Positions 1-64,000 of a stretch of 64,000 nucleotides of DNA are shown here, one piece after another. The notes beneath the pieces were generated by a model. The model saw only the letters and a program-made list of their open reading frames with translations, was not told the origin of the DNA and ran no database searches. This DNA comes from an uncultured bacterium (GTDB taxonomy: Bacteria > Oederibacteriota > JAAXVQ01 > JAUVAV01), in NCBI GenBank assembly GCA_963710755.1, contig CAVQBK010000003.1, positions 1,280,001 to 1,344,000 on the forward strand. Reading direction: 5' to 3'. The translations under genes and the position numbers were made by a program. The stretch's first letter is position 1, and each line of letters starts with the position of its first letter.

Positions 1-443
1 TGCTCAAGGACTTGGACACCTATGTGCCTGAAATCAAGGGCAAATGGGATGTCGCTACACTGCCTGTCAAAAAAACAGGTACCTCTTTTGTCGGCGGCAG
101 TAATTTCTGTATCTTTAAGGATAGCAACAACAAAGAACTGGCCTGGCAATTCATTGAATTCATGAGCCGTCCGGACATCCAGCTTAAATGGTATCAACTA
201 ACTACGGATTTACCTACCCGTTTGGAAGCGTGGGAAAACGAATACTTCAAGGATAAAACCAAGGTTCAGGTGTTCGGCAAACAATTATTCCATACCAAAA
301 CCCCGCCCAGGATCCAGCAATGGGAGGAAATGGAAGGGGCCATCAATCTGGAAATGGAAAAAGTGACACGCGATGATACCAGTGCTGCTGATGCCGTGGC
401 TGCTATGCAGAGAAAGATCAAGACAATTCTGGAAAACCAATAA
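1..443 (+). CDS. Sugar ABC transporter substrate-binding protein, C-terminal part (5' truncated by window)
   Basis: WDVATLP...SFVGGSNFCIFKDSNNKELAWQFIEF...LP, typical of the family-1 carbohydrate SBP C-terminus; the frame is open to the window edge; two permeases follow. Confidence 0.9.
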   Translation, partial: LKDLDTYVPEIKGKWDVATLPVKKTGTSFVGGSNFCIFKDSNNKELAWQFIEFMSRPDIQLKWYQLTTDLPTRLEAWENEYFKDKTKVQVFGKQLFHTKTPPRIQQWEEMEGAINLEMEKVTRDDTSAADAVAAMQRKIKTILENQ

Positions 444-485
444 TTCGGATGGTTCTGCCATTCACGAGCGAGGGATAATAGTGTA

Positions 486-1385
486 ATGGGAAAGAAGAAG
501 CTGTTCAGCATTTACCATAATAATCCATGGGGCTATATATTCACCATCTATCCGGTCGTCATCTTGTTGGTCTTTATGTTTTTCCCCATTATTTATTCAT
601 TGCTATTAAGTTTTACCGATGCCAATATTAAAACCATCACCAGTTTTTTCAATTTTCATTTCGTGGGCTTTGCCAATTATGTCAAGTTGTTCAAGGACGA
701 AATATTTTGGAAAAGTTTTTTCAATACCTTTTACTTCGTACTGGTTGGCGGTCCTCTGACAATATTAGCCGCGCTTTTTTCCGCTTTACTGCTGAATAAA
801 TCGATTGTTAAAGCCAAGTCTTTATTCAGGACTATTTATTTTCTGCCTGTGGTGACCACCATTGTGGCCATTGCCGTGGTTTGGCGCATGCTCTACGAGC
901 CGCGTCTGGGTCTGATTAATTGGGTGCTTTCCTTGGTCTCCATTCAAGGCCCGGACTGGTTGAACAGCACCGTGTTTGCCATGCCGGCTATTATTGTCAT
1001 GGCCTCTTGGAAGGGCTTTGGTATCAACATGCTGATCCTGGTGGCCGGGCTTCAGGCTATTCCGCGCGAATTATACGAAGCCTCCCAGATCGATGGTGCC
1101 GACAAATTCCAACAGTTTCTTTACATTACCCTGCCTTCGTTAAAGCCAGTGCTGCTGACGGTCACCGTCATGGTCACCATTGGCTACCTGCAGGTGTTCG
1201 GCGAGCCCTATATTATGACGCAGGGTGGACCCTTACATTCCACCATTACAATGACCATGATGATTTACAACAATGGATTTAAGTTTTTTAACCTGGGTTA
1301 TGCCTCTACGATTGCTTATATTCTTTTTGCTTTGATCGCCTTTATGTCGTTTGTGCAAGTTAAATTTTTAAGGAGTGACACCTAA
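486..1385 (+). CDS. Carbohydrate ABC transporter permease (MalF/UgpA-like)
   Basis: Multiple TM segments; EAA loop LYEASQIDGA; FVGFANY; TQGGP. Confidence 0.95.
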   Translation: MGKKKLFSIYHNNPWGYIFTIYPVVILLVFMFFPIIYSLLLSFTDANIKTITSFFNFHFVGFANYVKLFKDEIFWKSFFNTFYFVLVGGPLTILAALFSALLLNKSIVKAKSLFRTIYFLPVVTTIVAIAVVWRMLYEPRLGLINWVLSLVSIQGPDWLNSTVFAMPAIIVMASWKGFGINMLILVAGLQAIPRELYEASQIDGADKFQQFLYITLPSLKPVLLTVTVMVTIGYLQVFGEPYIMTQGGPLHSTITMTMMIYNNGFKFFNLGYASTIAYILFALIAFMSFVQVKFLRSDT

Positions 1386-1386
1386 C

Positions 1387-2259
1387 ATGGCTGTAGGAAC
1401 GCCGTCATCCTCCATAAAAGACCGGAAACTATATTTATATGAAAAACGGTTTGAATATGTTTGGACCTATTTGCTGCTCATTTTGGGCGCCATAATCACC
1501 ATTGCCCCCTTTCTGTGGATGGCCTTAACTTCCATCAAACCGGAGTGGGAAGTTTTCTTGATACCGCCTACCTTGATTCCCAAGGCCCCCACGCTCATAG
1601 CCTATAAAAAATTGTTTGAACAAGTTAATTTTGCCAGAACCTTAATGAACAGTGCAATAATCACCCTCTCTTTTACGGTAATCAATGTGTTCGTCTGTTC
1701 CTTGGCAGGTTATGCTTTCGCCAAAATCAAATTCCTGGGTCGGGATAAAATCTTCTTTCTCTTCCTGGCGACGATCATGATTCCCAGCCAGGTTACCATG
1801 ATTCCCTCTTTCATGGTGCTGCGCAACCTGGGTCTGCTCAACAATTACTTTGGTCTAATTCTGCCTGGGAGTGCTTCCATTTTCGGCATCTTCCTGGTGC
1901 GTCAATTCATGCTGGGTGTTCCTACGGATCTCATTGATGCTGCCCGTATTGATGGGTGCAATGAGTTTTTGATTTACCGGCACATCATTTTGCCCTTGCT
2001 CAGGCCGGTACTGGCCACGATTGCTATTTTTGCTTTTATGGGTGCCTGGAATGATTTTCTCTGGCCTCTGATCGTCATGACCAGTGAAAAAATGTACACC
2101 CTGCCAGTGGCCTTGGCCATGCTTAATGGAGAACACAACACAGCCTGGGCGCTATTGATGGCCGGCGCCATGGTCGTAACCCTGCCAGTGCTCATTGTCT
2201 TTTTCGCCTTGCAACGTTATTTTATTGAAGGCATTGCCCATTCCGGCATAAAAGGCTGA
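1387..2259 (+). CDS. Carbohydrate ABC transporter permease (MalG/UgpE-like)
   Basis: LIDAARIDG EAA motif, WNDFLWPL, FIEGIA..GIKG; ATG 1387 follows AAGGAG (alternative GTG at 1375). Confidence 0.95.
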   Translation: MAVGTPSSSIKDRKLYLYEKRFEYVWTYLLLILGAIITIAPFLWMALTSIKPEWEVFLIPPTLIPKAPTLIAYKKLFEQVNFARTLMNSAIITLSFTVINVFVCSLAGYAFAKIKFLGRDKIFFLFLATIMIPSQVTMIPSFMVLRNLGLLNNYFGLILPGSASIFGIFLVRQFMLGVPTDLIDAARIDGCNEFLIYRHIILPLLRPVLATIAIFAFMGAWNDFLWPLIVMTSEKMYTLPVALAMLNGEHNTAWALLMAGAMVVTLPVLIVFFALQRYFIEGIAHSGIKG

Positions 2260-2367
2260 GTCCCGTTCCTGCACTGGAAGCGGGCTGGTGTTTGTTAGCC
2301 AGGATCTCCATAAACACACCAATTTTATATGGTTGCCAAAGCAAGCGGCTTCATTAAGAGGTAAGTC

Positions 2368-3669
2368 ATGACCTTGTTTAAGAGAAATAGGCTAAGGTTG
2401 TTTTTAATCCTGGTGGCCGGCTCTTTGAGTGTCATGACTACAGCCCGTGCGAATCAGTCTCTAGACCACAAAACCTACCTGCGCGGCCTTTATCACGATA
2501 CCTATGCCTGCCTCGATTATTTTACGGCCCCTGCCACGAACTTTCCTTATGATGTGAGCACCAAGAAAGCGGAGACCTCTATCAGCAATATCGGCCTGTA
2601 TATGGCGGCCACGGCCGTGGCCGGCAAAACCGGGCTCCTTAGTGACCAGCAAGCCCTATCCAGATTGAATAAAACCTTTGCCGCCCTCCGGCGTATCCCT
2701 ACCTGGGAGGGCTTTCCAGTAACGTGGGTCAACGTGGAAAATGCGCAACTGGCTTATGGACCAAAATTTTCTTATGCCGATCACATTGGGAACCTTATCT
2801 GCGGCTTGTTGGTGGTAGCCGGATTGTATCCGGAAGACTTTGCCCGAAAAGTGAATGCTTTCATTACGCCCATGAATTTTAAGGCCACCTTTGATCCTCG
2901 CGTGAATATGATCAAGGGTGGTTATGATTTTGAGAAAAAAACCTTTGATGTCAAGCAATCTTGGGGAAATTGGTACTATAACCTTTTAGCCAGCGATACC
3001 CGTCAGTTTGGTTTGTTGGGTATGGCCAGGGGACAGATTCCGGAAGTCTATTGGCGGACCTTAACCAGGCACAATAATTTTAATGATCCCCTGGACAAGG
3101 AAATGCTTACCTTGCTTGGCCCGGGACGGGAACCTTATTATTGGCCGGGCATGGAAGGCGGCGGACTGTTTATGCAATATCTGCCGGGGATTTTTCTTAT
3201 GGAGAAAAACACGGCCATGGGCATCTCCGCAAAAACCATGGCCTATGCTCAGATTAAACTAGCCCGGGCGCAGCATACGTATCCTTTTTGGGGCATCTCA
3301 GCTTCAGAAACTCCCGACGGCCGGGGTTACCTCGGCTGGGGGACATTGAAAAAATCGGTCGTAACGCCCCATGCCAGTATGCTGGCGGTGGCTGATTTTC
3401 CTGAAGACACCGTAAAGTGTTTGCGGGCTTTGGAAAAAAAGAATATGCGGCCGGTTGTTTCCATTGATGGCCGGGATTATCACTTCGGGTTCACCGATGC
3501 TTATGATACCACCGCTCAGACGTCATCGGAACACTATTTGGCGTTGGATCAGAGCATGGCATTTTTGAGTTTGGCCAATTATTTATATGATGAGATTGTG
3601 CGTAAGGCCTTTCAGACCCCCCCCTTGGGACATAAAGCCCAGACCTTGCTGGAAAAGCTGGAACCATAA
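2368..3669 (+). CDS. Secreted glucoamylase-like (DUF3131/Glycoamylase) hydrolase, beta-1,2-glucanase clan
   Basis: Signal peptide; TSISNIGLY, LASDTR, GGGLFMQ, WGISASE, VVTPHAS, FGFTDAY, YLALDQSM. Confidence 0.75.
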   Translation: MTLFKRNRLRLFLILVAGSLSVMTTARANQSLDHKTYLRGLYHDTYACLDYFTAPATNFPYDVSTKKAETSISNIGLYMAATAVAGKTGLLSDQQALSRLNKTFAALRRIPTWEGFPVTWVNVENAQLAYGPKFSYADHIGNLICGLLVVAGLYPEDFARKVNAFITPMNFKATFDPRVNMIKGGYDFEKKTFDVKQSWGNWYYNLLASDTRQFGLLGMARGQIPEVYWRTLTRHNNFNDPLDKEMLTLLGPGREPYYWPGMEGGGLFMQYLPGIFLMEKNTAMGISAKTMAYAQIKLARAQHTYPFWGISASETPDGRGYLGWGTLKKSVVTPHASMLAVADFPEDTVKCLRALEKKNMRPVVSIDGRDYHFGFTDAYDTTAQTSSEHYLALDQSMAFLSLANYLYDEIVRKAFQTPPLGHKAQTLLEKLEP

Positions 3670-3812
3670 GCATAAGATGATCTGAGCTTGGTCCACAGGT
3701 CGGGCAGGAGCCACCGGAACGGGTGAGCACCTTCGTGCCGGCACTGGTAATGAGTCCGGAACTACTATTGGTCATGGCATGGAAACGCTCTTGTGATTTT
3801 AAATGGTTGTGG

Positions 3813-3840
3813 TTGACGTTCCCGAAGGTTGTGGTATGAT
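3813..3840 (+). promoter_or_regulatory. Sigma70-type promoter
   Basis: TTGACG-16 bp-TATGAT with extended -10 TG, upstream of the 4039 gene. Confidence 0.55.
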
Positions 3841-4038
3841 AATCTGACTTTTAGATCAGCACTCGGAAAAATCCAGCTGGACTATGACACATGGTGGTAC
3901 ACCAACGGCAGTCCAAGGTTGTTTGGCCTGACCGGATTCGTCCCCAGCCATATCAAACCTGCAAGCATGGCCTGCTACTGGGTCCTCGGAGCCACAGTGG
4001 TATGACCACCAACTTCATCTCACCTTAGGAGAGTTATT

Positions 4039-6054
4039 ATGGGATCCAATATCCGCACCAAAAGTCTTCGCTTTGGCCTGTTGCTTCTGCTGGCCCTATC
4101 ATTGCTTCAACAACCGGCGCTGGCCATGGGCAGTATTAAAGGCTACTTCTCAAAAGATAAACTGTCCTCAAAAGATATTAACTATTTAAAAGGCGTGGCC
4201 AAGGAGACCTGGTCTTGTATTGATTTCATGGTCAATCCCAATACCCAGCTGCCTTATGATAATATTCATAAATACGAATGGACCTCGGTCACCAACATCG
4301 GTTTGTATGTGGCCAGTATTGCGGCAGCGGTGGACATGGGGTATTTGTCCAAAAAAACAGCAGAAGAACGTTTGAAGGTTCTTCTTGAAAACTATGATCA
4401 ATTTCAAAAGTGGGATGGCTTTACCCAGAGTTGGAACAGCGTGGTGAGCGGCAAACCGTCACCCAATGATCCCTGGACCTCCACCCTGGATTCCGGCAAT
4501 TTATATGCCGGGATGATGGTGGCCCGTGCCTATTTCCCCAAACTGAAATCTCTCCTCACCCAAATTCTCGACGAACCCAAATGGGCCAGCGTCTATGATC
4601 CCAATAATGAAAAGTTGTTGTTCGGGTACAATTTCCGCACCCGGAAATTGGGTGGACCGCTCAATGATTTTGGATCCGATGCCCGCCTGGCTTATTTTCT
4701 GGCCATGGGCAAAGGCGTGGTTCCGAAAAACGCCTTGGAAAAGTTAAACCGCGGCCTGGAAGAACGGTATGGCTATCAATATTATCTGCCCGGCTGGCAG
4801 GGCGGCGGGCTGTTCATGCAGATGATTTCCGGTCTGATGGTGGACGAGCGCAATACCTTGATGGGCCAGGCTGCAGCCAATTTTGCCTATGCTCAGATTT
4901 TGCATGCCAAGGAAAAGGATTATCCGGTCTGGGGATGGTCGGCCAGTGAATCGCCCAGCGGTGGTTACCTGGGCATGAATGCCATTGAGGATGACGTCGT
5001 CACACCGCATGCCTCTGTTCTTGCGATTATTTATTATCCCCGCCATGTGGTGAGAAATTTAAAAGAACTGGAAAAAATGGGGGCCCGCAAACCCTTGCTG
5101 ATCAACGGTAAAGAACGTCATTTTGGATTTCGTGATGCCATCAACATTAAAAGTGGCAAGGTCACGGACAACTACCTCATGCTCGATCAGTGCATGCTCT
5201 TTTTATCGTTGGCTAATTATTTGAATAAAGGTGTTATCTGGAAAAATTTCAAAAAAAATCCCGGCATTGGCGACGATTATGCCACAGTTCCGGATTTACG
5301 CGACCGTCATATCTTCAAAACCCTGCAAGCCCGTGATTTGAAAAAAGCCGTGGTGGGGGAAGTGGATGCGCTGGCCAAATTGCCTGAACCCAATGTGGTG
5401 GTACACCCCTTTAAGGAAAAAGGCATGCGCGAAACGACCGCGGTTTATGCGGTGGATGGCATCAAGGTGGACGGTGATTTGGAAGATTGGGGGCAGGCTG
5501 ATCCCATTGTTATCAACCGGGAAACCAACGCGGAGGTTGAAAATCAAAATCAGGAAGGTAACCAACAGGCGATTGCCTATTTCATGTGGGACCAGACCTA
5601 TTTGTATTTTGCAGCCCGGGTGTATGACAGGGACCTCGTGTTTACTCAAAATCCGGTTGATTTATGGAAAGATGATGCCATTGAATTATTTATTGCGCCC
5701 AAGCAAAAAGATTTTGAATGGGGCCGCAAAGACTGTTTTCAGATCGGGTTGAGTGCCAGCGGGCCCGAGGGTAAGCCTGAAAAATGGGCTTGGTTTCAAA
5801 ACGGTGATCCCGGCGATAATGTAGAGCTGGCTTCCAAATTGCTGGACAAGGATGTGGAAGAAGAGGACAAAGGTTATATTATCGAAGCGGCGATTAAGTG
5901 GTCATTTTTAGGCATTACCCCCGCGGTTGACCAGGTGATTGGTGTCAGCCCGGCCATTCATTTTGTAGATAAAAATCATCAAAACGAAGTCAAGTTGAAC
6001 TGGTGTTACTTGCCGGATGGTAAATCCTTGGGAAAATTAAAATTAGTAAAATAA
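4039..6054 (+). CDS. Secreted glucoamylase-like hydrolase with C-terminal CBM9-like (DOMON-like) domain
   Basis: TSVTNIGLY, STLDSGNL, GSDARL, GGGLFMQ, WGWSASE, VVTPHAS, YLMLDQ; C-terminal IKVDGDLEDW / WDQTYLYFAARVYD / DDAIELFI / GYIIEAAIKW. Confidence 0.8.
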   Translation: MGSNIRTKSLRFGLLLLLALSLLQQPALAMGSIKGYFSKDKLSSKDINYLKGVAKETWSCIDFMVNPNTQLPYDNIHKYEWTSVTNIGLYVASIAAAVDMGYLSKKTAEERLKVLLENYDQFQKWDGFTQSWNSVVSGKPSPNDPWTSTLDSGNLYAGMMVARAYFPKLKSLLTQILDEPKWASVYDPNNEKLLFGYNFRTRKLGGPLNDFGSDARLAYFLAMGKGVVPKNALEKLNRGLEERYGYQYYLPGWQGGGLFMQMISGLMVDERNTLMGQAAANFAYAQILHAKEKDYPVWGWSASESPSGGYLGMNAIEDDVVTPHASVLAIIYYPRHVVRNLKELEKMGARKPLLINGKERHFGFRDAINIKSGKVTDNYLMLDQCMLFLSLANYLNKGVIWKNFKKNPGIGDDYATVPDLRDRHIFKTLQARDLKKAVVGEVDALAKLPEPNVVVHPFKEKGMRETTAVYAVDGIKVDGDLEDWGQADPIVINRETNAEVENQNQEGNQQAIAYFMWDQTYLYFAARVYDRDLVFTQNPVDLWKDDAIELFIAPKQKDFEWGRKDCFQIGLSASGPEGKPEKWAWFQNGDPGDNVELASKLLDKDVEEEDKGYIIEAAIKWSFLGITPAVDQVIGVSPAIHFVDKNHQNEVKLNWCYLPDGKSLGKLKLVK

Positions 6055-6113
6055 CTGCTGCTGATCCTGCCGGGTGTGCTTCGAATGACATTCCCGGCAG
6101 GGTTCGAGCCATA

Positions 6114-6160
6114 GCCGCCCGGTCACTATTTGTGATCCGGGTTTCGGGCGGCATTTTTTT
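6114..6160 (+). terminator. Rho-independent terminator
   Basis: GCCGCCCG...CGGGCGGC stem followed by ATTTTTTT; a second hairpin CCTGCCGGG/CCCGGCAGG lies at ~6066-6101. Confidence 0.7.
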
Positions 6161-6337
6161 AATCGGGTAAAATCATTGTTTTTTAAGCACTTTCCAAGCG
6201 TCGACTGTGTGTCCTGGCTGTTTGAATTGCTTCATATTAAGAATTGTGGTTTGTAAAAAAAATAAACCTTGGACAAGCGACTAAATAGATTTGCATCTCT
6301 CCCCATCATCTGTTAATCTTTCATTAAAATCCTACTA

Positions 6338-6375
6338 AACATTCAGCCATTTTTTACAACATCCAGCCATTTTTT
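6338..6375. repeat. Tandem direct repeat, candidate regulator binding site
   Basis: AACATTCAGCCATTTTTT / AACATCCAGCCATTTTTT, 17/18 identical, 20-bp period. Confidence 0.6.
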
Positions 6376-6515
6376 TAAAAAAAAAGGAAATAAAAGCAGG
6401 ACGGCAAGGCTCTAATTAAATGAGGTGGACTTGTTTAAGCAGGAGGGACTCGTGTTTTGGTGCGTCCTGAAACAAAGCAGCCACCAACACTAAACAAGGG
6501 GAGGGAAATTGAATC

Positions 6516-7118
6516 ATGAAAAAAATGGTGATGTTAGGCTTGGCAGTGGTCGCAATGGTTGCATTTTCGGGGTTAGCCAAGGCGGCGAGTTCCGAGGCAT
6601 TTCATTTGGTGGTTGTGGTTGCAAGCGATGAGATTGCGGTGGATGTGACCGGCGTGGATAACAACGGCTACGTTAATCTCGGGGTCGTGCAGGCAGGCAA
6701 TGCTCTGGTGACGTCATCAGGACAGCATTCCAATGTGATGAACGTGGGCTATGGCACCATTGATCTGCAACTGCAGGCTGTGACCAATGCCAACAACTCG
6801 ACCTGGACGCAGCGCACCGATGCCCCCAGCAATCCCCTTAATGCTAATGAATACCGTTTGGGTGGTATCTTTACCCAGTGGGATAGGAGTACCATTGCAG
6901 CCTCGGATTTCGGAGCTGATGATATTTTTCAAACGACGGCCACCACTTGCACGGCCACGGTTCATGCCTTTGACAGCGAGGCTGATGGCGTAAAAGGATT
7001 TAATGTAGCGCCCGGAGCTTCCCGCGCCTTGCATTACATGTTCCAAGCGCCGTCCACCGTTTCCAACCCTGGTGAAGTGGTCATGGATCTGGTAGTTTCG
7101 GCGGTCTTGCATATTTAA
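6516..7118 (+). CDS. Secreted pilin-like beta-sandwich protein (paralog 1)
   Basis: Sec signal (AKA-A); shares NVG, WTQR, LNANEYR, IFT, DFG.DD, KGFN..PG..R...F.AP with 7222 and partly with 8037. Confidence 0.55.
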   Translation: MKKMVMLGLAVVAMVAFSGLAKAASSEAFHLVVVVASDEIAVDVTGVDNNGYVNLGVVQAGNALVTSSGQHSNVMNVGYGTIDLQLQAVTNANNSTWTQRTDAPSNPLNANEYRLGGIFTQWDRSTIAASDFGADDIFQTTATTCTATVHAFDSEADGVKGFNVAPGASRALHYMFQAPSTVSNPGEVVMDLVVSAVLHI

Positions 7119-7221
7119 TTCACCGAGTTCGGCGTCATGAAAACACTGCCTTTTTTAAAGTGTAACCACCCAATGTCTAAGGGGCTAACGAACACCGCCT
7201 AACAAAGGCTAGAGGACGTTT

Positions 7222-7830
7222 ATGATAAGATACACGGTTCTTTTTCTGGGGATGATTGTGGTTCTTCTTTCGCTACGGCCCGTAGCGGCTGAAGATCAAA
7301 CGCACCTGGAATTCAATATCATTGTTTCCATCGAGGCCAATGATATCGCATTGGAGATCTCGGCGGGCGAATATCACGCATTCCTGGATAAAACAGCTGT
7401 CCGAACCGGTGAAACCATAATCACGCCGGCCAAGCAGGACGTGACCGTCACCAATGTAGGCGGCCGTAATATCACGGTGTCTATCCAGGCCTCGACCAAT
7501 GAGACCAGCGTCGGTCACTGGACCCAACGGGTGGACGGCCTAGGCAATACGCTCAATGCTAATGAATACCGGATCAGCGCCATATTTACCAATGCTCAAC
7601 GTTCCGTCATGACGGCTGCTGATTTTGGGGATGAAGACGTTTTGAACACTGTCCTTAAACCTGCGACCAGCACGGCATTAGCTTATAATCAGGAATTGGA
7701 TCGTTACAAAGGATTTAATATTCCCCCGGGGGAGAGCAGATCTTTGTTCTTTCGTTTCGATGCGCCACCCACCGTGACTTACCCTGGGGAACTGTTGATT
7801 GACATTGGGCTCCATGCCCAATTGCCCTGA
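7222..7830 (+). CDS. Secreted pilin-like beta-sandwich protein (paralog 2)
   Basis: Sec signal; WTQRVD..GNTLNANEYRISAIFT, DFGDEDV, KGFNIPPGESRSLFFRFDAP. Confidence 0.55.
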   Translation: MIRYTVLFLGMIVVLLSLRPVAAEDQTHLEFNIIVSIEANDIALEISAGEYHAFLDKTAVRTGETIITPAKQDVTVTNVGGRNITVSIQASTNETSVGHWTQRVDGLGNTLNANEYRISAIFTNAQRSVMTAADFGDEDVLNTVLKPATSTALAYNQELDRYKGFNIPPGESRSLFFRFDAPPTVTYPGELLIDIGLHAQLP

Positions 7831-7861
7831 AGAGAAAAAACGCTTTACGGTCATAAGAGTG

Positions 7862-7870
7862 TGGTATAAT
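7862..7870 (+). promoter_or_regulatory. Extended -10 promoter for paralog 3
   Basis: TGGTATAAT (TGnTATAAT) in the 7831-8036 intergenic region. Confidence 0.5.
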
Positions 7871-8036
7871 TTTTTTTGCTTCACCATTAAAGTTGCGAAG
7901 GATTTTAACCGACCCTAAAGGCTTTTTTCGTCATGTGTTCGTCGGGCAGCTGACAGGAAAGGGGGGATGAGAGCGTCGTTGGATTTATGTGCTGCAGTTT
8001 ACAAAGACCATAATAAAAATTGATGAGGTGAAGACC

Positions 8037-8633
8037 ATGAAAAAGAAACTCCTGATTGCTTTAGCCCTTCTGGCCTCCTTAACGCTGGCCGCCCAGTCTT
8101 TTGCCGCTACCACAGCCACCGTTAACATTACGGTCACCATTGTCAGCGGTGTGGTTAGTATTGCCAATACCGGTCCTGCTGATGTTTCCTTCAATGCTAC
8201 CAATCCAACAATTTTATTCAACCAAACAGGTTATGTAAGCGCTGACGGTACCGGCAATGGCCGGGCTATCTTTAAAAATGACAGCGTTGATACAACTGCT
8301 GATTTTTCGGTACAAGCTATAGACTTTGATCCGAATTTTACCTTGGGCACAGCCCCAAGCGCCACTGCTGGCGTACTTTATGGTATTTGGACACAATGGG
8401 ATCGTACTCCTATTGCTGCCTCCGATTTTGTGGCTAATGATATCATTACCACTACCTCCAAACTTTCCAGCACAACGGATTTTGCTTTGGATGGAGAAGG
8501 CGATAATGTTAAAGGCTTCAATATCCCGGCAGGTGACGAACGGAATATGTACTTCCGCTTGGATACACCCACCAGCGGCACGGCTGGGTCTTTTACCTCG
8601 ACCATGACCGTCACCGCTTCAGTCCATATTTAA
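8037..8633 (+). CDS. Secreted pilin-like protein (paralog 3, candidate major subunit)
   Basis: GAGGTG RBS; MKKKLL..SFA signal; mature N-terminus ATTATVNITVTIV; TQWDR..IAASDF..DI, KGFNIPAGDERNMYFRLDTP, C-terminal VHI. Confidence 0.6.
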   Translation: MKKKLLIALALLASLTLAAQSFAATTATVNITVTIVSGVVSIANTGPADVSFNATNPTILFNQTGYVSADGTGNGRAIFKNDSVDTTADFSVQAIDFDPNFTLGTAPSATAGVLYGIWTQWDRTPIAASDFVANDIITTTSKLSSTTDFALDGEGDNVKGFNIPAGDERNMYFRLDTPTSGTAGSFTSTMTVTASVHI

Positions 8634-8646
8634 TTTAAGCCAACGG

Positions 8647-8683
8647 CATATCCAACTGCCCCAGCCTGGGGCAGTTGGATATG
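8647..8683 (+). other. Perfect 17-bp hairpin without U-tract (mRNA stabiliser or attenuator)
   Basis: CATATCCAACTGCCCCA-GCC-TGGGGCAGTTGGATATG. Confidence 0.7.
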
Positions 8684-8708
8684 ATCCGGCTGGGCAGGGG
8701 GACCTAGA

Positions 8709-9608
8709 ATGATAAAAAAAATATGGGGCTTAATAATAGCTGTATTGGTTCTGTCTGCAGGTTCGGTGCATGCCGATGCACTGGCTTTACGTAATTATGC
8801 TGAGATCTTGGTTCAAAACCTGCAAATCGGTCAGACCTACAGCATGATCAACCTTGTCAACCTGCCTCTGGAAATCGCCAACAACGGCGATGCCCCTGCG
8901 ACCGTGGAAATCAATGTTTTTAAGCCTTCACCGGGCAAGACCAAGCCCGGCTTTGAACCCATTCCCGATACGTCCTGGATTACTATTGCACCCAAACAAG
9001 TGACCATTGCAGCGCATGCGGTTTATGACACGGATGTGAAAATTTCCATCCCCAAAGATAAAGCCCTGCTGGGCAAAAAATTTCATGCTGATTTGCATGT
9101 GCGCACCCTGCCGGAAGGTAAGTCCATGATGATGATCGCCTTGGCCGTACAGGGTCGGTTTTTATTTACTATTGCACCGGTGGAGCAGGAAACAACTGCA
9201 CCGGAAAAAGTAAATCTCAATTTTAGCGTCAAGCCGGGACGGATCGTGCTGGATCAGGTGCCCTTGGGCCGGGCCGTGGCCGTGAAAGCTGAAAAAGGCC
9301 ATCCGGTTACCATTAAAAATAGTAGCGCGGAAGAATTAACCATTTTCGTTAAGAGTCTGGATCCTCGACAAACCATCACGCGCATTGAAGAAGGTTACCA
9401 AGCCTGCCCTGATCCGAATTTTATCACCTGTCCTCAGGGTGAACTCCAGCTTAAGGGTAAATCGGAAAAAGCATTGGAACTGAAATTGCGGATTCCTGAC
9501 CAGCCTGCTTACCGCGGCAAGCATTATCAGTTTATTGTGGCCGTGAGCACAGGCGAACAGACCAGCGGGATCAGATATGTGCCCATTCTGGTCAATACTG
9601 CACCCTAA
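8709..9608 (+). CDS. Secreted two-domain Ig-like protein (fimbrial chaperone / WxL-interacting-like)
   Basis: Signal peptide; two internally similar domains: IANNG...GFEPIPDTSWITI...VKISIP and IKNSS...GYQACPDPNFIT...LKLRIP. Confidence 0.5.
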   Translation: MIKKIWGLIIAVLVLSAGSVHADALALRNYAEILVQNLQIGQTYSMINLVNLPLEIANNGDAPATVEINVFKPSPGKTKPGFEPIPDTSWITIAPKQVTIAAHAVYDTDVKISIPKDKALLGKKFHADLHVRTLPEGKSMMMIALAVQGRFLFTIAPVEQETTAPEKVNLNFSVKPGRIVLDQVPLGRAVAVKAEKGHPVTIKNSSAEELTIFVKSLDPRQTITRIEEGYQACPDPNFITCPQGELQLKGKSEKALELKLRIPDQPAYRGKHYQFIVAVSTGEQTSGIRYVPILVNTAP

Positions 9609-10385
9609 ATGAAGGGTTTACGTTTATTGATAATTGTTGCTGTTGTTGCCGGTTTGACAGCGAGCCGGTTGATGGCTTTGGCTCTGGATTTGGACCCTGC
9701 CATGATCCAGGCAAACCTCCGGCCGCACGAGTCCCGGACTTTTACGGTCCGGATCAGCAACCCGTCGTCTGAGAAGATTAGGTTGACCGTGGAATCTGAC
9801 TGTTGGAGTCCCGGCCGGCTTCCCGGTCCATCGGAACAATGGCTGCAGCTGACGCCGCACCAGATGGTATTAGGTCCCGGCCAAACTGAGGACTTACAAA
9901 TAAAGACAGTCTTTCCCGATCCCCTGGAGGGGGAAGTGGTGATGATGGTTTATCTGGTACCGGAGATCAAGCCAGGGCAGCTATCCATCAAGACCAGGAT
10001 GGGGTTTCCGGTTTATTTAAGGAAAAACGCTACGGTTGAAAAGAAGGCGGCCATAACGGCATTTTCAGCACGGCAACAGGGGAACCGGTTGCTTTTGAAT
10101 TTTGAATTGCGCAACAACGGCAACAGCCATCTGTTGCCTTTCGGCGCGGTGCTGCTCAAACAGCAAGGCAAAGTAATGCGGCAACGGGAAGTGGTTTTTG
10201 ACCAGCCCCTGTTCCGAGACCGGACGTTGAGCAAGCAGGCGGAGATGGATCTGGGCGGTCTTGGGCCGGGCCACTATCAGGCTCAATTGGACCTGTTTTT
10301 GAATGACGGGTTTAACCAGGATTTTGCGCAAGCCGGGCTGCCACTGGTTAGTAAAACCTGTGAGGTTACAATAGAAAAACCATGA
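9609..10385 (+). CDS. PapD/EcpB-like pilus assembly chaperone homolog
   Basis: Signal peptide; LDPAMI..L.P.ESRTFTVRISNP, WLQLTP..MVLGPGQ, RMGFPVYL, LRNNGNSHL, LGPGHYQAQL. Confidence 0.6.
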   Translation: MKGLRLLIIVAVVAGLTASRLMALALDLDPAMIQANLRPHESRTFTVRISNPSSEKIRLTVESDCWSPGRLPGPSEQWLQLTPHQMVLGPGQTEDLQIKTVFPDPLEGEVVMMVYLVPEIKPGQLSIKTRMGFPVYLRKNATVEKKAAITAFSARQQGNRLLLNFELRNNGNSHLLPFGAVLLKQQGKVMRQREVVFDQPLFRDRTLSKQAEMDLGGLGPGHYQAQLDLFLNDGFNQDFAQAGLPLVSKTCEVTIEKP

Positions 10386-10486
10386 TCATCGGCGGGCATC
10401 TGCAATAATGATGAAATAAAGGGCTGTTGTCCTTTGTCTAATCACTAGAGCGTGCTCTGACCGGATGCCAAGAAAGGATTAATGCT

Positions 10487-11443
10487 ATGGTCCGACATAA
10501 GGGGATGTGGAGCCTGGGATGTTTGGCGGGCCTGTTGCTGATGGCCTGGCCGCAACACAGTTACGCTGAAGCCTTTATCCGTGCGGATGTACTGGGCCTC
10601 TCGACCAATGCCGCGGCCACGGGCACCTTGAATCTTGGGTCCTTGAGCGTTCAGGATCAGTATTACCTTTTTCCTTTTTATTTGCGCATTGAATTCCCAT
10701 CCACCAATTTCACCGCCTGGGGTATACAAATGTATACCAACAACAATAAAACCCAAAGCTGGACGCCATTGAATGGTTTAAGCGGTGGCTTGCGGGGGCT
10801 TACCAATCCCAGTTACGGCATTCCCATGCATTGGCAGGTCTATGATCAGCTGCAAGATGCTGTTCCCAATTGGGGCGCAGCCAATTCCGTGACCATGACT
10901 GCAGGCGGCCTGGCTTATAACAGCTCAACCTTAGGGTATTGGGGCAGACTGTATGACCAGTCGGATGCGGATGTGAAGGATAGTTGGGACACGAGCACCA
11001 TAGTCCTGCGGCGTACGCTGGCCAGGGATAAGGGGTTGGGCGATTATCCGGTGAGTGGCAGGCCCACGGCCAATTCGCCTATCTATGTTTACCTGGGGCT
11101 GGATTTAACCGCTGTGACCATGTCCCAAACTTATGGCACGACCTTAATCGTGGATTTATATAATTTGAACATTCCCATTTCCCAAGGCGGTTATGCCACA
11201 CCCAATCCGTTCACGCCGACCACAGGGCAAAAGACTAATTTTAATTTTTCCGTTCAAAATTATAGCGCAGCCTTTAAGATTAATATCTACACCATCCGCG
11301 GCCGCAAGATCCGAACCATTACCGATTCACGGGAATGGGATGGCCGCAATGACCACGGTGAGATGATGGAAGGCGGTCTATATATTTATCAAATTGAAGC
11401 TGAAGGCAAGCGAGTAAGCGGCACGGTGGTGCTGATTAAATAA
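10487..11443 (+). CDS. Secreted protein with pilin-like N-domain and FlgD/T9SS-like C-terminal sorting domain
   Basis: Signal peptide; WGIQMYTNN, SPIYVYLGLDL; CTD PNPFTP...INIYTIRGRKIRTI..WDGRNDHGEMMEGGLYIYQI...GTVVLIK. Confidence 0.7.
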   Translation: MVRHKGMWSLGCLAGLLLMAWPQHSYAEAFIRADVLGLSTNAAATGTLNLGSLSVQDQYYLFPFYLRIEFPSTNFTAWGIQMYTNNNKTQSWTPLNGLSGGLRGLTNPSYGIPMHWQVYDQLQDAVPNWGAANSVTMTAGGLAYNSSTLGYWGRLYDQSDADVKDSWDTSTIVLRRTLARDKGLGDYPVSGRPTANSPIYVYLGLDLTAVTMSQTYGTTLIVDLYNLNIPISQGGYATPNPFTPTTGQKTNFNFSVQNYSAAFKINIYTIRGRKIRTITDSREWDGRNDHGEMMEGGLYIYQIEAEGKRVSGTVVLIK

Positions 11444-11537
11444 TCGTCCCAGCGCGTTAGCTGGCCGGCATCCCAAGAACCTGGAACCTCTGTGGCTGCA
11501 ACCTACAACGCTATAATTAGATGGCCCGGATGGACCA

Positions 11538-12614
11538 ATGAGGAAGGAATGGGGGCGCATGATAGCCAAACCTCATAAGGCATATTTTAAAAGTGGAGCC
11601 AAGGTTGTTTTGGTGGTCCTGGTCATGCTTGTGACCGGGGTGGAGGCTGGTCATGCTTATTTTGAAGATTTAGGTATGGGCAGCAGACCCATCGGCATGG
11701 GTGAAGCCTTTGTGGCCGTAGCCGATGATTCCAATGCCGTACTCTGGAATGTGGCCGGTCTGGCCGGACTTAAAACCCGCGAAATCAACTTGATGTACTC
11801 TGATTTGTATTCTCAACTCAATGGTAAATTATATACCGGTGACAACGACCATTTGGGCTTTCATAACATTGGAATGGTCATGCCCTTTGATCCGGTCATT
11901 GGCAGTTTTGGTTTTACCTGGACCTATTTCGATTCTGTTTTTTACAAAGAAAATACGTTTATCCTCAGTTATGCCAGGTCCATAGGTGATACTGTCTTTG
12001 AGTGGGCCGGTGTTAAGGACAAACTTAAGGATATAGGGCTGGACGCAGGGATAAACTTGAAGCTCCTCAACTGGATGCTGACAGAAGATCGTTATACTGC
12101 CCTTAATCCGGCGTTGCAATCCAATAAAAGCCGTACCGGGTTCACGGCTGATTTTGGATTGCTGGCCACATTTCCTTATGGCATCAAGGCAGGACTGAGT
12201 GTGGCCAACTTAATCCCTGCCAATATGGGGGTGGTGGAGTATGAGACGGCACCTATAAATTTCAGACTGGGAGCTTCTTATACTTATGAATTTGACAAAA
12301 AAGGCTCCCTGGTTAATTCACTTCTGGGCACCCTGGAATTAACCCAACGCAATAATATTTCCGACCTCAGGGTGGGAACAGAGGCCTGGTTCTTTGAGCA
12401 TCAGGCAGCCTTGCGGATGGGAAGCACAGCCGATCAATTTGCAGCGGGTATCAGCTATCTGTTGCCCATTGCCAGGACGCCCATTAAACTTCGGTTTGAT
12501 TATGCCTTTACTTACTCCTATACGATTCAGGATACCATTGGATCACACCGTGTAGCCATGGTCGTCTTTTGGAATCCTGAACCACGGGAAGCCTATTTTA
12601 AGCCCTTGCAATGA
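11538..12614 (+). CDS. PorV/PorP(SprF)-like outer-membrane beta-barrel
   Basis: GMGSRPIGMGEAFVAVADDSNAVLWNVAGL, LRVGTEAWF, LRFDYAF, GSHRV; start may be 11559. Confidence 0.8.
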   Translation: MRKEWGRMIAKPHKAYFKSGAKVVLVVLVMLVTGVEAGHAYFEDLGMGSRPIGMGEAFVAVADDSNAVLWNVAGLAGLKTREINLMYSDLYSQLNGKLYTGDNDHLGFHNIGMVMPFDPVIGSFGFTWTYFDSVFYKENTFILSYARSIGDTVFEWAGVKDKLKDIGLDAGINLKLLNWMLTEDRYTALNPALQSNKSRTGFTADFGLLATFPYGIKAGLSVANLIPANMGVVEYETAPINFRLGASYTYEFDKKGSLVNSLLGTLELTQRNNISDLRVGTEAWFFEHQAALRMGSTADQFAAGISYLLPIARTPIKLRFDYAFTYSYTIQDTIGSHRVAMVVFWNPEPREAYFKPLQ

Positions 12615-12905
12615 ATCGGCCTAAATGGCTCTGTGCCAAGGTAAGCAAAGGGTGGAGCACTTCGGATAAGTGTTTGCATTAATCATTTTTAGGCTGTGTG
12701 ATGCGAAACAGTTGGATATGTGCAGTTATTAAAAGAGATTATTTGCAAAATATATTAGCAAATTAATTTTTTGCTATATTTTTTTTCGGTGATGTAATAA
12801 AGTATACAAAATTTAATTCTCTCCAGGAAAAATCATCGGATTAATCATTCAATGAATATGATTTATCCAAAGGAGAATAACTTTAAGTGGCCCAAGGAGG
12901 TTCGA

Positions 12906-14021
12906 ATGAAAAGAGTTTTAAATGTTTTGATGGCAGTTTGTTTCCTAGGTCTGACGGGTATGGCGATGGCCAAAGGAGGAACCAAGGTGATCGATCCCAC
13001 CAAGACCACCTTTGGTTGGGCCGTTTATACCGACAAGGAAACCACTACCAAATTGGACGTGGTCAAGGGTGTAGATCATCAATCAGCATTGCGTTTAAGC
13101 TATACCTTTGGTGATTGCGAATGGATTGCCTTGGTTAAAGAAACCACTTTCAGCATGGAAACCGGTGATGCTATTAAGTTTAACTATAAGGGTACCGGGG
13201 CGGTGCTGAATTTAAAAGTAAAAGTATCGGACGGCAAGGGGACGGTATTTGGCTTTGACATCCTCACCGGCACCAAGGCGCCCAAATGGCAAACAGTGGT
13301 TATTCCTAAAAATGATTTCAACTATCTCTATGGTGGTGATGGGAAAATCGATTGGAATGCTCTGGTCAAATTTGAAGTTACCCTGGATGACAGCGCGCCC
13401 ATGGGCAGCTATGTGATCAACAAAGATAAACCGGGTATTCTGGAAATTTCCAATATTCGTATTGTCAAGTCTTTCAAAGCTGTAGTTCCCGGGTCCAGGA
13501 GCATGGGCAAAAGACTTTCCGACGGAAGCTATCTGCTGGATCCCCTGGTTTCGCCCGATGATTGGGCCAGCTATGCCGATCAAGACGGAAAATGCGATTT
13601 GTCCACCGTGAAAATGATTTCCAATGCCAAAACAAAAAGATCCATCAAAGCCTTGAAAGCGGTCTACAATTTTGGCAAGGATGGCGTCTGGGTGGCCATT
13701 GTTAAAATGGTCAACCTTGATTTATCCAAAATGAAAATGGTGGAGTTTTATTATCGGGGAACCGGTGGCGCCAACAGTCTGCAGTTCAAGTTAACCGATG
13801 GCAAGGAAAGGGTTTACGGATACACCTTAAATGAAACCACGGCCCGCAAATCCTGGAAGAAAGTCATTATACCGGAAAAATCCCTGAAGTATCTGTACGG
13901 TGGTCCCGCCGAAGCGCCGATTGATTTGTCGGACATTAAAAAAATTGAGTTTACCATTGAAAAGAAGGATGCTGCCACCCCGGGTGGCACGCTCTATCTG
14001 CGGTTGTTAAAATACAATTAA
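12906..14021 (+). CDS. Secreted protein with two CBM11/CIA30-like galactose-binding-fold domains
   Basis: AAGGAGG RBS; signal peptide; repeated YKGTGA..NLKVKVSD..G...W..V.IP..F.YLYGG. Confidence 0.7.
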   Translation: MKRVLNVLMAVCFLGLTGMAMAKGGTKVIDPTKTTFGWAVYTDKETTTKLDVVKGVDHQSALRLSYTFGDCEWIALVKETTFSMETGDAIKFNYKGTGAVLNLKVKVSDGKGTVFGFDILTGTKAPKWQTVVIPKNDFNYLYGGDGKIDWNALVKFEVTLDDSAPMGSYVINKDKPGILEISNIRIVKSFKAVVPGSRSMGKRLSDGSYLLDPLVSPDDWASYADQDGKCDLSTVKMISNAKTKRSIKALKAVYNFGKDGVWVAIVKMVNLDLSKMKMVEFYYRGTGGANSLQFKLTDGKERVYGYTLNETTARKSWKKVIIPEKSLKYLYGGPAEAPIDLSDIKKIEFTIEKKDAATPGGTLYLRLLKYN

Positions 14022-14029
14022 TTACACTC

Positions 14030-14061
14030 CAAGGCCTCCGGTGCGAGCACCGGAGGCCTTG
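14030..14061 (+). terminator. 14-bp perfect hairpin (terminator or stabiliser)
   Basis: CAAGGCCTCCGGTG-CGAG-CACCGGAGGCCTTG followed by ATTTGTT. Confidence 0.6.
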
Positions 14062-14083
14062 ATTTGTTAGGAGCGCTTAGCCG

Positions 14084-16024
14084 ATGAAAAAATGGTCTGT
14101 GATCACCACGATTATTTCACTCTTCTTAGTCGCGGGTAGTGCCTGGGGCACCATCATTACTCCGAGTCAAAATATCACCTCTTCCGCAAGTACCTGGACC
14201 ACATCCGTTGATCAAAATAATACGATTACACTGACCACTCAATCCGACGCCACCCATGGCACTTATCTTGATATGGCCTACAATCTGGGCGGCGGCGGCG
14301 CCTGGGTTGCGGCGGATAATGCATCCATGGTTTCTGTTCTGGATTTGGCCACTAAGGGCAATGCTTTTCGGTTTTATTTAAAAGGGGAAGGCCTGGCGAA
14401 TAATTTTGTCATCAAGGCCCAACTCCCGGATGGCACGGTGTTTAAGTCCAAGACTTATTCCATTCCCACCAATGGAGCATGGATAACGCAAACAGTGTTG
14501 TTTACCGACATGGATTATGCCTACGGCAATCCGCTTTACGATGAGGATGATTTCAGCCAACATGCCGACCAGACGTCGAACATTGAATTTACCATTCAAC
14601 CGGTGGAGGGTGGCGCCGGATCGATGGCCATTGATGATCTAAAAGTAGTTTCCTATTACCCCGATGTGGTGATCACGCCGACCCCAACTGCGGTCGATGA
14701 TGCGGAACAGGCCAATTTAAATAACTTTAACAGTCCCGTGGGTCCCTTGGGCCATGCCACAGTTGACTTGGTAAGCGCTAATCCCACTCCCATTCAGGGA
14801 ACCTCCTGTAGACGTATCATTGCTCAGAATGACAGCGCTGATTACGAGGACGGCATGTATGAGATTATTTATTATAACAATGTCTCGTCCCAGGCTTTTG
14901 ACGCCACGCCTTACACGTATCTCTCCTTTTATGTTTATGCCCAAACGGTTCCCGGTGATATTCATCTTGATCTAAAGCAAGCCGACCTGTCGGTGGTGCA
15001 AACCGTGACTATTCAGGATTATCTGGCCGACGGCCATTGGGATCCCAACACCTGGGAATTGGTCAACATTCCTTTAAGTGCCTGGCCGGCCGTGAACAAA
15101 AGCCAATTGGGGCAATTGGTCTTCTCTTTGCCGGCCGGCTACTCCTTTTACGTGGACGCCATGACCTTTGAATTTAAATTGGGTCCTGCTTACATGGTGG
15201 ACAACATGGATACCTATTATACCGACTCTTCCTGGTTTTTTGGCGACTCCGGCAATGACACCAGCACCTCCCTGGAGAGCATTGACGGTGTGGACAACAA
15301 AGCCCTAAGGTTGAACTTTACCTTCCCTACCGTGCTTCTTCCATCGGTGGACTATTACGCATACTTGAAAAGAGGCTTCAGCATTAATTTGAAGGAAAAC
15401 AACGCTGATGCCATCACTTTTGACTATAAAGGCACCGGGGCGAGCAATAACATAGAATTTAAAATGACGGACAGTCAGGACACCATTTACCGGTTTGTGC
15501 TGCAGAATGCCACCAATACCAACGGGGTTTGGAAAACCACGTTCATGCCCTACAGCGAATTTGCCTACTTCAGTGGTAAAAATACCACCTTTGATTTTAA
15601 GGATTTGGTGAAGATCGAAATTGCTTTTTCCAAAGGCAATGGCAATGAGGGGACCGTGGGTTTTTCCAACATTGCTTATGTAAAAAAACCGGATTTTTCT
15701 GCACTCATTCCCAAGACCGGCCTGATTAGGTCATTCTCCATCGACAACAATCCTTTTGCACCCCGGGACGACACGCCCCGATCGAAAGCCACCTTCAGCT
15801 ATGTCCTGAGTGAGCCCAACGCCAAAGTATGGCTCAATATTTATGATCTTAATGGCAATCCCATTATTAAATTGGAACCGGCGGCGGGTGACAGTAAAAT
15901 TGTCTGGAACGGAAAAAATGAGAATGGTTATCGCGTGAGGAACGGCATGTATCTTTATCAATTTGTCGCCCAGGGATTGTCTAAAACCGAGCGCGTCAAG
16001 AATATTATTGCCGTGATACGCTAA
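14084..16024 (+). CDS. Secreted multi-CBM-like protein with FlgD/T9SS-like CTD
   Basis: About three jelly-roll modules (YKGTGASNNIEFKMTD...W); CTD NNPFAP...IYDLNG...WNGKNENGYRVRNGMYLYQ...IAVIR. Confidence 0.75.
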   Translation: MKKWSVITTIISLFLVAGSAWGTIITPSQNITSSASTWTTSVDQNNTITLTTQSDATHGTYLDMAYNLGGGGAWVAADNASMVSVLDLATKGNAFRFYLKGEGLANNFVIKAQLPDGTVFKSKTYSIPTNGAWITQTVLFTDMDYAYGNPLYDEDDFSQHADQTSNIEFTIQPVEGGAGSMAIDDLKVVSYYPDVVITPTPTAVDDAEQANLNNFNSPVGPLGHATVDLVSANPTPIQGTSCRRIIAQNDSADYEDGMYEIIYYNNVSSQAFDATPYTYLSFYVYAQTVPGDIHLDLKQADLSVVQTVTIQDYLADGHWDPNTWELVNIPLSAWPAVNKSQLGQLVFSLPAGYSFYVDAMTFEFKLGPAYMVDNMDTYYTDSSWFFGDSGNDTSTSLESIDGVDNKALRLNFTFPTVLLPSVDYYAYLKRGFSINLKENNADAITFDYKGTGASNNIEFKMTDSQDTIYRFVLQNATNTNGVWKTTFMPYSEFAYFSGKNTTFDFKDLVKIEIAFSKGNGNEGTVGFSNIAYVKKPDFSALIPKTGLIRSFSIDNNPFAPRDDTPRSKATFSYVLSEPNAKVWLNIYDLNGNPIIKLEPAAGDSKIVWNGKNENGYRVRNGMYLYQFVAQGLSKTERVKNIIAVIR

Positions 16025-16057
16025 GCAAGCAGAATGAAACTATAGGGGGGAACCTAC

Positions 16058-16927
16058 GTGCGTTATCGAATGACGTTGAAGGCGGTTATGATCACGACTC
16101 TGTTTTTGGTGACGCCGGTTCTTAGCCGGGCCGGCGCTTTTGATCCTATCCCTACGGGCGCGCAAGCCTGGGGCATGGGTAATGCATACACAGCGGTGGT
16201 GAACGACGCCAATGCCGTGCAGTGGAATCCGGCGGCCTTGGCTGATGTGATTCGTCCCCAAGCCGTGGGGTCCCATATGGATATTCAGAGTTTGGGCCTA
16301 TTATTTTATGATCAGTTCACCTATGCCCAGCCCTTTGTATTTAACAATGTGATCGGCGTGTCCTGGCTGCGCATGGGCACGTCAGGACAGGTCAGTTTCC
16401 TCAATTATTCGGAGAATACCTTTATTCTGTCCTATCAGCAGCCTATTATTGAAAATTTATCGGCCGGTTTGAATGTGAAAGTCTTCGAAGTCGAGTCGGA
16501 CAATTCCGCGGGTGGGCTCGGTTTTGACCTGGGCTTGCGTTACCGCGTACTCCCTGAACTGGGTGTGGCCGTGGTGGGCGAGAACATCAACCACCCTGAA
16601 ATTTTTTGGCTTACCAGTGCGGTGGACCGGCTGCCGGTGAATTTACGGGTGGGTCTGGCCGGGTATATTGATCCCGATACCACCGTGGCCGTGGATGGCC
16701 ATCATCTGGTGGAAACCTATCCCGAGTTTCACGTCGGCGTGGAGCGCTGGTTTTTTGATCATGTCCTGGCTCTGCGGGCGGGCGGCACTTATCTTTCTCA
16801 AAACAAAAAAATGATGCCAGCCCTCGGGTTTGGGGTGAAATTTACTTTTATCCAATTTGACTATGCCTATGGATTCCACTATGAATTGGACGGCAACCAT
16901 GTCTTTAGTTTAAAGATCTCGTTCTAG
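16058..16927 (+). CDS. PorV/PorP-like outer-membrane beta-barrel
   Basis: GAQAWGMGNAYTAVVNDANAVQWNPAAL, FDLGL, FHVGVERWF, FDYAY, C-terminal F. Confidence 0.85.
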   Translation: MRYRMTLKAVMITTLFLVTPVLSRAGAFDPIPTGAQAWGMGNAYTAVVNDANAVQWNPAALADVIRPQAVGSHMDIQSLGLLFYDQFTYAQPFVFNNVIGVSWLRMGTSGQVSFLNYSENTFILSYQQPIIENLSAGLNVKVFEVESDNSAGGLGFDLGLRYRVLPELGVAVVGENINHPEIFWLTSAVDRLPVNLRVGLAGYIDPDTTVAVDGHHLVETYPEFHVGVERWFFDHVLALRAGGTYLSQNKKMMPALGFGVKFTFIQFDYAYGFHYELDGNHVFSLKISF

Positions 16928-17020
16928 TGCGAAAGATAGCGGTGACACAAACGCACCGGTATTCAGCAAGCGATCACGATAGCATGCAAAAGCATCATTA
17001 GCGACGGAAGAGGTGCATGA

Positions 17021-20000
17021 ATGACTAAATTTTTTCGGGCAATACTAATTCTTATGATGGGACTTCTGGGCATGGCCCAGATGGCTTCGGCCGAGGACGT
17101 CTTATTGGATAATACGGACACTACCCAAGGATGGATGGTGTTTAATGATGCCAAAGCCACAGGCTCGGTGTCTGTGGGACCTGGTCCCAACTCCACCTGG
17201 AAAGCCCTGGTGATGAATTACAATTTAACCGGCGGTAACTGGGTGTCTTTTGTGAAAAAAATCCCGGCCGGCATGCAGGGCATGAAAACATTGGTTTTTT
17301 ATTACCGCGGGCAAGGGAAGTATAATTTGGAAATCAAAGTACAAGATGGTGAAGGCGCAACTTTCGGCTTGAAAATTATCGGTGGTTCGGAAGTGCCCAA
17401 GTGGAAGAAGCTAGTGATCCCCATCGGCGAACTGAAATATCTGTGGGGCGGTACTGCTCAAACGCTCAATCCTGCCAATATACGACAATTCGAAATCGCC
17501 GTATCTACTGATGGTGGTGGCGGCCCGGGTAAAATGATGGTGTCGCACATCAGCTATTCTATGGAGACCATGAAAGCTGAATTGCCCGCAGGCACAGCAC
17601 CCGCTCAGGCCAAAGTACCGGAAACAACGACGCCCGGCATGAGTTACCGGGCTTTGGGCAATGTGGACATTGGCGCCAAAACCTCCTGGTCCACCTACGC
17701 CGACAAAGGCGCTGTGATCAATATTGATATAGCTTCCGGTCCGGCTGCAGGGGAAAAAGCGCTGCAAGCGAAATACCATTGGGGCCAGCGGGCCATTCCC
17801 GGCGTTCAGGAGCAAACCGGGATATGGGTGGCTTTTGTCAAAGATATTGGCATGGATCTGTCGGATATGCGTAACATGAGCTTTGTTTTCAGAGGTACCG
17901 GATCTGCAGCCAATCTGGAAGTCAAATTGGCTGACCAATATGGTGCCCGTTATGGCCGGGTCTTTCCCAACGGCAGTACCAGTGAAAAATGGACCACCAT
18001 TTCCATCCCCCGTTCGGATTTCAATTATATGTGGGGTGGCGACGGCTCGGGCAAATTTGACTGGAATCATGTGAAAGCACTGGAGATATCCTTGTCGCGC
18101 ACCGGCGATGCCCGCGACAGCGGAACCTTTGAGATTGCGGAAATTCATTTTGAAAGCGCGGTTTCCGTTTCCCGACCCATTGCCGGCCAGAAAGAGGCCC
18201 TGACCACAGTCAGCGGCCAGATCAAGGTTATCATCGACGACTTTACCGACCTCAATCCCACCAATCGCTATTTTGTTGTGGAAGGCGACGATTCCACACT
18301 GCAGCTGGACTCATCGCGCATCACTTTTCAGTCCGAATATTCCATGCGCATGCGTTATACCCTGAAATCCAGCCGGCCTATCGGCTCATGGGTGGAGGCC
18401 CAGCGACGATTTTCACCGGCTCTGGACTGGACCGGGGTGGAGAATGTGCGCATTTGGGTCAAAGGGGACGGCTCACGCAATATTTTCCGGATCAGTATTA
18501 CCGACGGGGAAGGACGAGTGTGGGTCAATGACAACAATGAGGTCTTGGCCTCCACCGACTGGTTCCTCGTGGATATGCCGGTAGAAACCTTTATGCTCTA
18601 TCAGGATCTCTATGCCCGCAAAGCTTCCAAACGATATGATCTAAGCAAGCAATTGCATACGGTGCGCCAGTTAGGCATCAGTGTCATCAGTCAACCTGAC
18701 CGAAGCAGCCAAGCTTCAGGTGAAATATTTGTGGAACAACTCTATGTGGTAGGACGAGATATTAATGTCGCTGCTGCCGTACCTATCAGGGAAAAACCAC
18801 CAGTGGGTATTGCTGTCCCTTTGAAAAATTGGAACATCGGCGGCACCTCGACCACGACCATGGAGAACTTACCCTCAAGCGGTAATAATATCACTCAGAG
18901 CATCAAGCCGCAATTAACCGGCAATTTCAAAAAATTCAGTGTTTTTACAGAATTGGATTTTGAATCACTCTTTGGCAATGAATCCGATGGCATACGTTCC
19001 CAAAGTGCAGCGATGACCGGCTCCAATGTCAGCGTGATTCTGCTCGATCCCTTCGCAGGTGTCAGCAATGTGATTGTCGGGAATTTATGGTTTGATGATT
19101 CGCAGCATATTTTTGCCAACAACAACCGCTACGGCGGTTGGGGCTTCAAAGGCATTCAGGCCGAGGGCTGGGTGGATGGCGTCCATCACCGCACTTATTT
19201 TCTTAAGCATAAACCTGATTCCTACACTTTGGCCGGGCACTACGCCCTCACAGCCGGAAATTTGAATTTTAATTTGGTCGGAGCTTATTACAACCAGTCA
19301 CCCTTTATTCCCAATGGCACAAAATTGGAAGAGGATGACAAGGCCTTTTTGTTTGATGTTACGCACCATTTAATTATTCCCAATCTCATGACTTTGAACA
19401 CCCTTGTGCGCGGCGGATATGACTGGTATCAGAAGTACTGGGATGTGCAAACCCAATCAGATATCGATAAGAGAGATTCAGGTCTGTTTATGGAAGGGGA
19501 ATTGAATTTTTCCGACCTAACCAATATTTTCTGGCCCGGGTTATCCTTCACCGGTCATTACCGTTATGTGGATACCGGCTTCAAGCCGCAATATCGCGAT
19601 AATCCTTATGTCTGGGATGATGAGATAGGCGACACCAATGGTTACATGGTCCAGCTCTATCAGGATTTTTCCGGAGCTTTTCTGACCGCCCAATATTACA
19701 AATATAACCGTCTTTCCAATCCGGATAATTACCTGGAAGATACTATTTTTTCGGTTGGCTACAATGATTGGAGTTCCGTAGATCTATCGCTGACCCAGGA
19801 ATTTAAAACCAAAATCTATCAATATTCGGATACCCGTTTCATTGTGGATGATCTCCCCGTTTATTTTGACGATAACCGTTCCGAGACGAGAACCACCCTG
19901 GCGGTAGCCTACCATTTCAGCGGCAGCTTTATCGTTCAGGAACAATTACAATTCAACCTGGTTGATCAATTTGCCCTGAACCAAAAGTATACGGAAATGT

Positions 20001-20164
20001 TTTCCACTATCAAGGTGTCCTATACGCCTGCACCCAACATTACCTACTCCATTGAAAACCGTTTCTCGCGCTACGGCCGGGAACAGGATGTACCTGTGAT
20101 TAACATCGCTGATCCATCCACGTTGTATGAATACACACGAGCCAGAATTGATTTGACATTTTAA
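17021..20164 (+). CDS. Three CBM11/CIA30-like domains fused to a C-terminal outer-membrane beta-barrel
   Basis: Three jelly-roll repeats (YYRGQG, FRGTGSAANLEVKLAD, WVKGDGSRN), then ~450 aa of amphipathic beta-strands ending YTRARIDLTF. Confidence 0.65.
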   Translation: MTKFFRAILILMMGLLGMAQMASAEDVLLDNTDTTQGWMVFNDAKATGSVSVGPGPNSTWKALVMNYNLTGGNWVSFVKKIPAGMQGMKTLVFYYRGQGKYNLEIKVQDGEGATFGLKIIGGSEVPKWKKLVIPIGELKYLWGGTAQTLNPANIRQFEIAVSTDGGGGPGKMMVSHISYSMETMKAELPAGTAPAQAKVPETTTPGMSYRALGNVDIGAKTSWSTYADKGAVINIDIASGPAAGEKALQAKYHWGQRAIPGVQEQTGIWVAFVKDIGMDLSDMRNMSFVFRGTGSAANLEVKLADQYGARYGRVFPNGSTSEKWTTISIPRSDFNYMWGGDGSGKFDWNHVKALEISLSRTGDARDSGTFEIAEIHFESAVSVSRPIAGQKEALTTVSGQIKVIIDDFTDLNPTNRYFVVEGDDSTLQLDSSRITFQSEYSMRMRYTLKSSRPIGSWVEAQRRFSPALDWTGVENVRIWVKGDGSRNIFRISITDGEGRVWVNDNNEVLASTDWFLVDMPVETFMLYQDLYARKASKRYDLSKQLHTVRQLGISVISQPDRSSQASGEIFVEQLYVVGRDINVAAAVPIREKPPVGIAVPLKNWNIGGTSTTTMENLPSSGNNITQSIKPQLTGNFKKFSVFTELDFESLFGNESDGIRSQSAAMTGSNVSVILLDPFAGVSNVIVGNLWFDDSQHIFANNNRYGGWGFKGIQAEGWVDGVHHRTYFLKHKPDSYTLAGHYALTAGNLNFNLVGAYYNQSPFIPNGTKLEEDDKAFLFDVTHHLIIPNLMTLNTLVRGGYDWYQKYWDVQTQSDIDKRDSGLFMEGELNFSDLTNIFWPGLSFTGHYRYVDTGFKPQYRDNPYVWDDEIGDTNGYMVQLYQDFSGAFLTAQYYKYNRLSNPDNYLEDTIFSVGYNDWSSVDLSLTQEFKTKIYQYSDTRFIVDDLPVYFDDNRSETRTTLAVAYHFSGSFIVQEQLQFNLVDQFALNQKYTEMFSTIKVSYTPAPNITYSIENRFSRYGREQDVPVINIADPSTLYEYTRARIDLTF

Positions 20165-20188
20165 GGTGACATCACCAGAGGGGGGACT

Positions 20189-21757
20189 ATGGACCAATCA
20201 GCCAACAGGTCTCGCTTGAGCTTGGGTCTAAACCAACGAATTAGGCAAGGTAGCAAGGTGGCAGTGCTGGTCCTGCTGCTGGGCAGTATGATGACCGGTG
20301 TCCAAGCCGTGACCTCGGCTCAGTTGAACAGCATGGACAATCATGAGTGGGCCTTTGGATTTGGCGCGGCCAATACGATCGCCTTTGGCAATGACCAAGG
20401 CTATGATGCCATGAAGGTCACGGTCACGGACAACACCCAGATTTATTCGGCAATAAAGGTTAACGGCTTTTTCTATCCCGAAGACTGGTCTGGCATTACG
20501 GCTGTCAAAGTTTGGGTTTACATTGAATCTGCTAGCGATGGTAAAGAACTGCAATTATCGGTTCAAAAAGGGGATGGCTCGGAAATTACCAAGCCGATTT
20601 CAAGCGGTATTCCAGCTAATTCTTGGGTGGAGATTACCTTGGGCACTGATTTCAGTGCAGCCACGGCGGTATCACAAGTCATGTTGGTGGCTAACTATGT
20701 GGCCAGCGGTGATATTATCTATTACCGTGATATGCGCCTAGTCATAGGCGGGGTGGACCACCCCTGGGATGCCATGAACGGCCCCAGTTACAATTGGAAT
20801 CCCATCACCACCAGCGATTACAATATGTGGAATACCAGCGGCCAGCGTAATGAGCCGATTTCAAATTCAGTGACGGCCGATGGCTCGGCCGGCGCCCTTT
20901 ATCTGCCCTGGTCAGCTGACCGGTCGGCGGATTCGGAAGCCAAAGTGGAAAGCGGCAGTTTGCAGGGCATTACCGATCTTTCTTCTTATAATGAAATTCG
21001 TTTCAAGGTCTACAGCGACAGCACTGCCGTGCCGGTCAAAATGGGTTTCTGGGATGGCACCAACTTTGCCAGTTCCCCTGAATTTCAAGTCAGTTCAGCT
21101 GGTCAATGGGAAGAAGAGAGCTTTACGCCTCCCAGCGGGGTGGACATGAGCAGTTTGGTCAACATTTCTTTTCATGCTAACACCTCTTCTTTGGCAGGGC
21201 AGTCAGGGAATGTCTATATTGACAGTGTGCAATTTTTCACCATTCCCGCAACCTTCACGTTTACCCCAACGCCATCCTTTACCATGACGCCAACCCCAAC
21301 CATTTCCGCCACCTTCACACCGTCGCCAACCAACTCGCCCTCGTCAACCCATACGCCTGTCTTTTCGCCTACCACGACGCCCACAGTGACGCCGACAGTG
21401 ACTATGTCGCCCACGGGGACGCCAACACCCACCGCCTCCGTCACCTTTACTACAACACCAAAAGGACCTTTCAGTTTTGATGTTCGCATGGAGCGCAATA
21501 GTTTCAATCCTGCCCTGGGCCAGGTGTTGCACATCATCATTGAGTTGCCGGAGCATGAACCCCTTCAGGTAACGGTGTATAACCGTTTAGGGTTAAAAAT
21601 AAAGGAACTGGCCAATATTACCGTAGATCCCGGCCCTATAAGTTTGTCCTGGGATGGCAAGGACCAGGGCGGCAAAGTTGTGGCCAGCGGCGTATACATG
21701 ATTTACATTAACAGCGCCTCCCAGCAGAGCAAGAAGCTGGTCGCTATCATTAAATAA
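20189..21757 (+). CDS. Secreted tandem CBM-like protein with Thr/Pro linker and FlgD/T9SS-like CTD
   Basis: Two jelly-roll modules ending GNVYIDSVQF; TPTP linker; CTD NSFNP...VYNRLG...WDGKDQGGKVVASGVYMIYI...VAIIK. Confidence 0.75.
   Translation: MDQSANRSRLSLGLNQRIRQGSKVAVLVLLLGSMMTGVQAVTSAQLNSMDNHEWAFGFGAANTIAFGNDQGYDAMKVTVTDNTQIYSAIKVNGFFYPEDWSGITAVKVWVYIESASDGKELQLSVQKGDGSEITKPISSGIPANSWVEITLGTDFSAATAVSQVMLVANYVASGDIIYYRDMRLVIGGVDHPWDAMNGPSYNWNPITTSDYNMWNTSGQRNEPISNSVTADGSAGALYLPWSADRSADSEAKVESGSLQGITDLSSYNEIRFKVYSDSTAVPVKMGFWDGTNFASSPEFQVSSAGQWEEESFTPPSGVDMSSLVNISFHANTSSLAGQSGNVYIDSVQFFTIPATFTFTPTPSFTMTPTPTISATFTPSPTNSPSSTHTPVFSPTTTPTVTPTVTMSPTGTPTPTASVTFTTTPKGPFSFDVRMERNSFNPALGQVLHIIIELPEHEPLQVTVYNRLGLKIKELANITVDPGPISLSWDGKDQGGKVVASGVYMIYINSASQQSKKLVAIIK
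21241..21460 (+). repeat. Thr/Pro/Ser low-complexity linker coding region
   Basis: TFTFTPTPSFTMTPTPTISATFTPSPTNSP...TPTVTPTVT. Confidence 0.8.
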
Positions 21758-21762
21758 AAAGG

Positions 21763-22710
21763 ATGATGCCTATGAAAACCAGAATAAGTTTAGGGATAAT
21801 GGTTATTGCCTTTGGCATGATCTCTGGTACAGCCCAGGCCGCTACTGGTGCCGATATGCTGGCAGCACAGCTCTCGCCTAGAGCCTTGGCTTTGGGTGGG
21901 GCCGCAACGGCCATGACCCAGGGCATTGACGCACTCCTGGTCAATCCTGCCGGTGCCAGCACGGTCAAACAATTTCAGATCAACGCCCTCTATCAGAGCG
22001 GTATAATTGACAGCACCCAATATCTGGCCTTGGCCGGGCCGATCAAGGTCGGCGGGGTCTTGGGACTGGGACTGACCTATCGCAGCCTGCCGCCCATAGA
22101 CAACCAAGGCGCAATGGATCAGTCCGTGGATGTAGAGGATGTGGTGGCTGCGCTTACCTATGCTTATAGCTTTCAGCTGGAGCCCAAAACCGATCCGGAA
22201 ATGGGCGCGGCTTTAACCTTCAAATGGTTAAGGTCGGTATTGGGAGTTTATGATGCCTCCACAGTGGCTATTGATTTGGGGGCTTGGTGGAAACCTCGTT
22301 TTTCACCGTCTTTATCGGTGGGTCTGGTCTTAAAAAATATGGGGCCGGCGCTTAAATTCATCGATGTGGCTGACCAGTTACCCATGAGTGCTAATTTAGG
22401 CCTGGCCTATCAAGTGCTTGCCGGCAAGCATCATGCCTTGCAGCTGGGCATGGCGGTGGATGTGCCGGTGGATACGGATCTTCTCGCCGTAAGTGCAGGT
22501 GCTGAATATTGGTTTGATCAAATCATCGCCGTGCGCGTGGGTTACCAATACCAAAATAATTCTCTGGCCGCTACGGTTTACGGAGGCCTTGGTGGGCAGT
22601 TTTACCTTAACAATCTGATGTTCAAGATTGACTACGCTTTATCGCCAGTACAATTTTCCACGGAGTTGCTGGAATTTGAACATACCGTTGCTTTGACCAT
22701 GGGATTTTAG
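21763..22710 (+). CDS. PorV/PorQ-like outer-membrane beta-barrel
   Basis: SPRALALGGAATA...NPAG, IDLGAWW, KNMGP..KF...DQLP, AGAEYWF, IDYAL, C-terminal F. Confidence 0.85.
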   Translation: MMPMKTRISLGIMVIAFGMISGTAQAATGADMLAAQLSPRALALGGAATAMTQGIDALLVNPAGASTVKQFQINALYQSGIIDSTQYLALAGPIKVGGVLGLGLTYRSLPPIDNQGAMDQSVDVEDVVAALTYAYSFQLEPKTDPEMGAALTFKWLRSVLGVYDASTVAIDLGAWWKPRFSPSLSVGLVLKNMGPALKFIDVADQLPMSANLGLAYQVLAGKHHALQLGMAVDVPVDTDLLAVSAGAEYWFDQIIAVRVGYQYQNNSLAATVYGGLGGQFYLNNLMFKIDYALSPVQFSTELLEFEHTVALTMGF

Positions 22711-22731
22711 AAGTGGAGGAATAGCCGGAAT

Positions 22732-23775
22732 ATGCGCCGTGCACACAAAATCATCTGGATTGTCCTATGGGGCTTGGTGGTGGGGAGTGTTTTCCCACGT
22801 CCGACTGTGGCCGCAGAGTCGGCCAGCTTTAACCTGGGCGTAACCATCATTGACTATACAGTAGTACAGCTCAACAGTTGTGATAATCATGCTTGGGCCG
22901 CCCGGGATTGGGGTGCTGATTTTAATCTAACTTATGGCACCTTCAATGGACGGCGGGCCGTGCAAGCCAAAGTCACCAACCCCGACAATGCCTGGGCTTT
23001 GTTTCAAACCGATATCTATGTGCAACCCGATGACTGGTCCTCTTATGGCGTTGTGAGTGTTGATATTTACAATGATTCAGCTAGCGCCAAAGGCTTTGAA
23101 TTGGTATTGGATGATGCCAATAATAATGAACTGTTTCGCCAAACCTCTTCCGTATCGGTCAACCCCGGGAGCTGGCAAACGGTGACTTGGAACACAGCCT
23201 CCTTTCCCGCCAATGTGTCCCAAGTGAATTTAGTGTTTACCGCCGCCTCTTTTCAAGTGGGGGACAAGGTTTACTTCAGTAATTTAAGATTGGGGACAGG
23301 TGGCAAGACCTGGGACCCCTTCAGCGCGCCCAGCTACCGCTGGGAAGGAAGCGGCGATTTCGTGCCCTGGTCCACCCAGGGGCGCAACGACGGCATCGCC
23401 AATCAGGTGACCTATGCCAATTCCCCGGGCGCGGTGGTGCTGCCCTGGGACAGCGCCCAGGATGTAGGGGTCACCTTTGCCAAGATGCAGGCCACGAACT
23501 TGAGCGGCTTTGATTATTCCGGGAACACCACCATTACCATGCAATGTTTCAGTACCAGTACGGCCATTCCCATTTATATTGAATTTTGGGATGGAACCAT
23601 TCATAATACCACCCCTCAAAACGTGGGTACCGCCAACAGCTGGCAATTGCTGACCTGGACTATTCCCGGCGCAGTGGATTTAAAGCATTTGCAAGCTTTT
23701 AGTTTGATGCTGGATACCTCCGCGGCTTCCGGTTCAGGTAAAGTATATATTGATGATATTCGTTTCAATCCTTAG
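22732..23775 (+). CDS. Secreted tandem CBM-like protein, paralog of the 20189 N-terminal part, without CTD
   Basis: QLNSCDNHAWA, PDDWSS, WDPFSAPSYRW, FWDGT and SGKVYIDDIRF align with 20189. Confidence 0.7.
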   Translation: MRRAHKIIWIVLWGLVVGSVFPRPTVAAESASFNLGVTIIDYTVVQLNSCDNHAWAARDWGADFNLTYGTFNGRRAVQAKVTNPDNAWALFQTDIYVQPDDWSSYGVVSVDIYNDSASAKGFELVLDDANNNELFRQTSSVSVNPGSWQTVTWNTASFPANVSQVNLVFTAASFQVGDKVYFSNLRLGTGGKTWDPFSAPSYRWEGSGDFVPWSTQGRNDGIANQVTYANSPGAVVLPWDSAQDVGVTFAKMQATNLSGFDYSGNTTITMQCFSTSTAIPIYIEFWDGTIHNTTPQNVGTANSWQLLTWTIPGAVDLKHLQAFSLMLDTSAASGSGKVYIDDIRFNP

Positions 23776-23918
23776 CGGTTGAGTGAAAAATAGGTGCCGG
23801 ATACCCTCACGGAAAACTTACTCATGCCTAGTTGGATAGTTCAATGGTAACCTTTGAAAAACAAAATGCTATTAAAACCCTGCATGGCATTAATTAAATA
23901 CGGAGGAAGGATTAGCAG

Positions 23919-25307
23919 ATGAAAAAAATGAATTTGGCAAGCAGATGGGTCATGACTATAGGACTCACGACTATGGCGCTCTTGGGGTGTCGCAACATTG
24001 CTCCTAATTATGTTGCCCCAACGGAACTGAATTCAAGTGATCTAAAAGTAATTCAGAAGGTGGCCAAAAGCACTTGGGATTATTTGGAGTTGAGTTGTGG
24101 CCAGTCCGGTATTCCGGCAGATCACATGCTTATCCGTGAAAATGGCGACCTGACCGATTCCAACTACACCACCATTACCAATGTGGGGTTGTATTTAATG
24201 AGTGTCCAAGGCGCAGTGGACTTGGGCTATATTGATCAAGCCACGGCTGATCAAAAAATCGAACATGTTTTGAACGTGTTGGAAAACTTGAAGAAATCGA
24301 GCCACGGCCTTTTTTACAACTATTTCATACATAAAGGCAATATGCGCCCCGCTGATGATCTGTATGTATCCAGCGTGGATTCCGCCTGGCTCGCGGCAGG
24401 GTTGATTGTGACATCACGCAATGCCAACCCCAAGCTTAGCAAGCAGGCCAAAGCCATGGCGGAAGCTATGGATTTCTCGGTGTTCTATGATTCCAAAATG
24501 GGACAATTTCTTTTGGGCTATAGTGACAGCAAAAAGGAGCAGTCCAACTATCATTATGGCCAAATTGTCTCGGAAGCACGGGTCATTAATTATATTGCCA
24601 TTGCCGAAGGTCAGGTGCCTGAGTCCAGCTGGTACCATCTCAATACCACTTTGCCCAAAGAATGGGACTGGCAGAAACAGAAACCGCGAGGCCGGAACGT
24701 CACCATAGATGGGCACACTTTTTTTCAAGGTTATTATATGTACGATAAGATTCCCATTGTGCCTTCCTGGGGTGGGAGCATGTTTGAATTTTTGATGCCT
24801 ACCTTGATTGTCCCGGAAGAACAGGTGGCGCCCCGCAGTCTTGGCATCAATAATGTGCACGCAGTTCAGATTCAAATCGATCAATGCCTGAAAAAGGACG
24901 GTTATCCGGTCTGGGGACTTTCGCCCTCCGCCATTCCTGCCGGCATTGACAACTTTAAGTATGGTGAATTTGGGGTGGCTTTGATGGGTTCCAAAGGTTA
25001 TAAGGATGAAGGCATTATCGCGCCCTATGCATCAGCCTTGGCCGTTAGCATTGATACCAAAGCCGTAGTGGAGAATTTCAAAAAACTGATGGAGCTTTAT
25101 CCTAAGATTTGGACCACCTATGGTTTTTATGATTCTGTTAATGTCAAGACCAAGGAAGTAGCACCTATGTACCTCACCCTGGATCAAGCCATGATCTTTG
25201 TGGCGCTGCAAAACTACCTGACTTTGGGTAAAACCCAACAACGATTTTTCCAGGGCCATATCAAGGAAAAATTGCTGCCGCTTTTAGGCAAAGAGACTTT
25301 TTATTAA
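23919..25307 (+). CDS. Lipoprotein glucoamylase-like (DUF3131) hydrolase, beta-1,2-glucanase clan
   Basis: Lipobox LLGC; YTTITNVGLY, VSSVDSAWL, SEARV, SWGGSMFEFLMPTL, WGLSP, APYASALA, YGFYDSV, YLTLDQAM. Confidence 0.85.
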   Translation: MKKMNLASRWVMTIGLTTMALLGCRNIAPNYVAPTELNSSDLKVIQKVAKSTWDYLELSCGQSGIPADHMLIRENGDLTDSNYTTITNVGLYLMSVQGAVDLGYIDQATADQKIEHVLNVLENLKKSSHGLFYNYFIHKGNMRPADDLYVSSVDSAWLAAGLIVTSRNANPKLSKQAKAMAEAMDFSVFYDSKMGQFLLGYSDSKKEQSNYHYGQIVSEARVINYIAIAEGQVPESSWYHLNTTLPKEWDWQKQKPRGRNVTIDGHTFFQGYYMYDKIPIVPSWGGSMFEFLMPTLIVPEEQVAPRSLGINNVHAVQIQIDQCLKKDGYPVWGLSPSAIPAGIDNFKYGEFGVALMGSKGYKDEGIIAPYASALAVSIDTKAVVENFKKLMELYPKIWTTYGFYDSVNVKTKEVAPMYLTLDQAMIFVALQNYLTLGKTQQRFFQGHIKEKLLPLLGKETFY

Positions 25308-25340
25308 TTAATAAAGTTACCGATGCACGTAAGCATTTCA

Positions 25341-25387
25341 GGGCCCTGGCATGGCGGTAAAATAGACCGCGCCGGGGCCCTTTTTTT
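25341..25387 (+). terminator. Rho-independent terminator
   Basis: GGGCCCTGGC..GCGGT/ACCGC..GCCGGGGCCC followed by TTTTTTT. Confidence 0.7.
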
Positions 25388-25513
25388 ACCATAATTTTCT
25401 AGGCATAAACCTAATAATATGATATAGCCTTGGCGAGAAAAGGGCGGTTTAGACAGGCCCTGCCGACAAAGCAGCCGCCGGCTGTTTTGCATGAAACTGA
25501 GGGAGCGGTAAAA

Positions 25514-27913
25514 ATGAATTTCAAAGCAGAAAAGCATTATTTTACCCTGGAAGGGAAGCCCTTTTTCTTCTACAGCGGTGAAATCCAATATTTCCGTGAA
25601 AAAAAAGCTTTGTGGAAAGAACATCTGAAAAAATTAAAGGCCGCCGGCTGCAATGCGGTTACCACCTATATACCTTGGTCCTGGCATGAATTGGAAGAAG
25701 GCCGGTTTGATTTTACTGGCGAAACTTTGCCGGAGCGCGATTTGATCGGTTTTCTGGATGCCGTTCAGGAAACAGGGTTGGTCGCTGCACTAAAACCAGG
25801 ACCCTATATTCTGGCTGAATTTGAGGACCGGGGCATCCCTTCCTGGCTTACCCAAGGCTATCCGGAGATTCAGGCCAAAAGCGTAGACATGATTACCTAC
25901 ATGCATCCCACTTTTCACAAATTTGTTCGTCTTTGGTATGATGCGGTGCTGCCTATCATTCAGGAACGTCAAATCACCCAGGGTGGCCCTGTTATTATGC
26001 TGCAGGTCTGTAATGAAGTGGGCCTCTATAATTGGCTCGATGGTGCCGGCGATACCAGTGATGTTTCCCTTGCTTATTTTAAAAAGTACTTGGAAAAAGA
26101 ATACAAAAACGTGGATGCCCTCAATCACGCCTATGGCAGTTCCTGGGCAAGTTTTACTGAGGTTAAACCGCCTCGCGGAATCACGGCCAACACCGGGGAA
26201 TATCTGCACTGGGTGGATTGGCATGATTTTCATCGGTGGTACTATGCTGAATATTTAAGCTGGGCTATTGAAGAAATCAGGGCCCGTGGGATAGGCATTC
26301 AGCTGTACCATAATATCCCGGGATGGGTATTCGGCCGTGGCCAGGAATATCCGGTTAATATCTCCTTTTATGGGGAAATAGTCAAACGCCATCCTGAAAT
26401 GGTGTTCGGGGTGGACCATATTCCGGAGAATCCCAATTACCGCAACCAGCATGATGATCTGATCATCAATGAAATGACGCGCGCCCTCCAAGGAGGACAA
26501 ATGCCCATGTGGGCGGCGGAACAACAGGCAGGTTCGCGGGAACACAACGTTCATACCTTTCCCAATGAACTGGAACTTTTTTATAAAGCCTGTATTGCCC
26601 GGGGAATGACCGGTATGAATTTATATATGTTCAGCCAGGGGCTTAATCCCCCTCGTCGCGGCGCTTTTGGCCCCACCTTTTACTGGATGAATGCCCTGGG
26701 GCATGACGCCTCGGAAAAGCCGCTTTATGAAGTGGTGAAAAAAGTCGGTGACCTGATCCACACCTTTGGTGAGGCCTGGATGCAAAGTGACAGGCGCAGC
26801 CAGGCGGCGGTGGTATTCTACCGTCCTTACTATCATGATGAATTTTTCTTTCCCCTCTTTGGCGGGGTGCCTGCCCTGGATGCCGCCAAGGCGGGATTGC
26901 GTTATAATCCCAAGACCATGCGCAATGCCTACTACTTTGAAGGCATGCTTAAAGTATTGACTATTCAGAACCGTGATTTTGACATGGTGGATATTCAGCG
27001 ACAGACACCAAACCCTCAAAACCATCCTCAGCTGTGGGTGATGGCCTTGGACTGTATGGATGCCCAAAGTCAGCGCGCGTTGGCTGATTATGTAGCTCAG
27101 GGCGGTCATCTGATCATTTGGCCAGGCCTGCCGGACAAAGACTTAAAGATGCAGCCCTGCACTATATTAAAGGAAGCTTTGGGCATTGAAGAGACTGGAA
27201 GTGTGCAGCATCAGTTTGTCTCCAAGATCGACATTCTGGGTCAGGAAGACATCAACGCCTATCCCCTGGTGCGCTTGTTTGAGTCCCCGCAAGCGCAAGC
27301 CATTGCGACACTGCCGGACGGCCGGGTCTGTGGTCTGCGCAAACCGGTGGGCAAAGGCCTGGTCACGCTGATTGGTACCATCTTCGGCTATAACATCAAA
27401 GAGCAACTCTACGTTTACGAAAGCTTGTTCCGCCACAGCGCGCCCCAAGGGAACCTGCATCTGAGTAACCCTGCCTTGCAGGGCCATGTCCGCTTCGGCC
27501 GGGATTATGCCATGGCTTGCGTACTCAACTATACCCCAGTGGTTCAAACCACCTCTTTGACTGTGTCCGGGGTGGGGCAGGGCAAGACCGTGACCGTGGG
27601 CGGGGAAACACCACTGGTACTGGCGCCTCATCAGGGCTTGTTTGTGCCCCTTGACTTTAAAATTCATCCCGATCTGACGCTGGCCTATGCCACTTGTGAA
27701 ATTCTTAAAATTGGCGGCCAGGACAAGCCGCTGGAGTTGACCGTGCAGCCCAATACTTTGGCCGCCACCATGCTGTGCGTGGCCTGCGGCAGCGAGAGCC
27801 TTAAGGCTGTCTTTGACGGTCAACCCTTGGCATGTACCCGCCAATCAAACGGAGCATGGACTATTACCCTGGGCCCGGGTCAGGACCGGGGGGTGATGAC
27901 CATTACCTGGTAA
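25514..27913 (+). CDS. Cytoplasmic GH35-family glycosidase (beta-galactosidase-like)
   Basis: YSGEIQYFR, AGCNAVTTYIPWSWHE..EG.FDF, KPGPYILAE, GGPVIMLQVCNE, AEQQAG, NLYMF; no signal peptide. Confidence 0.85.
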   Translation: MNFKAEKHYFTLEGKPFFFYSGEIQYFREKKALWKEHLKKLKAAGCNAVTTYIPWSWHELEEGRFDFTGETLPERDLIGFLDAVQETGLVAALKPGPYILAEFEDRGIPSWLTQGYPEIQAKSVDMITYMHPTFHKFVRLWYDAVLPIIQERQITQGGPVIMLQVCNEVGLYNWLDGAGDTSDVSLAYFKKYLEKEYKNVDALNHAYGSSWASFTEVKPPRGITANTGEYLHWVDWHDFHRWYYAEYLSWAIEEIRARGIGIQLYHNIPGWVFGRGQEYPVNISFYGEIVKRHPEMVFGVDHIPENPNYRNQHDDLIINEMTRALQGGQMPMWAAEQQAGSREHNVHTFPNELELFYKACIARGMTGMNLYMFSQGLNPPRRGAFGPTFYWMNALGHDASEKPLYEVVKKVGDLIHTFGEAWMQSDRRSQAAVVFYRPYYHDEFFFPLFGGVPALDAAKAGLRYNPKTMRNAYYFEGMLKVLTIQNRDFDMVDIQRQTPNPQNHPQLWVMALDCMDAQSQRALADYVAQGGHLIIWPGLPDKDLKMQPCTILKEALGIEETGSVQHQFVSKIDILGQEDINAYPLVRLFESPQAQAIATLPDGRVCGLRKPVGKGLVTLIGTIFGYNIKEQLYVYESLFRHSAPQGNLHLSNPALQGHVRFGRDYAMACVLNYTPVVQTTSLTVSGVGQGKTVTVGGETPLVLAPHQGLFVPLDFKIHPDLTLAYATCEILKIGGQDKPLELTVQPNTLAATMLCVACGSESLKAVFDGQPLACTRQSNGAWTITLGPGQDRGVMTITW

Positions 27914-27920
27914 TGGCCAA

Positions 27921-27949
27921 TTGACGCTGCGGGTGATCTATTTTATAAT
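27921..27949 (+). promoter_or_regulatory. Near-consensus sigma70 promoter of the Bat-like operon
   Basis: TTGACG-17 bp-TATAAT. Confidence 0.75.
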
Positions 27950-27957
27950 TGCCGCTA

Positions 27958-29001
27958 ATGAACGCATTCACCAAAGGCATAATTTTTACTGGATTGACGA
28001 TGATGGCTGCTCTTGTCTGGGCCGGGCAAAATGTTTTTGTCAAGGCGCAGGTGGACCAGCAGACCGTCAATCTGGGTGACCATCTGGTTTATACCGTGGA
28101 AGTGATGACTGCGGGCGAAACCCAATATTCGCCTGATATCTTATTGCCCAATTTTGGCGGCCACTTTCAAGTCGGTGATATTTTTACCCGCTCGTCGGTC
28201 AGCATTCTCAACGGTAAAACCTTCATCGTCAATTTTAAGGAAGTACATCTGTTGGCCAGCCAGGTGGGCAAGATAGAAATTCCTTCCAGCCAGGTGGAGC
28301 TGATCAATCCTCATACTCAGGAACGCATGGTCGAACAAACCAATCCAGTGACCTTGACCGTTAACTCAGCAGCAGGGAAAAAAGTAGAAGCCACGGCCAC
28401 GCCGCAAATTGACGTCATGCGTCCCATCAAAAGAAACGCCCGTTTGAATTTAAATCAATGGTGGCCCTTTGCGTCGGCGATTTTTTTAATCCTGGGCATC
28501 ATGGGCGCCTTGACTTACTTCAGAAAGCGTCCGCAACAAACCCCGGCCAATCAAGAACCGGAAGATACCCGCAGCCCGCAGGAACGGGCCTTTCAAAGAC
28601 TGGAGATAGCGGCCAAACTTAAAGAAGAGGGCAAGATCAATGATTACTACACCCAACTTTCTTCCATTCTAAGGGCGTATTTGTCGGAGGCTTTTGAACT
28701 AAAAGCCGAAGCCGGTACCACCAGGGAAGTGGTGAATGAAATGAATCAGCACCGCTTCAAGGAAGCATTCATCGAACGTTATAAAGCTTACGCCTTGGCC
28801 AGTGATGAGGTTAAATATGCGGGCGTCCTGCCCGATCCCGGGGATGTGGAAAAGGCCTTCCCGGAGGTGGAATTCCTGATCAAAACCGACGACGTGCAGG
28901 AGTTGCCGCCACCGCCTGAACCGGAAGAAAGCCAGCCTGAAGAAACCGTGGCCGCCGCGTCAACGGATGATGCGGAGCCGCCCGGAACCCAGGGCGCTTG
29001 A
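27958..29001 (+). CDS. BatD-like/DUF4381-like membrane-anchored protein (copy 1)
   Basis: AQVDQQTVNLGD..VYTVEV Ig domain, TM helix, YYTQLSSILRAYL...TTREV...DEVKYA. Confidence 0.7.
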   Translation: MNAFTKGIIFTGLTMMAALVWAGQNVFVKAQVDQQTVNLGDHLVYTVEVMTAGETQYSPDILLPNFGGHFQVGDIFTRSSVSILNGKTFIVNFKEVHLLASQVGKIEIPSSQVELINPHTQERMVEQTNPVTLTVNSAAGKKVEATATPQIDVMRPIKRNARLNLNQWWPFASAIFLILGIMGALTYFRKRPQQTPANQEPEDTRSPQERAFQRLEIAAKLKEEGKINDYYTQLSSILRAYLSEAFELKAEAGTTREVVNEMNQHRFKEAFIERYKAYALASDEVKYAGVLPDPGDVEKAFPEVEFLIKTDDVQELPPPPEPEESQPEETVAAASTDDAEPPGTQGA

Positions 29002-29002
29002 C

Positions 29003-30058
29003 GTGCACAGTCTGCTGCATTTTGGAACCAATGAGCATTTGCTGTGGGCGGCGCCGGCCTGGCTATGGGGACTGGTGCTGCTGCCCTTAATTTATTTTGG
29101 CATGATCCTGCTTGTCAACCGCAAAAACCATACTGTCCTATTCTCCAAAAGTCAACTTTTAAACAACCGTCCCTGGTCGTGGTCGGCCTTCAGCTATCTC
29201 ATCGTGCCCGGGTTGCGGCTGATGGCCTTGCTCTGCCTGTGTCTCGCCCTGGCCAGACCTCAGGCCGCCTTAGAGTTGGTCAACCGCACGGTCCGGCAGC
29301 TGGACTTTATGCTGGTGCTGGATGTGTCCAACAGCATGCGGGCATATGACATTCAACCGACCAGGCTGGAAGCGGCCAAAAAGCTATTCGCTGATTTTGT
29401 TCAACATCGTCCGCAGGACCGTCTGGGATTGGTGGGATTTGCCGGAAAAAGCCTAACGTTGATGCCTCTGACCATTGATCATCAGGCTTTGGCCGGAGTC
29501 TTGGCAGGGCTTAATACTCGTGTGGTGCCCGTGGAGGGCACGGCCATTGGAGACGCACTGTTAACCGCGGCCAACCGTTTGCTGCAGGTGTCACGCGGTC
29601 CCAAGGCCGCTGCGCCGGTTATTATTCTGGCTACGGATGGGATTAATACTCAAGGTGTTGAGCCCATGCAGGCGGCCGCTATTCTTGCTGAAAAACATAT
29701 CAAGTGTTACAGCATTGGTCTGGGCGGGGAAAAGCCGATACTACGTTATACCCGGCAGGCGGATGGTCAAGTGGTGCCCATGCGGGATGTTTACGGGCAC
29801 CTGCAATACTGGTCCAAGGCGGATCATAGGGTTTTGCAGAGCATTGCCGCTAAAACAGGCGGCCAATTTTTCCTGGCGCAAAACCGGAAGCGTTTTGAGG
29901 AAGTGTTGCAAGAGATTGACCACCTGGAAAAGACCGTGGTCAATGTGCAGCACAGCCGGCAGGTAAAGGAACTGTTTTTCTGGCCCCTCGCTCTGGGGCT
30001 GGTTCTGCTGCTGACGGAGCGTCTCTTAAGCCGCACTCGTTATTTAGATTTTACCTGA
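29003..30058 (+). CDS. VWA domain protein, BatA-like (copy 1)
   Basis: LALARPQ, MIDAS DVSNSM, DRLGLVGFAG, GTAIGDAL, ATDG; GTG start inferred. Confidence 0.85.
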   Translation: MHSLLHFGTNEHLLWAAPAWLWGLVLLPLIYFGMILLVNRKNHTVLFSKSQLLNNRPWSWSAFSYLIVPGLRLMALLCLCLALARPQAALELVNRTVRQLDFMLVLDVSNSMRAYDIQPTRLEAAKKLFADFVQHRPQDRLGLVGFAGKSLTLMPLTIDHQALAGVLAGLNTRVVPVEGTAIGDALLTAANRLLQVSRGPKAAAPVIILATDGINTQGVEPMQAAAILAEKHIKCYSIGLGGEKPILRYTRQADGQVVPMRDVYGHLQYWSKADHRVLQSIAAKTGGQFFLAQNRKRFEEVLQEIDHLEKTVVNVQHSRQVKELFFWPLALGLVLLLTERLLSRTRYLDFT

Positions 30059-30068
30059 GGATAGTGCC

Positions 30069-31082
30069 GTGAATTTAGTCCGATTTGTTTATCCTGCAGT
30101 GCTTCTACTGATATTGTTGATCGTTCCGCTTTTTGTCTTTTTGGATCGACGGTTTTTCCGGGTTTATGAAGAAAAAAGAGCGGCCTTTGCAACGCGTCCT
30201 TTTATTCATCACGTGTGGAAACCCATGGCCTACTGGCCCCACCAGCTGACCCAGGTTTTATGGCTGGCGGCATTGGTACTACTCTGCCTGGCGTTGGCCA
30301 GGCCCCAGGGGCAGCCCCACCTGAAAAGCGTCAAGCGGCCGGAAAGGCTGGGTTATATCGTGCTGGATGTATCCAAAAGCATGAAGGTTAATGATGCCGA
30401 TGGCAGCCGTCTGGACAGGGGCAAGGCTATTATCAAATCTTTTATTGCCGCCAATCCTCAGGATCGCCTGGGTCTGATTACTTTTGAAAAAGGAGCCCGT
30501 CAGGTTTGCCCGGCCACCAGTGATCAAGACGCCCTGCTGCTGGCTTTGAGCCGGGCTTACCCAGGAAGTCTTCCTCAACCAGGCACGGATTTGGAGGCCG
30601 CCTTACTGCTGGCCTTGGATAAATTGTCGGTTCGGCCCAAAGCGCAAAAGTATATCCTGCTGCTAAGCGACGGTGAAACTCAAGGCCCTCAGGACTGGCA
30701 GCAGATCATGACCACGGCCCAGGTCCAAAAAACCAGCCTGATCTGCATTGGCCTGGGCTCCCTACAGGGAGGCATTATTCCCAATGGCAAGACCATGTGG
30801 GGCAAGGCTTTGTTTAAAACCTATCATGGCAAGCAGGTCATCTCCAGGTTGGAATCGAAGCCCTTGAATGAATTGGCCCGGCTGACTGAAGGCCGCTATT
30901 ACCATTGGCAGCAACCACTTTTGCTCAAACGGATCATGGATTATCTTAAACTTAAAGACAGTGCCGAAGGTCAAAAAGACATTGTCGTTTACAGGGAATG
31001 GGCCTTTTATTTCATCCTAATAGCCCTGGTTCTGCTTCTACTGGAGCCTTTTGTACCCAAAATAGTAAGGAGGCCGGTATGA
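30069..31082 (+). CDS. VWA domain protein, BatB-like (copy 1)
   Basis: LALARPQ, DVSKSM, DRLGLITF, GTDLEAAL, LSDGE. Confidence 0.85.
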   Translation: MNLVRFVYPAVLLLILLIVPLFVFLDRRFFRVYEEKRAAFATRPFIHHVWKPMAYWPHQLTQVLWLAALVLLCLALARPQGQPHLKSVKRPERLGYIVLDVSKSMKVNDADGSRLDRGKAIIKSFIAANPQDRLGLITFEKGARQVCPATSDQDALLLALSRAYPGSLPQPGTDLEAALLLALDKLSVRPKAQKYILLLSDGETQGPQDWQQIMTTAQVQKTSLICIGLGSLQGGIIPNGKTMWGKALFKTYHGKQVISRLESKPLNELARLTEGRYYHWQQPLLLKRIMDYLKLKDSAEGQKDIVVYREWAFYFILIALVLLLLEPFVPKIVRRPV

Positions 31083-31708
31083 TCATCAATTCCGTGGGCT
31101 GGCTGGCCTTATTCTGGTTGCTGCGCTCATGGCTGCCTATTCCTGGTGTTAATTATTTTAATGCTGCCAATGCCTGTTATGAGCAAGGCCGCTATGAGCA
31201 GGCCCTTGATTATTACCAGCGTCTTTTTCAGGATCCGCATCTGGGTGGCCGGGCGTACTACAATGCCGGCAACACGGCTTTTCATCAGGGTCGCTATCAG
31301 CAGGCCTTGAAATGGTACGAAAAAGCGCTGCAAGTGATGCCTGAAGATGAAGATGTCTGGCATAATTTCACCCTGGCCAATCAAAAGCTGATTGCCCAAA
31401 ACAAGCAGGCCGGACAGGACAGTCAATCCCAAAGCAGCCGCAAGCCGCCCAAATCACGCCAGCGCCTGGGCACATCCGCGGCGGACCGGCTGCTTGCCCG
31501 GGCCGGGGCGGAGGAATACCGGCTTAGGCCGGCGCTTAATCAACAGAGCCGGCGTAAGGTGAAAGGCAGTTTCAGCCAGGATATTTTTAATCTGCCGCCT
31601 CAGGAATTGATTGCTTATATTAAAAACCAGACCCAGGCCGGCTATCCCTTTAAAGCCGGATCATCCCTTAAAAAGGAAGAACCCAGAGATAATGAAGTAG
31701 ACTGGTAG
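31079..31708 (+). CDS. TPR protein, BatC-like (copy 1)
   Basis: AYYNAGNTAFHQGRYQQALKWYEKAL..PEDEDVWHN; C-terminal VDW; ATGA coupling. Confidence 0.8.
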   Translation: MIINSVGWLALFWLLRSWLPIPGVNYFNAANACYEQGRYEQALDYYQRLFQDPHLGGRAYYNAGNTAFHQGRYQQALKWYEKALQVMPEDEDVWHNFTLANQKLIAQNKQAGQDSQSQSSRKPPKSRQRLGTSAADRLLARAGAEEYRLRPALNQQSRRKVKGSFSQDIFNLPPQELIAYIKNQTQAGYPFKAGSSLKKEEPRDNEVDW

Positions 31709-31968
31709 CCACGGGCAGCTTGGAAGGGAGCGCCCTTTTGGAAGGTTCATATACCTTGACTTTTAAAATTAGGTCTGATAATTTTTTGTTAATATGGTAT
31801 GTTGGATTGCTGTTTTTGAGAATAAGGTAACCATGGTTGTGGTGATGGTCATCCCGTCTGACTCCCTACCTAACCTTTCTACAATATTATATGGGCGGAA
31901 TTTGTGCCGGAACACAAGGCCATGGGATTGTTGTTGAAAGAGGACCCCGAAGGGTCTTTGGAGGCTTT

Positions 31969-32928
31969 ATGAATAAGCGATCAGTCCTCATGCTGGCCGT
32001 CGGAATGGGGCTGTTTCTTCAGTTAGTGGCAGCGGCGCAGGCGTTGGATACTGTGGAATATCAGGCCATGATCGAAAAAAATGCCATTACGATGGGGGAT
32101 AAAGTACAATTTTTAGTACGCGTCGCTTACCCCCTAACCACCATGAAGCCGGCCATCACTCCGCCTTCCTTTTCCCAATTCAAAGTCCTCAATGAAAATG
32201 AAACCATCAAGGAAGAGGAAAGCGACCATGACCGCTACCGGGTCTTGCGAAAGATATGGTTGATCGAGCCTAATGAATCCGGCCATCTGTCCATTGCCTC
32301 CGCTATTGTGACCTATCAGGATCCTGTTTCCAATTTATTGAAAAACGGCAAAACCAACATCGTTTTTGTGGAAGTGGCGTCTCGGGTGGGGCAGGCGAAA
32401 ACGTTCACTCCCGTGCCGGTCGCTCAAACCAGCGGCGAAACGACCAAGATAAATGCCAAGCACCCGCTATGGCTGTGGGGAACCCTGGCCGGGCTGCTGG
32501 GCTTGGCGATGACCGTCATTGTGGTTGGTCGTTCATCACGACAAAATGGCCCAACTCCTGAAGTGCTGGCCCAACAAGCACTGCAACAGGCTTTAAGCTT
32601 GGCGGAAGCCGAGGACATTGACGGCTATTATCAAGGGTTGAACCAGGCGGTACTCGATTATCTGCAGCAAAAATTTAACCTCAATGCTTATGTGCTGCCC
32701 ACGGAAGATATTTTGAAAGCCCTTAAAAAATATCCCATTGATCCCAGCCTCTTGCAAGGGTTGGAAGCTTATTTTAAGGCCGTCGATCAGGCTAAATTCG
32801 GAGGGCACACACCCGATGAAGACGAGTTGATTCAAATGCATGGTACAGTGGATCGGTTTATCCAAATGGGGGAAACCTTTAAAATTAAAAAACGCAGTAC
32901 ACCTGCTTCCAAAGGCAAGGTCCAATGA
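31969..32928 (+). CDS. BatD-like/DUF4381-like membrane-anchored protein (copy 2)
   Basis: Signal peptide, Ig domain, TM helix, YYQGL..AVLDYLQ...TEDIL...DQAKFG; paralog of 27958. Confidence 0.7.
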   Translation: MNKRSVLMLAVGMGLFLQLVAAAQALDTVEYQAMIEKNAITMGDKVQFLVRVAYPLTTMKPAITPPSFSQFKVLNENETIKEEESDHDRYRVLRKIWLIEPNESGHLSIASAIVTYQDPVSNLLKNGKTNIVFVEVASRVGQAKTFTPVPVAQTSGETTKINAKHPLWLWGTLAGLLGLAMTVIVVGRSSRQNGPTPEVLAQQALQQALSLAEAEDIDGYYQGLNQAVLDYLQQKFNLNAYVLPTEDILKALKKYPIDPSLLQGLEAYFKAVDQAKFGGHTPDEDELIQMHGTVDRFIQMGETFKIKKRSTPASKGKVQ

Positions 32929-32994
32929 CCATCACTACGGTCCCATACCTGCCACTGTATAAAGACATTAACCAGACCGAAAGGGGATTAGGAA

Positions 32995-33972
32995 ATGGCT
33001 CATGAGTTGGATGCCAAAGGTAAAGAATTAAGCAAAACCATGGATAATATTATCAAGGAAACGCAAAAAGTCATTGTGGGGCAACCCATCATGATGCGCG
33101 GGTTGCTGATGGGATTTTTGACACAAGGCCATATTTTGCTGGAAGGCGTCCCGGGGTTGGCCAAGACCCTGTCCGTCATGACGCTCTCCACCTGCATTCA
33201 GGCCGATTTTTCCAGAATCCAATTCACGCCTGATCTGCTGCCGTCCGATATTATTGGCACCAATATCTACAATGCCAAAACAGCGGAGTTCACCATTAAG
33301 AAGGGGCCGATCTTTGCCAATATCGTGTTGGCCGATGAAATCAACCGCGCCGCGGCCAAGGTGCAGGCCGCCTTGCTGGAGGCCATGCAGGAAAAACAGG
33401 TCACCATTGGAGGTCAGACGTTTACCTTGGAGAAACCTTTTCTGGTGTTGGCTACTCAGAACCCGATTGAATCGGAAGGCACCTATAATCTGCCCGACGC
33501 CCAGCTGGACCGTTTCATGTTCAAGGTTAAAATTGGCTATCCCGAGCCGGAGGATGAACTGGAGATCCTGAACCGGTTTACCACGGGACACCAGCCCAAC
33601 GTGAGTGCGGTATGTACGCCCAAGGATATTTTGGCCACCCGCGATTGTATCAACAGCATTTACGTAGACGACAAGATTAAGAAATATATCGTGGACATGG
33701 TTTTTGCCACCCGCTATCCCGACCGTTACGGCATGAAGATCAATAACCTTATCCAATATGGCGGTGGTCCGCGGGCCACCTTGTTTCTCACCATTGCCAG
33801 CAAGGCCAATGCCTTCATGGAAGGCCGTGGCTACGTGACACCCGATGATATCAAGGCAGTGGCTTATGACGTGCTTCGCCACCGTATTTCCGTGAGTTAT
33901 GAAGCCGAGGCTGAGGAAATTTCCTCGGAGAATATTATTGATGAAATTCTCAAAGCGGTAAAAGTACCTTAG
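32995..33972 (+). CDS. moxR: MoxR-family AAA+ ATPase
   Basis: HILLEGVPGLAKT, RIQFTPDLLPSD, LADEINRA, ATQNPIE.EGTY.LPDAQLDRF. Confidence 0.95.
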   Translation: MAHELDAKGKELSKTMDNIIKETQKVIVGQPIMMRGLLMGFLTQGHILLEGVPGLAKTLSVMTLSTCIQADFSRIQFTPDLLPSDIIGTNIYNAKTAEFTIKKGPIFANIVLADEINRAAAKVQAALLEAMQEKQVTIGGQTFTLEKPFLVLATQNPIESEGTYNLPDAQLDRFMFKVKIGYPEPEDELEILNRFTTGHQPNVSAVCTPKDILATRDCINSIYVDDKIKKYIVDMVFATRYPDRYGMKINNLIQYGGGPRATLFLTIASKANAFMEGRGYVTPDDIKAVAYDVLRHRISVSYEAEAEEISSENIIDEILKAVKVP

Positions 33973-34039
33973 GTTCTGGGTTGGCAAGATAGCCGCAGGT
34001 TGGGCAGATAAATTTTAAAGATATGCCTATAAAGATTTT

Positions 34040-34188
34040 TCTCACGCCAAGCCGCAAAGGAAGAAAAAACAAAGGATGATGGAGGGTTTTAATCCTTGAA
34101 AGAGTTTATCTTTTCTTTGCCCCGAATGGTATAGATATTATTTATAAAAGGGACGTTGCCGCTGCACCTTGGCGTTCTTGGCGTGAGA
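34040..34188. repeat. REP/MITE-like inverted-repeat element
   Basis: TCTCACGCCAAG ... CTTGGCGTGAGA perfect 12-bp terminal inverted repeat with an inner imperfect palindrome. Confidence 0.6.
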
Positions 34189-34230
34189 CAGATCTTTTGT
34201 TTTCAGCTTTACCGACTTAGTGAGGCGAGC

Positions 34231-35121
34231 ATGAAACTGGATATTAAGGACGTATTAAGACAAGTTAGAAAAATTGAGATCGTCAACCGGATTCTGGTGG
34301 AAAGCACCTTGCAAGGGGCTTACCGGTCCAGTTTCAAAGGCCAGGGTATGGAATTCGTGGATGTGCGCGAATATGTGCCTGGTGATGACATTCGTAATAT
34401 CGATTGGAATGTGACCGCCCGCACCCAGGTGCCGCATGTCAAACAATTTGAGGAAGAGCGGGAAATGACGGTCATGCTCATGGTGGATGCCTCGGGCTCC
34501 GCTGATTTCGGCACCATCAACCGCTTGAAACGGCAGATGGCCATTGAATTTTGCGCGTCCATGGCCTTCTCGGCAGTCAAAAACAACGACCGTGTGGGGC
34601 TGGTGATGTTTACCGACCGGATCGAGCATTATATTCCGCCCAAAAAGGGTTCAGGCCATATTATGCGGGTCATCCGCGACATGATTGCTTTTGAACCCGA
34701 ATCATCCAGGACGGACATCAATACCTGTTTGGAATTTCTGACCCATATTATCAAGAAAAAATCCACTGTGTTTTTAGTCTCCGATTTTATCACTGAGGTT
34801 GATTACGAAGAAAATCTCAAACGAGCCAATTACCGCCATGATATTAATGCCCTGGTGATGACCGACCGCCGTGAACGGGAAATGCCCAACATCGGCATTA
34901 TTGAATTGCAGGATCCTGAGACCGGTCAAAAAGTGGTGATTGACACAGGCAGTAAAAAGGCCAGACAGCAGTTCGAGGAACTGACCGCCAAGCATCGCAG
35001 TGACATGGCCGGTATCTTTACGCGTTGCCATGTGGACTTTACCGAACTTGACACCAATGATTCTTATGTCAATGCCTTGATCAACTTTTTCAAACGCCGG
35101 TTGGGGAGAAAACGCAAGTGA
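34231..35121 (+). CDS. DUF58 family protein
   Basis: FKGQGMEFVDVREYVPGDDIRNIDWNVTAR, DASGS, VSDF. Confidence 0.95.
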   Translation: MKLDIKDVLRQVRKIEIVNRILVESTLQGAYRSSFKGQGMEFVDVREYVPGDDIRNIDWNVTARTQVPHVKQFEEEREMTVMLMVDASGSADFGTINRLKRQMAIEFCASMAFSAVKNNDRVGLVMFTDRIEHYIPPKKGSGHIMRVIRDMIAFEPESSRTDINTCLEFLTHIIKKKSTVFLVSDFITEVDYEENLKRANYRHDINALVMTDRREREMPNIGIIELQDPETGQKVVIDTGSKKARQQFEELTAKHRSDMAGIFTRCHVDFTELDTNDSYVNALINFFKRRLGRKRK

Positions 35122-36116
35122 AATGGGCCAACCTCTCTTTGATCTGGATGTTTGTTCCGCTGTTGGTGCTCGCCTATCTGATCTGGCGCGACCGTCTTAA
35201 AAGCAAAGGCGTCGTGTACAGTTATGTCAGGGCCTTTCGCGATTATCGTCCTTCCCTGGGCGCCCTGTTGCGCCATGTGCCTCTGGCGCTGCGAATGCTG
35301 ACGCTGGTATTGCTGGCTCTGGCCTTGTTGCGTCCGCAAGCCTTGATGGGCGAGAATGAGGTGAAATTAAAAGGCATCAACATCATGCTGGTAACCGATC
35401 TCTCGGGCTCAATGGTGGCGGAAGATCTGAAACCGGACCGCATCACCGCCGAGAAGAAAGTATTGACCGATTTCATTGGACGTATACAGCATGACCGGGT
35501 CGGCCTGGTGGTGTTTGGGGCTAAAGCTTTTACGCAATCTCCTTTGACCATGGACTATGATGTATTGAAATCCTCGGTCAGCGAGATTGACCTGAATACG
35601 GTGGATGCCGACGGTACAGCCATTGGTGACGGTTTGCTGGCGGGCATTAACCGTATGGCCGAATTTGACGGCCAGACCAATATTATTGTATTGGCCACGG
35701 ATGGCACCAACAACCGCGGGGAAGAGCCGCTCAAGGCCGCTGAAATTGCGGCTGCTAAAAAAATAAAAGTCTTTGTAGTGGGTATTGGTGCCAAGGGGGG
35801 CGCTCCGGTTTACATTAAAGATCAGTTCGGCGCCAAGCGTCCCTTCATCCAGGACGGCCAGGCCATGCGCTGGGATGAACCCAATGATAAGGTGTTGAAG
35901 ACCATAGCCGATAAAACCGGTGGCGATTACTTTCGGGCCACCGATGAAAAGAGCCTGGATAAAATTTATGGCCGCATCGACCAGTTGATCAAGAACGAGA
36001 AGAAACGCAAGGATCCCCACTATCGCGAGTTGTTCGGCTGGTTCCTTCTGGCAGCGCTGGGGTCCTTGGCCCTTGAGATCCTGCTCTCCGCCACCTGGTT
36101 GAGGTCCGTCTTATGA
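35118..36116 (+). CDS. VWA domain protein, BatA-like (copy 2)
   Basis: LRPQ, DLSGSM.AEDLKPDR, DRVGLVVFG, QSPLTMD, GTAIGDG, ATDGTNN, TGGDYFRA. Confidence 0.9.
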   Translation: MKWANLSLIWMFVPLLVLAYLIWRDRLKSKGVVYSYVRAFRDYRPSLGALLRHVPLALRMLTLVLLALALLRPQALMGENEVKLKGINIMLVTDLSGSMVAEDLKPDRITAEKKVLTDFIGRIQHDRVGLVVFGAKAFTQSPLTMDYDVLKSSVSEIDLNTVDADGTAIGDGLLAGINRMAEFDGQTNIIVLATDGTNNRGEEPLKAAEIAAAKKIKVFVVGIGAKGGAPVYIKDQFGAKRPFIQDGQAMRWDEPNDKVLKTIADKTGGDYFRATDEKSLDKIYGRIDQLIKNEKKRKDPHYRELFGWFLLAALGSLALEILLSATWLRSVL

Positions 36117-37171
36117 GTGTCTTAAGCGGATTCACTTTTATCGAACCCAAGATGTTACTGTTCGCTGCCGGTCTGCCGGGGTTGGCCGGGCTGATTTGGT
36201 GGGGTGCACGGTCCAGAAAAAAAGCCATTGCCCGTTTCAGCGAACCAACTCTTTTTCAGACGCTTAATCCCACGCTGAGGCTGAAAGGCAAAACCAGTGT
36301 ACTGCGTCCGGCGTTAATGTTGGGCGCCTTGATGCTGGTCGTTCTGGGCCTGGCCCGGCCGGGTGGTCATCCTATATTTGTGGAGCAGGAAATTGGCGAA
36401 AAAGGGGTGGACATCATGTTAATGATCGATTTGTCTTCCTCCATGGCGGCTACCGATTTGAAGCCAGACCGACTGTCTGCCACCAAGGCCGCAGTGCGCG
36501 CCTTTTTGGATCAGCTTCAGCATGACCGGGTGGGCTTGACTGTATTTGCCGGGGTGCCTTCTTTACAGGCGCCCTTGACCCAGGACTACCGTACAGCCAA
36601 GATGATGATTGATATCCTGAGCACTAATTTTATGCCGGTTGATGGCACGGCTATCGGCACGGCCCTTGATTTTGCCGTCAACAAAATCAGTCCTTCCCGG
36701 AGAAAAGGGGCGGTCATTGTGCTGCTGACGGACGGGGAAAACACCAAAGGCCCATCACCCAACGAAGCCATTGCGCATGCGAAAAAAGAAGGGGTGATTA
36801 TCTATACCATTGGCATCGGTACCGCCCAAGGCGCCAAGATTCCCGACGGCACCGACGAACGTGGCCAAGGTCGCTTTAAGATGTACCGTGGTGAACCGGT
36901 GGTGACCAAACTGGATGAAGCGCTGCTTAAAGAGATGGCCAAACAAACAGGCGGCCAATACTACTCTGCCGACAGCAACAATGCCTTGATGCAGGCTTAT
37001 AATGAAATAAGACGATTGACCAAAAAGGAAATTTCGGAAAAAAAGACCAAGGCTGTTTATCAGGAATATTACGTCTGGGTGATTGGACCGGCCTTGCTGA
37101 TGCTGATGCTGGAAATGGTAATGGGCCGGCGATCCAAATGGTTTTTTAAGCATGACAAAAGCAAGTTCTGA
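36113..37171 (+). CDS. VWA domain protein, BatB-like (copy 2)
   Basis: LARP, DLSSSMAATDLKPDRL, DRVGL, PLTQDY, GTAIG, LTDGEN, VVTKLDE. Confidence 0.9.
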   Translation: MSVLSGFTFIEPKMLLFAAGLPGLAGLIWWGARSRKKAIARFSEPTLFQTLNPTLRLKGKTSVLRPALMLGALMLVVLGLARPGGHPIFVEQEIGEKGVDIMLMIDLSSSMAATDLKPDRLSATKAAVRAFLDQLQHDRVGLTVFAGVPSLQAPLTQDYRTAKMMIDILSTNFMPVDGTAIGTALDFAVNKISPSRRKGAVIVLLTDGENTKGPSPNEAIAHAKKEGVIIYTIGIGTAQGAKIPDGTDERGQGRFKMYRGEPVVTKLDEALLKEMAKQTGGQYYSADSNNALMQAYNEIRRLTKKEISEKKTKAVYQEYYVWVIGPALLMLMLEMVMGRRSKWFFKHDKSKF

Positions 37172-37177
37172 TCGTTA

Positions 37178-38164
37178 GTGGCAGAGCTGATAACCGCGAT
37201 AGTGGAGATGAAAAAGAGCATGGCCGTTGATAGCAACCGGAACGGACATAAGCACAGCTTTTCGGCCTTGGCCTTATTGGCTTTATTGATAATGGCCACT
37301 ATGGGGTGCGCCCAGCGTCAATTTAAGGCAGGCAACAAAGCCATGCAGGATTTTGATTACAATGAAGCCATCAAGCAATATGACCGGGCGCTTCAGGCTG
37401 ATCCTAAGATGTACGAAGCCTATTACAATATGGGGAATGCTTTGATGCGTCTCGGTCATTACCAGCAGGCAGTGACTGCCTATCAAAAAGCTGTGGATAT
37501 GAATCCGGATGATGAAGATATACGGCACAATTTGATGATCGCAAAAAAGCAGCAGAAGGATGATGATTCTTCCGGCCAAGGCAGTAGTGGCGGTGGCGGT
37601 GGTGGTGGAGGTGCCGGCGGCGGGGGCAGTAATTCCTCTCAGCAGCAACAGCAACAGCAACAGCAACAACAGCAACAACAACAACAACAGCAACAGCAAC
37701 AGCAACAACAGCAACAGCAACAGCAACAACAACAACAACAACAACAGCAACAGCAACAGCAACAGCAACAACAGCAACAACAACAGCAACAACAACAACA
37801 ACAGCAACAACAGCAACAACAGCAACAACAGCAACAACAGCAACAACAACAACAACAGCAACAACAACAACAACAACAACAACAGCAACAACAGCAACAA
37901 CAACAGCAACAGCAGCAACAGCAACAACAGCAACAACAGCAACAACAACAGCAACAACAGCAACAACAACAGCAACAACAGCAGCAGCAGCAACAACAGC
38001 AGCAGCAGCAGGCTCCACCGTCTTTACCCAAGGCCATGCAGGCAAAATTGGATCAAGCTGATAAAAACGACCGCAACCAACAACGGCAAAAACAACAAAA
38101 CAATAAAAACCAAAAGAAGAGCGAGTTTGAATCTTCTTGGGGACAGGAAGAAAAAAATTGGTAA
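37178..38164 (+). CDS. TPR (lipo)protein, BatC-like (copy 2), with poly-Gly and 124-Gln tract
   Basis: Hydrophobic stretch plus TMGC; AYYNMGNALMRLGHYQQAVTAYQKA..NPDDEDIRHN; C-terminal KNW; start uncertain (37178/37208/37220). Confidence 0.8.
   Translation: MAELITAIVEMKKSMAVDSNRNGHKHSFSALALLALLIMATMGCAQRQFKAGNKAMQDFDYNEAIKQYDRALQADPKMYEAYYNMGNALMRLGHYQQAVTAYQKAVDMNPDDEDIRHNLMIAKKQQKDDDSSGQGSSGGGGGGGGAGGGGSNSSQQQQQQQQQQQQQQQQQQQQQQQQQQQQQQQQQQQQQQQQQQQQQQQQQQQQQQQQQQQQQQQQQQQQQQQQQQQQQQQQQQQQQQQQQQQQQQQQQQQQQQQQQQQQQQQQQQQQQQQQQQQQAPPSLPKAMQAKLDQADKNDRNQQRQKQQNNKNQKKSEFESSWGQEEKNW
37640..38011 (+). repeat. (CAA/CAG)124 trinucleotide tract encoding polyglutamine
   Basis: 372 bp of uninterrupted mixed CAA/CAG codons in frame. 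Confidence 0.95.
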
Positions 38165-38676
38165 CCAGCGGCATAAGAGTGTTGGGAATTGATCCGGGCT
38201 ACGGACGTTGTGGTTGGGGTGTGATTGAGTTCCTTGGCCATAGGCAAGTGGCCCTGGCCCATGGGGTCATCGAAACCTTGAGTACGCAAGCCTTCTCCGA
38301 GAGGCTGCTTCTACTCCATCAGGAATTGAAGCAGATCATCGAGGAGTTTGATCCACAGGAAGTGGCGGTGGAGGAATTGTATTTTTCTAAAAATGTCAAA
38401 ACCGCCATAGCGGTTGGTCAGGCCCGGGGCGTAATTTTATTGACCTGTGCCCAATTACAGGTAAAATTAAGTGAATATAAGCCTGTTGAAATCAAGCAAG
38501 CTGTCACGGGCTTTGGTCACGCCGACAAAAAGCAAGTTCAGCAGATGATTAAGATAATATTGAATTTAAATACCCAACCCCGTTTGGACGATGCCGCTGA
38601 TGCCTTGGCTGTGGCCATTTGTCATGCCCACGGCCGTCAAGCAAGAACGGTAATGAGCCAAATTAAAGTCAAATAA
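38158..38676 (+). CDS. ruvC: Holliday junction resolvase RuvC
   Basis: VLGIDPG, VAVEELYF.KN, GQARGV, IKQAVTG.G.ADKKQV, DDAADALAVAICH. Confidence 0.97.
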   Translation: MVTSGIRVLGIDPGYGRCGWGVIEFLGHRQVALAHGVIETLSTQAFSERLLLLHQELKQIIEEFDPQEVAVEELYFSKNVKTAIAVGQARGVILLTCAQLQVKLSEYKPVEIKQAVTGFGHADKKQVQQMIKIILNLNTQPRLDDAADALAVAICHAHGRQARTVMSQIKVK

Positions 38677-38760
38677 CCTGCAAAAAGGTGCTTCGCGGGG
38701 TTGTTTACCAGGGCCGTAGGTCAACAACCGCACGGACGTCCTGCTTCCAAGGTGGCTTCG

Positions 38761-39363
38761 ATGATTGCATTTGTAAAAGGTGTTCTAGCCCAAAGGCAAG
38801 ACCAGACCAGTATTGTTGATGTCAATGGGGTAGGCTATGAAGTGCACATGCCTGCTTCAGATTTAAACCGTCTGCCGCCTCTGGGTGAGGCAGTCACTCT
38901 CTTTACCTGGCACATGAAAAGGGAAGACAGTGAAATGCTCTATGGTTTTCTCGATGAGGAAGACCGGTTTTTGTTTAAGATCTTGATTGGTGTTTCCGGG
39001 GTTGGTCCCAAAGCCGCCTTGGCAGTGCTTTCGGGGTTGAGCAAGGCCCAGCTGGAACGGGCTGTGGCGGAGCAGGATGTGCTGATGCTTTCCAAACTGC
39101 CCGGGATCGGCAAGAAAACCGCGGAACGCCTTTTGTTGGAACTTAAAGACAAGTTTAAAATGGACAAAGGTGGGCCGGTGGGACTTAAACAAGAAGTACG
39201 GGAAGATTTTGGCGAGGCCATGGAAGCCTTGGCGGCCTTGGGCTATGCGCTGTCACAAGCGCGGGTGGCCATGCAAAAAGTGGTGGATCAAGAGTTGCCC
39301 TCTATTCGGCCTGGCCAGGACCGGGTGGCGGAAATGGTGCGGTTGGCGCTAAAACATCTCTAG
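38761..39363 (+). CDS. ruvA: Holliday junction branch migration protein RuvA
   Basis: DVNGVGYEV, REDSEMLYGF, VSGVGPKAAL, PGIGKKTAERL. Confidence 0.97.
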   Translation: MIAFVKGVLAQRQDQTSIVDVNGVGYEVHMPASDLNRLPPLGEAVTLFTWHMKREDSEMLYGFLDEEDRFLFKILIGVSGVGPKAALAVLSGLSKAQLERAVAEQDVLMLSKLPGIGKKTAERLLLELKDKFKMDKGGPVGLKQEVREDFGEAMEALAALGYALSQARVAMQKVVDQELPSIRPGQDRVAEMVRLALKHL

Positions 39364-39494
39364 CCGAGGGCAACCTAGGTTGCCTTCGCTTATTATTTTT
39401 GGGGGAAGAAAAATTATTCGTCCCTACGATTTGGGTCAACCACATAAAAAGCAAATCATAGCATCACAGTGTTTTTCGCAGAGGATAAGTGCTT

Positions 39495-40529
39495 ATGCCC
39501 GATTCAACCGAACGTTTTGTTAATCAACTGCCAGTAGCCGATGATCATGGCCATGAATTTTCCTTGCGTCCTACACGCCTGGACGATTTCGTTGGACAGA
39601 AGAAGATCATCGCTGCCCTGAAGATTTTCATCCAAGCCGCCCAAAAACGGCAAGAACCTCTTGACCATGTACTTTTTCTTGGACCGCCCGGTTTGGGCAA
39701 AACCACATTGTCCATGATCATGGCGCAGGAAATGGCGGTGCATATTAAAGTGACCTCTGGTCCTGCCATTGAACGTCCCGGAGACTTGGCCGCTATCCTG
39801 ACCAATTTGCAGCCGCAAGACATTTTATTTATTGATGAAATCCACCGTCTCAACCGCTCGGTGGAGGAGATACTTTATCCGGCATTGGAAGATTTTGCCT
39901 TGGACATCGTAATCGGCAAAGGACCGGGGGCCCGTTCCATTCGTCTCGACCTGCCCAAATTCACGTTGATTGGCGCGACCACCAGGGCCGGGCTTATCAC
40001 AGGCCCCTTGCGTGACCGGTTTGGGGTGGCCCACCGGTTGGATTTCTACCAGCCCGAGGAATTGCAAGCTATTGTGCAACGATCCGCCCATCTGTTGGAG
40101 TTACCCATTACAGACGATGGAGCTTTGGAAATTGCTCGCCGGTCCCGGGGTACGCCCCGGATCGCCAACCGCATGCTTAAACGGGTCCGCGATTATGCCC
40201 AAGTTCATGACGCCGGGCAAGTCACCAAGTCGGTGGCCGGCCAAGCGCTTGCCTTGATGGAAATCGATGAAGCTGGATTGGACCAAATGGATCGCAGGCT
40301 CCTGGAGCTGATTATCCGTCACTTTCAGGGAGGGCCGGTTGGCGTGGAGACCATGGCCGTAGCGCTGGGCGAGGAAAGCGACACTATTCAGGATGTATAC
40401 GAACCTTACTTGATCCAGATGGGCTTTTTGCAGCGTACACCCAATGGCCGAAAAACCACAACCAAGGCCTATCAGCATTTGAAGATCGATGTGGAAGACA
40501 AGGCCGGAAAGCAGGGGCGATTATTATGA
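39495..40529 (+). CDS. ruvB: Holliday junction branch migration ATPase RuvB
   Basis: [49 protein letters not shown]. Confidence 0.98.
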
Positions 40530-40987
40530 AAATGAGAAGAAGGCCTGATCGTCCCCGTATACGGGTGGCCGGCATTATCACTCGCGGGGACAAAATTCTG
40601 GTGGTCAATCATGTACGCGACGGCAAGTCCTATTGCCTGCTACCCGGTGGAGGCGTGGAATGGGGCGAAACCTGTGAAGAAGCCCTGAAACGGGAATTTA
40701 TGGAAGAACTCACGCTGGCGATCAATGTGGGGCAGCTCGTCTGTGTTAATGAATCCATTAGTCCCGACAAGCAGCGGCATATTTTAAATCTGAACTTCAA
40801 AGTAACCCTCAAACCGGGGCAAACCATCAAAGTTAATCACGATGAACGGCTCCGGGATGCTTGCTGGATGGATAAGAAGACCTTTCAAAAAGTGCTCTTT
40901 TATCCTGAAATCCGGCCGGTTATTCTGAAGGCCTGGGAAAAGCAGTTTAAAACCTGTGTGGTGATGGTAGCCACACCATGGACCTAG
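40526..40987 (+). CDS. NUDIX hydrolase
   Basis: [23 protein letters not shown] Nudix box. Confidence 0.9.
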
Positions 40988-41086
40988 GAGGCTGAGCAAT
41001 CGGGATCAACAATTGATAATCGAAAGTTAAGAACGGCACTTTCTTATTTTAGACTACGTGCTCAGTCTCTAAAAGGAGAACTTAAG

Positions 41087-41635
41087 ATGACGCTGGCCAA
41101 CTGGTTGACCGTAATGCGCATTATTTTAATTCCCTTTTTCATTGCCACCTTGATGTATGATCACCTCCTGATCGCCCTTATCCTGTTTGTGTCAGCCGCG
41201 ATTACTGATGTGCTGGACGGCTATATTGCCAGGCGTACCACCTGCACCACCATCGGCCGCGTCCTTGATCCCACGGCTGATAAGCTGCTACTGGTCTCCA
41301 CCTATATCATCCTGCCCATCATCGGCATCATTCCCAGCTGGGTGACGGTGATCGTGGTCTCCCGCGACGTTATCATTGCCCTGGGATATTTGATTATTTA
41401 TCTGACCTGGGGATCAGCTGCCGTGGATGTGAGCCGTCTGGGAAAACTAAGTACCTTTATTCAATCCTTTGGAGCCGGTTTTTTTCTACTCGCCACCCTG
41501 CTGCCCGTGCTCGCACCCTGGAAACTACTGATGATGGTTCTGGTGGCCGGGTTTACGACGGCCTCGGGGGTGACCTATATCATTCAGGGAATCCACCGGG
41601 CCTCTCTGCTCAGTCTGGAAAAAGGCAAGCAGTGA
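41087..41635 (+). CDS. CDP-alcohol phosphatidyltransferase (PgsA-like)
   Basis: N.LT..RI, TDVLDGYIAR...GRVLDPTADK. Confidence 0.92.
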   Translation: MTLANWLTVMRIILIPFFIATLMYDHLLIALILFVSAAITDVLDGYIARRTTCTTIGRVLDPTADKLLLVSTYIILPIIGIIPSWVTVIVVSRDVIIALGYLIIYLTWGSAAVDVSRLGKLSTFIQSFGAGFFLLATLLPVLAPWKLLMMVLVAGFTTASGVTYIIQGIHRASLLSLEKGKQ

Positions 41636-41670
41636 AAGACCGTGGCGGACATTACTCGCAACAAAAAGTG

Positions 41671-41699
41671 TTGCTCGTAACCTTGGCCTGTGCTAGACT
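41671..41699 (+). promoter_or_regulatory. Putative promoter of the toxin-antitoxin pair
   Basis: TTGCTC-17 bp-TAGACT with extended -10 TG. Confidence 0.45.
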
Positions 41700-41728
41700 G
41701 TAACCATGGGGCAGAAAGGACAACCATC

Positions 41729-42088
41729 ATGGTAATGTCAACACTGGAAGAAGGCTTAAACAAACTTAAGGTCAACCAGCTCGATCTGCTGGTGGCTTTT
41801 TTCGGCAACCGCAGCGAGGTGGCACGAATATTGGGTGTCAGCCGTTCGCGCATCACCAAGTGGTATAAAGGTGAAAGTCCGGACCTAATTAATAATGACA
41901 AACTTTCGGGACTCAATTACCTGCTCAACCTGCTGCTGAGCTATTACAATGCCCAGACAGCTCTGGATTGGTTTTTTGGAAATAATGTTTTTGTCAATTA
42001 TTCCCGGCCCGTGGACCTCATCAAGGAAAACCGGCTCAGCGACATCATTGCCGCCGCCCGTCAGGATATTGCCGGATCCTTTGCCTGA
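41729..42088 (+). CDS. HTH antitoxin, Xre/MbcA/ParS-like
   Basis: SEVARILGVSRSRITKW HTH; C-terminal ALDWF.G.N.....RPVDLI; TGATG coupling to the RES gene. Confidence 0.75.
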   Translation: MVMSTLEEGLNKLKVNQLDLLVAFFGNRSEVARILGVSRSRITKWYKGESPDLINNDKLSGLNYLLNLLLSYYNAQTALDWFFGNNVFVNYSRPVDLIKENRLSDIIAAARQDIAGSFA

Positions 42089-42636
42089 TGGACTTTTACC
42101 GCGTCTATTTTAAAAAGGCTCAACCCCAGGGGCTGTTCAGCGACGGCGGGCCCTTTTACGTGCCCCGCGAATTTCAGGGTCAGGGCAGGCATGACATCAC
42201 TGACGACGGCATCCTTTACGCTTCCGTGGATGCCGTGTCTTCCATTGCCGAAAATTTAAAGCGTTTCATCAACTTAAAACTCAAACCCGATCATTTCGTC
42301 CTGAAAGGGGATTACAAGCTGGCCTTGGCCCGGTTTACCCTGGAGGGGGCCAACATTCTAGATCTGCGTGAAGCCAAGGAAATGGTACGCACCAAGACCG
42401 GACCAGTATCCATTGCCACCCATGATCGGGAAATTACCCAGGCCCTGTCCCGGGCCATGTATCAGCAGGGCGTAGACGGATTCTTGTGGTGGTCCACCTT
42501 GGAAGCCAAATGGACCAATGCCACACTTTTTGAGAACCGGATTAGAAAAAAAGTAAAACTGCAACAATCGGAACTCCTGACCCCGGCTCTGCCGGAAGTC
42601 CGGGCCGCAGCCAAAGCCCTTCATATCCAACTGTAA
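42088..42636 (+). CDS. RES domain toxin
   Basis: FYRV...GRHD...LYAS...IAE...TQALSR...GVDGFLWWS...NATLF (R-E-S residues). Confidence 0.8.
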   Translation: MDFYRVYFKKAQPQGLFSDGGPFYVPREFQGQGRHDITDDGILYASVDAVSSIAENLKRFINLKLKPDHFVLKGDYKLALARFTLEGANILDLREAKEMVRTKTGPVSIATHDREITQALSRAMYQQGVDGFLWWSTLEAKWTNATLFENRIRKKVKLQQSELLTPALPEVRAAAKALHIQL

Positions 42637-42682
42637 ATAACAAAGCTTGATAAAATCGCAAGTACATGAAAGGATCATGATC

Positions 42683-43795
42683 ATGAACGTTAACGGCAAG
42701 CATTATCAAAGCGCCTGGTTTGATAGCGACCAAATGGAGCGCCTTACCTACATCGATCAAACCCGCTTGCCCCATGATTTTTGCCTGCGTACCATTACCA
42801 CCAGCGATGAGGCGGCCGTGGCGATCAAAGACATGCATATTCGCGGCGCGATTTTGATCGGCGTATTTGCCGCCTATGCCATGGTACTGGCTGCCCGGGA
42901 GAGCCTTGGTGCCAAAGACATGCACCAAGCCTTGGCCCAGGCAGGCCAAAGGCTTAAAGCCACCCGGCCTACCGCCGTCAATCTGGCCTGGGCCGTGGAC
43001 CAGATGCTCGCGGCCATGAGCCGCGGGGCCAACCAGGAAGATGTGTTTCGATTAGGCAAAGAGACAGCACAAACCATTGCCCAATCGGAAAATCAGGCTT
43101 GCTATCAGATCGGCCGGTATGGCCTTGACCTTATCCGGGCCTTGGCTGGGAAGAAGTCAGGACCAGTCAATATTTTGACTCATTGCAATGCCGGCTGGCT
43201 GGCATGCCTTGATTATGGCACGGCCACGGCGCCGCTTTATGCGGCCCATGATGAAGGTCTCAATATTCATGTGTGGGTGGATGAGACCAGGCCCTGGAAC
43301 CAGGGCGCCCGCCTGACGGCTTGGGAGCTGGGTCAGCATGGTGTGCCCCATACGGTCATTGCCGACAATACGGGCGGTCATTTGATGCAACACGGCTTGG
43401 TGGATATGGTTATCGTGGGCAGTGATCGCACCACCCGTCGCGGCGATGTGGCCAATAAGATCGGTACTTACCTGAAAGCCTTGGCAGCCGATGACAACCG
43501 AGTGCCTTTTTACGCCGCCTTGCCTTGTTCCACCATTGACTGGACCATTGCCGACGGGCTTAAGGAAATACCGATCGAAGAGCGAGGCCAGGAAGAAGTG
43601 AAATACGCCCAGGGCCTGATCGACGGCCGGGTAGATAAGGTGCTGATCACCCCGCCCGGCAGCCCGGCTGTCAATTATGGATTTGATGTGACCCCGGCCC
43701 GGCTGGTCACGGGTATTATCACCGAAAAAGGCATTTACCAGGCCAATGAGCAAGACTTGGGTAAATTGAAAAAAGAAATGGATCATCATGGCTGA
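42683..43795 (+). CDS. mtnA: Methylthioribose-1-phosphate isomerase
   Basis: IDQTRLP, IRGA, TRPTAVNL, LTHCNAG.LA, DETRP.NQGARLTAWEL, ANKIGTY, FDVTP. Confidence 0.96.
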   Translation: MNVNGKHYQSAWFDSDQMERLTYIDQTRLPHDFCLRTITTSDEAAVAIKDMHIRGAILIGVFAAYAMVLAARESLGAKDMHQALAQAGQRLKATRPTAVNLAWAVDQMLAAMSRGANQEDVFRLGKETAQTIAQSENQACYQIGRYGLDLIRALAGKKSGPVNILTHCNAGWLACLDYGTATAPLYAAHDEGLNIHVWVDETRPWNQGARLTAWELGQHGVPHTVIADNTGGHLMQHGLVDMVIVGSDRTTRRGDVANKIGTYLKALAADDNRVPFYAALPCSTIDWTIADGLKEIPIEERGQEEVKYAQGLIDGRVDKVLITPPGSPAVNYGFDVTPARLVTGIITEKGIYQANEQDLGKLKKEMDHHG

Positions 43796-44390
43796 TTCTG
43801 AAGGCATCATCAAATATCATTGTCACTGGCAAAAGGGGGAACCGCTGCCCGTGGAGGCCTGCGCCGGACTTTTGGCAGGTCGTCAGCAGCTGGCAGTGCA
43901 GCGCTATATCGGGGTGGATGATCAAGGGATCGGCTATGGTAACATCAGCCAACGGTGGCAGTCGTCATCACAGTTTTTGATTACCGGTTCCCAGACCGGC
44001 AGCCTTCCTCAATTAACGCCCGCCCATTTGAGCCTGGTCACTGATGTTGATATTGGCCACAATGAGCTGCATTGCCAAGGACCGGTCAAAGCCTCTTCCG
44101 AAGCCATGAGCCATGGCATTATTTATCAGATGAGACCAGCCTGTGACTGTGTCATTCATATTCATGACCGCAGACTTTGGGAGCGATATATGAGTAAATG
44201 GCCCACCACGCCACCTGAAGCCTCCTACGGATCGGTGGCCCTGGCCCAGGCCTTGAAAGCGCTGCTGCAAGTACCCTCCGAGCCTTTTCAGATGATCGTT
44301 ATGGGTGGCCATGAACCGGGTTTGTTGATTTATGGCCAGGCGATAGATAAAACCATTGATTATTTATTGTCTATGGATAAAAACGGTTAA
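43788..44390 (+). CDS. Class II aldolase/adducin-family protein
   Basis: GNISQR, FLITGS, ASSEAMSH..IY, VIHIH, GH..G. Confidence 0.85.
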   Translation: MADSEGIIKYHCHWQKGEPLPVEACAGLLAGRQQLAVQRYIGVDDQGIGYGNISQRWQSSSQFLITGSQTGSLPQLTPAHLSLVTDVDIGHNELHCQGPVKASSEAMSHGIIYQMRPACDCVIHIHDRRLWERYMSKWPTTPPEASYGSVALAQALKALLQVPSEPFQMIVMGGHEPGLLIYGQAIDKTIDYLLSMDKNG

Positions 44391-44528
44391 AATTTCCTTT
44401 GGAAATATCTGAAAATATAAAAATACGCTAAAAATGATCATATTTTTACCAGTGGTTGTGGTTATTGCCTGGATGAACGGTTAAGCCTAAAAGAAAACCC
44501 CACCTTTCAACAATCGCCACATACCCCA

Positions 44529-44557
44529 TTGACAGGCCTCTGCAACTCTGCTACACT
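44529..44557 (+). promoter_or_regulatory. Sigma70 promoter
   Basis: TTGACA-17 bp-TACACT with extended -10 TG. Confidence 0.7.
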
Positions 44558-44611
44558 TTCTCAAATTTTGAAAAATCCAATATTTGCAAGCTTTTTTAGG
44601 AGTGCGCTGCG

Positions 44612-45265
44612 GTGAATGAGTCCACTATTTTAAATATTTTAATTTTTTTACCGGGATTGCTGCTCGGTATTGTGGTGCACGAAGTGGCCCATGGCTGGGT
44701 AGCGGATAAGCTGGGCGATCCCACGGCCAGAATGCTGGGCCGCCTTTCCTTGAATCCGGTGAAGCATATTGATCCCTGGGGCACCATTTTTCTTCCGCTT
44801 TTTCTCCTCGTCATGTCCCAAGGCAGCATGGTCTTTGGCTATGCCAAGCCCGTGCCCATTACCTCCAGCAATTTGCGCCATCCCAAGAGAGATCCGCTGC
44901 TGGTCTCCCTAGCCGGGCCGGCGGCTAATGTGCTCATTGCCATGCTGGTGACCCTGATTGCCTGGGTGGGCCATGCTTTTGGGTACACCAACAACCGTGG
45001 TTTTAGTTATGTGCTGCAAGCTGCCATCAATATCAATGTCTTTCTGGCGGCGTTGAACTTGATCCCCATCCCGCCTTTGGACGGTTCCCATATTCTGGAG
45101 GCCATGTTACCCGGTCCCTGGGCCTATCGCTTTCAAAGGATTGCCCCCTTTTCCTTTCTGATTTTAATAGGCTTGTTTGTTACCGGGCTGCTGGGATACA
45201 TTATTATTCCTTTTACCGTATTGATTCGCCTAATCTTGCTGCCTTTTGGCAATCCATTCCTCTAA
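44612..45265 (+). CDS. Site-2 protease (M50) family protein
   Basis: HEVAHG, GDPTA..GRLSLNP..HID, AGP.AN, NLIPIPPLDG. Confidence 0.93.
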   Translation: MNESTILNILIFLPGLLLGIVVHEVAHGWVADKLGDPTARMLGRLSLNPVKHIDPWGTIFLPLFLLVMSQGSMVFGYAKPVPITSSNLRHPKRDPLLVSLAGPAANVLIAMLVTLIAWVGHAFGYTNNRGFSYVLQAAININVFLAALNLIPIPPLDGSHILEAMLPGPWAYRFQRIAPFSFLILIGLFVTGLLGYIIIPFTVLIRLILLPFGNPFL

Positions 45266-45316
45266 AGGCGTCAGTTTAACCATCACGGTGTTGGTTAAAA
45301 AGCACAAGGAGTCGCC

Positions 45317-46108
45317 ATGAGTTACCGTTTAAATCTTGAGGTATTTGAAGGCCCTTTTGACCTATTGCTCTACCTCATTAAAAAAGACGAGATCGATATT
45401 TATGATATTCCCATCTCCAAAATCCTAGATGAATTCCTCGCCTATGTAGAGATGATCAAGGAACTGGATCTGGAGATCGCCGGTGATTTTATTCTCATGG
45501 CCTCCACCCTGATGCATATCAAGTCCCGCATGCTGCTGCCCAAAGAATCCCTCGTCCTGGAGGATGGTGAAGAAGTTGATCCCCGGGCGGATCTGGTCCG
45601 GCGCCTATTGGAATATAAACGCTACAAGGAAGTGGCCCATGCCTTGGACAGCCGGGAGCAGAATCAGCGCCAGGTGTTTTGGCGCTTTGGGGGCAAACCG
45701 AGTGATGAGGACCTGGAGCCTACAGAGGATGAACTGGCTTCTCCACAATTTCAGGAAGTCAATTTGTTTGACCTCTTATCAGCTTTCAAAAGGGTGCTGG
45801 CCTATGCCAAACCCGAGTCTTTCCGGGAAATCAACCGGGAAGAGGTCAAGACCAGTCAAAAGATCAATGAGATCCTGGATATGCTGGATGGGGAAAGCAC
45901 CATTGATTTTATGGAACTGTTTTTAAAACAGGAAACCAAGATTGCCATGGTGGCCACCTTTTTGGCCATTTTGGAATTGGCCCGCTTAAAAGCCATTGCT
46001 ATTATGCAGGAAACGGCCTTTGAAAAAATTATTATACGGAGATTGGATGAATTCACCACAGCAGCAAGAGAGGCAACCGTCGGGGCGGAGGAATCAAATG
46101 GATCCTAA
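45317..46108 (+). CDS. scpA: Segregation and condensation protein A
   Basis: FEGPFDLLLYLI...DIYDIPI, IKSRMLLP, DPR..LV.RLLEYKRYK, FLAILEL. Confidence 0.95.
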   Translation: MSYRLNLEVFEGPFDLLLYLIKKDEIDIYDIPISKILDEFLAYVEMIKELDLEIAGDFILMASTLMHIKSRMLLPKESLVLEDGEEVDPRADLVRRLLEYKRYKEVAHALDSREQNQRQVFWRFGGKPSDEDLEPTEDELASPQFQEVNLFDLLSAFKRVLAYAKPESFREINREEVKTSQKINEILDMLDGESTIDFMELFLKQETKIAMVATFLAILELARLKAIAIMQETAFEKIIIRRLDEFTTAAREATVGAEESNGS

Positions 46109-47006
46109 AGAAATCAAACAAATCATTGAATGCATACTCTTTGTAGCGGACAAACCCGTGTCCATCGGCACTATGCAAGGCTTGTTGGAAGAAGTGGAAC
46201 GGCGCACGCTCCTGGAGATCCTCGATGAATTAAAGTCGGAGTATGACTTGCAAGGCCGTGCTTTTCAACTGGTGGAAATTGCCGAAGGCTATCAATTGGT
46301 AACGCGCATCCAATTCGCCCCTTGGATCAGGAAAATGTACAAAACCAGGACAACCAACAAATTGTCCAAAGCCGCTTTGGAGACTCTGGCCATTATTGCC
46401 TATCGCCAGCCCATCACCAAGGCTGAGATCGAAGATATCCGCGGTGTCTCGGCTGACGGTGTGATCAATGCCATGATGGAGCGTAAATTCATTCGTGTGG
46501 TGGGACGCAAGGAGGTGGTGGGCCGGCCGCTGTTGTTTGGCACCACCAAGGAATTTCTACACTATTTCGGGCTGAAAGATCTAACGGATATGCCCGAACT
46601 CAAGGACTTGCAGGACATCCTTAAACAGGAAGATCTGGGTAAGGATTGGGAACTCAACCAACACGGGGAATTGGTGGCCAAAACCCATGGTGGTGATGAT
46701 GACGACAGTGACCAGGAAGCCGCCTTGGTTCAAGAGGATGCAGAGGAAGATACCAGTTCTGAAGAGAATAGCCAGATGGAAACGCAACCTGAGGTTACCG
46801 GTGATCATCCCGATCAACAAGAACAAGGCCGCGAAGAAAAAGATATGACCAGCAACGATGACAAAAGCGAAGCAGAAGCTGATGATGACCGGGCAGACGA
46901 GAATGTCGGTGGCGATGATGTAGTTGCCCAGGACAGCGTTGACCCTGGGGATGAAGAGCCCTTTGTCTCCAAAAGTCAGGATTCTGACGAAGAATCGAAG
47001 TCCTAG
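46098..47006 (+). CDS. scpB: Segregation and condensation protein B with long acidic tail
   Basis: IECILFVA, LSKAALETLAIIAYRQPITKAEIEDIRGV, GRP..FGTTKEFL.YFGL. Confidence 0.95.
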   Translation: MDPKEIKQIIECILFVADKPVSIGTMQGLLEEVERRTLLEILDELKSEYDLQGRAFQLVEIAEGYQLVTRIQFAPWIRKMYKTRTTNKLSKAALETLAIIAYRQPITKAEIEDIRGVSADGVINAMMERKFIRVVGRKEVVGRPLLFGTTKEFLHYFGLKDLTDMPELKDLQDILKQEDLGKDWELNQHGELVAKTHGGDDDDSDQEAALVQEDAEEDTSSEENSQMETQPEVTGDHPDQQEQGREEKDMTSNDDKSEAEADDDRADENVGGDDVVAQDSVDPGDEEPFVSKSQDSDEESKS

Positions 47007-47008
47007 TC

Positions 47009-47929
47009 ATGACTCAGGCCGCATCCAGTGATAATCAGATCCGTCTCAACCGTTATGTTGCAGAAACCGGCGTTTGTTCCCGCCGGGAAGCCGACCAATT
47101 GATCTTTGACGGGGTGGTGACGGTCAACGGTCAGGTGATCAGCGATCCTGGTTTTCGGCTTGACCGGAAAAAAGATGCAGTGAAAATCAAGGGTAAGCGT
47201 GCGTTTCTGCAACCCCTGACCTACCTGTTGCTCAACAAACCACAAGGCGTAGTCTCCACGGTGGATGATCCGGAAAATCGGCCGACGGTGATCCAACTCT
47301 TAAAAAAAATAAAAATACGAGTTTATCCGGTTGGGCGTCTGGACTTCAATACCTCCGGCGTATTATTGTTGACCAATGACGGGGACTTGGCCTTGAAATT
47401 AACGCATCCCCGCTACGGCTTTGAAAAGACCTATCAGGCCAAAGTGCAGGGCATTCCCACAGCACAGGCGTTGATGAAACTTGCCGACGGCGTACGCATT
47501 CCTTCGGCCCCCGGGAAGTTTGAAAAAACCATGCCCGCCCGGGCCCGGCTGTTAAAAGCCGCGGGTAAGCATGCGCTGCTAGAGATCACCTTGCGCGAAG
47601 GCCGGCAGCATCAAGTTAAAAAAATGTGCCAGGCCATCGGTCATCCGGTGGAAAAACTGATGCGGATTAAATTTGGCTTTCTCACGGCCAAAGGCCTTAA
47701 TCCCGGGCAATGGCGTTATCTGACCCCCGAGGAAATCAAAGGCATTAAGCACTATCAACCGGAACCGCTAACACCCAAGAGTGTCGCTGCCAAGTCCGGC
47801 CGTTTGCACAGGCATCCCGGAACCCCTTTGAATACCAAATCCCACCGTAAGGTTGGACCGGCCCGGCGCCGCTCAAATTCAAGCCCGGCCGGCAGCAGAA
47901 AGAAAAAAACTACACCAGGTAAGCGGTGA
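47009..47929 (+). CDS. rluB: rRNA pseudouridine synthase (RluB/RsuA family)
   Basis: S4 domain RLNRYVA..GVCSRREAD, LNKP.G, YPVGRLD..TSG.LLLTNDG, EGRQHQV. Confidence 0.88.
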   Translation: MTQAASSDNQIRLNRYVAETGVCSRREADQLIFDGVVTVNGQVISDPGFRLDRKKDAVKIKGKRAFLQPLTYLLLNKPQGVVSTVDDPENRPTVIQLLKKIKIRVYPVGRLDFNTSGVLLLTNDGDLALKLTHPRYGFEKTYQAKVQGIPTAQALMKLADGVRIPSAPGKFEKTMPARARLLKAAGKHALLEITLREGRQHQVKKMCQAIGHPVEKLMRIKFGFLTAKGLNPGQWRYLTPEEIKGIKHYQPEPLTPKSVAAKSGRLHRHPGTPLNTKSHRKVGPARRRSNSSPAGSRKKKTTPGKR

Positions 47930-47946
47930 GCTCTTTCGTCTATTCT

Positions 47947-48086
47947 GAGATTGTGTCACAATGGGCTTTTTTCGTCATACCGGCGAAAGCCGGTATCCAA
48001 AGGCCGTGACTTTAAAGGCTTTTCTGGATCCTGTTTTGGAGCATAACCGCATGACGATCTGAAAAATAACCTTACGACACAGTCTC
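47947..48086. mobile_element. MITE-like element with IS-type terminal inverted repeats and an internal REP-like palindrome
   Basis: GAGATTGTGTCACAA / TTACGACACAGTCTC (12/15 IR); internal GTC-ATACCGGC-GAAA-GCCGGTAT-CCA ... TGGATCC ... ATGAC. Confidence 0.6.
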
Positions 48087-48161
48087 TGCAATTAAAGGGG
48101 ATTGTGTAGGGGCACGCCCGGTATTAACAAATGTCTTTGCGCAACAAGAACTGGTTAAACA

Positions 48162-48833
48162 ATGGTGACTAGCATGGATCCTTTTACTTCGTGGTTTGCA
48201 TTAATTAAAAGCAATGGTTTTATCTGGTACCTGCTGACCGCTCTGCTCATGGCCGGTTTGTTTTTTGACCACCTATTTAAAGGTTTTCAGGAATTGACCG
48301 GTCATGATGACGAATTGCTCAAGCAAAGCATAGCCCCGCCACAGGCCAAACCCAAAGCCGCCGTCTCGAATCACTTCGCGCGCTGGCGCATCAACCTTCA
48401 AGACATCGTGGTGGAACTCAAACATAGTACCAGTTGGAGTGCGCAAAAAGAGGGTCAAGCCCTCATGGTGGCTGCCCTCCTGAAAGCCTTAGCCTATGTC
48501 AAGCGCGTACCCCTTCCGGAAGGTAAGCTGGACACCGTGGCTGCTTTTGAGTCTTGGGTCAAAGCCCAGCAGGTTTTTATTATGGTGACCGGTGAAGAAG
48601 CGCAGCGGATCGCCAACCGTGGGCAAGTGGCCTTTGCGCTTTGTATGGGGCAGGAGCAGGAAGCATCCGCGGCTTTGGTCATTCCCGGGGAACTTTATCC
48701 GGGCACCGCTTTTGGAGCCAACAATCCCATGGTCCTCTGGCTGGGCCAGAATACCAGTATGGAACTGCAAGCAGCCGCGGCCTTTGACACGGCTTGTCCG
48801 CCTGAGTATTACGCAGTTAAAAACATGGAGTAA
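48162..48833 (+). CDS. Hypothetical protein with N-terminal TM helix
   Basis: 223-aa ORF, TAATG-coupled to the next gene. Confidence 0.65.
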   Translation: MVTSMDPFTSWFALIKSNGFIWYLLTALLMAGLFFDHLFKGFQELTGHDDELLKQSIAPPQAKPKAAVSNHFARWRINLQDIVVELKHSTSWSAQKEGQALMVAALLKALAYVKRVPLPEGKLDTVAAFESWVKAQQVFIMVTGEEAQRIANRGQVAFALCMGQEQEASAALVIPGELYPGTAFGANNPMVLWLGQNTSMELQAAAAFDTACPPEYYAVKNME

Positions 48834-49957
48834 TGAGTATGGCGGTCAAAGATGAATTAAAGGATTTTTTGAAATGGTACCAGGTGATCACGCCGGCCGT
48901 GCGAGCGCTTATCATGCTGCTGACGTTTGGCACCGTGCTGATTGTGGCCCATGCCTTGCCGGCTTTGGTGGGGCCCTTAGTGCTTTTCGGGTTTTGGACC
49001 CTGGTTACTTTGGAAAACCGTACCTTGTCTCTGCGCAGCCTGTTATTGGCGGCAGTGGCTGGATTGTTTGTTCTAATGCCTTTGTCCGGACTGGCCAGCG
49101 CTTTTTTATTGTGGTTAATCAACTCTTTTACCGCCAAAGTGTTTCTGGCTACGATGCTTGAAAATCTATGCTTACTGGCTGTGCTGATAGGCCTGATTTT
49201 ATGGCCGCGCAGCCGCCTGCGGATTAGTGCCAGTATTCTGGATTTTGCCATGCTGGGCTTGGCCTTGGGAGCTGGGCTGGAATGGGGCATTGGTTTTTTA
49301 AGCGCCCAGGGAATGGTCTTCATGGGCCCGGCGCTGGGCTTATGGCCTCAATTGCCGGGCATGGTAGGCCATGTCCATCAGCCCTTTGCTGCCACAGCAC
49401 CATCAACAGCGGGACTGCTTCTGGGGTTGCTGGCCGGCTATACACGTTACTTGAGTGGTCCTGACTTGAAGCTCAAATCCGTTAAAACCCTGGTGGCAGT
49501 AGGCCTGGCCTTGGTGGTTTTGCTGTGGATTGCCCTGGAGCGCGCGGCGGTGATGCAAAGCAGCTTGGATTCTACGGCGGCCTTGATTTACCGGATTGAT
49601 TTGAACGGGCGGCTGTTGGTGTACTTAACTTTTAGCCTGGCTGCTCTGACCATGGTGGTGGAATGGCTGCTCGTCAGCAGTCTGCCCGGCATGAATGATT
49701 TTACCGGCACCCTATCAGCTTATCACCAGGCTTGGCATCAAGGCAGCCAGACCACGGTGCGTACACGACTATCTAATATATTGCTTGTGGCCAGAAAACG
49801 GCGGATAGCAAGGCAAATCGCTTTGGCGGAGGACATTAAACCTTTGTTGGCCCCAAAGGATTTGACCTTGGCAGCAGAGCGGATCAGCCGGTTGCAGGCC
49901 ATTTCAAGCGGGAGGAGCAATCAAAGTGAACCTAGCCAAAATTCGCAAGGCCATTGA
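48833..49957 (+). CDS. Polytopic membrane protein, possibly a degenerate PrsW-like fold
   Basis: About 8-9 TM segments; LENLCLL and ILDFAMLGLALGAG. Confidence 0.6.
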   Translation: MSMAVKDELKDFLKWYQVITPAVRALIMLLTFGTVLIVAHALPALVGPLVLFGFWTLVTLENRTLSLRSLLLAAVAGLFVLMPLSGLASAFLLWLINSFTAKVFLATMLENLCLLAVLIGLILWPRSRLRISASILDFAMLGLALGAGLEWGIGFLSAQGMVFMGPALGLWPQLPGMVGHVHQPFAATAPSTAGLLLGLLAGYTRYLSGPDLKLKSVKTLVAVGLALVVLLWIALERAAVMQSSLDSTAALIYRIDLNGRLLVYLTFSLAALTMVVEWLLVSSLPGMNDFTGTLSAYHQAWHQGSQTTVRTRLSNILLVARKRRIARQIALAEDIKPLLAPKDLTLAAERISRLQAISSGRSNQSEPSQNSQGH

Positions 49958-51005
49958 CCGCATTGACACGCAGATCGTCACGCTGTTAAATAAGCGGGCT
50001 GAATTGGCGGTGGAAGTCTCCAAACAAAAACGTCGAACCAATGCCCCGGTCTTTGCGCCGGACCGGGAAAAATTGCTCCTGGAACGGCTGCGCAAAATAG
50101 GCCGGAGCGGTCCCTTGCCGGTGGAAGCACTGCAGGCCATCTACCGCGAGATTATTTCCGCTTCCATCGCCTTACAGATGCCGCAACGCATCGCCTTTTT
50201 CGGTCCTGAAGGCACCTTTACTCATCAGGCCGCGCTCGAACAGTTCGGATCCAGTCCCCATTATCTGCCTTCTAAAACTATTACGGATGTGTTTCGTGAA
50301 GTGGAGCGGGGCAGAGTCGATTATGGAGTGGTGCCAATTGAAAATTCCACGGAGGGTGTTGTCAACCACACTCTGGATATGTTTATTGACAGTGAAGTCA
50401 AGATCTGTGCGGAAATTTCCCTGCGCATTGCTCAGAATCTTTTGTCACGGGAACACCATCGCAGGTTGGTCACCAAAATCTACAGCCATCCCCAGCCGCT
50501 GGGGCAATGCCGTTTATGGTTGGAAGGCAATATGCCGGAAGTGAAAATTGAGGAAGTCTCCTCCACGGCCAAAGCCGCGCTGATGGCCTTGAAGACCAAG
50601 GGCAGTGCGGCCATTGCCTCCAAAATTGCCGCCCGGCTCTATGGATTGAAGATCCTGGAAAAGGATATTGCCGATACCAAGGATAACCGTACCCGCTTTT
50701 TGGTGATTGGCAATCATTGGGCAGCCAATGCCACAGGCCATGACAAGACTTCGGTCATGCTGGCCATCAAAGACAGCGTGGGCGCTTTGCACAAAATCCT
50801 GCGGCCCTTTTCCAACAATCACGTTAATCTGACCAGCATTGAATCCAGGCCGTCTCGTCAGAAAGCCTGGAATTATACTTTTTTTATTGATTGCGAAGGG
50901 CATATTAATGACCTTAACGTTAAAAAAGCCCTGAAAGCCTTAAAGCCCAAAACCTCCTTTTTAAAAGTTCTCGGGTCCTATCCACGGGGGGAGCAAAAAG
51001 CATGA
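49926..51005 (+). CDS. pheA: Chorismate mutase / prephenate dehydratase
   Basis: RKAIDRID..IV.LLNKRA, GPEGTFT, VPIENSTEG, YSHPQ, NRTRF, IESRP. Confidence 0.96.
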   Translation: MNLAKIRKAIDRIDTQIVTLLNKRAELAVEVSKQKRRTNAPVFAPDREKLLLERLRKIGRSGPLPVEALQAIYREIISASIALQMPQRIAFFGPEGTFTHQAALEQFGSSPHYLPSKTITDVFREVERGRVDYGVVPIENSTEGVVNHTLDMFIDSEVKICAEISLRIAQNLLSREHHRRLVTKIYSHPQPLGQCRLWLEGNMPEVKIEEVSSTAKAALMALKTKGSAAIASKIAARLYGLKILEKDIADTKDNRTRFLVIGNHWAANATGHDKTSVMLAIKDSVGALHKILRPFSNNHVNLTSIESRPSRQKAWNYTFFIDCEGHINDLNVKKALKALKPKTSFLKVLGSYPRGEQKA

Positions 51006-52105
51006 CCTTCAAGTTGACTTTTCGTCAAGGCGTGGAAAAAATGGTGCCCTACCAGCCGGGCAAACCGGCTGAGGAAGTGGAGCGAGAACTGGGGATCAAG
51101 CATGCCCTTAAATTGGCCAGTAATGAAAATCCTTATGGGCCATCGCCATTGGTGAAAAAACGGCTTAAAGAGGCCGTGGCCAAGCTGGCCGTTTATCCCG
51201 ACGGCAGTGGATATGGGCTCAGGCAGCGATTGGCACGGAAATTAAAATGCCACCCCCAGGAGATTATTCTGGGTAATGGCTCCAATGAATTACTGGTGTT
51301 GCTGGGCATGGCCATGCTCAACAAAGGCGACCATGTGGTGACCTCGCAAATGAGTTTTGTGGTTTATCCCAAAGTGGCGCAGTTGATGCAAGCCCGGTTG
51401 ACCATGGTACCCATGCGTGCATTTACCTTTGAATTGGACGGGTTACTCAAAGCCATTACACCTAAAACCAAATTAATTTTTATCGCCAACCCCAACAATC
51501 CCACAGGCACAGCCCTGACGCCGAAGGCGCTGGAAACCTTTATTCAAAAAGTACCCAAGCAAGTACTGGTGGTGCTCGATGAAGCTTATCAGGAATATGC
51601 TGACAAATCTTATCAAGGTGCCAGCCTGAAATGGGTCAACCATTACGGTAATGTGGCGGTGCTGCGCACCTTTTCCAAGGCTTATGGCCTGGCGGGCTTG
51701 CGTCTGGGTTATGGCGTGGTGGCGCCGGAAGTTGCTCAGGCTGTAGAGCGGGTTCGGGAACCCTTTAATGTCAACAGCCTGGCCCAAGTAGCCGGCCTGG
51801 CGGCCTTGGAAGATGAAGCCTTCATGCGGCAAACCGTAGCTGTGGCGCGAAAAGAACGGCAACGGGTGGGCAAAGTGCTGAGCTCATGGGGCTTGACCGT
51901 GGTGCCTTCGCAGACCAATTTTCTTTTCGTTGACCTTTCCCAAGGTCCTGTGGCCACATCCTGGACAGGGCAGGCCTTTTTCGAAGCTTTAATGCAGCAA
52001 GGCGTTATTGTCCGGCCTATGCCAGGCCCTTATGTGCGCATTACCCTCGGTAAACCCAAAGAAAACGACCACCTGGTGGCGGCCATGGCTCATCTAATTA
52101 AATAA
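51002..52105 (+). CDS. hisC: Histidinol-phosphate / aromatic aminotransferase
   Basis: YQPGKP, KLASNENP, GNGSNE, ANPNNPTG, DEAY, RTFSKAYGLAGLRLGY. Confidence 0.95.
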   Translation: MTFKLTFRQGVEKMVPYQPGKPAEEVERELGIKHALKLASNENPYGPSPLVKKRLKEAVAKLAVYPDGSGYGLRQRLARKLKCHPQEIILGNGSNELLVLLGMAMLNKGDHVVTSQMSFVVYPKVAQLMQARLTMVPMRAFTFELDGLLKAITPKTKLIFIANPNNPTGTALTPKALETFIQKVPKQVLVVLDEAYQEYADKSYQGASLKWVNHYGNVAVLRTFSKAYGLAGLRLGYGVVAPEVAQAVERVREPFNVNSLAQVAGLAALEDEAFMRQTVAVARKERQRVGKVLSSWGLTVVPSQTNFLFVDLSQGPVATSWTGQAFFEALMQQGVIVRPMPGPYVRITLGKPKENDHLVAAMAHLIK

Positions 52106-52263
52106 AAATAATCAATTTAAAAGAATAATATATCAAACCCTCGCCTCGTGAATTTTTTCTGGTTTATCGTGCCTTTCTTGGAAAATGGTGCCAACCTTCT
52201 GTTTCAAAATATTACTTTTTCAAGGAAACAATTTAAAAACAAGCGTTTTTAGCTATCCTCATT

Positions 52264-52292
52264 TTGACTTATGGCTCCGGCAACGGTATCAT
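52264..52292 (+). promoter_or_regulatory. Sigma70 promoter of the giant-protein gene
   Basis: TTGACT-17 bp-TATCAT, followed by AGGAG and ATG 52332. Confidence 0.65.
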
Positions 52293-52331
52293 TTAACCAG
52301 GCTGAAAGCCATGGCGTTCAAGAGGAGTACC

Positions 52332-55300
52332 ATGACCAAAAAATTTCGGGGCAAGACTTTTTTTTATCATTCCTACCGTAAACTAACTCAAGTGATCAGC
52401 CTGGGCGTGGCGGTTTCCTTTTTATTGCCATTTTTAACTTGGGCCTTTGAAACGCCTAATTATTTTGCATCTCATCCTGGTATGGTGCAGCTTTCCGGCA
52501 AACCTCTGATCATCCCCGCCACCTTGGGCCGCATAACCAAGGTTTCTTCCGGCAGTGCTAAAACCATCATTCATATCGAGGATTTGCACTGCAACTATGA
52601 CGTGCAAATGAACATCGCCAAAATGATTGCCTATCTGGCCAAGACCCATCACCTTAGCTTGGTGGGAGAAGAGGGCGCTTCTTATACGATCAATACAGCC
52701 AAACTCAGCAGCTTCCCCGACTACGAGGCGCGCCGCGATGTGGCGGACTACCTGGTGAGGCAGGGCAAATTGACAGGCGCTGAATATGGTGCCGCCGTAG
52801 GTGACGTGCCCATCCGGCTTGAAGGCATTGAAACCCCGGCTTTGTATAAGGCGGCCCATGAACAAGTGAGCGCTTTTTTCAATCATCAGTCCCAGGGGTA
52901 CTGCTATGACCTGAAGGACATGCTTGATCAATTAAAACCCCTGGTCTATAACCGCGCTTTGAAAGCCTTGGATAAAAAAACCATGGCTTACCGGGAAGGC
53001 AGGCTGGAGCTGGTCAGTTATGCGGACGTGCTCTTGCGGCAGGCCCGGCGCTACCATCTGGAGCCTGCGCATGGGTTGTTATTGCAGGAATTGGTTAACG
53101 GCAAGCAAGGGTTGGATCAGGATCAGGTGGTGAATCAATTAGCCCTGCTGGAGCGCCGTGTACGTGAACAGCTATATACCACGGCACAACAGCAGGAGCT
53201 TGACCAGGCTTATCACCGTTTGGATGTCATTCAGAAATTGCTGAACATTTCCGCCACACCCGAAGAACTGAAGGATTTTCGCGATCATCGTCAAAACTTT
53301 CGCGTGGCCGCGTTCTTGAATTTTATCCAGACTACCGGCGGGTCAACCGCTTCCTCGTTGACACTGGATGCGGATCTTTACCATTTGGACCACTATCTGG
53401 ACCGGGTGGGCCGCTTTTATGACTTGGCTGATCAGCGCAGCGAGGCGTTTGTGGCCAACCTAAATAACAAAATGGATCGCTACCACCAGTCCCTGGCGGT
53501 GATGATTACCGGCGGTTTTCATACGGATAAAGTGTTGACGGAGCTGAGGCGCCGGGGCGTGACTTGCATCTCCGTCAAACCCCGGGTGACCGACCAGGAT
53601 GTGGTCAATCCTTATTTTGCACTGCTGCAAAACCAGCGCCTGCCTTTGGAAAAGCTGTTGGCTCAAAACCAGGACATCCTGGCTTTGCCCACCGAATGCC
53701 CGGATTTAAACGGCGTTGACGGCCATCAGGTGGTAGCGCAGCAATCCCTTAGCAACCGGGTGAGGGTGGCGGAACGGTTCAAAGAGTTGTTGCTCAAGGC
53801 CCGGTTACTGGCCCGGCTGATAAAAAAGAACTCCACGCACTGGCAAGAGATACCCGCAACCATGGCGGCTGAATTGAAGGATTACCTTGCCAATGGCACG
53901 CTGACTCTGGCTGCCCGGCAATTTTTAGAGGATAATGTCCATTTGAACAATGCCGGCAAGCCGTCGCTGGCGGTTCTGCCATTCCAAGATGGTGATCGGT
54001 CCATTAGCAGTATGGCCATTCTCGACCCCGAATTGATGGCCGGCCGAACCCAACATGAACTGCAACGCCTGCGGCTGGGGCAGACGAACTATCTGTTTTA
54101 CAGTGATGCCAACCGGACCCTGGAAGCTTTAAACGCCCTGCTTAAACAACAATCGCAGCGTCCTCTATATTTTCTCCTTCCGCCGGGCGTGCATCTGAAA
54201 GACTTTTTCGGATGGCCCGGGGTGCTGGTGGATTTAATGATTAGGGTTATCCGCTGGTTTGATGAAGATAAACCCCGGCAACCGGTGCTGGACCGTATCA
54301 AACCATGGTTGCATAGCCTGCCTAAAATGGAGTTGACTTGGATGGCTGCGGCGGGATCACCCTGGCTGATGCCGGTAGTTTTGATGACGGCATCAAATGG
54401 TGAAAAAGGGGAGACCAAAGGAACTGGCCAAAGTACGCAGGCGCAGGATAAAGAAGACCTGATTGAAACCCTGACACGCACCATCAGGCTTTATCCCAAA
54501 GAGCTGATACACTCGCGCGACCTTAAGCTGGATTCATGGGACAGTAAGAATTATCATTTCGAAGAAATGGATTCCAATACAGGATGGGGTCATTGGGTTT
54601 CTAACCATTTTCCGGATTTGGTATTGGGGACGTGGGAGGACGTTGAGAAGAAATATAGTTATACCCACCAAAAAATGATCAGACATGTTGTCGAACGTTT
54701 TCGGAACAGGAACGGTTCCGTGGTTAGCTTTTATTATTTTGACGACCACGCCTATTCCGTGCCCTATGCAATGGAAGCTGTGGTGCGGGGGGAGGTTCCC
54801 GAAAAAGGGAATACCCAGTTGTTTTTGGACGAGCATTATGATTTTGCCGATGTGCCTGCGATGACCCGGCATTTTAAAGTGCCCCAAAATCTGGCGGAAT
54901 GGTTATCCAATATCAACCAGTATATCTACATGAATAATCTGAATTGGATTTTTAGCGCGGCCGGTTTTTTGAAAAAACATATTTGGCTTTATGATACCTC
55001 ATCCAGGAATGAGCCATTCCGCCAATCCCAAGAAACCGTTAAAGAAGAGGAAAAAGCGGTGCGGGACAACAGGCTGAAATATGTTAAGAGCGGCTTTGAA
55101 CATTACTTTCACTATGCCCGCCGGCCGCGGCAGCAGAAAATAATAGTCAACATCGACACTGATGTCATAGGCGATATGCTCGGGGTGGGAGATGTTCATT
55201 ATCCCGCAAGAACCCGACCCTATGCCGCCTTAAGATACCTCTCTGACTTCCTTCGGCAGCTAACCTTGCAAGACAAAAATACCGTTGGAACATTTCATGC

Positions 55301-58300
55301 CAGCACCACCTTTGACCAAATAACTTATGGTGACGTTGAAATTGTCCGTTTCCTGGCGCGGGTGGCGCCGGTGTTGCTGCTTCTTCCCAAACAGGAAAAT
55401 GAACAAGCCTTGACGGAGGCTGTACACAAAGTTGCCGAAGAACATGCGCCGCATGTGCAAGTGAATTTGGAGCGAGGTGTTTTGACGGAGTCAAAACAAG
55501 AGCCCATGCTTTTCAATATTATTCATAGCCTTTTGGCCGCCCTGGGCAGCGCCGGCTTGGTTTTGATACCCCTGCTGATGGGCGCCCCACATTGGTTGGG
55601 ACTCGCAAGCTGGAGTATGGCGTTGGTCTTTGCTTTGCACGGCTTAACGGGACACCTGATTATGGGCGCCTCCATGGAAAAGATTAATACCGCATGGCGG
55701 AATCGGATTCAGCGCTATTTTGGCCCCGACGTAAAAATTGAATACCTGAATACAGCGGCCTTGCATGCCAAAACAGAGGAATTTTTAACCGCATCAGCAG
55801 CTGCGTCCGACAAGCCTGCGGTTTTAAGTTGGTGGCAGTGGGGGCTGATTCCCTGGACCAGTGCGGTCACTGATGTTGCCAGCCGCACGGTTTATTTGCA
55901 TCAAGGCTGGGTGTCCGATGAGCTTGGCCTGGGCTTAAAACTCCTACGCTTGATCATGTTGCCGCTCACCTTGGTTCACGAAGCATCGGCTCTATGGCTG
56001 AACGATCACTTGGCGGTCAAAGCCATGCCCGGTTGGGTACAAACCGTAGGGCGTTATATGCTGCGGCCCCTGCAGATGGCCACCCTTTATCCCTACTGGA
56101 AACTTTTAATAGTGAAGAAAAGAGGGTTAGAAACCGCTTCATCAGCGATAGATGATAAGGATTTACAAACGAACAAACAGGATATTAATGCCAAGATCAA
56201 AGCACAATTGGACGCGATGTATGCAGCACACACCAATTGGACCTTGGACCTTAAGCATTGGCAAATGCGGGAAGTTGCAACAGGTCCTGACCAAACCATT
56301 ACGATCCATTACATGACCATTCCCAATCCTTTACGTCCCAAGGATAGACAATATGACATCACCCTTGAGGCATTGACTGAAGAAGGGGATTTTCCTAATG
56401 CATGCAAAATCACAACCAAAGATCCTTTTACCAACCAAATACTGGAGGCCACTTTTCAATTAACGCGGCGGGCCGGTCAAAAAAAGATTTCCATATCGCA
56501 TCTTTCCAGGCCTCTCCAATCAGGGGTTGGTACAGGGGTAATGTTCTTTTTATCCCAGGCTATTGGCAAGGAACAGGAACCGGGTTGGACCTTTCAGGTT
56601 GATCAGATGATGTTCAAACCCATTCTTACCCTGATGCGGACCTTTTTTAAGCAAATCAAAATCCACGGGGCCTCCGTGGCCAATCGTGATTTTGAGACCT
56701 ATTTAGAAAGTGAATTTTATAATAAAGCTCTTAGTGGAAGCCCCAAGTCCCCCGATGAAATTGTTAGGGATCAATTGGCTGACTTGGATACCATTGAGGG
56801 TGCTGTATTGGAGCGCTTGGGCTGGAAAGAAAAGACCGCAGAAAAACGACAGTTGGCCGATCAGTTTGCAGGAATTATGCAGTATAAAAATGAAAGTGAT
56901 GCCATGGGACGCAAGAATTTTCGGAATATTGCCCTGGCAAGGGTCCTGGCCTATTTTAAGATGTATTATGCCGACCATCCTGAGGAAAAACAGGAATATG
57001 TTCATGAATGGGTGAAATTGTTGAATGAACAGTTCAAAGACTTGCCCCGGTTGGTTTATTACGACCTTATCGGGAAGTTGGCTGAAGCAGCAGTTGGCAA
57101 AGCCAAAAATGGTAACCCCTTTGTGGATCTAAACGACTTGGATTTCCGGATATGGTCTAGCCGGACCCGGGCCTTTAGGCAAAAGCTTTTGAGTTCCACA
57201 GTGATAATTCTCATCGTGATTAGCTTGGTCGGCCTGGCGGCTTATAGCCTTGAGCCTGTCTTGAAAGAGCACATGATTGTTCAAGAAATTTTACATCATC
57301 TAGTTGAATGGGGCAGCCTACTGTCAACGGCTCTGGCCGGGACGATCAAAGAAACTTCGACGACTAACAATCATCCCGGTGCGATGGGCAGGTTTGCGGT
57401 AAGAAGCATCACGATTCTTAAACCACAAGGCACCACCATCAGCTCGGAAGAGTTGGCCGCGCTATTAGGCGAAGAAGCGCCTGCCACCAAGGAAGGAAAA
57501 GTTGTTTCTTTGCCTGAGATTGCCGTTACAGGACATATGATTAACCGCCAAGGCCGGGCAGAACCACAACAAGAGATCAAGTGCCGTGTGGCTTTACGCG
57601 CCATACTGTCGGCTGAAAAAGAAAAGGTAGCGGCGATTGTAGAAAAACTCAAACTGATCGTTGAACACAAGCGGGAATGGTTTGGAGATGACAAAGAAGT
57701 TTTAAAGGCCATGATCAGCCAAGCTGAAACCTTGCTGGAAAACAAGCAAACCAACCCCGATCTCTCCTCTGGGCTGCAGGGGTTTTATACTATGGATAAG
57801 GTGACAGTGGTCAAAGGACCGAAGAATGCAGTTTTTGCCGGTCTGGGCTTGGAGCATGCCATACTTTTAGATAAATGGTTGTTTGATAATCCGGACGTGC
57901 TGGAAGCAGCTTTACTGCACGAGTTGGGTGAATCCTTGCAAGATCCCAGAGTAGGCCACGTGTTCTTGCGCGGCTTGGGTAAAAAAGCGCGCCTAGCCAA
58001 GACAGGTGAGCTTTCTTCGGAAAACATCGGCTTTGTGGGCCGCATTCTAGGGAATAACCGCCAGGAGCAGTTAACGCAATGGCTGGCCCGTAGCCGCCCA
58101 GCACCACCAGGCAAACAAACTGCCTACGGTAACATTCTAACCGGGGATGAAAAGGATGCGCTTGCGGCCCTATATCCCCAAAAAGGGGAAAGTAAAAAGC
58201 GGAAAACAAAAGATACTAAAAAAGCTAGTGAACCCTCAACGAAAGATAATGAATCAAAAAATCGCAAAACACCTTCACAGACAAAGGGTAACAAAGACCA

Positions 58301-59270
58301 TAAGGCTGATTTTCAGGCCCTGAGCCAAAAAGCTTCGTTGTTGACTCAGGTCGATCTTACGGATCAAAGCCTTGGCAGCGTAGAATCCAACCACTCCATC
58401 AGGCTGCGCCAACCCTGGTTGCTTCGGTATTTACCGGGGTTGCGGTTGTTGCTGTTGAGTTGGTCAGCCTTGACCATCAAGGCCATTGGTCGTTCCGCCG
58501 GTATTACGACAGGGCAGAGCACGGACTTGGCGCAGGTATTGGCTCCGCGATTGCTGCAGCAATGGCCCCAGGATCATTTCAGTACCATGGACCTGCTCCG
58601 TCATGGCCAGCAGCACAAGCTCATTGAGATCAGGCGTCTGCCTGAAGAAATTAAGTGGTGGACTTATCTGAACCTGTTGCGCCAGGGCCAATGCTGGCAA
58701 AACCTGAGTCAGCAAGATTCAAAAAATCAGGCTACTTATGCCTTGGTCCTCCCGGACCAGTTATGCCGCCAACTGGCTCAGGACGTGGCTCAAGGGCAGA
58801 CAGAAGGGAAAGCATTCGAGCTTTTTGATCAGATCGCGGCCTTTGCGGGGCAGCGCTATTACCACACCCTTTACCACCAACGCCATCAAGCCCAAAAGGT
58901 TTATGCGTTCATGAAAAACGATAAGGTCATTCAAACCCTCCTGGACGGAGAGGATCAGGATATGGCGGATCAGGCTTTGGAACTCATGGCCCGGGGACAA
59001 ACGCGAGGTGCCTATCAATTGGCCCGCTGGTGCTTGCGATATCTTGGTGGAAATGAGACCTGGGATAAGCCCCTAATCCAATTATTAAAAAAGCTTCCTG
59101 CCCGGGAGAGCATGCCGATGTCCTTACCCGGCCATCCTGACCATATCATCCAGGTGCCCCTGTTACGCAATCGCCAAGGGAGACCTTACGTCTACCCGGG
59201 GTTGGAAGACCAGCCGGTTTTCCAAAATCACCGTCAACGGCGGCCGCCCCAGCTGCTGAACGCAGCCTGA
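52332..59270 (+). CDS. Giant (~2,310 aa) multidomain exported/membrane protein
   Basis: Uninterrupted ORF; N-terminal hydrophobic segment; IHIEDLHCN..Q.NI, VGEEGA, LEGIE, ITGGFH domain; arginase/UPF0489-like motifs; several TM segments. Confidence 0.8.
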   Translation: MTKKFRGKTFFYHSYRKLTQVISLGVAVSFLLPFLTWAFETPNYFASHPGMVQLSGKPLIIPATLGRITKVSSGSAKTIIHIEDLHCNYDVQMNIAKMIAYLAKTHHLSLVGEEGASYTINTAKLSSFPDYEARRDVADYLVRQGKLTGAEYGAAVGDVPIRLEGIETPALYKAAHEQVSAFFNHQSQGYCYDLKDMLDQLKPLVYNRALKALDKKTMAYREGRLELVSYADVLLRQARRYHLEPAHGLLLQELVNGKQGLDQDQVVNQLALLERRVREQLYTTAQQQELDQAYHRLDVIQKLLNISATPEELKDFRDHRQNFRVAAFLNFIQTTGGSTASSLTLDADLYHLDHYLDRVGRFYDLADQRSEAFVANLNNKMDRYHQSLAVMITGGFHTDKVLTELRRRGVTCISVKPRVTDQDVVNPYFALLQNQRLPLEKLLAQNQDILALPTECPDLNGVDGHQVVAQQSLSNRVRVAERFKELLLKARLLARLIKKNSTHWQEIPATMAAELKDYLANGTLTLAARQFLEDNVHLNNAGKPSLAVLPFQDGDRSISSMAILDPELMAGRTQHELQRLRLGQTNYLFYSDANRTLEALNALLKQQSQRPLYFLLPPGVHLKDFFGWPGVLVDLMIRVIRWFDEDKPRQPVLDRIKPWLHSLPKMELTWMAAAGSPWLMPVVLMTASNGEKGETKGTGQSTQAQDKEDLIETLTRTIRLYPKELIHSRDLKLDSWDSKNYHFEEMDSNTGWGHWVSNHFPDLVLGTWEDVEKKYSYTHQKMIRHVVERFRNRNGSVVSFYYFDDHAYSVPYAMEAVVRGEVPEKGNTQLFLDEHYDFADVPAMTRHFKVPQNLAEWLSNINQYIYMNNLNWIFSAAGFLKKHIWLYDTSSRNEPFRQSQETVKEEEKAVRDNRLKYVKSGFEHYFHYARRPRQQKIIVNIDTDVIGDMLGVGDVHYPARTRPYAALRYLSDFLRQLTLQDKNTVGTFHASTTFDQITYGDVEIVRFLARVAPVLLLLPKQENEQALTEAVHKVAEEHAPHVQVNLERGVLTESKQEPMLFNIIHSLLAALGSAGLVLIPLLMGAPHWLGLASWSMALVFALHGLTGHLIMGASMEKINTAWRNRIQRYFGPDVKIEYLNTAALHAKTEEFLTASAAASDKPAVLSWWQWGLIPWTSAVTDVASRTVYLHQGWVSDELGLGLKLLRLIMLPLTLVHEASALWLNDHLAVKAMPGWVQTVGRYMLRPLQMATLYPYWKLLIVKKRGLETASSAIDDKDLQTNKQDINAKIKAQLDAMYAAHTNWTLDLKHWQMREVATGPDQTITIHYMTIPNPLRPKDRQYDITLEALTEEGDFPNACKITTKDPFTNQILEATFQLTRRAGQKKISISHLSRPLQSGVGTGVMFFLSQAIGKEQEPGWTFQVDQMMFKPILTLMRTFFKQIKIHGASVANRDFETYLESEFYNKALSGSPKSPDEIVRDQLADLDTIEGAVLERLGWKEKTAEKRQLADQFAGIMQYKNESDAMGRKNFRNIALARVLAYFKMYYADHPEEKQEYVHEWVKLLNEQFKDLPRLVYYDLIGKLAEAAVGKAKNGNPFVDLNDLDFRIWSSRTRAFRQKLLSSTVIILIVISLVGLAAYSLEPVLKEHMIVQEILHHLVEWGSLLSTALAGTIKETSTTNNHPGAMGRFAVRSITILKPQGTTISSEELAALLGEEAPATKEGKVVSLPEIAVTGHMINRQGRAEPQQEIKCRVALRAILSAEKEKVAAIVEKLKLIVEHKREWFGDDKEVLKAMISQAETLLENKQTNPDLSSGLQGFYTMDKVTVVKGPKNAVFAGLGLEHAILLDKWLFDNPDVLEAALLHELGESLQDPRVGHVFLRGLGKKARLAKTGELSSENIGFVGRILGNNRQEQLTQWLARSRPAPPGKQTAYGNILTGDEKDALAALYPQKGESKKRKTKDTKKASEPSTKDNESKNRKTPSQTKGNKDHKADFQALSQKASLLTQVDLTDQSLGSVESNHSIRLRQPWLLRYLPGLRLLLLSWSALTIKAIGRSAGITTGQSTDLAQVLAPRLLQQWPQDHFSTMDLLRHGQQHKLIEIRRLPEEIKWWTYLNLLRQGQCWQNLSQQDSKNQATYALVLPDQLCRQLAQDVAQGQTEGKAFELFDQIAAFAGQRYYHTLYHQRHQAQKVYAFMKNDKVIQTLLDGEDQDMADQALELMARGQTRGAYQLARWCLRYLGGNETWDKPLIQLLKKLPARESMPMSLPGHPDHIIQVPLLRNRQGRPYVYPGLEDQPVFQNHRQRRPPQLLNAA

Positions 59271-59291
59271 TGGGGACAGCCCATATGTCGG

Positions 59292-59321
59292 TTGACGAAT
59301 AGCGCTGAATTCCTTTATACT
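59292..59321 (+). promoter_or_regulatory. Sigma70 promoter upstream of aroF
   Basis: TTGACG-18 bp-TATACT. Confidence 0.55.
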
Positions 59322-59401
59322 GCCCCAAGAAATATCATATGTAATGTTTTTTTACGGGGCTCTATTTTTTGCAGGTGTCTGCATTTCAGGAGGAACCTTT
59401 C

Positions 59402-60415
59402 ATGATCATTGTCATGCGTCAGGATGCCACCGAAGCCCAAGTGGCCCATGTGGTGGAGCGCTTAAAAGAAAAAGGCCTGACCCCTCATTTATCCAAAGGC
59501 ACGGAGCGTACCATTATCGGTGCCATTGGGGATGACCGGGTGCTGCAGGAAATGCCCCTTGATGCTTTCCCGGGTGTGGAACAGCATGTGCCCATTCTTC
59601 AGCCCTTTAAATTAGTCTCCAAAGAATTTAAAAAAGAACCGACGGTGGTAAAGGTGGGTGCGGTCACCATCGGGGCGGGGAATTTGGGTATGATTGCCGG
59701 GCCTTGTTCAGTGGAAAACTGGGACACTTTGCTCGAAACCGCCCAGGCCGTCAAGGCCAGCGGGGCCAATTTGCTGCGCGGTGGTGCTTTTAAACCCCGC
59801 ACCAGCCCCTATGCTTTTCAGGGTCTGGGGGAACAAGGCTTGAAATTGTTGGCTCAGGCCCGGGAAGTTACCGGCTTGCCGATTGTTACCGAGGCCATGA
59901 GTGTCAGCCACGTTCCCATGGTGGCGGACTATGCCGACATGATCCAAATCGGGGCCCGCAACATGCAAAACTTTGATCTTTTAAAAGCCGTGGGTGATGC
60001 CAAAAAGCCGGTACTGCTTAAACGGGGGCTGTCGGCTACCATCAAGGAATGGCTCATGTCCGCGGAATACATCCTGTCACGGGGCAACTATGATGTGGTG
60101 CTCTGTGAGCGGGGGATACGCACTTTTGAAACCTATACGCGCAACACCCTGGATTTGGCGGCGGTAGCGGCAGCCAAGGAATTATCCCATCTGCCGGTGA
60201 TTGTCGATCCATCCCATGGCACGGGCAAGCGCAGTCTGATCGCGCCCATGGCCTTGGCGGCTTTGGCTTGCGGGGCTGACGGCCTGACCATAGAGGTTCA
60301 TCCCCGGCCGGATGAAGCCTTGTCAGATGGAGATCAATCCTTGCTGCCCAAGGAATATTCAAGCCTAGTGGAGGCTTTGCGGCCTATGGCTCAGATGTGT
60401 CACTGCAGCTGGTAG
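59402..60415 (+). CDS. aroF: DAHP synthase (type I-beta, with N-terminal regulatory domain)
   Basis: [54 protein letters not shown]. Confidence 0.96.
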
Positions 60416-60470
60416 CTCGTTCCTGTTGCGGATTGGCGTTAGGCCTGCTCTTGGGTAGAGGACGGTTGGC

Positions 60471-60519
60471 GTAGGCTACAGGCATCCCGGCATACGCGGG
60501 CCAAGTTGCCTGTACCCAC
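60471..60519. repeat. GTAG/GTGG-type REP-like palindrome
   Basis: GTAGGCTACAGGCA ... TGCCTGTACCCAC. Confidence 0.45.
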
Positions 60520-60555
60520 AAACTGTAGGACATCACATTTGACTAAAGGATCAAA

Positions 60556-61446
60556 TTGAAAAAACTATTGTTTAAAAAAGTTGTCATTGTTGGCTTGGGG
60601 CTGATGGGCGGCTCGCTCGCCCTGGCCATTAAGAAACATAAAATTGCCCGCACCGTGGTCGGTCTGGTGCGCCGGGAAAAATCCATTAAAGAGGCTTTGG
60701 CCCTAGGCGCTGTGGATATGGCCACTTTGGATGCCAATCACGCTGTCTCCGGCGCGGAGCTGGTGGTCTTTGCAGGTCCTGTATCCACCACGCCGCTTCT
60801 CTTTGAAGCCCTGCTGCCCTATCTGCCGAAGCGCTGTCTGCTCACTGATGTGGGCAGCACCAAACAAACCCTGACCAAGACCATGCACCGACTGATCCAT
60901 CGTGCCAACAACCAGGGCCGTCAGCTTACTTTTATTGGTGCTCATCCCATGGCCGGATCGGAGAAAGCCGGTGTGATGGCTGCCCGCTCGGATCTATATG
61001 ATCAGTCCGTATGTTTACTCATCGACGACAATCTTGACAATCACAAGGCCATAAACCGCATGCGAACTTTCTGGAAAAGGGTGGGCTGCACGGCGGTGAT
61101 CACGCTGTCCGCCAAGGATCATGACCGGCTGACGGCTTTAGCTTCTCATTTACCTCATGCCTTGGCCGCCAGCCTGGTCCTGCTGGTCCAGGAACAATCG
61201 GGACAGGACCAGCGCTTGCAAGCCGTACTCAGTTCCGGTTTTCGCGATACCACCCGCATTGCCGGCGGGCTGGCCTCCATGTGGACCGATATTTTTATGA
61301 GCAATCGCAGGGAAGTGATCCGGGCGCTGGGTCGATTGGAAGCAATGCTGGGACGGTTTAAAAGCCTGCTGCAAAAGGAAGATGAAATCGCCTTGCACCG
61401 TTTCCTGGAAGCGGCACAAGTGTTCCGGCAAAAGGTGGATAAATAA
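60556..61446 (+). CDS. tyrA: Prephenate dehydrogenase
   Basis: IVGLGLMGGSLA, TDVGSTK, HPMAGSE, HD...A..SHLPH, GFRDTTRIA. Confidence 0.95.
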   Translation: MKKLLFKKVVIVGLGLMGGSLALAIKKHKIARTVVGLVRREKSIKEALALGAVDMATLDANHAVSGAELVVFAGPVSTTPLLFEALLPYLPKRCLLTDVGSTKQTLTKTMHRLIHRANNQGRQLTFIGAHPMAGSEKAGVMAARSDLYDQSVCLLIDDNLDNHKAINRMRTFWKRVGCTAVITLSAKDHDRLTALASHLPHALAASLVLLVQEQSGQDQRLQAVLSSGFRDTTRIAGGLASMWTDIFMSNRREVIRALGRLEAMLGRFKSLLQKEDEIALHRFLEAAQVFRQKVDK

Positions 61447-61449
61447 CCA

Positions 61450-62778
61450 ATGACCAGTAAAACCATCAAGCCCATCACGACCTTTAAAGCGGAACTGAAT
61501 CTGCCCGGTGACAAGTCCATCTCCCACCGGGCGGCCATTCTGGGTATGCTGGCCCAGGGGGAGACCAGGGTTACCAATTTTTTAACAGCCGAGGATTGCC
61601 TCAATACCCTTAAGGTTTGCACTCAGCTGGGGGCTGTGGTCGAACGGGAAGGAAACACGGTGATTATTCACGGTTGCGGCCTGGATGGGTTACAATCGCC
61701 GTCAGCAGTGCTGGACTGCGGCAATTCCGGTACCGCGGTGAGACTGCTCTCGGGCGTACTGGCCGGACAATCGTTCACGTCCACCATCACCGGAGATGAG
61801 CAGATTCAACGGCGGCCCATGAAACGTATCATCGAACCTTTAACGCGCATGGGCGCGCGTATTACCAGTGCGTCCGGCGGGCTCTGTCCTTTGACCATTA
61901 GCGGCGGAAAATTAAAGCCAATTGACTATATTTCGACTGTGGCCAGTGCTCAGGTCAAATCTTGTGTGCTGCTGGCCGGGCTCTTCTGCACTAAACCAGT
62001 ATCCGTCACAGAGCCAACCTTGTCGCGCGACCATAGTGAGCGCATGCTTAATTATTTTGGCGCCAAAATTCACACGGCCACTGTGCCAGCCGAGCCCATC
62101 AAACCCTTTGCCTCTTCTTTGCCGGTTAAGGTGACTTTACAGGCGCGCGGCCCGCTGACCGGCAAACCGGTGGAGGTGCCCTCCGATATTTCGTCAGCTG
62201 CTTTTATAATGATAGCCGCCGCCCTCTTGCCGGGCGCAACGCTGCGGGTGAATAACATTGGCATTAACTCCACCCGTACGGGGTTGCTGGATGTGCTGCG
62301 CATGATGGGGGCATCGGTCACCAAAGAAAATACGCGTCATCAAGCCGGCGAGCGGGTGGCTGATCTCGTGGTGACCGGCCAAGGCCGGCTAAAAGGCACG
62401 GCCATTTACGGTGCCATTATTCCCCGCTTGATCGACGAACTGCCCATCATTGCCGTGGCTGCGGCCATGGCCGAGGGCGAGACACAAATATCTGATGCTG
62501 CCGAGTTGCGGGTCAAAGAAACGGACCGCATCAGCCGGGTGGTCAACGAACTAAGGGCCATCGGTGTCACGGTGGAGGAAAAACCGGACGGTATGATTAT
62601 TACCGGAGGAGCCATAAAAGGCGGTCACGCCAACAGCCATGGTGATCACCGTTTGGCCATGAGCTTGGCCATTGCCGGTTTGGTTTCCCAGGAAGGCGTG
62701 ACCATTGAAAATACAGACTGTGTTAACACATCCTTTCCGGGATTTTGGGAGATCGTGGAGGGCCTTGGCCATGACTAA
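61450..62778 (+). CDS. aroA: EPSP synthase
   Basis: PGDKSISHRA, DCGNSGT..RL, RRPM, SAQVKS, RDHSERML, DISSAAF, ELRVKETDRI, DHRLAM. Confidence 0.98.
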   Translation: MTSKTIKPITTFKAELNLPGDKSISHRAAILGMLAQGETRVTNFLTAEDCLNTLKVCTQLGAVVEREGNTVIIHGCGLDGLQSPSAVLDCGNSGTAVRLLSGVLAGQSFTSTITGDEQIQRRPMKRIIEPLTRMGARITSASGGLCPLTISGGKLKPIDYISTVASAQVKSCVLLAGLFCTKPVSVTEPTLSRDHSERMLNYFGAKIHTATVPAEPIKPFASSLPVKVTLQARGPLTGKPVEVPSDISSAAFIMIAAALLPGATLRVNNIGINSTRTGLLDVLRMMGASVTKENTRHQAGERVADLVVTGQGRLKGTAIYGAIIPRLIDELPIIAVAAAMAEGETQISDAAELRVKETDRISRVVNELRAIGVTVEEKPDGMIITGGAIKGGHANSHGDHRLAMSLAIAGLVSQEGVTIENTDCVNTSFPGFWEIVEGLGHD

Positions 62779-63454
62779 ACGTAATCAACCCATCGTGGCT
62801 ATAGACGGTCCGGCCGGTGCCGGTAAAAGCACCATCTCCAAACTGGTGGCCCAGCGTCTGGGATTTGTGTACATAGACACAGGGGCCATGTACCGCACGG
62901 TCACCCTCAAAGCCATGCGTCAAGGTATTGATCTGAGTGATCAGCAGGCCGTGGAAGCGGTGGCCAGAACCATCAATATGGCTTTTGTGCCGGGCGCCAT
63001 CGGCGAGGTGATGCTTGACGGGGTCAGTGTAGGGGAAGACATACGCACGCCTGAAGTCACCCGCAATGTCTCCGCCTATGTGGCCAGTTACAGCGGGGTA
63101 AGAAAAGAGATGGTTCGCCTGCAACAGGCGATGGGCCAAAACGGAGGCGTGGTCATGGAAGGCCGCGATATTACCACCGTGGTGTTTCCCGACGCTGAGA
63201 TTAAAATCTACCTCGATGCCTCCCAGGAAGAACGGGCCCGGAGGCGATACCGGGAATTGGAAGCCAAAGGCCAGCCGCAGCCTTTCGAGGAATTGTTGCA
63301 CGACCTGAAAAAAAGAGATTTAGAGGATCTTAACCGTCCCGGCGGAGCATTAACGCAGGTGGAGGATGCCGAGCTGGTTGACACCACTGGTCTTAACCTT
63401 GATCAGGTGGTGGCTAAGATCGAAGACGTAGTGGCACGGCGATTACTGCAGTAG
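62771..63454 (+). CDS. cmk: Cytidylate kinase
   Basis: AIDGPAGAGKST, DTGAMYR, MEGRDI.TVVFPDA..KIYLDAS..ERA.RR. Confidence 0.97.
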   Translation: MTKRNQPIVAIDGPAGAGKSTISKLVAQRLGFVYIDTGAMYRTVTLKAMRQGIDLSDQQAVEAVARTINMAFVPGAIGEVMLDGVSVGEDIRTPEVTRNVSAYVASYSGVRKEMVRLQQAMGQNGGVVMEGRDITTVVFPDAEIKIYLDASQEERARRRYRELEAKGQPQPFEELLHDLKKRDLEDLNRPGGALTQVEDAELVDTTGLNLDQVVAKIEDVVARRLLQ

Positions 63455-63490
63455 GGAATAAGTCAAGTCATGGATGAAAAAGAATTTCCA

Positions 63491-64000
63491 ATGAAAGTGA
63501 TTGTGGCCAGCCACGCCGGACATTGTTTCGGTGTCAAGACAGCCATCCAAAAAGCCTTTAAAACCGCGCAGGAAGCCAAGCAACCGGTGTATACCTTGGG
63601 ACCGATTATCCATAATCCGCAGGTGGTGGCACGGCTGGAAAAAGAACAGGTTAGTGCGGTTAAAAACTTGAGTGAGATTGATGAGGGTGTTATAATCATC
63701 CGTTCTCATGGGGTTGCCCCGCAGGTAATTCAAGAGGCAGAAGCCAAGGGTCTGACCGTAGTGGATGCCACCTGTCCTTTTGTGCGGCGTGCCCATGAAC
63801 TGGCCCAAGCGTTGATTGCCGAGGGTTATCAGTTGGTTATTTTGGGGGATCGTCACCATCCTGAAGTGAAAGGTATCTTGGGAGCGGTCAACCATCAGGC
63901 CGTGGTTGTGACCGGAGAGAATGACGTTTTGCCATTGCCCCGCCATAATCAGTATGGGTTGATCGCGCAAACCACGCAGAATTTGAGTAATTTGCAGCAA
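63491..64000 (+). CDS. ispH: 4-hydroxy-3-methylbut-2-enyl diphosphate reductase (3' truncated; absent from the ORF track)
   Basis: Manual translation: MKVIVASHAGHCFGV...LGPIIHNPQVV...IIRSHGV...DATCPFV...GDRHHPEVKG...AQTTQ; start could be 63470. Confidence 0.93.
   Translation, partial: MKVIVASHAGHCFGVKTAIQKAFKTAQEAKQPVYTLGPIIHNPQVVARLEKEQVSAVKNLSEIDEGVIIIRSHGVAPQVIQEAEAKGLTVVDATCPFVRRAHELAQALIAEGYQLVILGDRHHPEVKGILGAVNHQAVVVTGENDVLPLPRHNQYGLIAQTTQNLSNLQQ

What the first reader, a model, noticed from the sequence alone, without database searches (positions are those of the whole stretch)
20189..23775. The same lectin-like module carries two different display tags (CTD vs pilin-type N-strand)
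Seen in sequence: 20189 and 22732 share a two-domain module over ~300 aa (QLNSMDNHEWA/QLNSCDNHAWA; PEDWSG/PDDWSS; WDAMNGPSYNW/WDPFSAPSYRW; FWDGT; SGNVYIDSVQF/SGKVYIDDIRF). 20189 adds a Thr/Pro stalk and a CTD. 22732 has no CTD but has an extra N-terminal strand, AESASFNLGVTII, absent from 20189 and resembling the pilin N-strands (ASSEAFHLVVVV, ATTATVNITVTIV). Inference: 22732 is a fibre-capping adhesin that plugs into a pilin groove, so one binding module would be displayed both at the cell surface and at a filament tip. This independently supports the pilus model.
Basis: partly seen in the sequence, partly recalled or inferred. Interest (0 to 1): 0.85.

Follow-up and report, generated by a model that had tools for sequence, protein, structure and literature searches.

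The report
Sugar-binding module with a pilin plug
Two sister genes encode the same sugar-binding module, one tied to the cell surface by a secretion tail and the other carrying a short N-terminal strand that is predicted to plug into neighbouring pilin-like proteins, which points to an undescribed fibre system in an uncultured bacterial phylum.

Summary
20189 and 22732 are paralogs (36% identity over 313 aa, E 2e-45) of a tandem CBM-like beta-sandwich module. 20189 adds a Thr/Pro stalk and a T9SS-type CTD, and a PorV/PorQ barrel gene follows it. 22732 has no CTD but carries 15 extra N-terminal residues (28-42).

- The strand is present in 18 of 19 complete short homologs and 0 of 15 long ones.
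- It is unfolded in the monomer model.
- In a complex model it is the only part that touches pilin-like 8037-8633, lying antiparallel to that protein's last strand. Score 0.77, best control 0.01; the mark was reached by 58 of 80 solved complexes and 2 of 110 mismatched pairs.

Further support: the strand co-varies with the pilin strands of its own genome, and in a distant genome the short form lies inside the pilin cluster.

The closest known system is the WxL/Elr donor-strand pilus (bioRxiv preprint, Oct 2026), but membership is not shown. Still open: whether fibres form, and which end the module caps. Donor-only subunits sit at the base in known pili. All evidence is computational.

The parts
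20189..21757 (+). Long paralog (522 aa): signal peptide (about res 1-40), tandem CBM-like module (res 41-350), Thr/Pro stalk (about res 351-436), T9SS-type CTD (about res 437-522). It has no N-strand.
   Evidence: Translation. BLASTP to 22732. FlgD_ig 27.4 bits against cut-off 27; CHU_C, Por_Secre_tail and TIGR04183 below their cut-offs.
21763..22710 (+). PorV/PorQ-family outer-membrane barrel (315 aa), probably the cognate surface partner of the CTD protein encoded just upstream.
   Evidence: NF033709 PorV_fam 125.1 bits, cut-off 90. 'CTD ORF followed by PorV_fam ORF' recurs across the genome.
22732..23775 (+). Short paralog (347 aa): signal peptide, N-terminal donor-type strand and tandem CBM-like module. 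It has no CTD.
   Evidence: Translation. AF2 model pLDDT 87.1, pTM 0.80. Foldseek: tandem CBM22 4xup E 5e-10, SGBP-B 7kwb E 1e-8.
22813..22857 (+). N-strand of 22732 (res 28-42), the proposed donor strand or 'plug'.
   Evidence: Coil with low pLDDT in the monomer model. It is the only part of 22732 in the predicted interface with the pilin-like protein. Conserved as a pattern in all 18 aligned short forms.
6516..7118 (+). Pilin-like protein A (200 aa), with an N-terminal strand after the signal peptide.
   Evidence: No Pfam hit. AF2 pLDDT 65, pTM 0.62. Best Foldseek hits are FimA, CfaB, CS17 and CS20, E 5e-3 to 3e-2. VIA Z 5-6.5 to donor-strand filament subunits.
7222..7830 (+). Pilin-like protein B (202 aa).
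   Evidence: Paralog of A, 36-37% identity.
8037..8633 (+). Pilin-like protein C (198 aa), the predicted acceptor of the 22732 strand.
   Evidence: Complex prediction: interface residues 40-44, 48-53, 58-61 and 183-195 among others, with the last strand antiparallel to 22732 residues 32-39. Its own N-strand is the closest to that of 22732.
8709..9608 (+). Soluble secreted Ig-like protein 'chapA' (299 aa), a candidate chaperone.
   Evidence: PF06030 WxLIP_PGBD below threshold in 3 of 3 orthologs, best E 0.0022. Conserved next to pilin-likes in FCPU426 and in L015. No C-terminal membrane helix seen in the sequence.
9609..10385 (+). Second secreted Ig-like protein 'chapB' (258 aa).
   Evidence: Conserved after chapA in 4 other loci. 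Only a faint PF06030 match, E 3.95.
10487..11443 (+). 318-aa protein with a CHU_C-type CTD; part of the conserved core operon and a candidate anchor.
   Evidence: CHU_C 28.7 bits, cut-off 27. Conserved position. Its N-domain shows no detectable kinship to the pilin-likes.
11538..12614 (+). PorV/PorQ-like barrel of the core operon.
   Evidence: PorV_fam 58.9 bits, below cut-off 90. In four relatives' loci the barrel gene is 573-592 aa; the OmpA domain was checked and found in one of them, L044 (PF00691, 63.9 bits).
17021..20164 (+). 1047-aa protein with CBM11/CIA30-like domains and a long C-terminal region read as a possible barrel (context; role unknown).
   Evidence: Pfam CIA30 and CBM_11. 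The ortholog lies directly before the pilin-like gene in L015. The barrel is my reading of the sequence and was not tested.

Best explanation
22732 encodes a secreted tandem beta-sandwich (CBM-like) glycan-binding module. Its first 15 mature residues act as a donor strand. The strand is unfolded on its own and completes the open Ig-like fold of a pilin-like subunit (6516, 7222 or 8037; best candidate 8037-8633) by inserting antiparallel to that subunit's C-terminal strand. This is the same chemistry as donor-strand exchange in chaperone-usher and WxL pili.

20189 carries the paralogous module without the strand. It is displayed instead through a Thr/Pro stalk and a T9SS CTD, probably held by the PorV/PorQ barrel 21763.

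The donor strand is therefore a portable plug. In this clade it is found on pilin-likes, on this payload, and in sister genomes on bare 'strand - Thr/Pro stalk - CTD' anchors. Because 22732 has a strand but no groove, it can only cap the groove-exposing end of a pilin chain.

Shown by computation: paralogy, conservation of the strand, its disorder in the monomer model, co-variation, synteny and the predicted interface. Inferred: that fibres form, that binding happens in the cell, which end is capped, how the parts cross the outer membrane, and the ligand.
For: 1. Paralogy: 36% identity over 313 aa, E 2e-45.
2. Conservation: 18 of 19 complete short homologs carry an alternating-hydrophobic strand after the signal peptide; 0 of 15 long forms do (N-termini read by eye).
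3. Monomer model: AF2 leaves residues 21-43 as coil, block pLDDT 43 and 56, with the module at 84-98.
4. Complex with mature 8037-8633: ipSAE 0.77, 0.41 and 0.84 (median 0.77), best of 3 controls 0.01. The mark was reached by 58 of 80 solved complexes and 2 of 110 mismatched pairs. The runs agree in at least 76% of contacts and the partner's pLDDT is at least 71. On 22732 the interface is residues 28-42 only. On the pilin it includes the last strand, 183-195, in antiparallel register, and not the pilin's own N-strand.
5. Co-variation: own-locus mean score 27.2 against 15.8 for other genomes. 3 of 6 are strictly best in their own locus and 1 ties. The true assignment was reached by 27 of 20,000 permutations.
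6. Independent synteny: in L015 (27% identity to 22732) the short form lies between the chapA homolog and a pilin-like-CHU_C CTD fusion. That genome has no long paralog.
7. Anchors: strand - Thr/Pro stalk - CTD proteins lie next to pilin pairs in G007, G002 and G009. Por_Secre_tail scores 30.7, 28.3 and 23.0 bits against cut-off 27.
8. Pilin-like fold: the best weak matches are self-complemented FimA, CfaB, CS17/20, Csu, TasA and archaeal bundling pili.
9. In G008 the pair has been homogenised to 71% identity, yet the tags are kept.
Against: - Everything is prediction. The complex model may score high from memory of solved donor-strand pili, and my own shallow alignments (7 and 18 rows) were used, so the calibration holds only roughly. 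One of the three runs scored 0.41.
- The pilin-like fold is only moderately confident (pLDDT 65), and its structure matches are weak: Foldseek E >= 4.7e-3, VIA Z <= 6.5, where Z under 8 may mean only a common arrangement.
- No usher or PapD-type chaperone is detectable in the genome, although both searches rang in E. coli. Export across the outer membrane is unexplained.
- One of six donor-only proteins (the G009 anchor) does not match the pilins of its own locus.
- One short homolog (P0028), and P0032, lack the strand.
- In known systems donor-only subunits are base terminators, not adhesins.
- Genomic context is available for only 3 module-bearing genomes, plus one inferred pair on a single contig.
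Confidence: 0.6

Rival explanations
1. The N-strand is a sorting or chaperone-recognition tag shared with the pilin-likes. It would be read by 8709/9609 or by an export route, or would dock on the PorV/PorQ barrel 21763 encoded just upstream, rather than being a structural plug in a pilin groove.
For: 22732 follows a PorV/PorQ barrel gene in G000 and G008. It has no CTD, so its way across the outer membrane is unknown. chapA/chapB homologs always accompany the pilin-likes of the core operon. Co-variation with pilin strands would also arise if all of them were read by one co-evolving receptor.
Against: In L015 the short form is not next to a barrel but lies between chapA and a pilin-CTD fusion. 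The complex model places the strand in the pilin groove with controls at 0.00-0.01. In the WxL system the chaperone binds the groove and leaves the donor strand free.
Confidence: 0.14
2. The strand joins 22732 to its long paralog 20189 or to itself (edge-strand swap). This would give a surface hetero- or homodimer of lectin modules that does not depend on the pilin-likes.
For: Long and short forms are encoded as a pair in G000 and G008. P0013 (long) and P0005 (short) are each reported on a contig of 106,941 bases, probably the same one. The long form lacks exactly this strand.
Against: G099 has the short form only: 1 match in that genome. The strand resembles the pilin strands of its own locus. 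The AF2 monomer shows complete sandwiches with no open edge reported. Not tested by a complex model.
Confidence: 0.08
3. The N-terminal extension is a linker or a leftover with no docking role, and its likeness to the pilin N-termini reflects a common composition just after signal peptides.
For: The matched stretch is short (5 of 9 identical in G000). Alternating hydrophobic N-termini are common in beta-rich secreted proteins (general knowledge).
Against: It is kept in 18 of 19 short forms down to about 25% identity and is absent from 0 of 15... that is, present in none of the 15 long forms. A genome-wide scan of G000 finds the strand only in the three pilin-likes and 22732: scores 54-58, next best 33. 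The complex passes its controls.
Confidence: 0.05

Closest known systems
WxL/Elr pilus of Enterococcus faecalis (Sleutel et al., bioRxiv 10.64898/2026.10.17.759780; abstract and sections 7, 8, 9, 12, 14 read)
   Same: - Small pilins have an N-terminal donor strand (mature residues 1-15) that pairs antiparallel to the acceptor's C-terminal strand.
- The chaperone is not PapD-type, and there is no usher.
- Payloads and anchors are modular.
- ElrB is a subunit with a donor strand and no acceptor domain.
- Here chapA gives sub-threshold DUF916 (PF06030) matches in 3 of 3 orthologs. Atlas leads point to WxL (0.83) and to clusters bearing WxLIP_PGBD (0.86-0.87).
   Different: - No WxL domain is detected, and the Elr donor motif does not fit 22732.
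- chapA is soluble, without the DUF3324 membrane helix.
- Anchors are T9SS CTDs, not LPxTG.
- The host is a diderm of candidate phylum FCPU426, whereas the preprint found the system only in Bacillota.
- The adhesin-like payload donates a strand, whereas Elr tip adhesins accept one.
Chaperone-usher pili (type 1/P, CFA/I, archaic Csu)
   Same: Donor-strand exchange runs antiparallel to the last strand. The best (weak) structure matches of the pilin-like model are FimA, CfaB, CS17/20, Csu and EcpA. The adhesin is a lectin module joined to an assembly element.
   Different: No usher (PF00577) and no PapD_N (PF00345) were found in the genome, with controls positive. CU tip adhesins carry a pilin domain with a groove and no donor strand; 22732 is the reverse.
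T9SS cargo with type A/B CTDs and their PorV/PorP/PorQ-like partners (PMC9143113, PMC12618676, PMC5562754: search listing and start of abstract only)
   Same: 20189 has a signal peptide, a stalk and a C-terminal Ig-like sorting domain, and the adjacent gene encodes a PorV/PorQ-family barrel. This resembles type B CTD cargo paired with PorP-like anchors.
   Different: The host is outside Bacteroidota. The CTD matches are at or below family cut-offs. The genome has 43 PorV_fam matches (27 of the 43 rows marked over the cut-off on their own, 4 more only with neighbouring stretches), many directly after CTD ORFs. 22732 has no CTD at all.
Cohesin-dockerin scaffolds and Bacteroidota surface glycan-binding proteins (recalled, apart from the 7kwb structure match)
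   Same: Glycan-binding modules are displayed on a surface scaffold next to glycoside hydrolase and sugar-transport genes. The model matches SGBP-B 7kwb.
   Different: Attachment is by strand insertion into an incomplete Ig fold, not a dockerin or a lipid anchor. There is no SusC/D pair in the window.
Type V pili of Bacteroidota (FimA/Mfa1)
   Same: Strand-exchange fibres in T9SS-bearing bacteria. The 8 papers that hold both 'donor strand' and 'type IX secretion' are P. gingivalis type V fimbria papers and general reviews.
   Different: Type V pilins are lipoproteins matured by proteolysis and donate a C-terminal strand (recalled). The pilin-likes here have no lipobox cysteine at the signal-peptide cleavage site and use an N-terminal strand.

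Membership tests
WxL/Elr pilus system | Pilins carry a WxL domain (PF13731) | tested here: not met
   0 of 7 pilin-likes match PF13731 at E <= 10. The genome search found none, while the control rang in Lactococcus. The only hint is an Atlas lead at 0.83.
WxL/Elr pilus system | DUF916/DUF3324 membrane-anchored chaperone | tested here: inconclusive
   PF06030 matches 3 of 3 chapA orthologs but below the cut-off (best 18.5 bits against 27.3). No C-terminal membrane helix is seen in 8709 or 9609. Homologs in the big database carry only fn3_5.
WxL/Elr pilus system | N-terminal donor strand antiparallel to the acceptor's C-terminal strand | tested here: met
   In the predicted complex, residues 32-39 of 22732 pair with 191-183 of the pilin-like protein. 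This is a prediction only.
WxL/Elr pilus system | Donor motif [S/T]8-x-[G/A]10-x-[V/I]12-x-F14 | tested here: not met
   Mature 22732 has L, V, I and D at positions 8, 10, 12 and 14 (read).
Chaperone-usher pili | Outer-membrane usher (PF00577) | tested here: not met
   No match in G000 (98% complete) at E <= 0.01; E. coli was positive.
Chaperone-usher pili | PapD-like periplasmic chaperone (PF00345) | tested here: not met
   No match in G000; E. coli and Caulobacter were positive.
Chaperone-usher pili | Pilin with an incomplete Ig fold completed in trans | tested here: inconclusive
   Structure matches are weak. The complex model is consistent with it.
T9SS type A CTD cargo (for 20189) | C-terminal sorting domain over the family cut-off | tested here: inconclusive
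   FlgD_ig 27.4 against 27. TIGR04183 17.2 against 23. Por_Secre_tail 13.5 against 27. CHU_C 21.3 against 27.
T9SS type A CTD cargo (for 20189) | T9SS translocon and partners in the genome | tested here: inconclusive
   A 2142-aa ORF gives five collinear SprA matches (99.6, 76.1, 51.3, 36.9 and 22.7 bits), each below the 200-bit cut-off. PorV_fam is abundant. GldM and SprA_N were not found, but their controls rang nowhere.
Carbohydrate-binding modules (CBM22, CBM11 and the like) | Sequence membership of a CAZy/Pfam CBM family | tested here: not met
   22732 has no Pfam hit at E <= 0.1. The likeness is at fold level only (4xup, 7kwb, 1wky). Binding was not tested.
Type V pili | Lipoprotein pilins with a C-terminal donor strand | tested here: not met
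   There is no lipobox cysteine at the cleavage site of the pilin-likes, and the conserved exchangeable strand is N-terminal.

The most novel reading that the evidence does not exclude
FCPU426 and related uncultured diderms have an undescribed donor-strand fibre system: pilin-likes, two soluble Ig-like helpers, no usher. It would be coupled to type IX secretion, and the donor strand would act as a universal plug. CTD-bearing subunits would anchor the assembly, and perhaps carry it out, while CTD-less payloads such as 22732 join by strand insertion. The polarity would be opposite to chaperone-usher and WxL pili, with the adhesin donating rather than accepting. The result would be a cellulosome-like, exchangeable glycan-capture appendage.
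Probability: 0.3. Interest if true: 0.85.

Novelty: new variant of a known kind. Interest (0 to 1): 0.72.

Why it matters
Donor-strand exchange was long thought to be confined to chaperone-usher pili. It has only just been reported for Gram-positive WxL pili, in a preprint that found that system only in Bacillota.

A third setting would show the mechanism is far more modular than known. That setting combines a diderm candidate phylum, no usher, T9SS tails as anchors, and a payload that carries the donor strand itself.

It would also give a testable rule for finding cargo of such fibres: a short N-terminal strand that matches the local pilins. And it would explain how an uncultured glycan degrader shows one binding module in two ways. 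The locus sits among GH144-like, GH35 and sugar ABC transporter genes.

Tried and rejected
**Searches for homologs and their context**
- The word-based homolog search with 22732 found only itself.
- The search for related loci failed for lack of conserved columns with alignments A1 and A2.
- It found nothing with P0003, A5 (metagenomes), P0014 or P0007. With A5 in genomes it found only the G008 record.
- Scans for the module among G099's relatives and phylum sample found only G099 itself: 1 of 61 and 1 of 301.

**Sequence and profile comparisons**
- PDB sequence searches with 8709, 9609 and the chapA profile gave no meaningful hit.
- hhalign of the 10487 family against the pilin-likes showed no kinship. 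I dropped the idea that 10487 is a diverged pilin.
- The chapA family in the large database is unnamed: 20 proteins, fn3_5 only.
- Notes from earlier scans of this genome had nothing on this locus.

**Rejected reading**
- The reading that the strand is part of 22732's own fold was rejected.

- Complexes of 22732 with pilin-likes A and B, with 21763, with 20189 or with chapA/B.
- Pilin homo-oligomers.
- Models of chapA and chapB.


Full report
**1.

The window is G000:C3:1280001-1344000. ORFs 20189-21757 (522 aa, P0001) and 22732-23775 (347 aa, P0003) are separated by 21763-22710 (315 aa, P0002). P0001 and P0003 align over 313 residues at 36% identity, E 2e-45, from residue 42/43 to the end of the module. 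These are the only two copies in the genome.

After the module P0001 continues with a Thr/Pro-rich stretch and a C-terminal domain. That domain matches FlgD_ig at 27.4 bits (cut-off 27) and, below their cut-offs, CHU_C, Por_Secre_tail and TIGR04183. P0003 ends two residues after the module and matches no family. Between its signal peptide and the first shared motif, P0003 has about 15-17 residues that P0001 lacks; I take residues 28-42 as the strand.

**2. What the module is**

An AlphaFold2 model of P0003, built on 18 short-form homologs, has mean pLDDT 87.1 and pTM 0.80 and shows two beta-sandwich domains. Foldseek against the PDB finds:
- the tandem CBM22 pair of Xyn10C (4xup, E 5e-10);
- Bacteroides surface glycan-binding protein B (7kwb, E 1e-8);
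- many other CBM-type sandwiches.

This is likeness of fold only. The TM-scores over both domains are low (about 0.29) and no CBM family matches by sequence. 'Lectin-like' is therefore reasonable, but the ligand is unknown.

The cluster lies between two sugar ABC permease genes, three PF10091 'glycoamylase'/DUF3131 proteins and a GH35/GH42-like enzyme. It also holds other CBM11/CIA30-like secreted proteins.

**3. The CTD side**

P0002 is a PorV/PorQ-family barrel (NF033709, 125.1 bits, cut-off 90). The cluster repeats the order 'CTD protein, then PorV/PorQ-like barrel' three times: 10487/11538, 14084/16058 and 20189/21763.

Genome-wide there are 43 PorV_fam matches. Many lie directly after ORFs whose ends match the CTD part of the PorU model.

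A 2142-aa ORF gives five collinear SprA matches, each below the cut-off. GldM and SprA_N were not found, but the controls for those searches rang nowhere, so that says little.

Display of P0001 by a T9SS-like route with a dedicated barrel partner is thus likely but not proven. It resembles what is reported for type B CTD cargo and PorP-like proteins (PMC9143113; I saw only the search listing and the start of the abstract).

**4. The N-strand is conserved in short forms and absent from long ones**

A full HMMER scan of 1.84 billion representatives found 51 proteins at E <= 0.001 (32 at <= 1e-10, 12 at <= 1e-30), the query among them. I tabulated 54 sequences: these hits plus P0001 and the two G008 proteins. 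Sequences dropped before counting:
- 11 did not align over the module's N-part.
- 7 were truncated fragments.
- 1 had the module at the end of a 1609-aa protein.

Of the remaining 35:
- 19 end within 5 residues of the module; 18 of these carry an alternating-hydrophobic strand just after the signal peptide, and P0028 does not.
- 1 (P0032, with a 19-residue tail) lacks the strand.
- 15 have C-terminal extensions of 95 residues or more, and none has the strand.

I judged presence of the strand by eye from the printed N-termini. In P0020 it is weak. All 18 aligned short forms show the pattern. Five long forms were checked and have CTD-type matches: P0001, the G008 long form, P0009, P0013 and P0017. 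These sequences are related to one another, so the contrast overstates independence.

**5. The strand does not fold into its own protein**

In the monomer model residues 21-43 have no secondary structure. Block pLDDT is 43 (residues 21-30) and 56 (31-40), against 84-98 for the domains.

**6. The neighbours are pilin-like**

Three paralogous 198-202-aa secreted proteins (6516, 7222, 8037) match no family. They begin, after the signal peptide, with a similar strand and end with a conserved beta-strand.

The model of 6516 is only moderately confident (pLDDT 65, pTM 0.62). Its best Foldseek matches are self-complemented FimA monomers, CfaB, CS17 and CS20 (E 4.7e-3 to 2.7e-2). A Foldseek-independent scan gives Z 5.2-6.2 to archaeal bundling pili, CS17, the TasA fibre, Csu, the Sulfolobus 0406 thread and CfaB. 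The top row of that scan, however, is Cox11 (Z 6.5), and Z under 8 can mean only a common arrangement. Most of these alignments start at model residues 36-39, after the N-strand.

The pilin-likes occur in 15 of 99 FCPU426 genomes searched (8 of 10 in the same family), against 2 of 99 for the module. G008 is labelled a candidate division FCPU426 MAG.

A conserved core operon emerges: pilin-like(s), chapA (like 8709), chapB (like 9609), a 10487-like CTD protein, and a PorV/PorQ barrel that in the one relative checked (L044) also carries an OmpA domain. The window's 6516-12614 is such a core.

**7. Evidence that ties the strand to the pilin-likes**

- *Co-variation.* The 9-mer of each module's strand that best matches a pilin strand usually comes from its own genome. 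G008 scores 30 against at most 16 elsewhere. G099 scores 27 against at most 18. G000 scores 23, tied with G008.
- *Independent synteny.* L015 is a distant, AT-rich MAG whose short form P0018 is 27% identical to P0003. Its gene order is: CBM-plus-barrel protein, pilin-like (hhalign 97.5%, E 5.5e-12), chapA homolog (27% identity, E 2e-35), short form, pilin-like domain fused to a CHU_C CTD (97.9%; CHU_C 34.9 bits), PorV/PorQ-like barrel. That genome has no long paralog. The strand therefore goes with the pilin genes and not with the paralog.
- *Anchors.* In G007, G002 and G009, two pilin-likes are followed by a 254-291-aa protein made only of a signal peptide, a pilin-type strand, a long Thr/Pro stalk and a type A CTD. 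Por_Secre_tail scores 30.7, 28.3 and 23.0 bits against a cut-off of 27. Two of the three strands closely match their neighbouring pilin (6 of 9 and 7 of 9 identical). The third does not.
- *Permutation test.* Over all six donor-only proteins the own-locus mean is 27.2 against 15.8, and the true assignment was reached by 27 of 20,000 permutations. The G007 and G002 loci are orthologous, so the sample is small and not independent.
- *Genome-wide scan.* A crude scan of G000 finds this strand only in the three pilin-likes and P0003 (scores 54-58, next best 33).

**8. The docking test**

I folded mature 8037-8633 (residues 24-198, keeping its own N-strand) with P0003 residues 28-190.
- The scores were 0.77, 0.41 and 0.84 (median 0.77), against 0.00-0.01 for three controls.
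- The mark was reached by 58 of 80 solved complexes and 2 of 110 mismatched pairs.
- The runs agree in at least 76% of contacts, and the partner's pLDDT is at least 71.
- On P0003 the confident interface is residues 28-42 and nothing else.
- On the pilin-like protein it includes 48-53, 58-61 and the last strand 183-195. The pairs 191:32, 189:34, 186:36 and 184:38-39 show an antiparallel register. The pilin's own N-strand is not in the interface.

This is the geometry of donor-strand exchange. The caveats are real. The model supports binding but does not show it. The pass may come from memory of solved pili. My own shallow alignments were used. Only one of the three pilin paralogs was tried.

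**9. Comparison with known systems**

The nearest description is a preprint of 17 Oct 2026 on the E. faecalis Elr/WxL pilus. I read its abstract and sections 7, 8, 9, 12 and 14. It reports:
- pilins with a 15-residue N-terminal donor strand that pairs antiparallel to strand F of the acceptor;
- a DUF916/DUF3324 membrane chaperone;
- tip adhesins that have a groove but no donor strand;
- ElrB, which has a donor strand, no groove and an LPxTG anchor at the base.

It reports the system only in Bacillota, from a screen of 4,698 genera in 81 phyla.

The present locus works like it but is not shown to be a member:
- No WxL domain is found.
- chapA matches DUF916 only below threshold, though in 3 of 3 orthologs, and it lacks a membrane helix.
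- The Elr donor motif does not fit.
- Anchors are CTDs.
- Chaperone-usher membership fails on the usher and on PapD.

A search for papers holding both 'donor strand' and 'type IX secretion' returned 8, all on P. gingivalis type V fimbriae or general reviews. 'Donor strand' with 'carbohydrate-binding module' and 'pilus' returned 2 unrelated papers. Within that library I found no description of this arrangement.

**10. Polarity, the main open point**

A linear donor-strand chain has one free groove and one free strand. P0003, like the strand-stalk-CTD anchors and like ElrB, can only occupy the free groove. In chaperone-usher and WxL pili that is the cell-proximal end.

P0003 would be distal only if the chain is anchored through its other end. 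In G099 the pilin-CTD fusion, which keeps both a strand and a groove, would allow the order payload, pilin, pilin-CTD. In G000 no strand-stalk-CTD anchor exists. The anchor there is unidentified; 10487 with 11538 is the positional candidate, but its N-domain shows no kinship to the pilin-likes.

How CTD-less parts cross the outer membrane is also unknown.

**11. A further detail**

The long and short forms are 36% identical in G000, 33% in the P0013/P0005 pair, and 71% in G008. In G008 the first domain is nearly the same in both, yet the strand and the CTD are each kept on their own copy. The module has been homogenised there while the two tags were preserved, which fits the idea of two display routes for one binding activity.

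**12. Verdict**

The reading that the strand plugs into a pilin groove is supported by five independent kinds of computational evidence. The 'filament tip' part and the existence of fibres remain inference.

I rate it a new variant of a known kind (donor-strand assemblies), with interest 0.72.

Noticed in passing
G000 genome-wide; in the window 10487/11538, 14084/16058, 20189/21763: The genome has 43 PorV/PorQ-family matches, 27 of the 43 rows marked over the cut-off on their own and 4 more only with neighbouring stretches. At least a dozen lie directly after an ORF that ends in a CTD-like domain. It looks as if each cargo has its own barrel partner, on a scale unusual for T9SS.
   Followed up: partly
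L038:8540-9304, L043:2565-3335, L040:8916-9791 (all minus strand): Sister genomes encode 254-291-aa proteins made only of a signal peptide, a pilin-type N-strand, a long Thr/Pro stalk and a type A CTD, next to two pilin-like genes. They look like dedicated donor-strand anchors, comparable to ElrB with its LPxTG.
   Followed up: partly
L009:4260-5972 and L009:7084-8157 (G008): The long and short paralogs are 71% identical in G008, against 36% in G000, and the first domain is nearly identical. This suggests gene conversion between the pair, with the tags preserved.
   Followed up: partly
window 17021-20164; L015:64-2547: This large protein has CBM11/CIA30-like domains followed by a long C-terminal region that I read as a possible outer-membrane barrel. 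It is conserved and lies directly before the pilin-like gene in the distant locus. It could be the export or anchoring pore, but that was not tested.
   Followed up: no
L015:5349-6191: A pilin-like domain is fused to a CHU_C-type CTD and followed by a PorV/PorQ-like barrel gene. This would be a pilin subunit with a built-in T9SS anchor.
   Followed up: partly
window 37178-38192: A long low-complexity stretch reads as Asn/Ser repeats on the + strand and as poly-Leu on the - strand, inside or beside a 328-aa ORF.
   Followed up: no
window 52185-59270: A 2361-aa ORF that I did not examine.
   Followed up: no
G000:C13:396883-397323 (minus strand): A 146-aa protein made of a signal peptide, a short Thr/Pro stretch and a CTD-like end. 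It was the best non-pilin hit of the strand scan (score 33), probably because of its composition.
   Followed up: no
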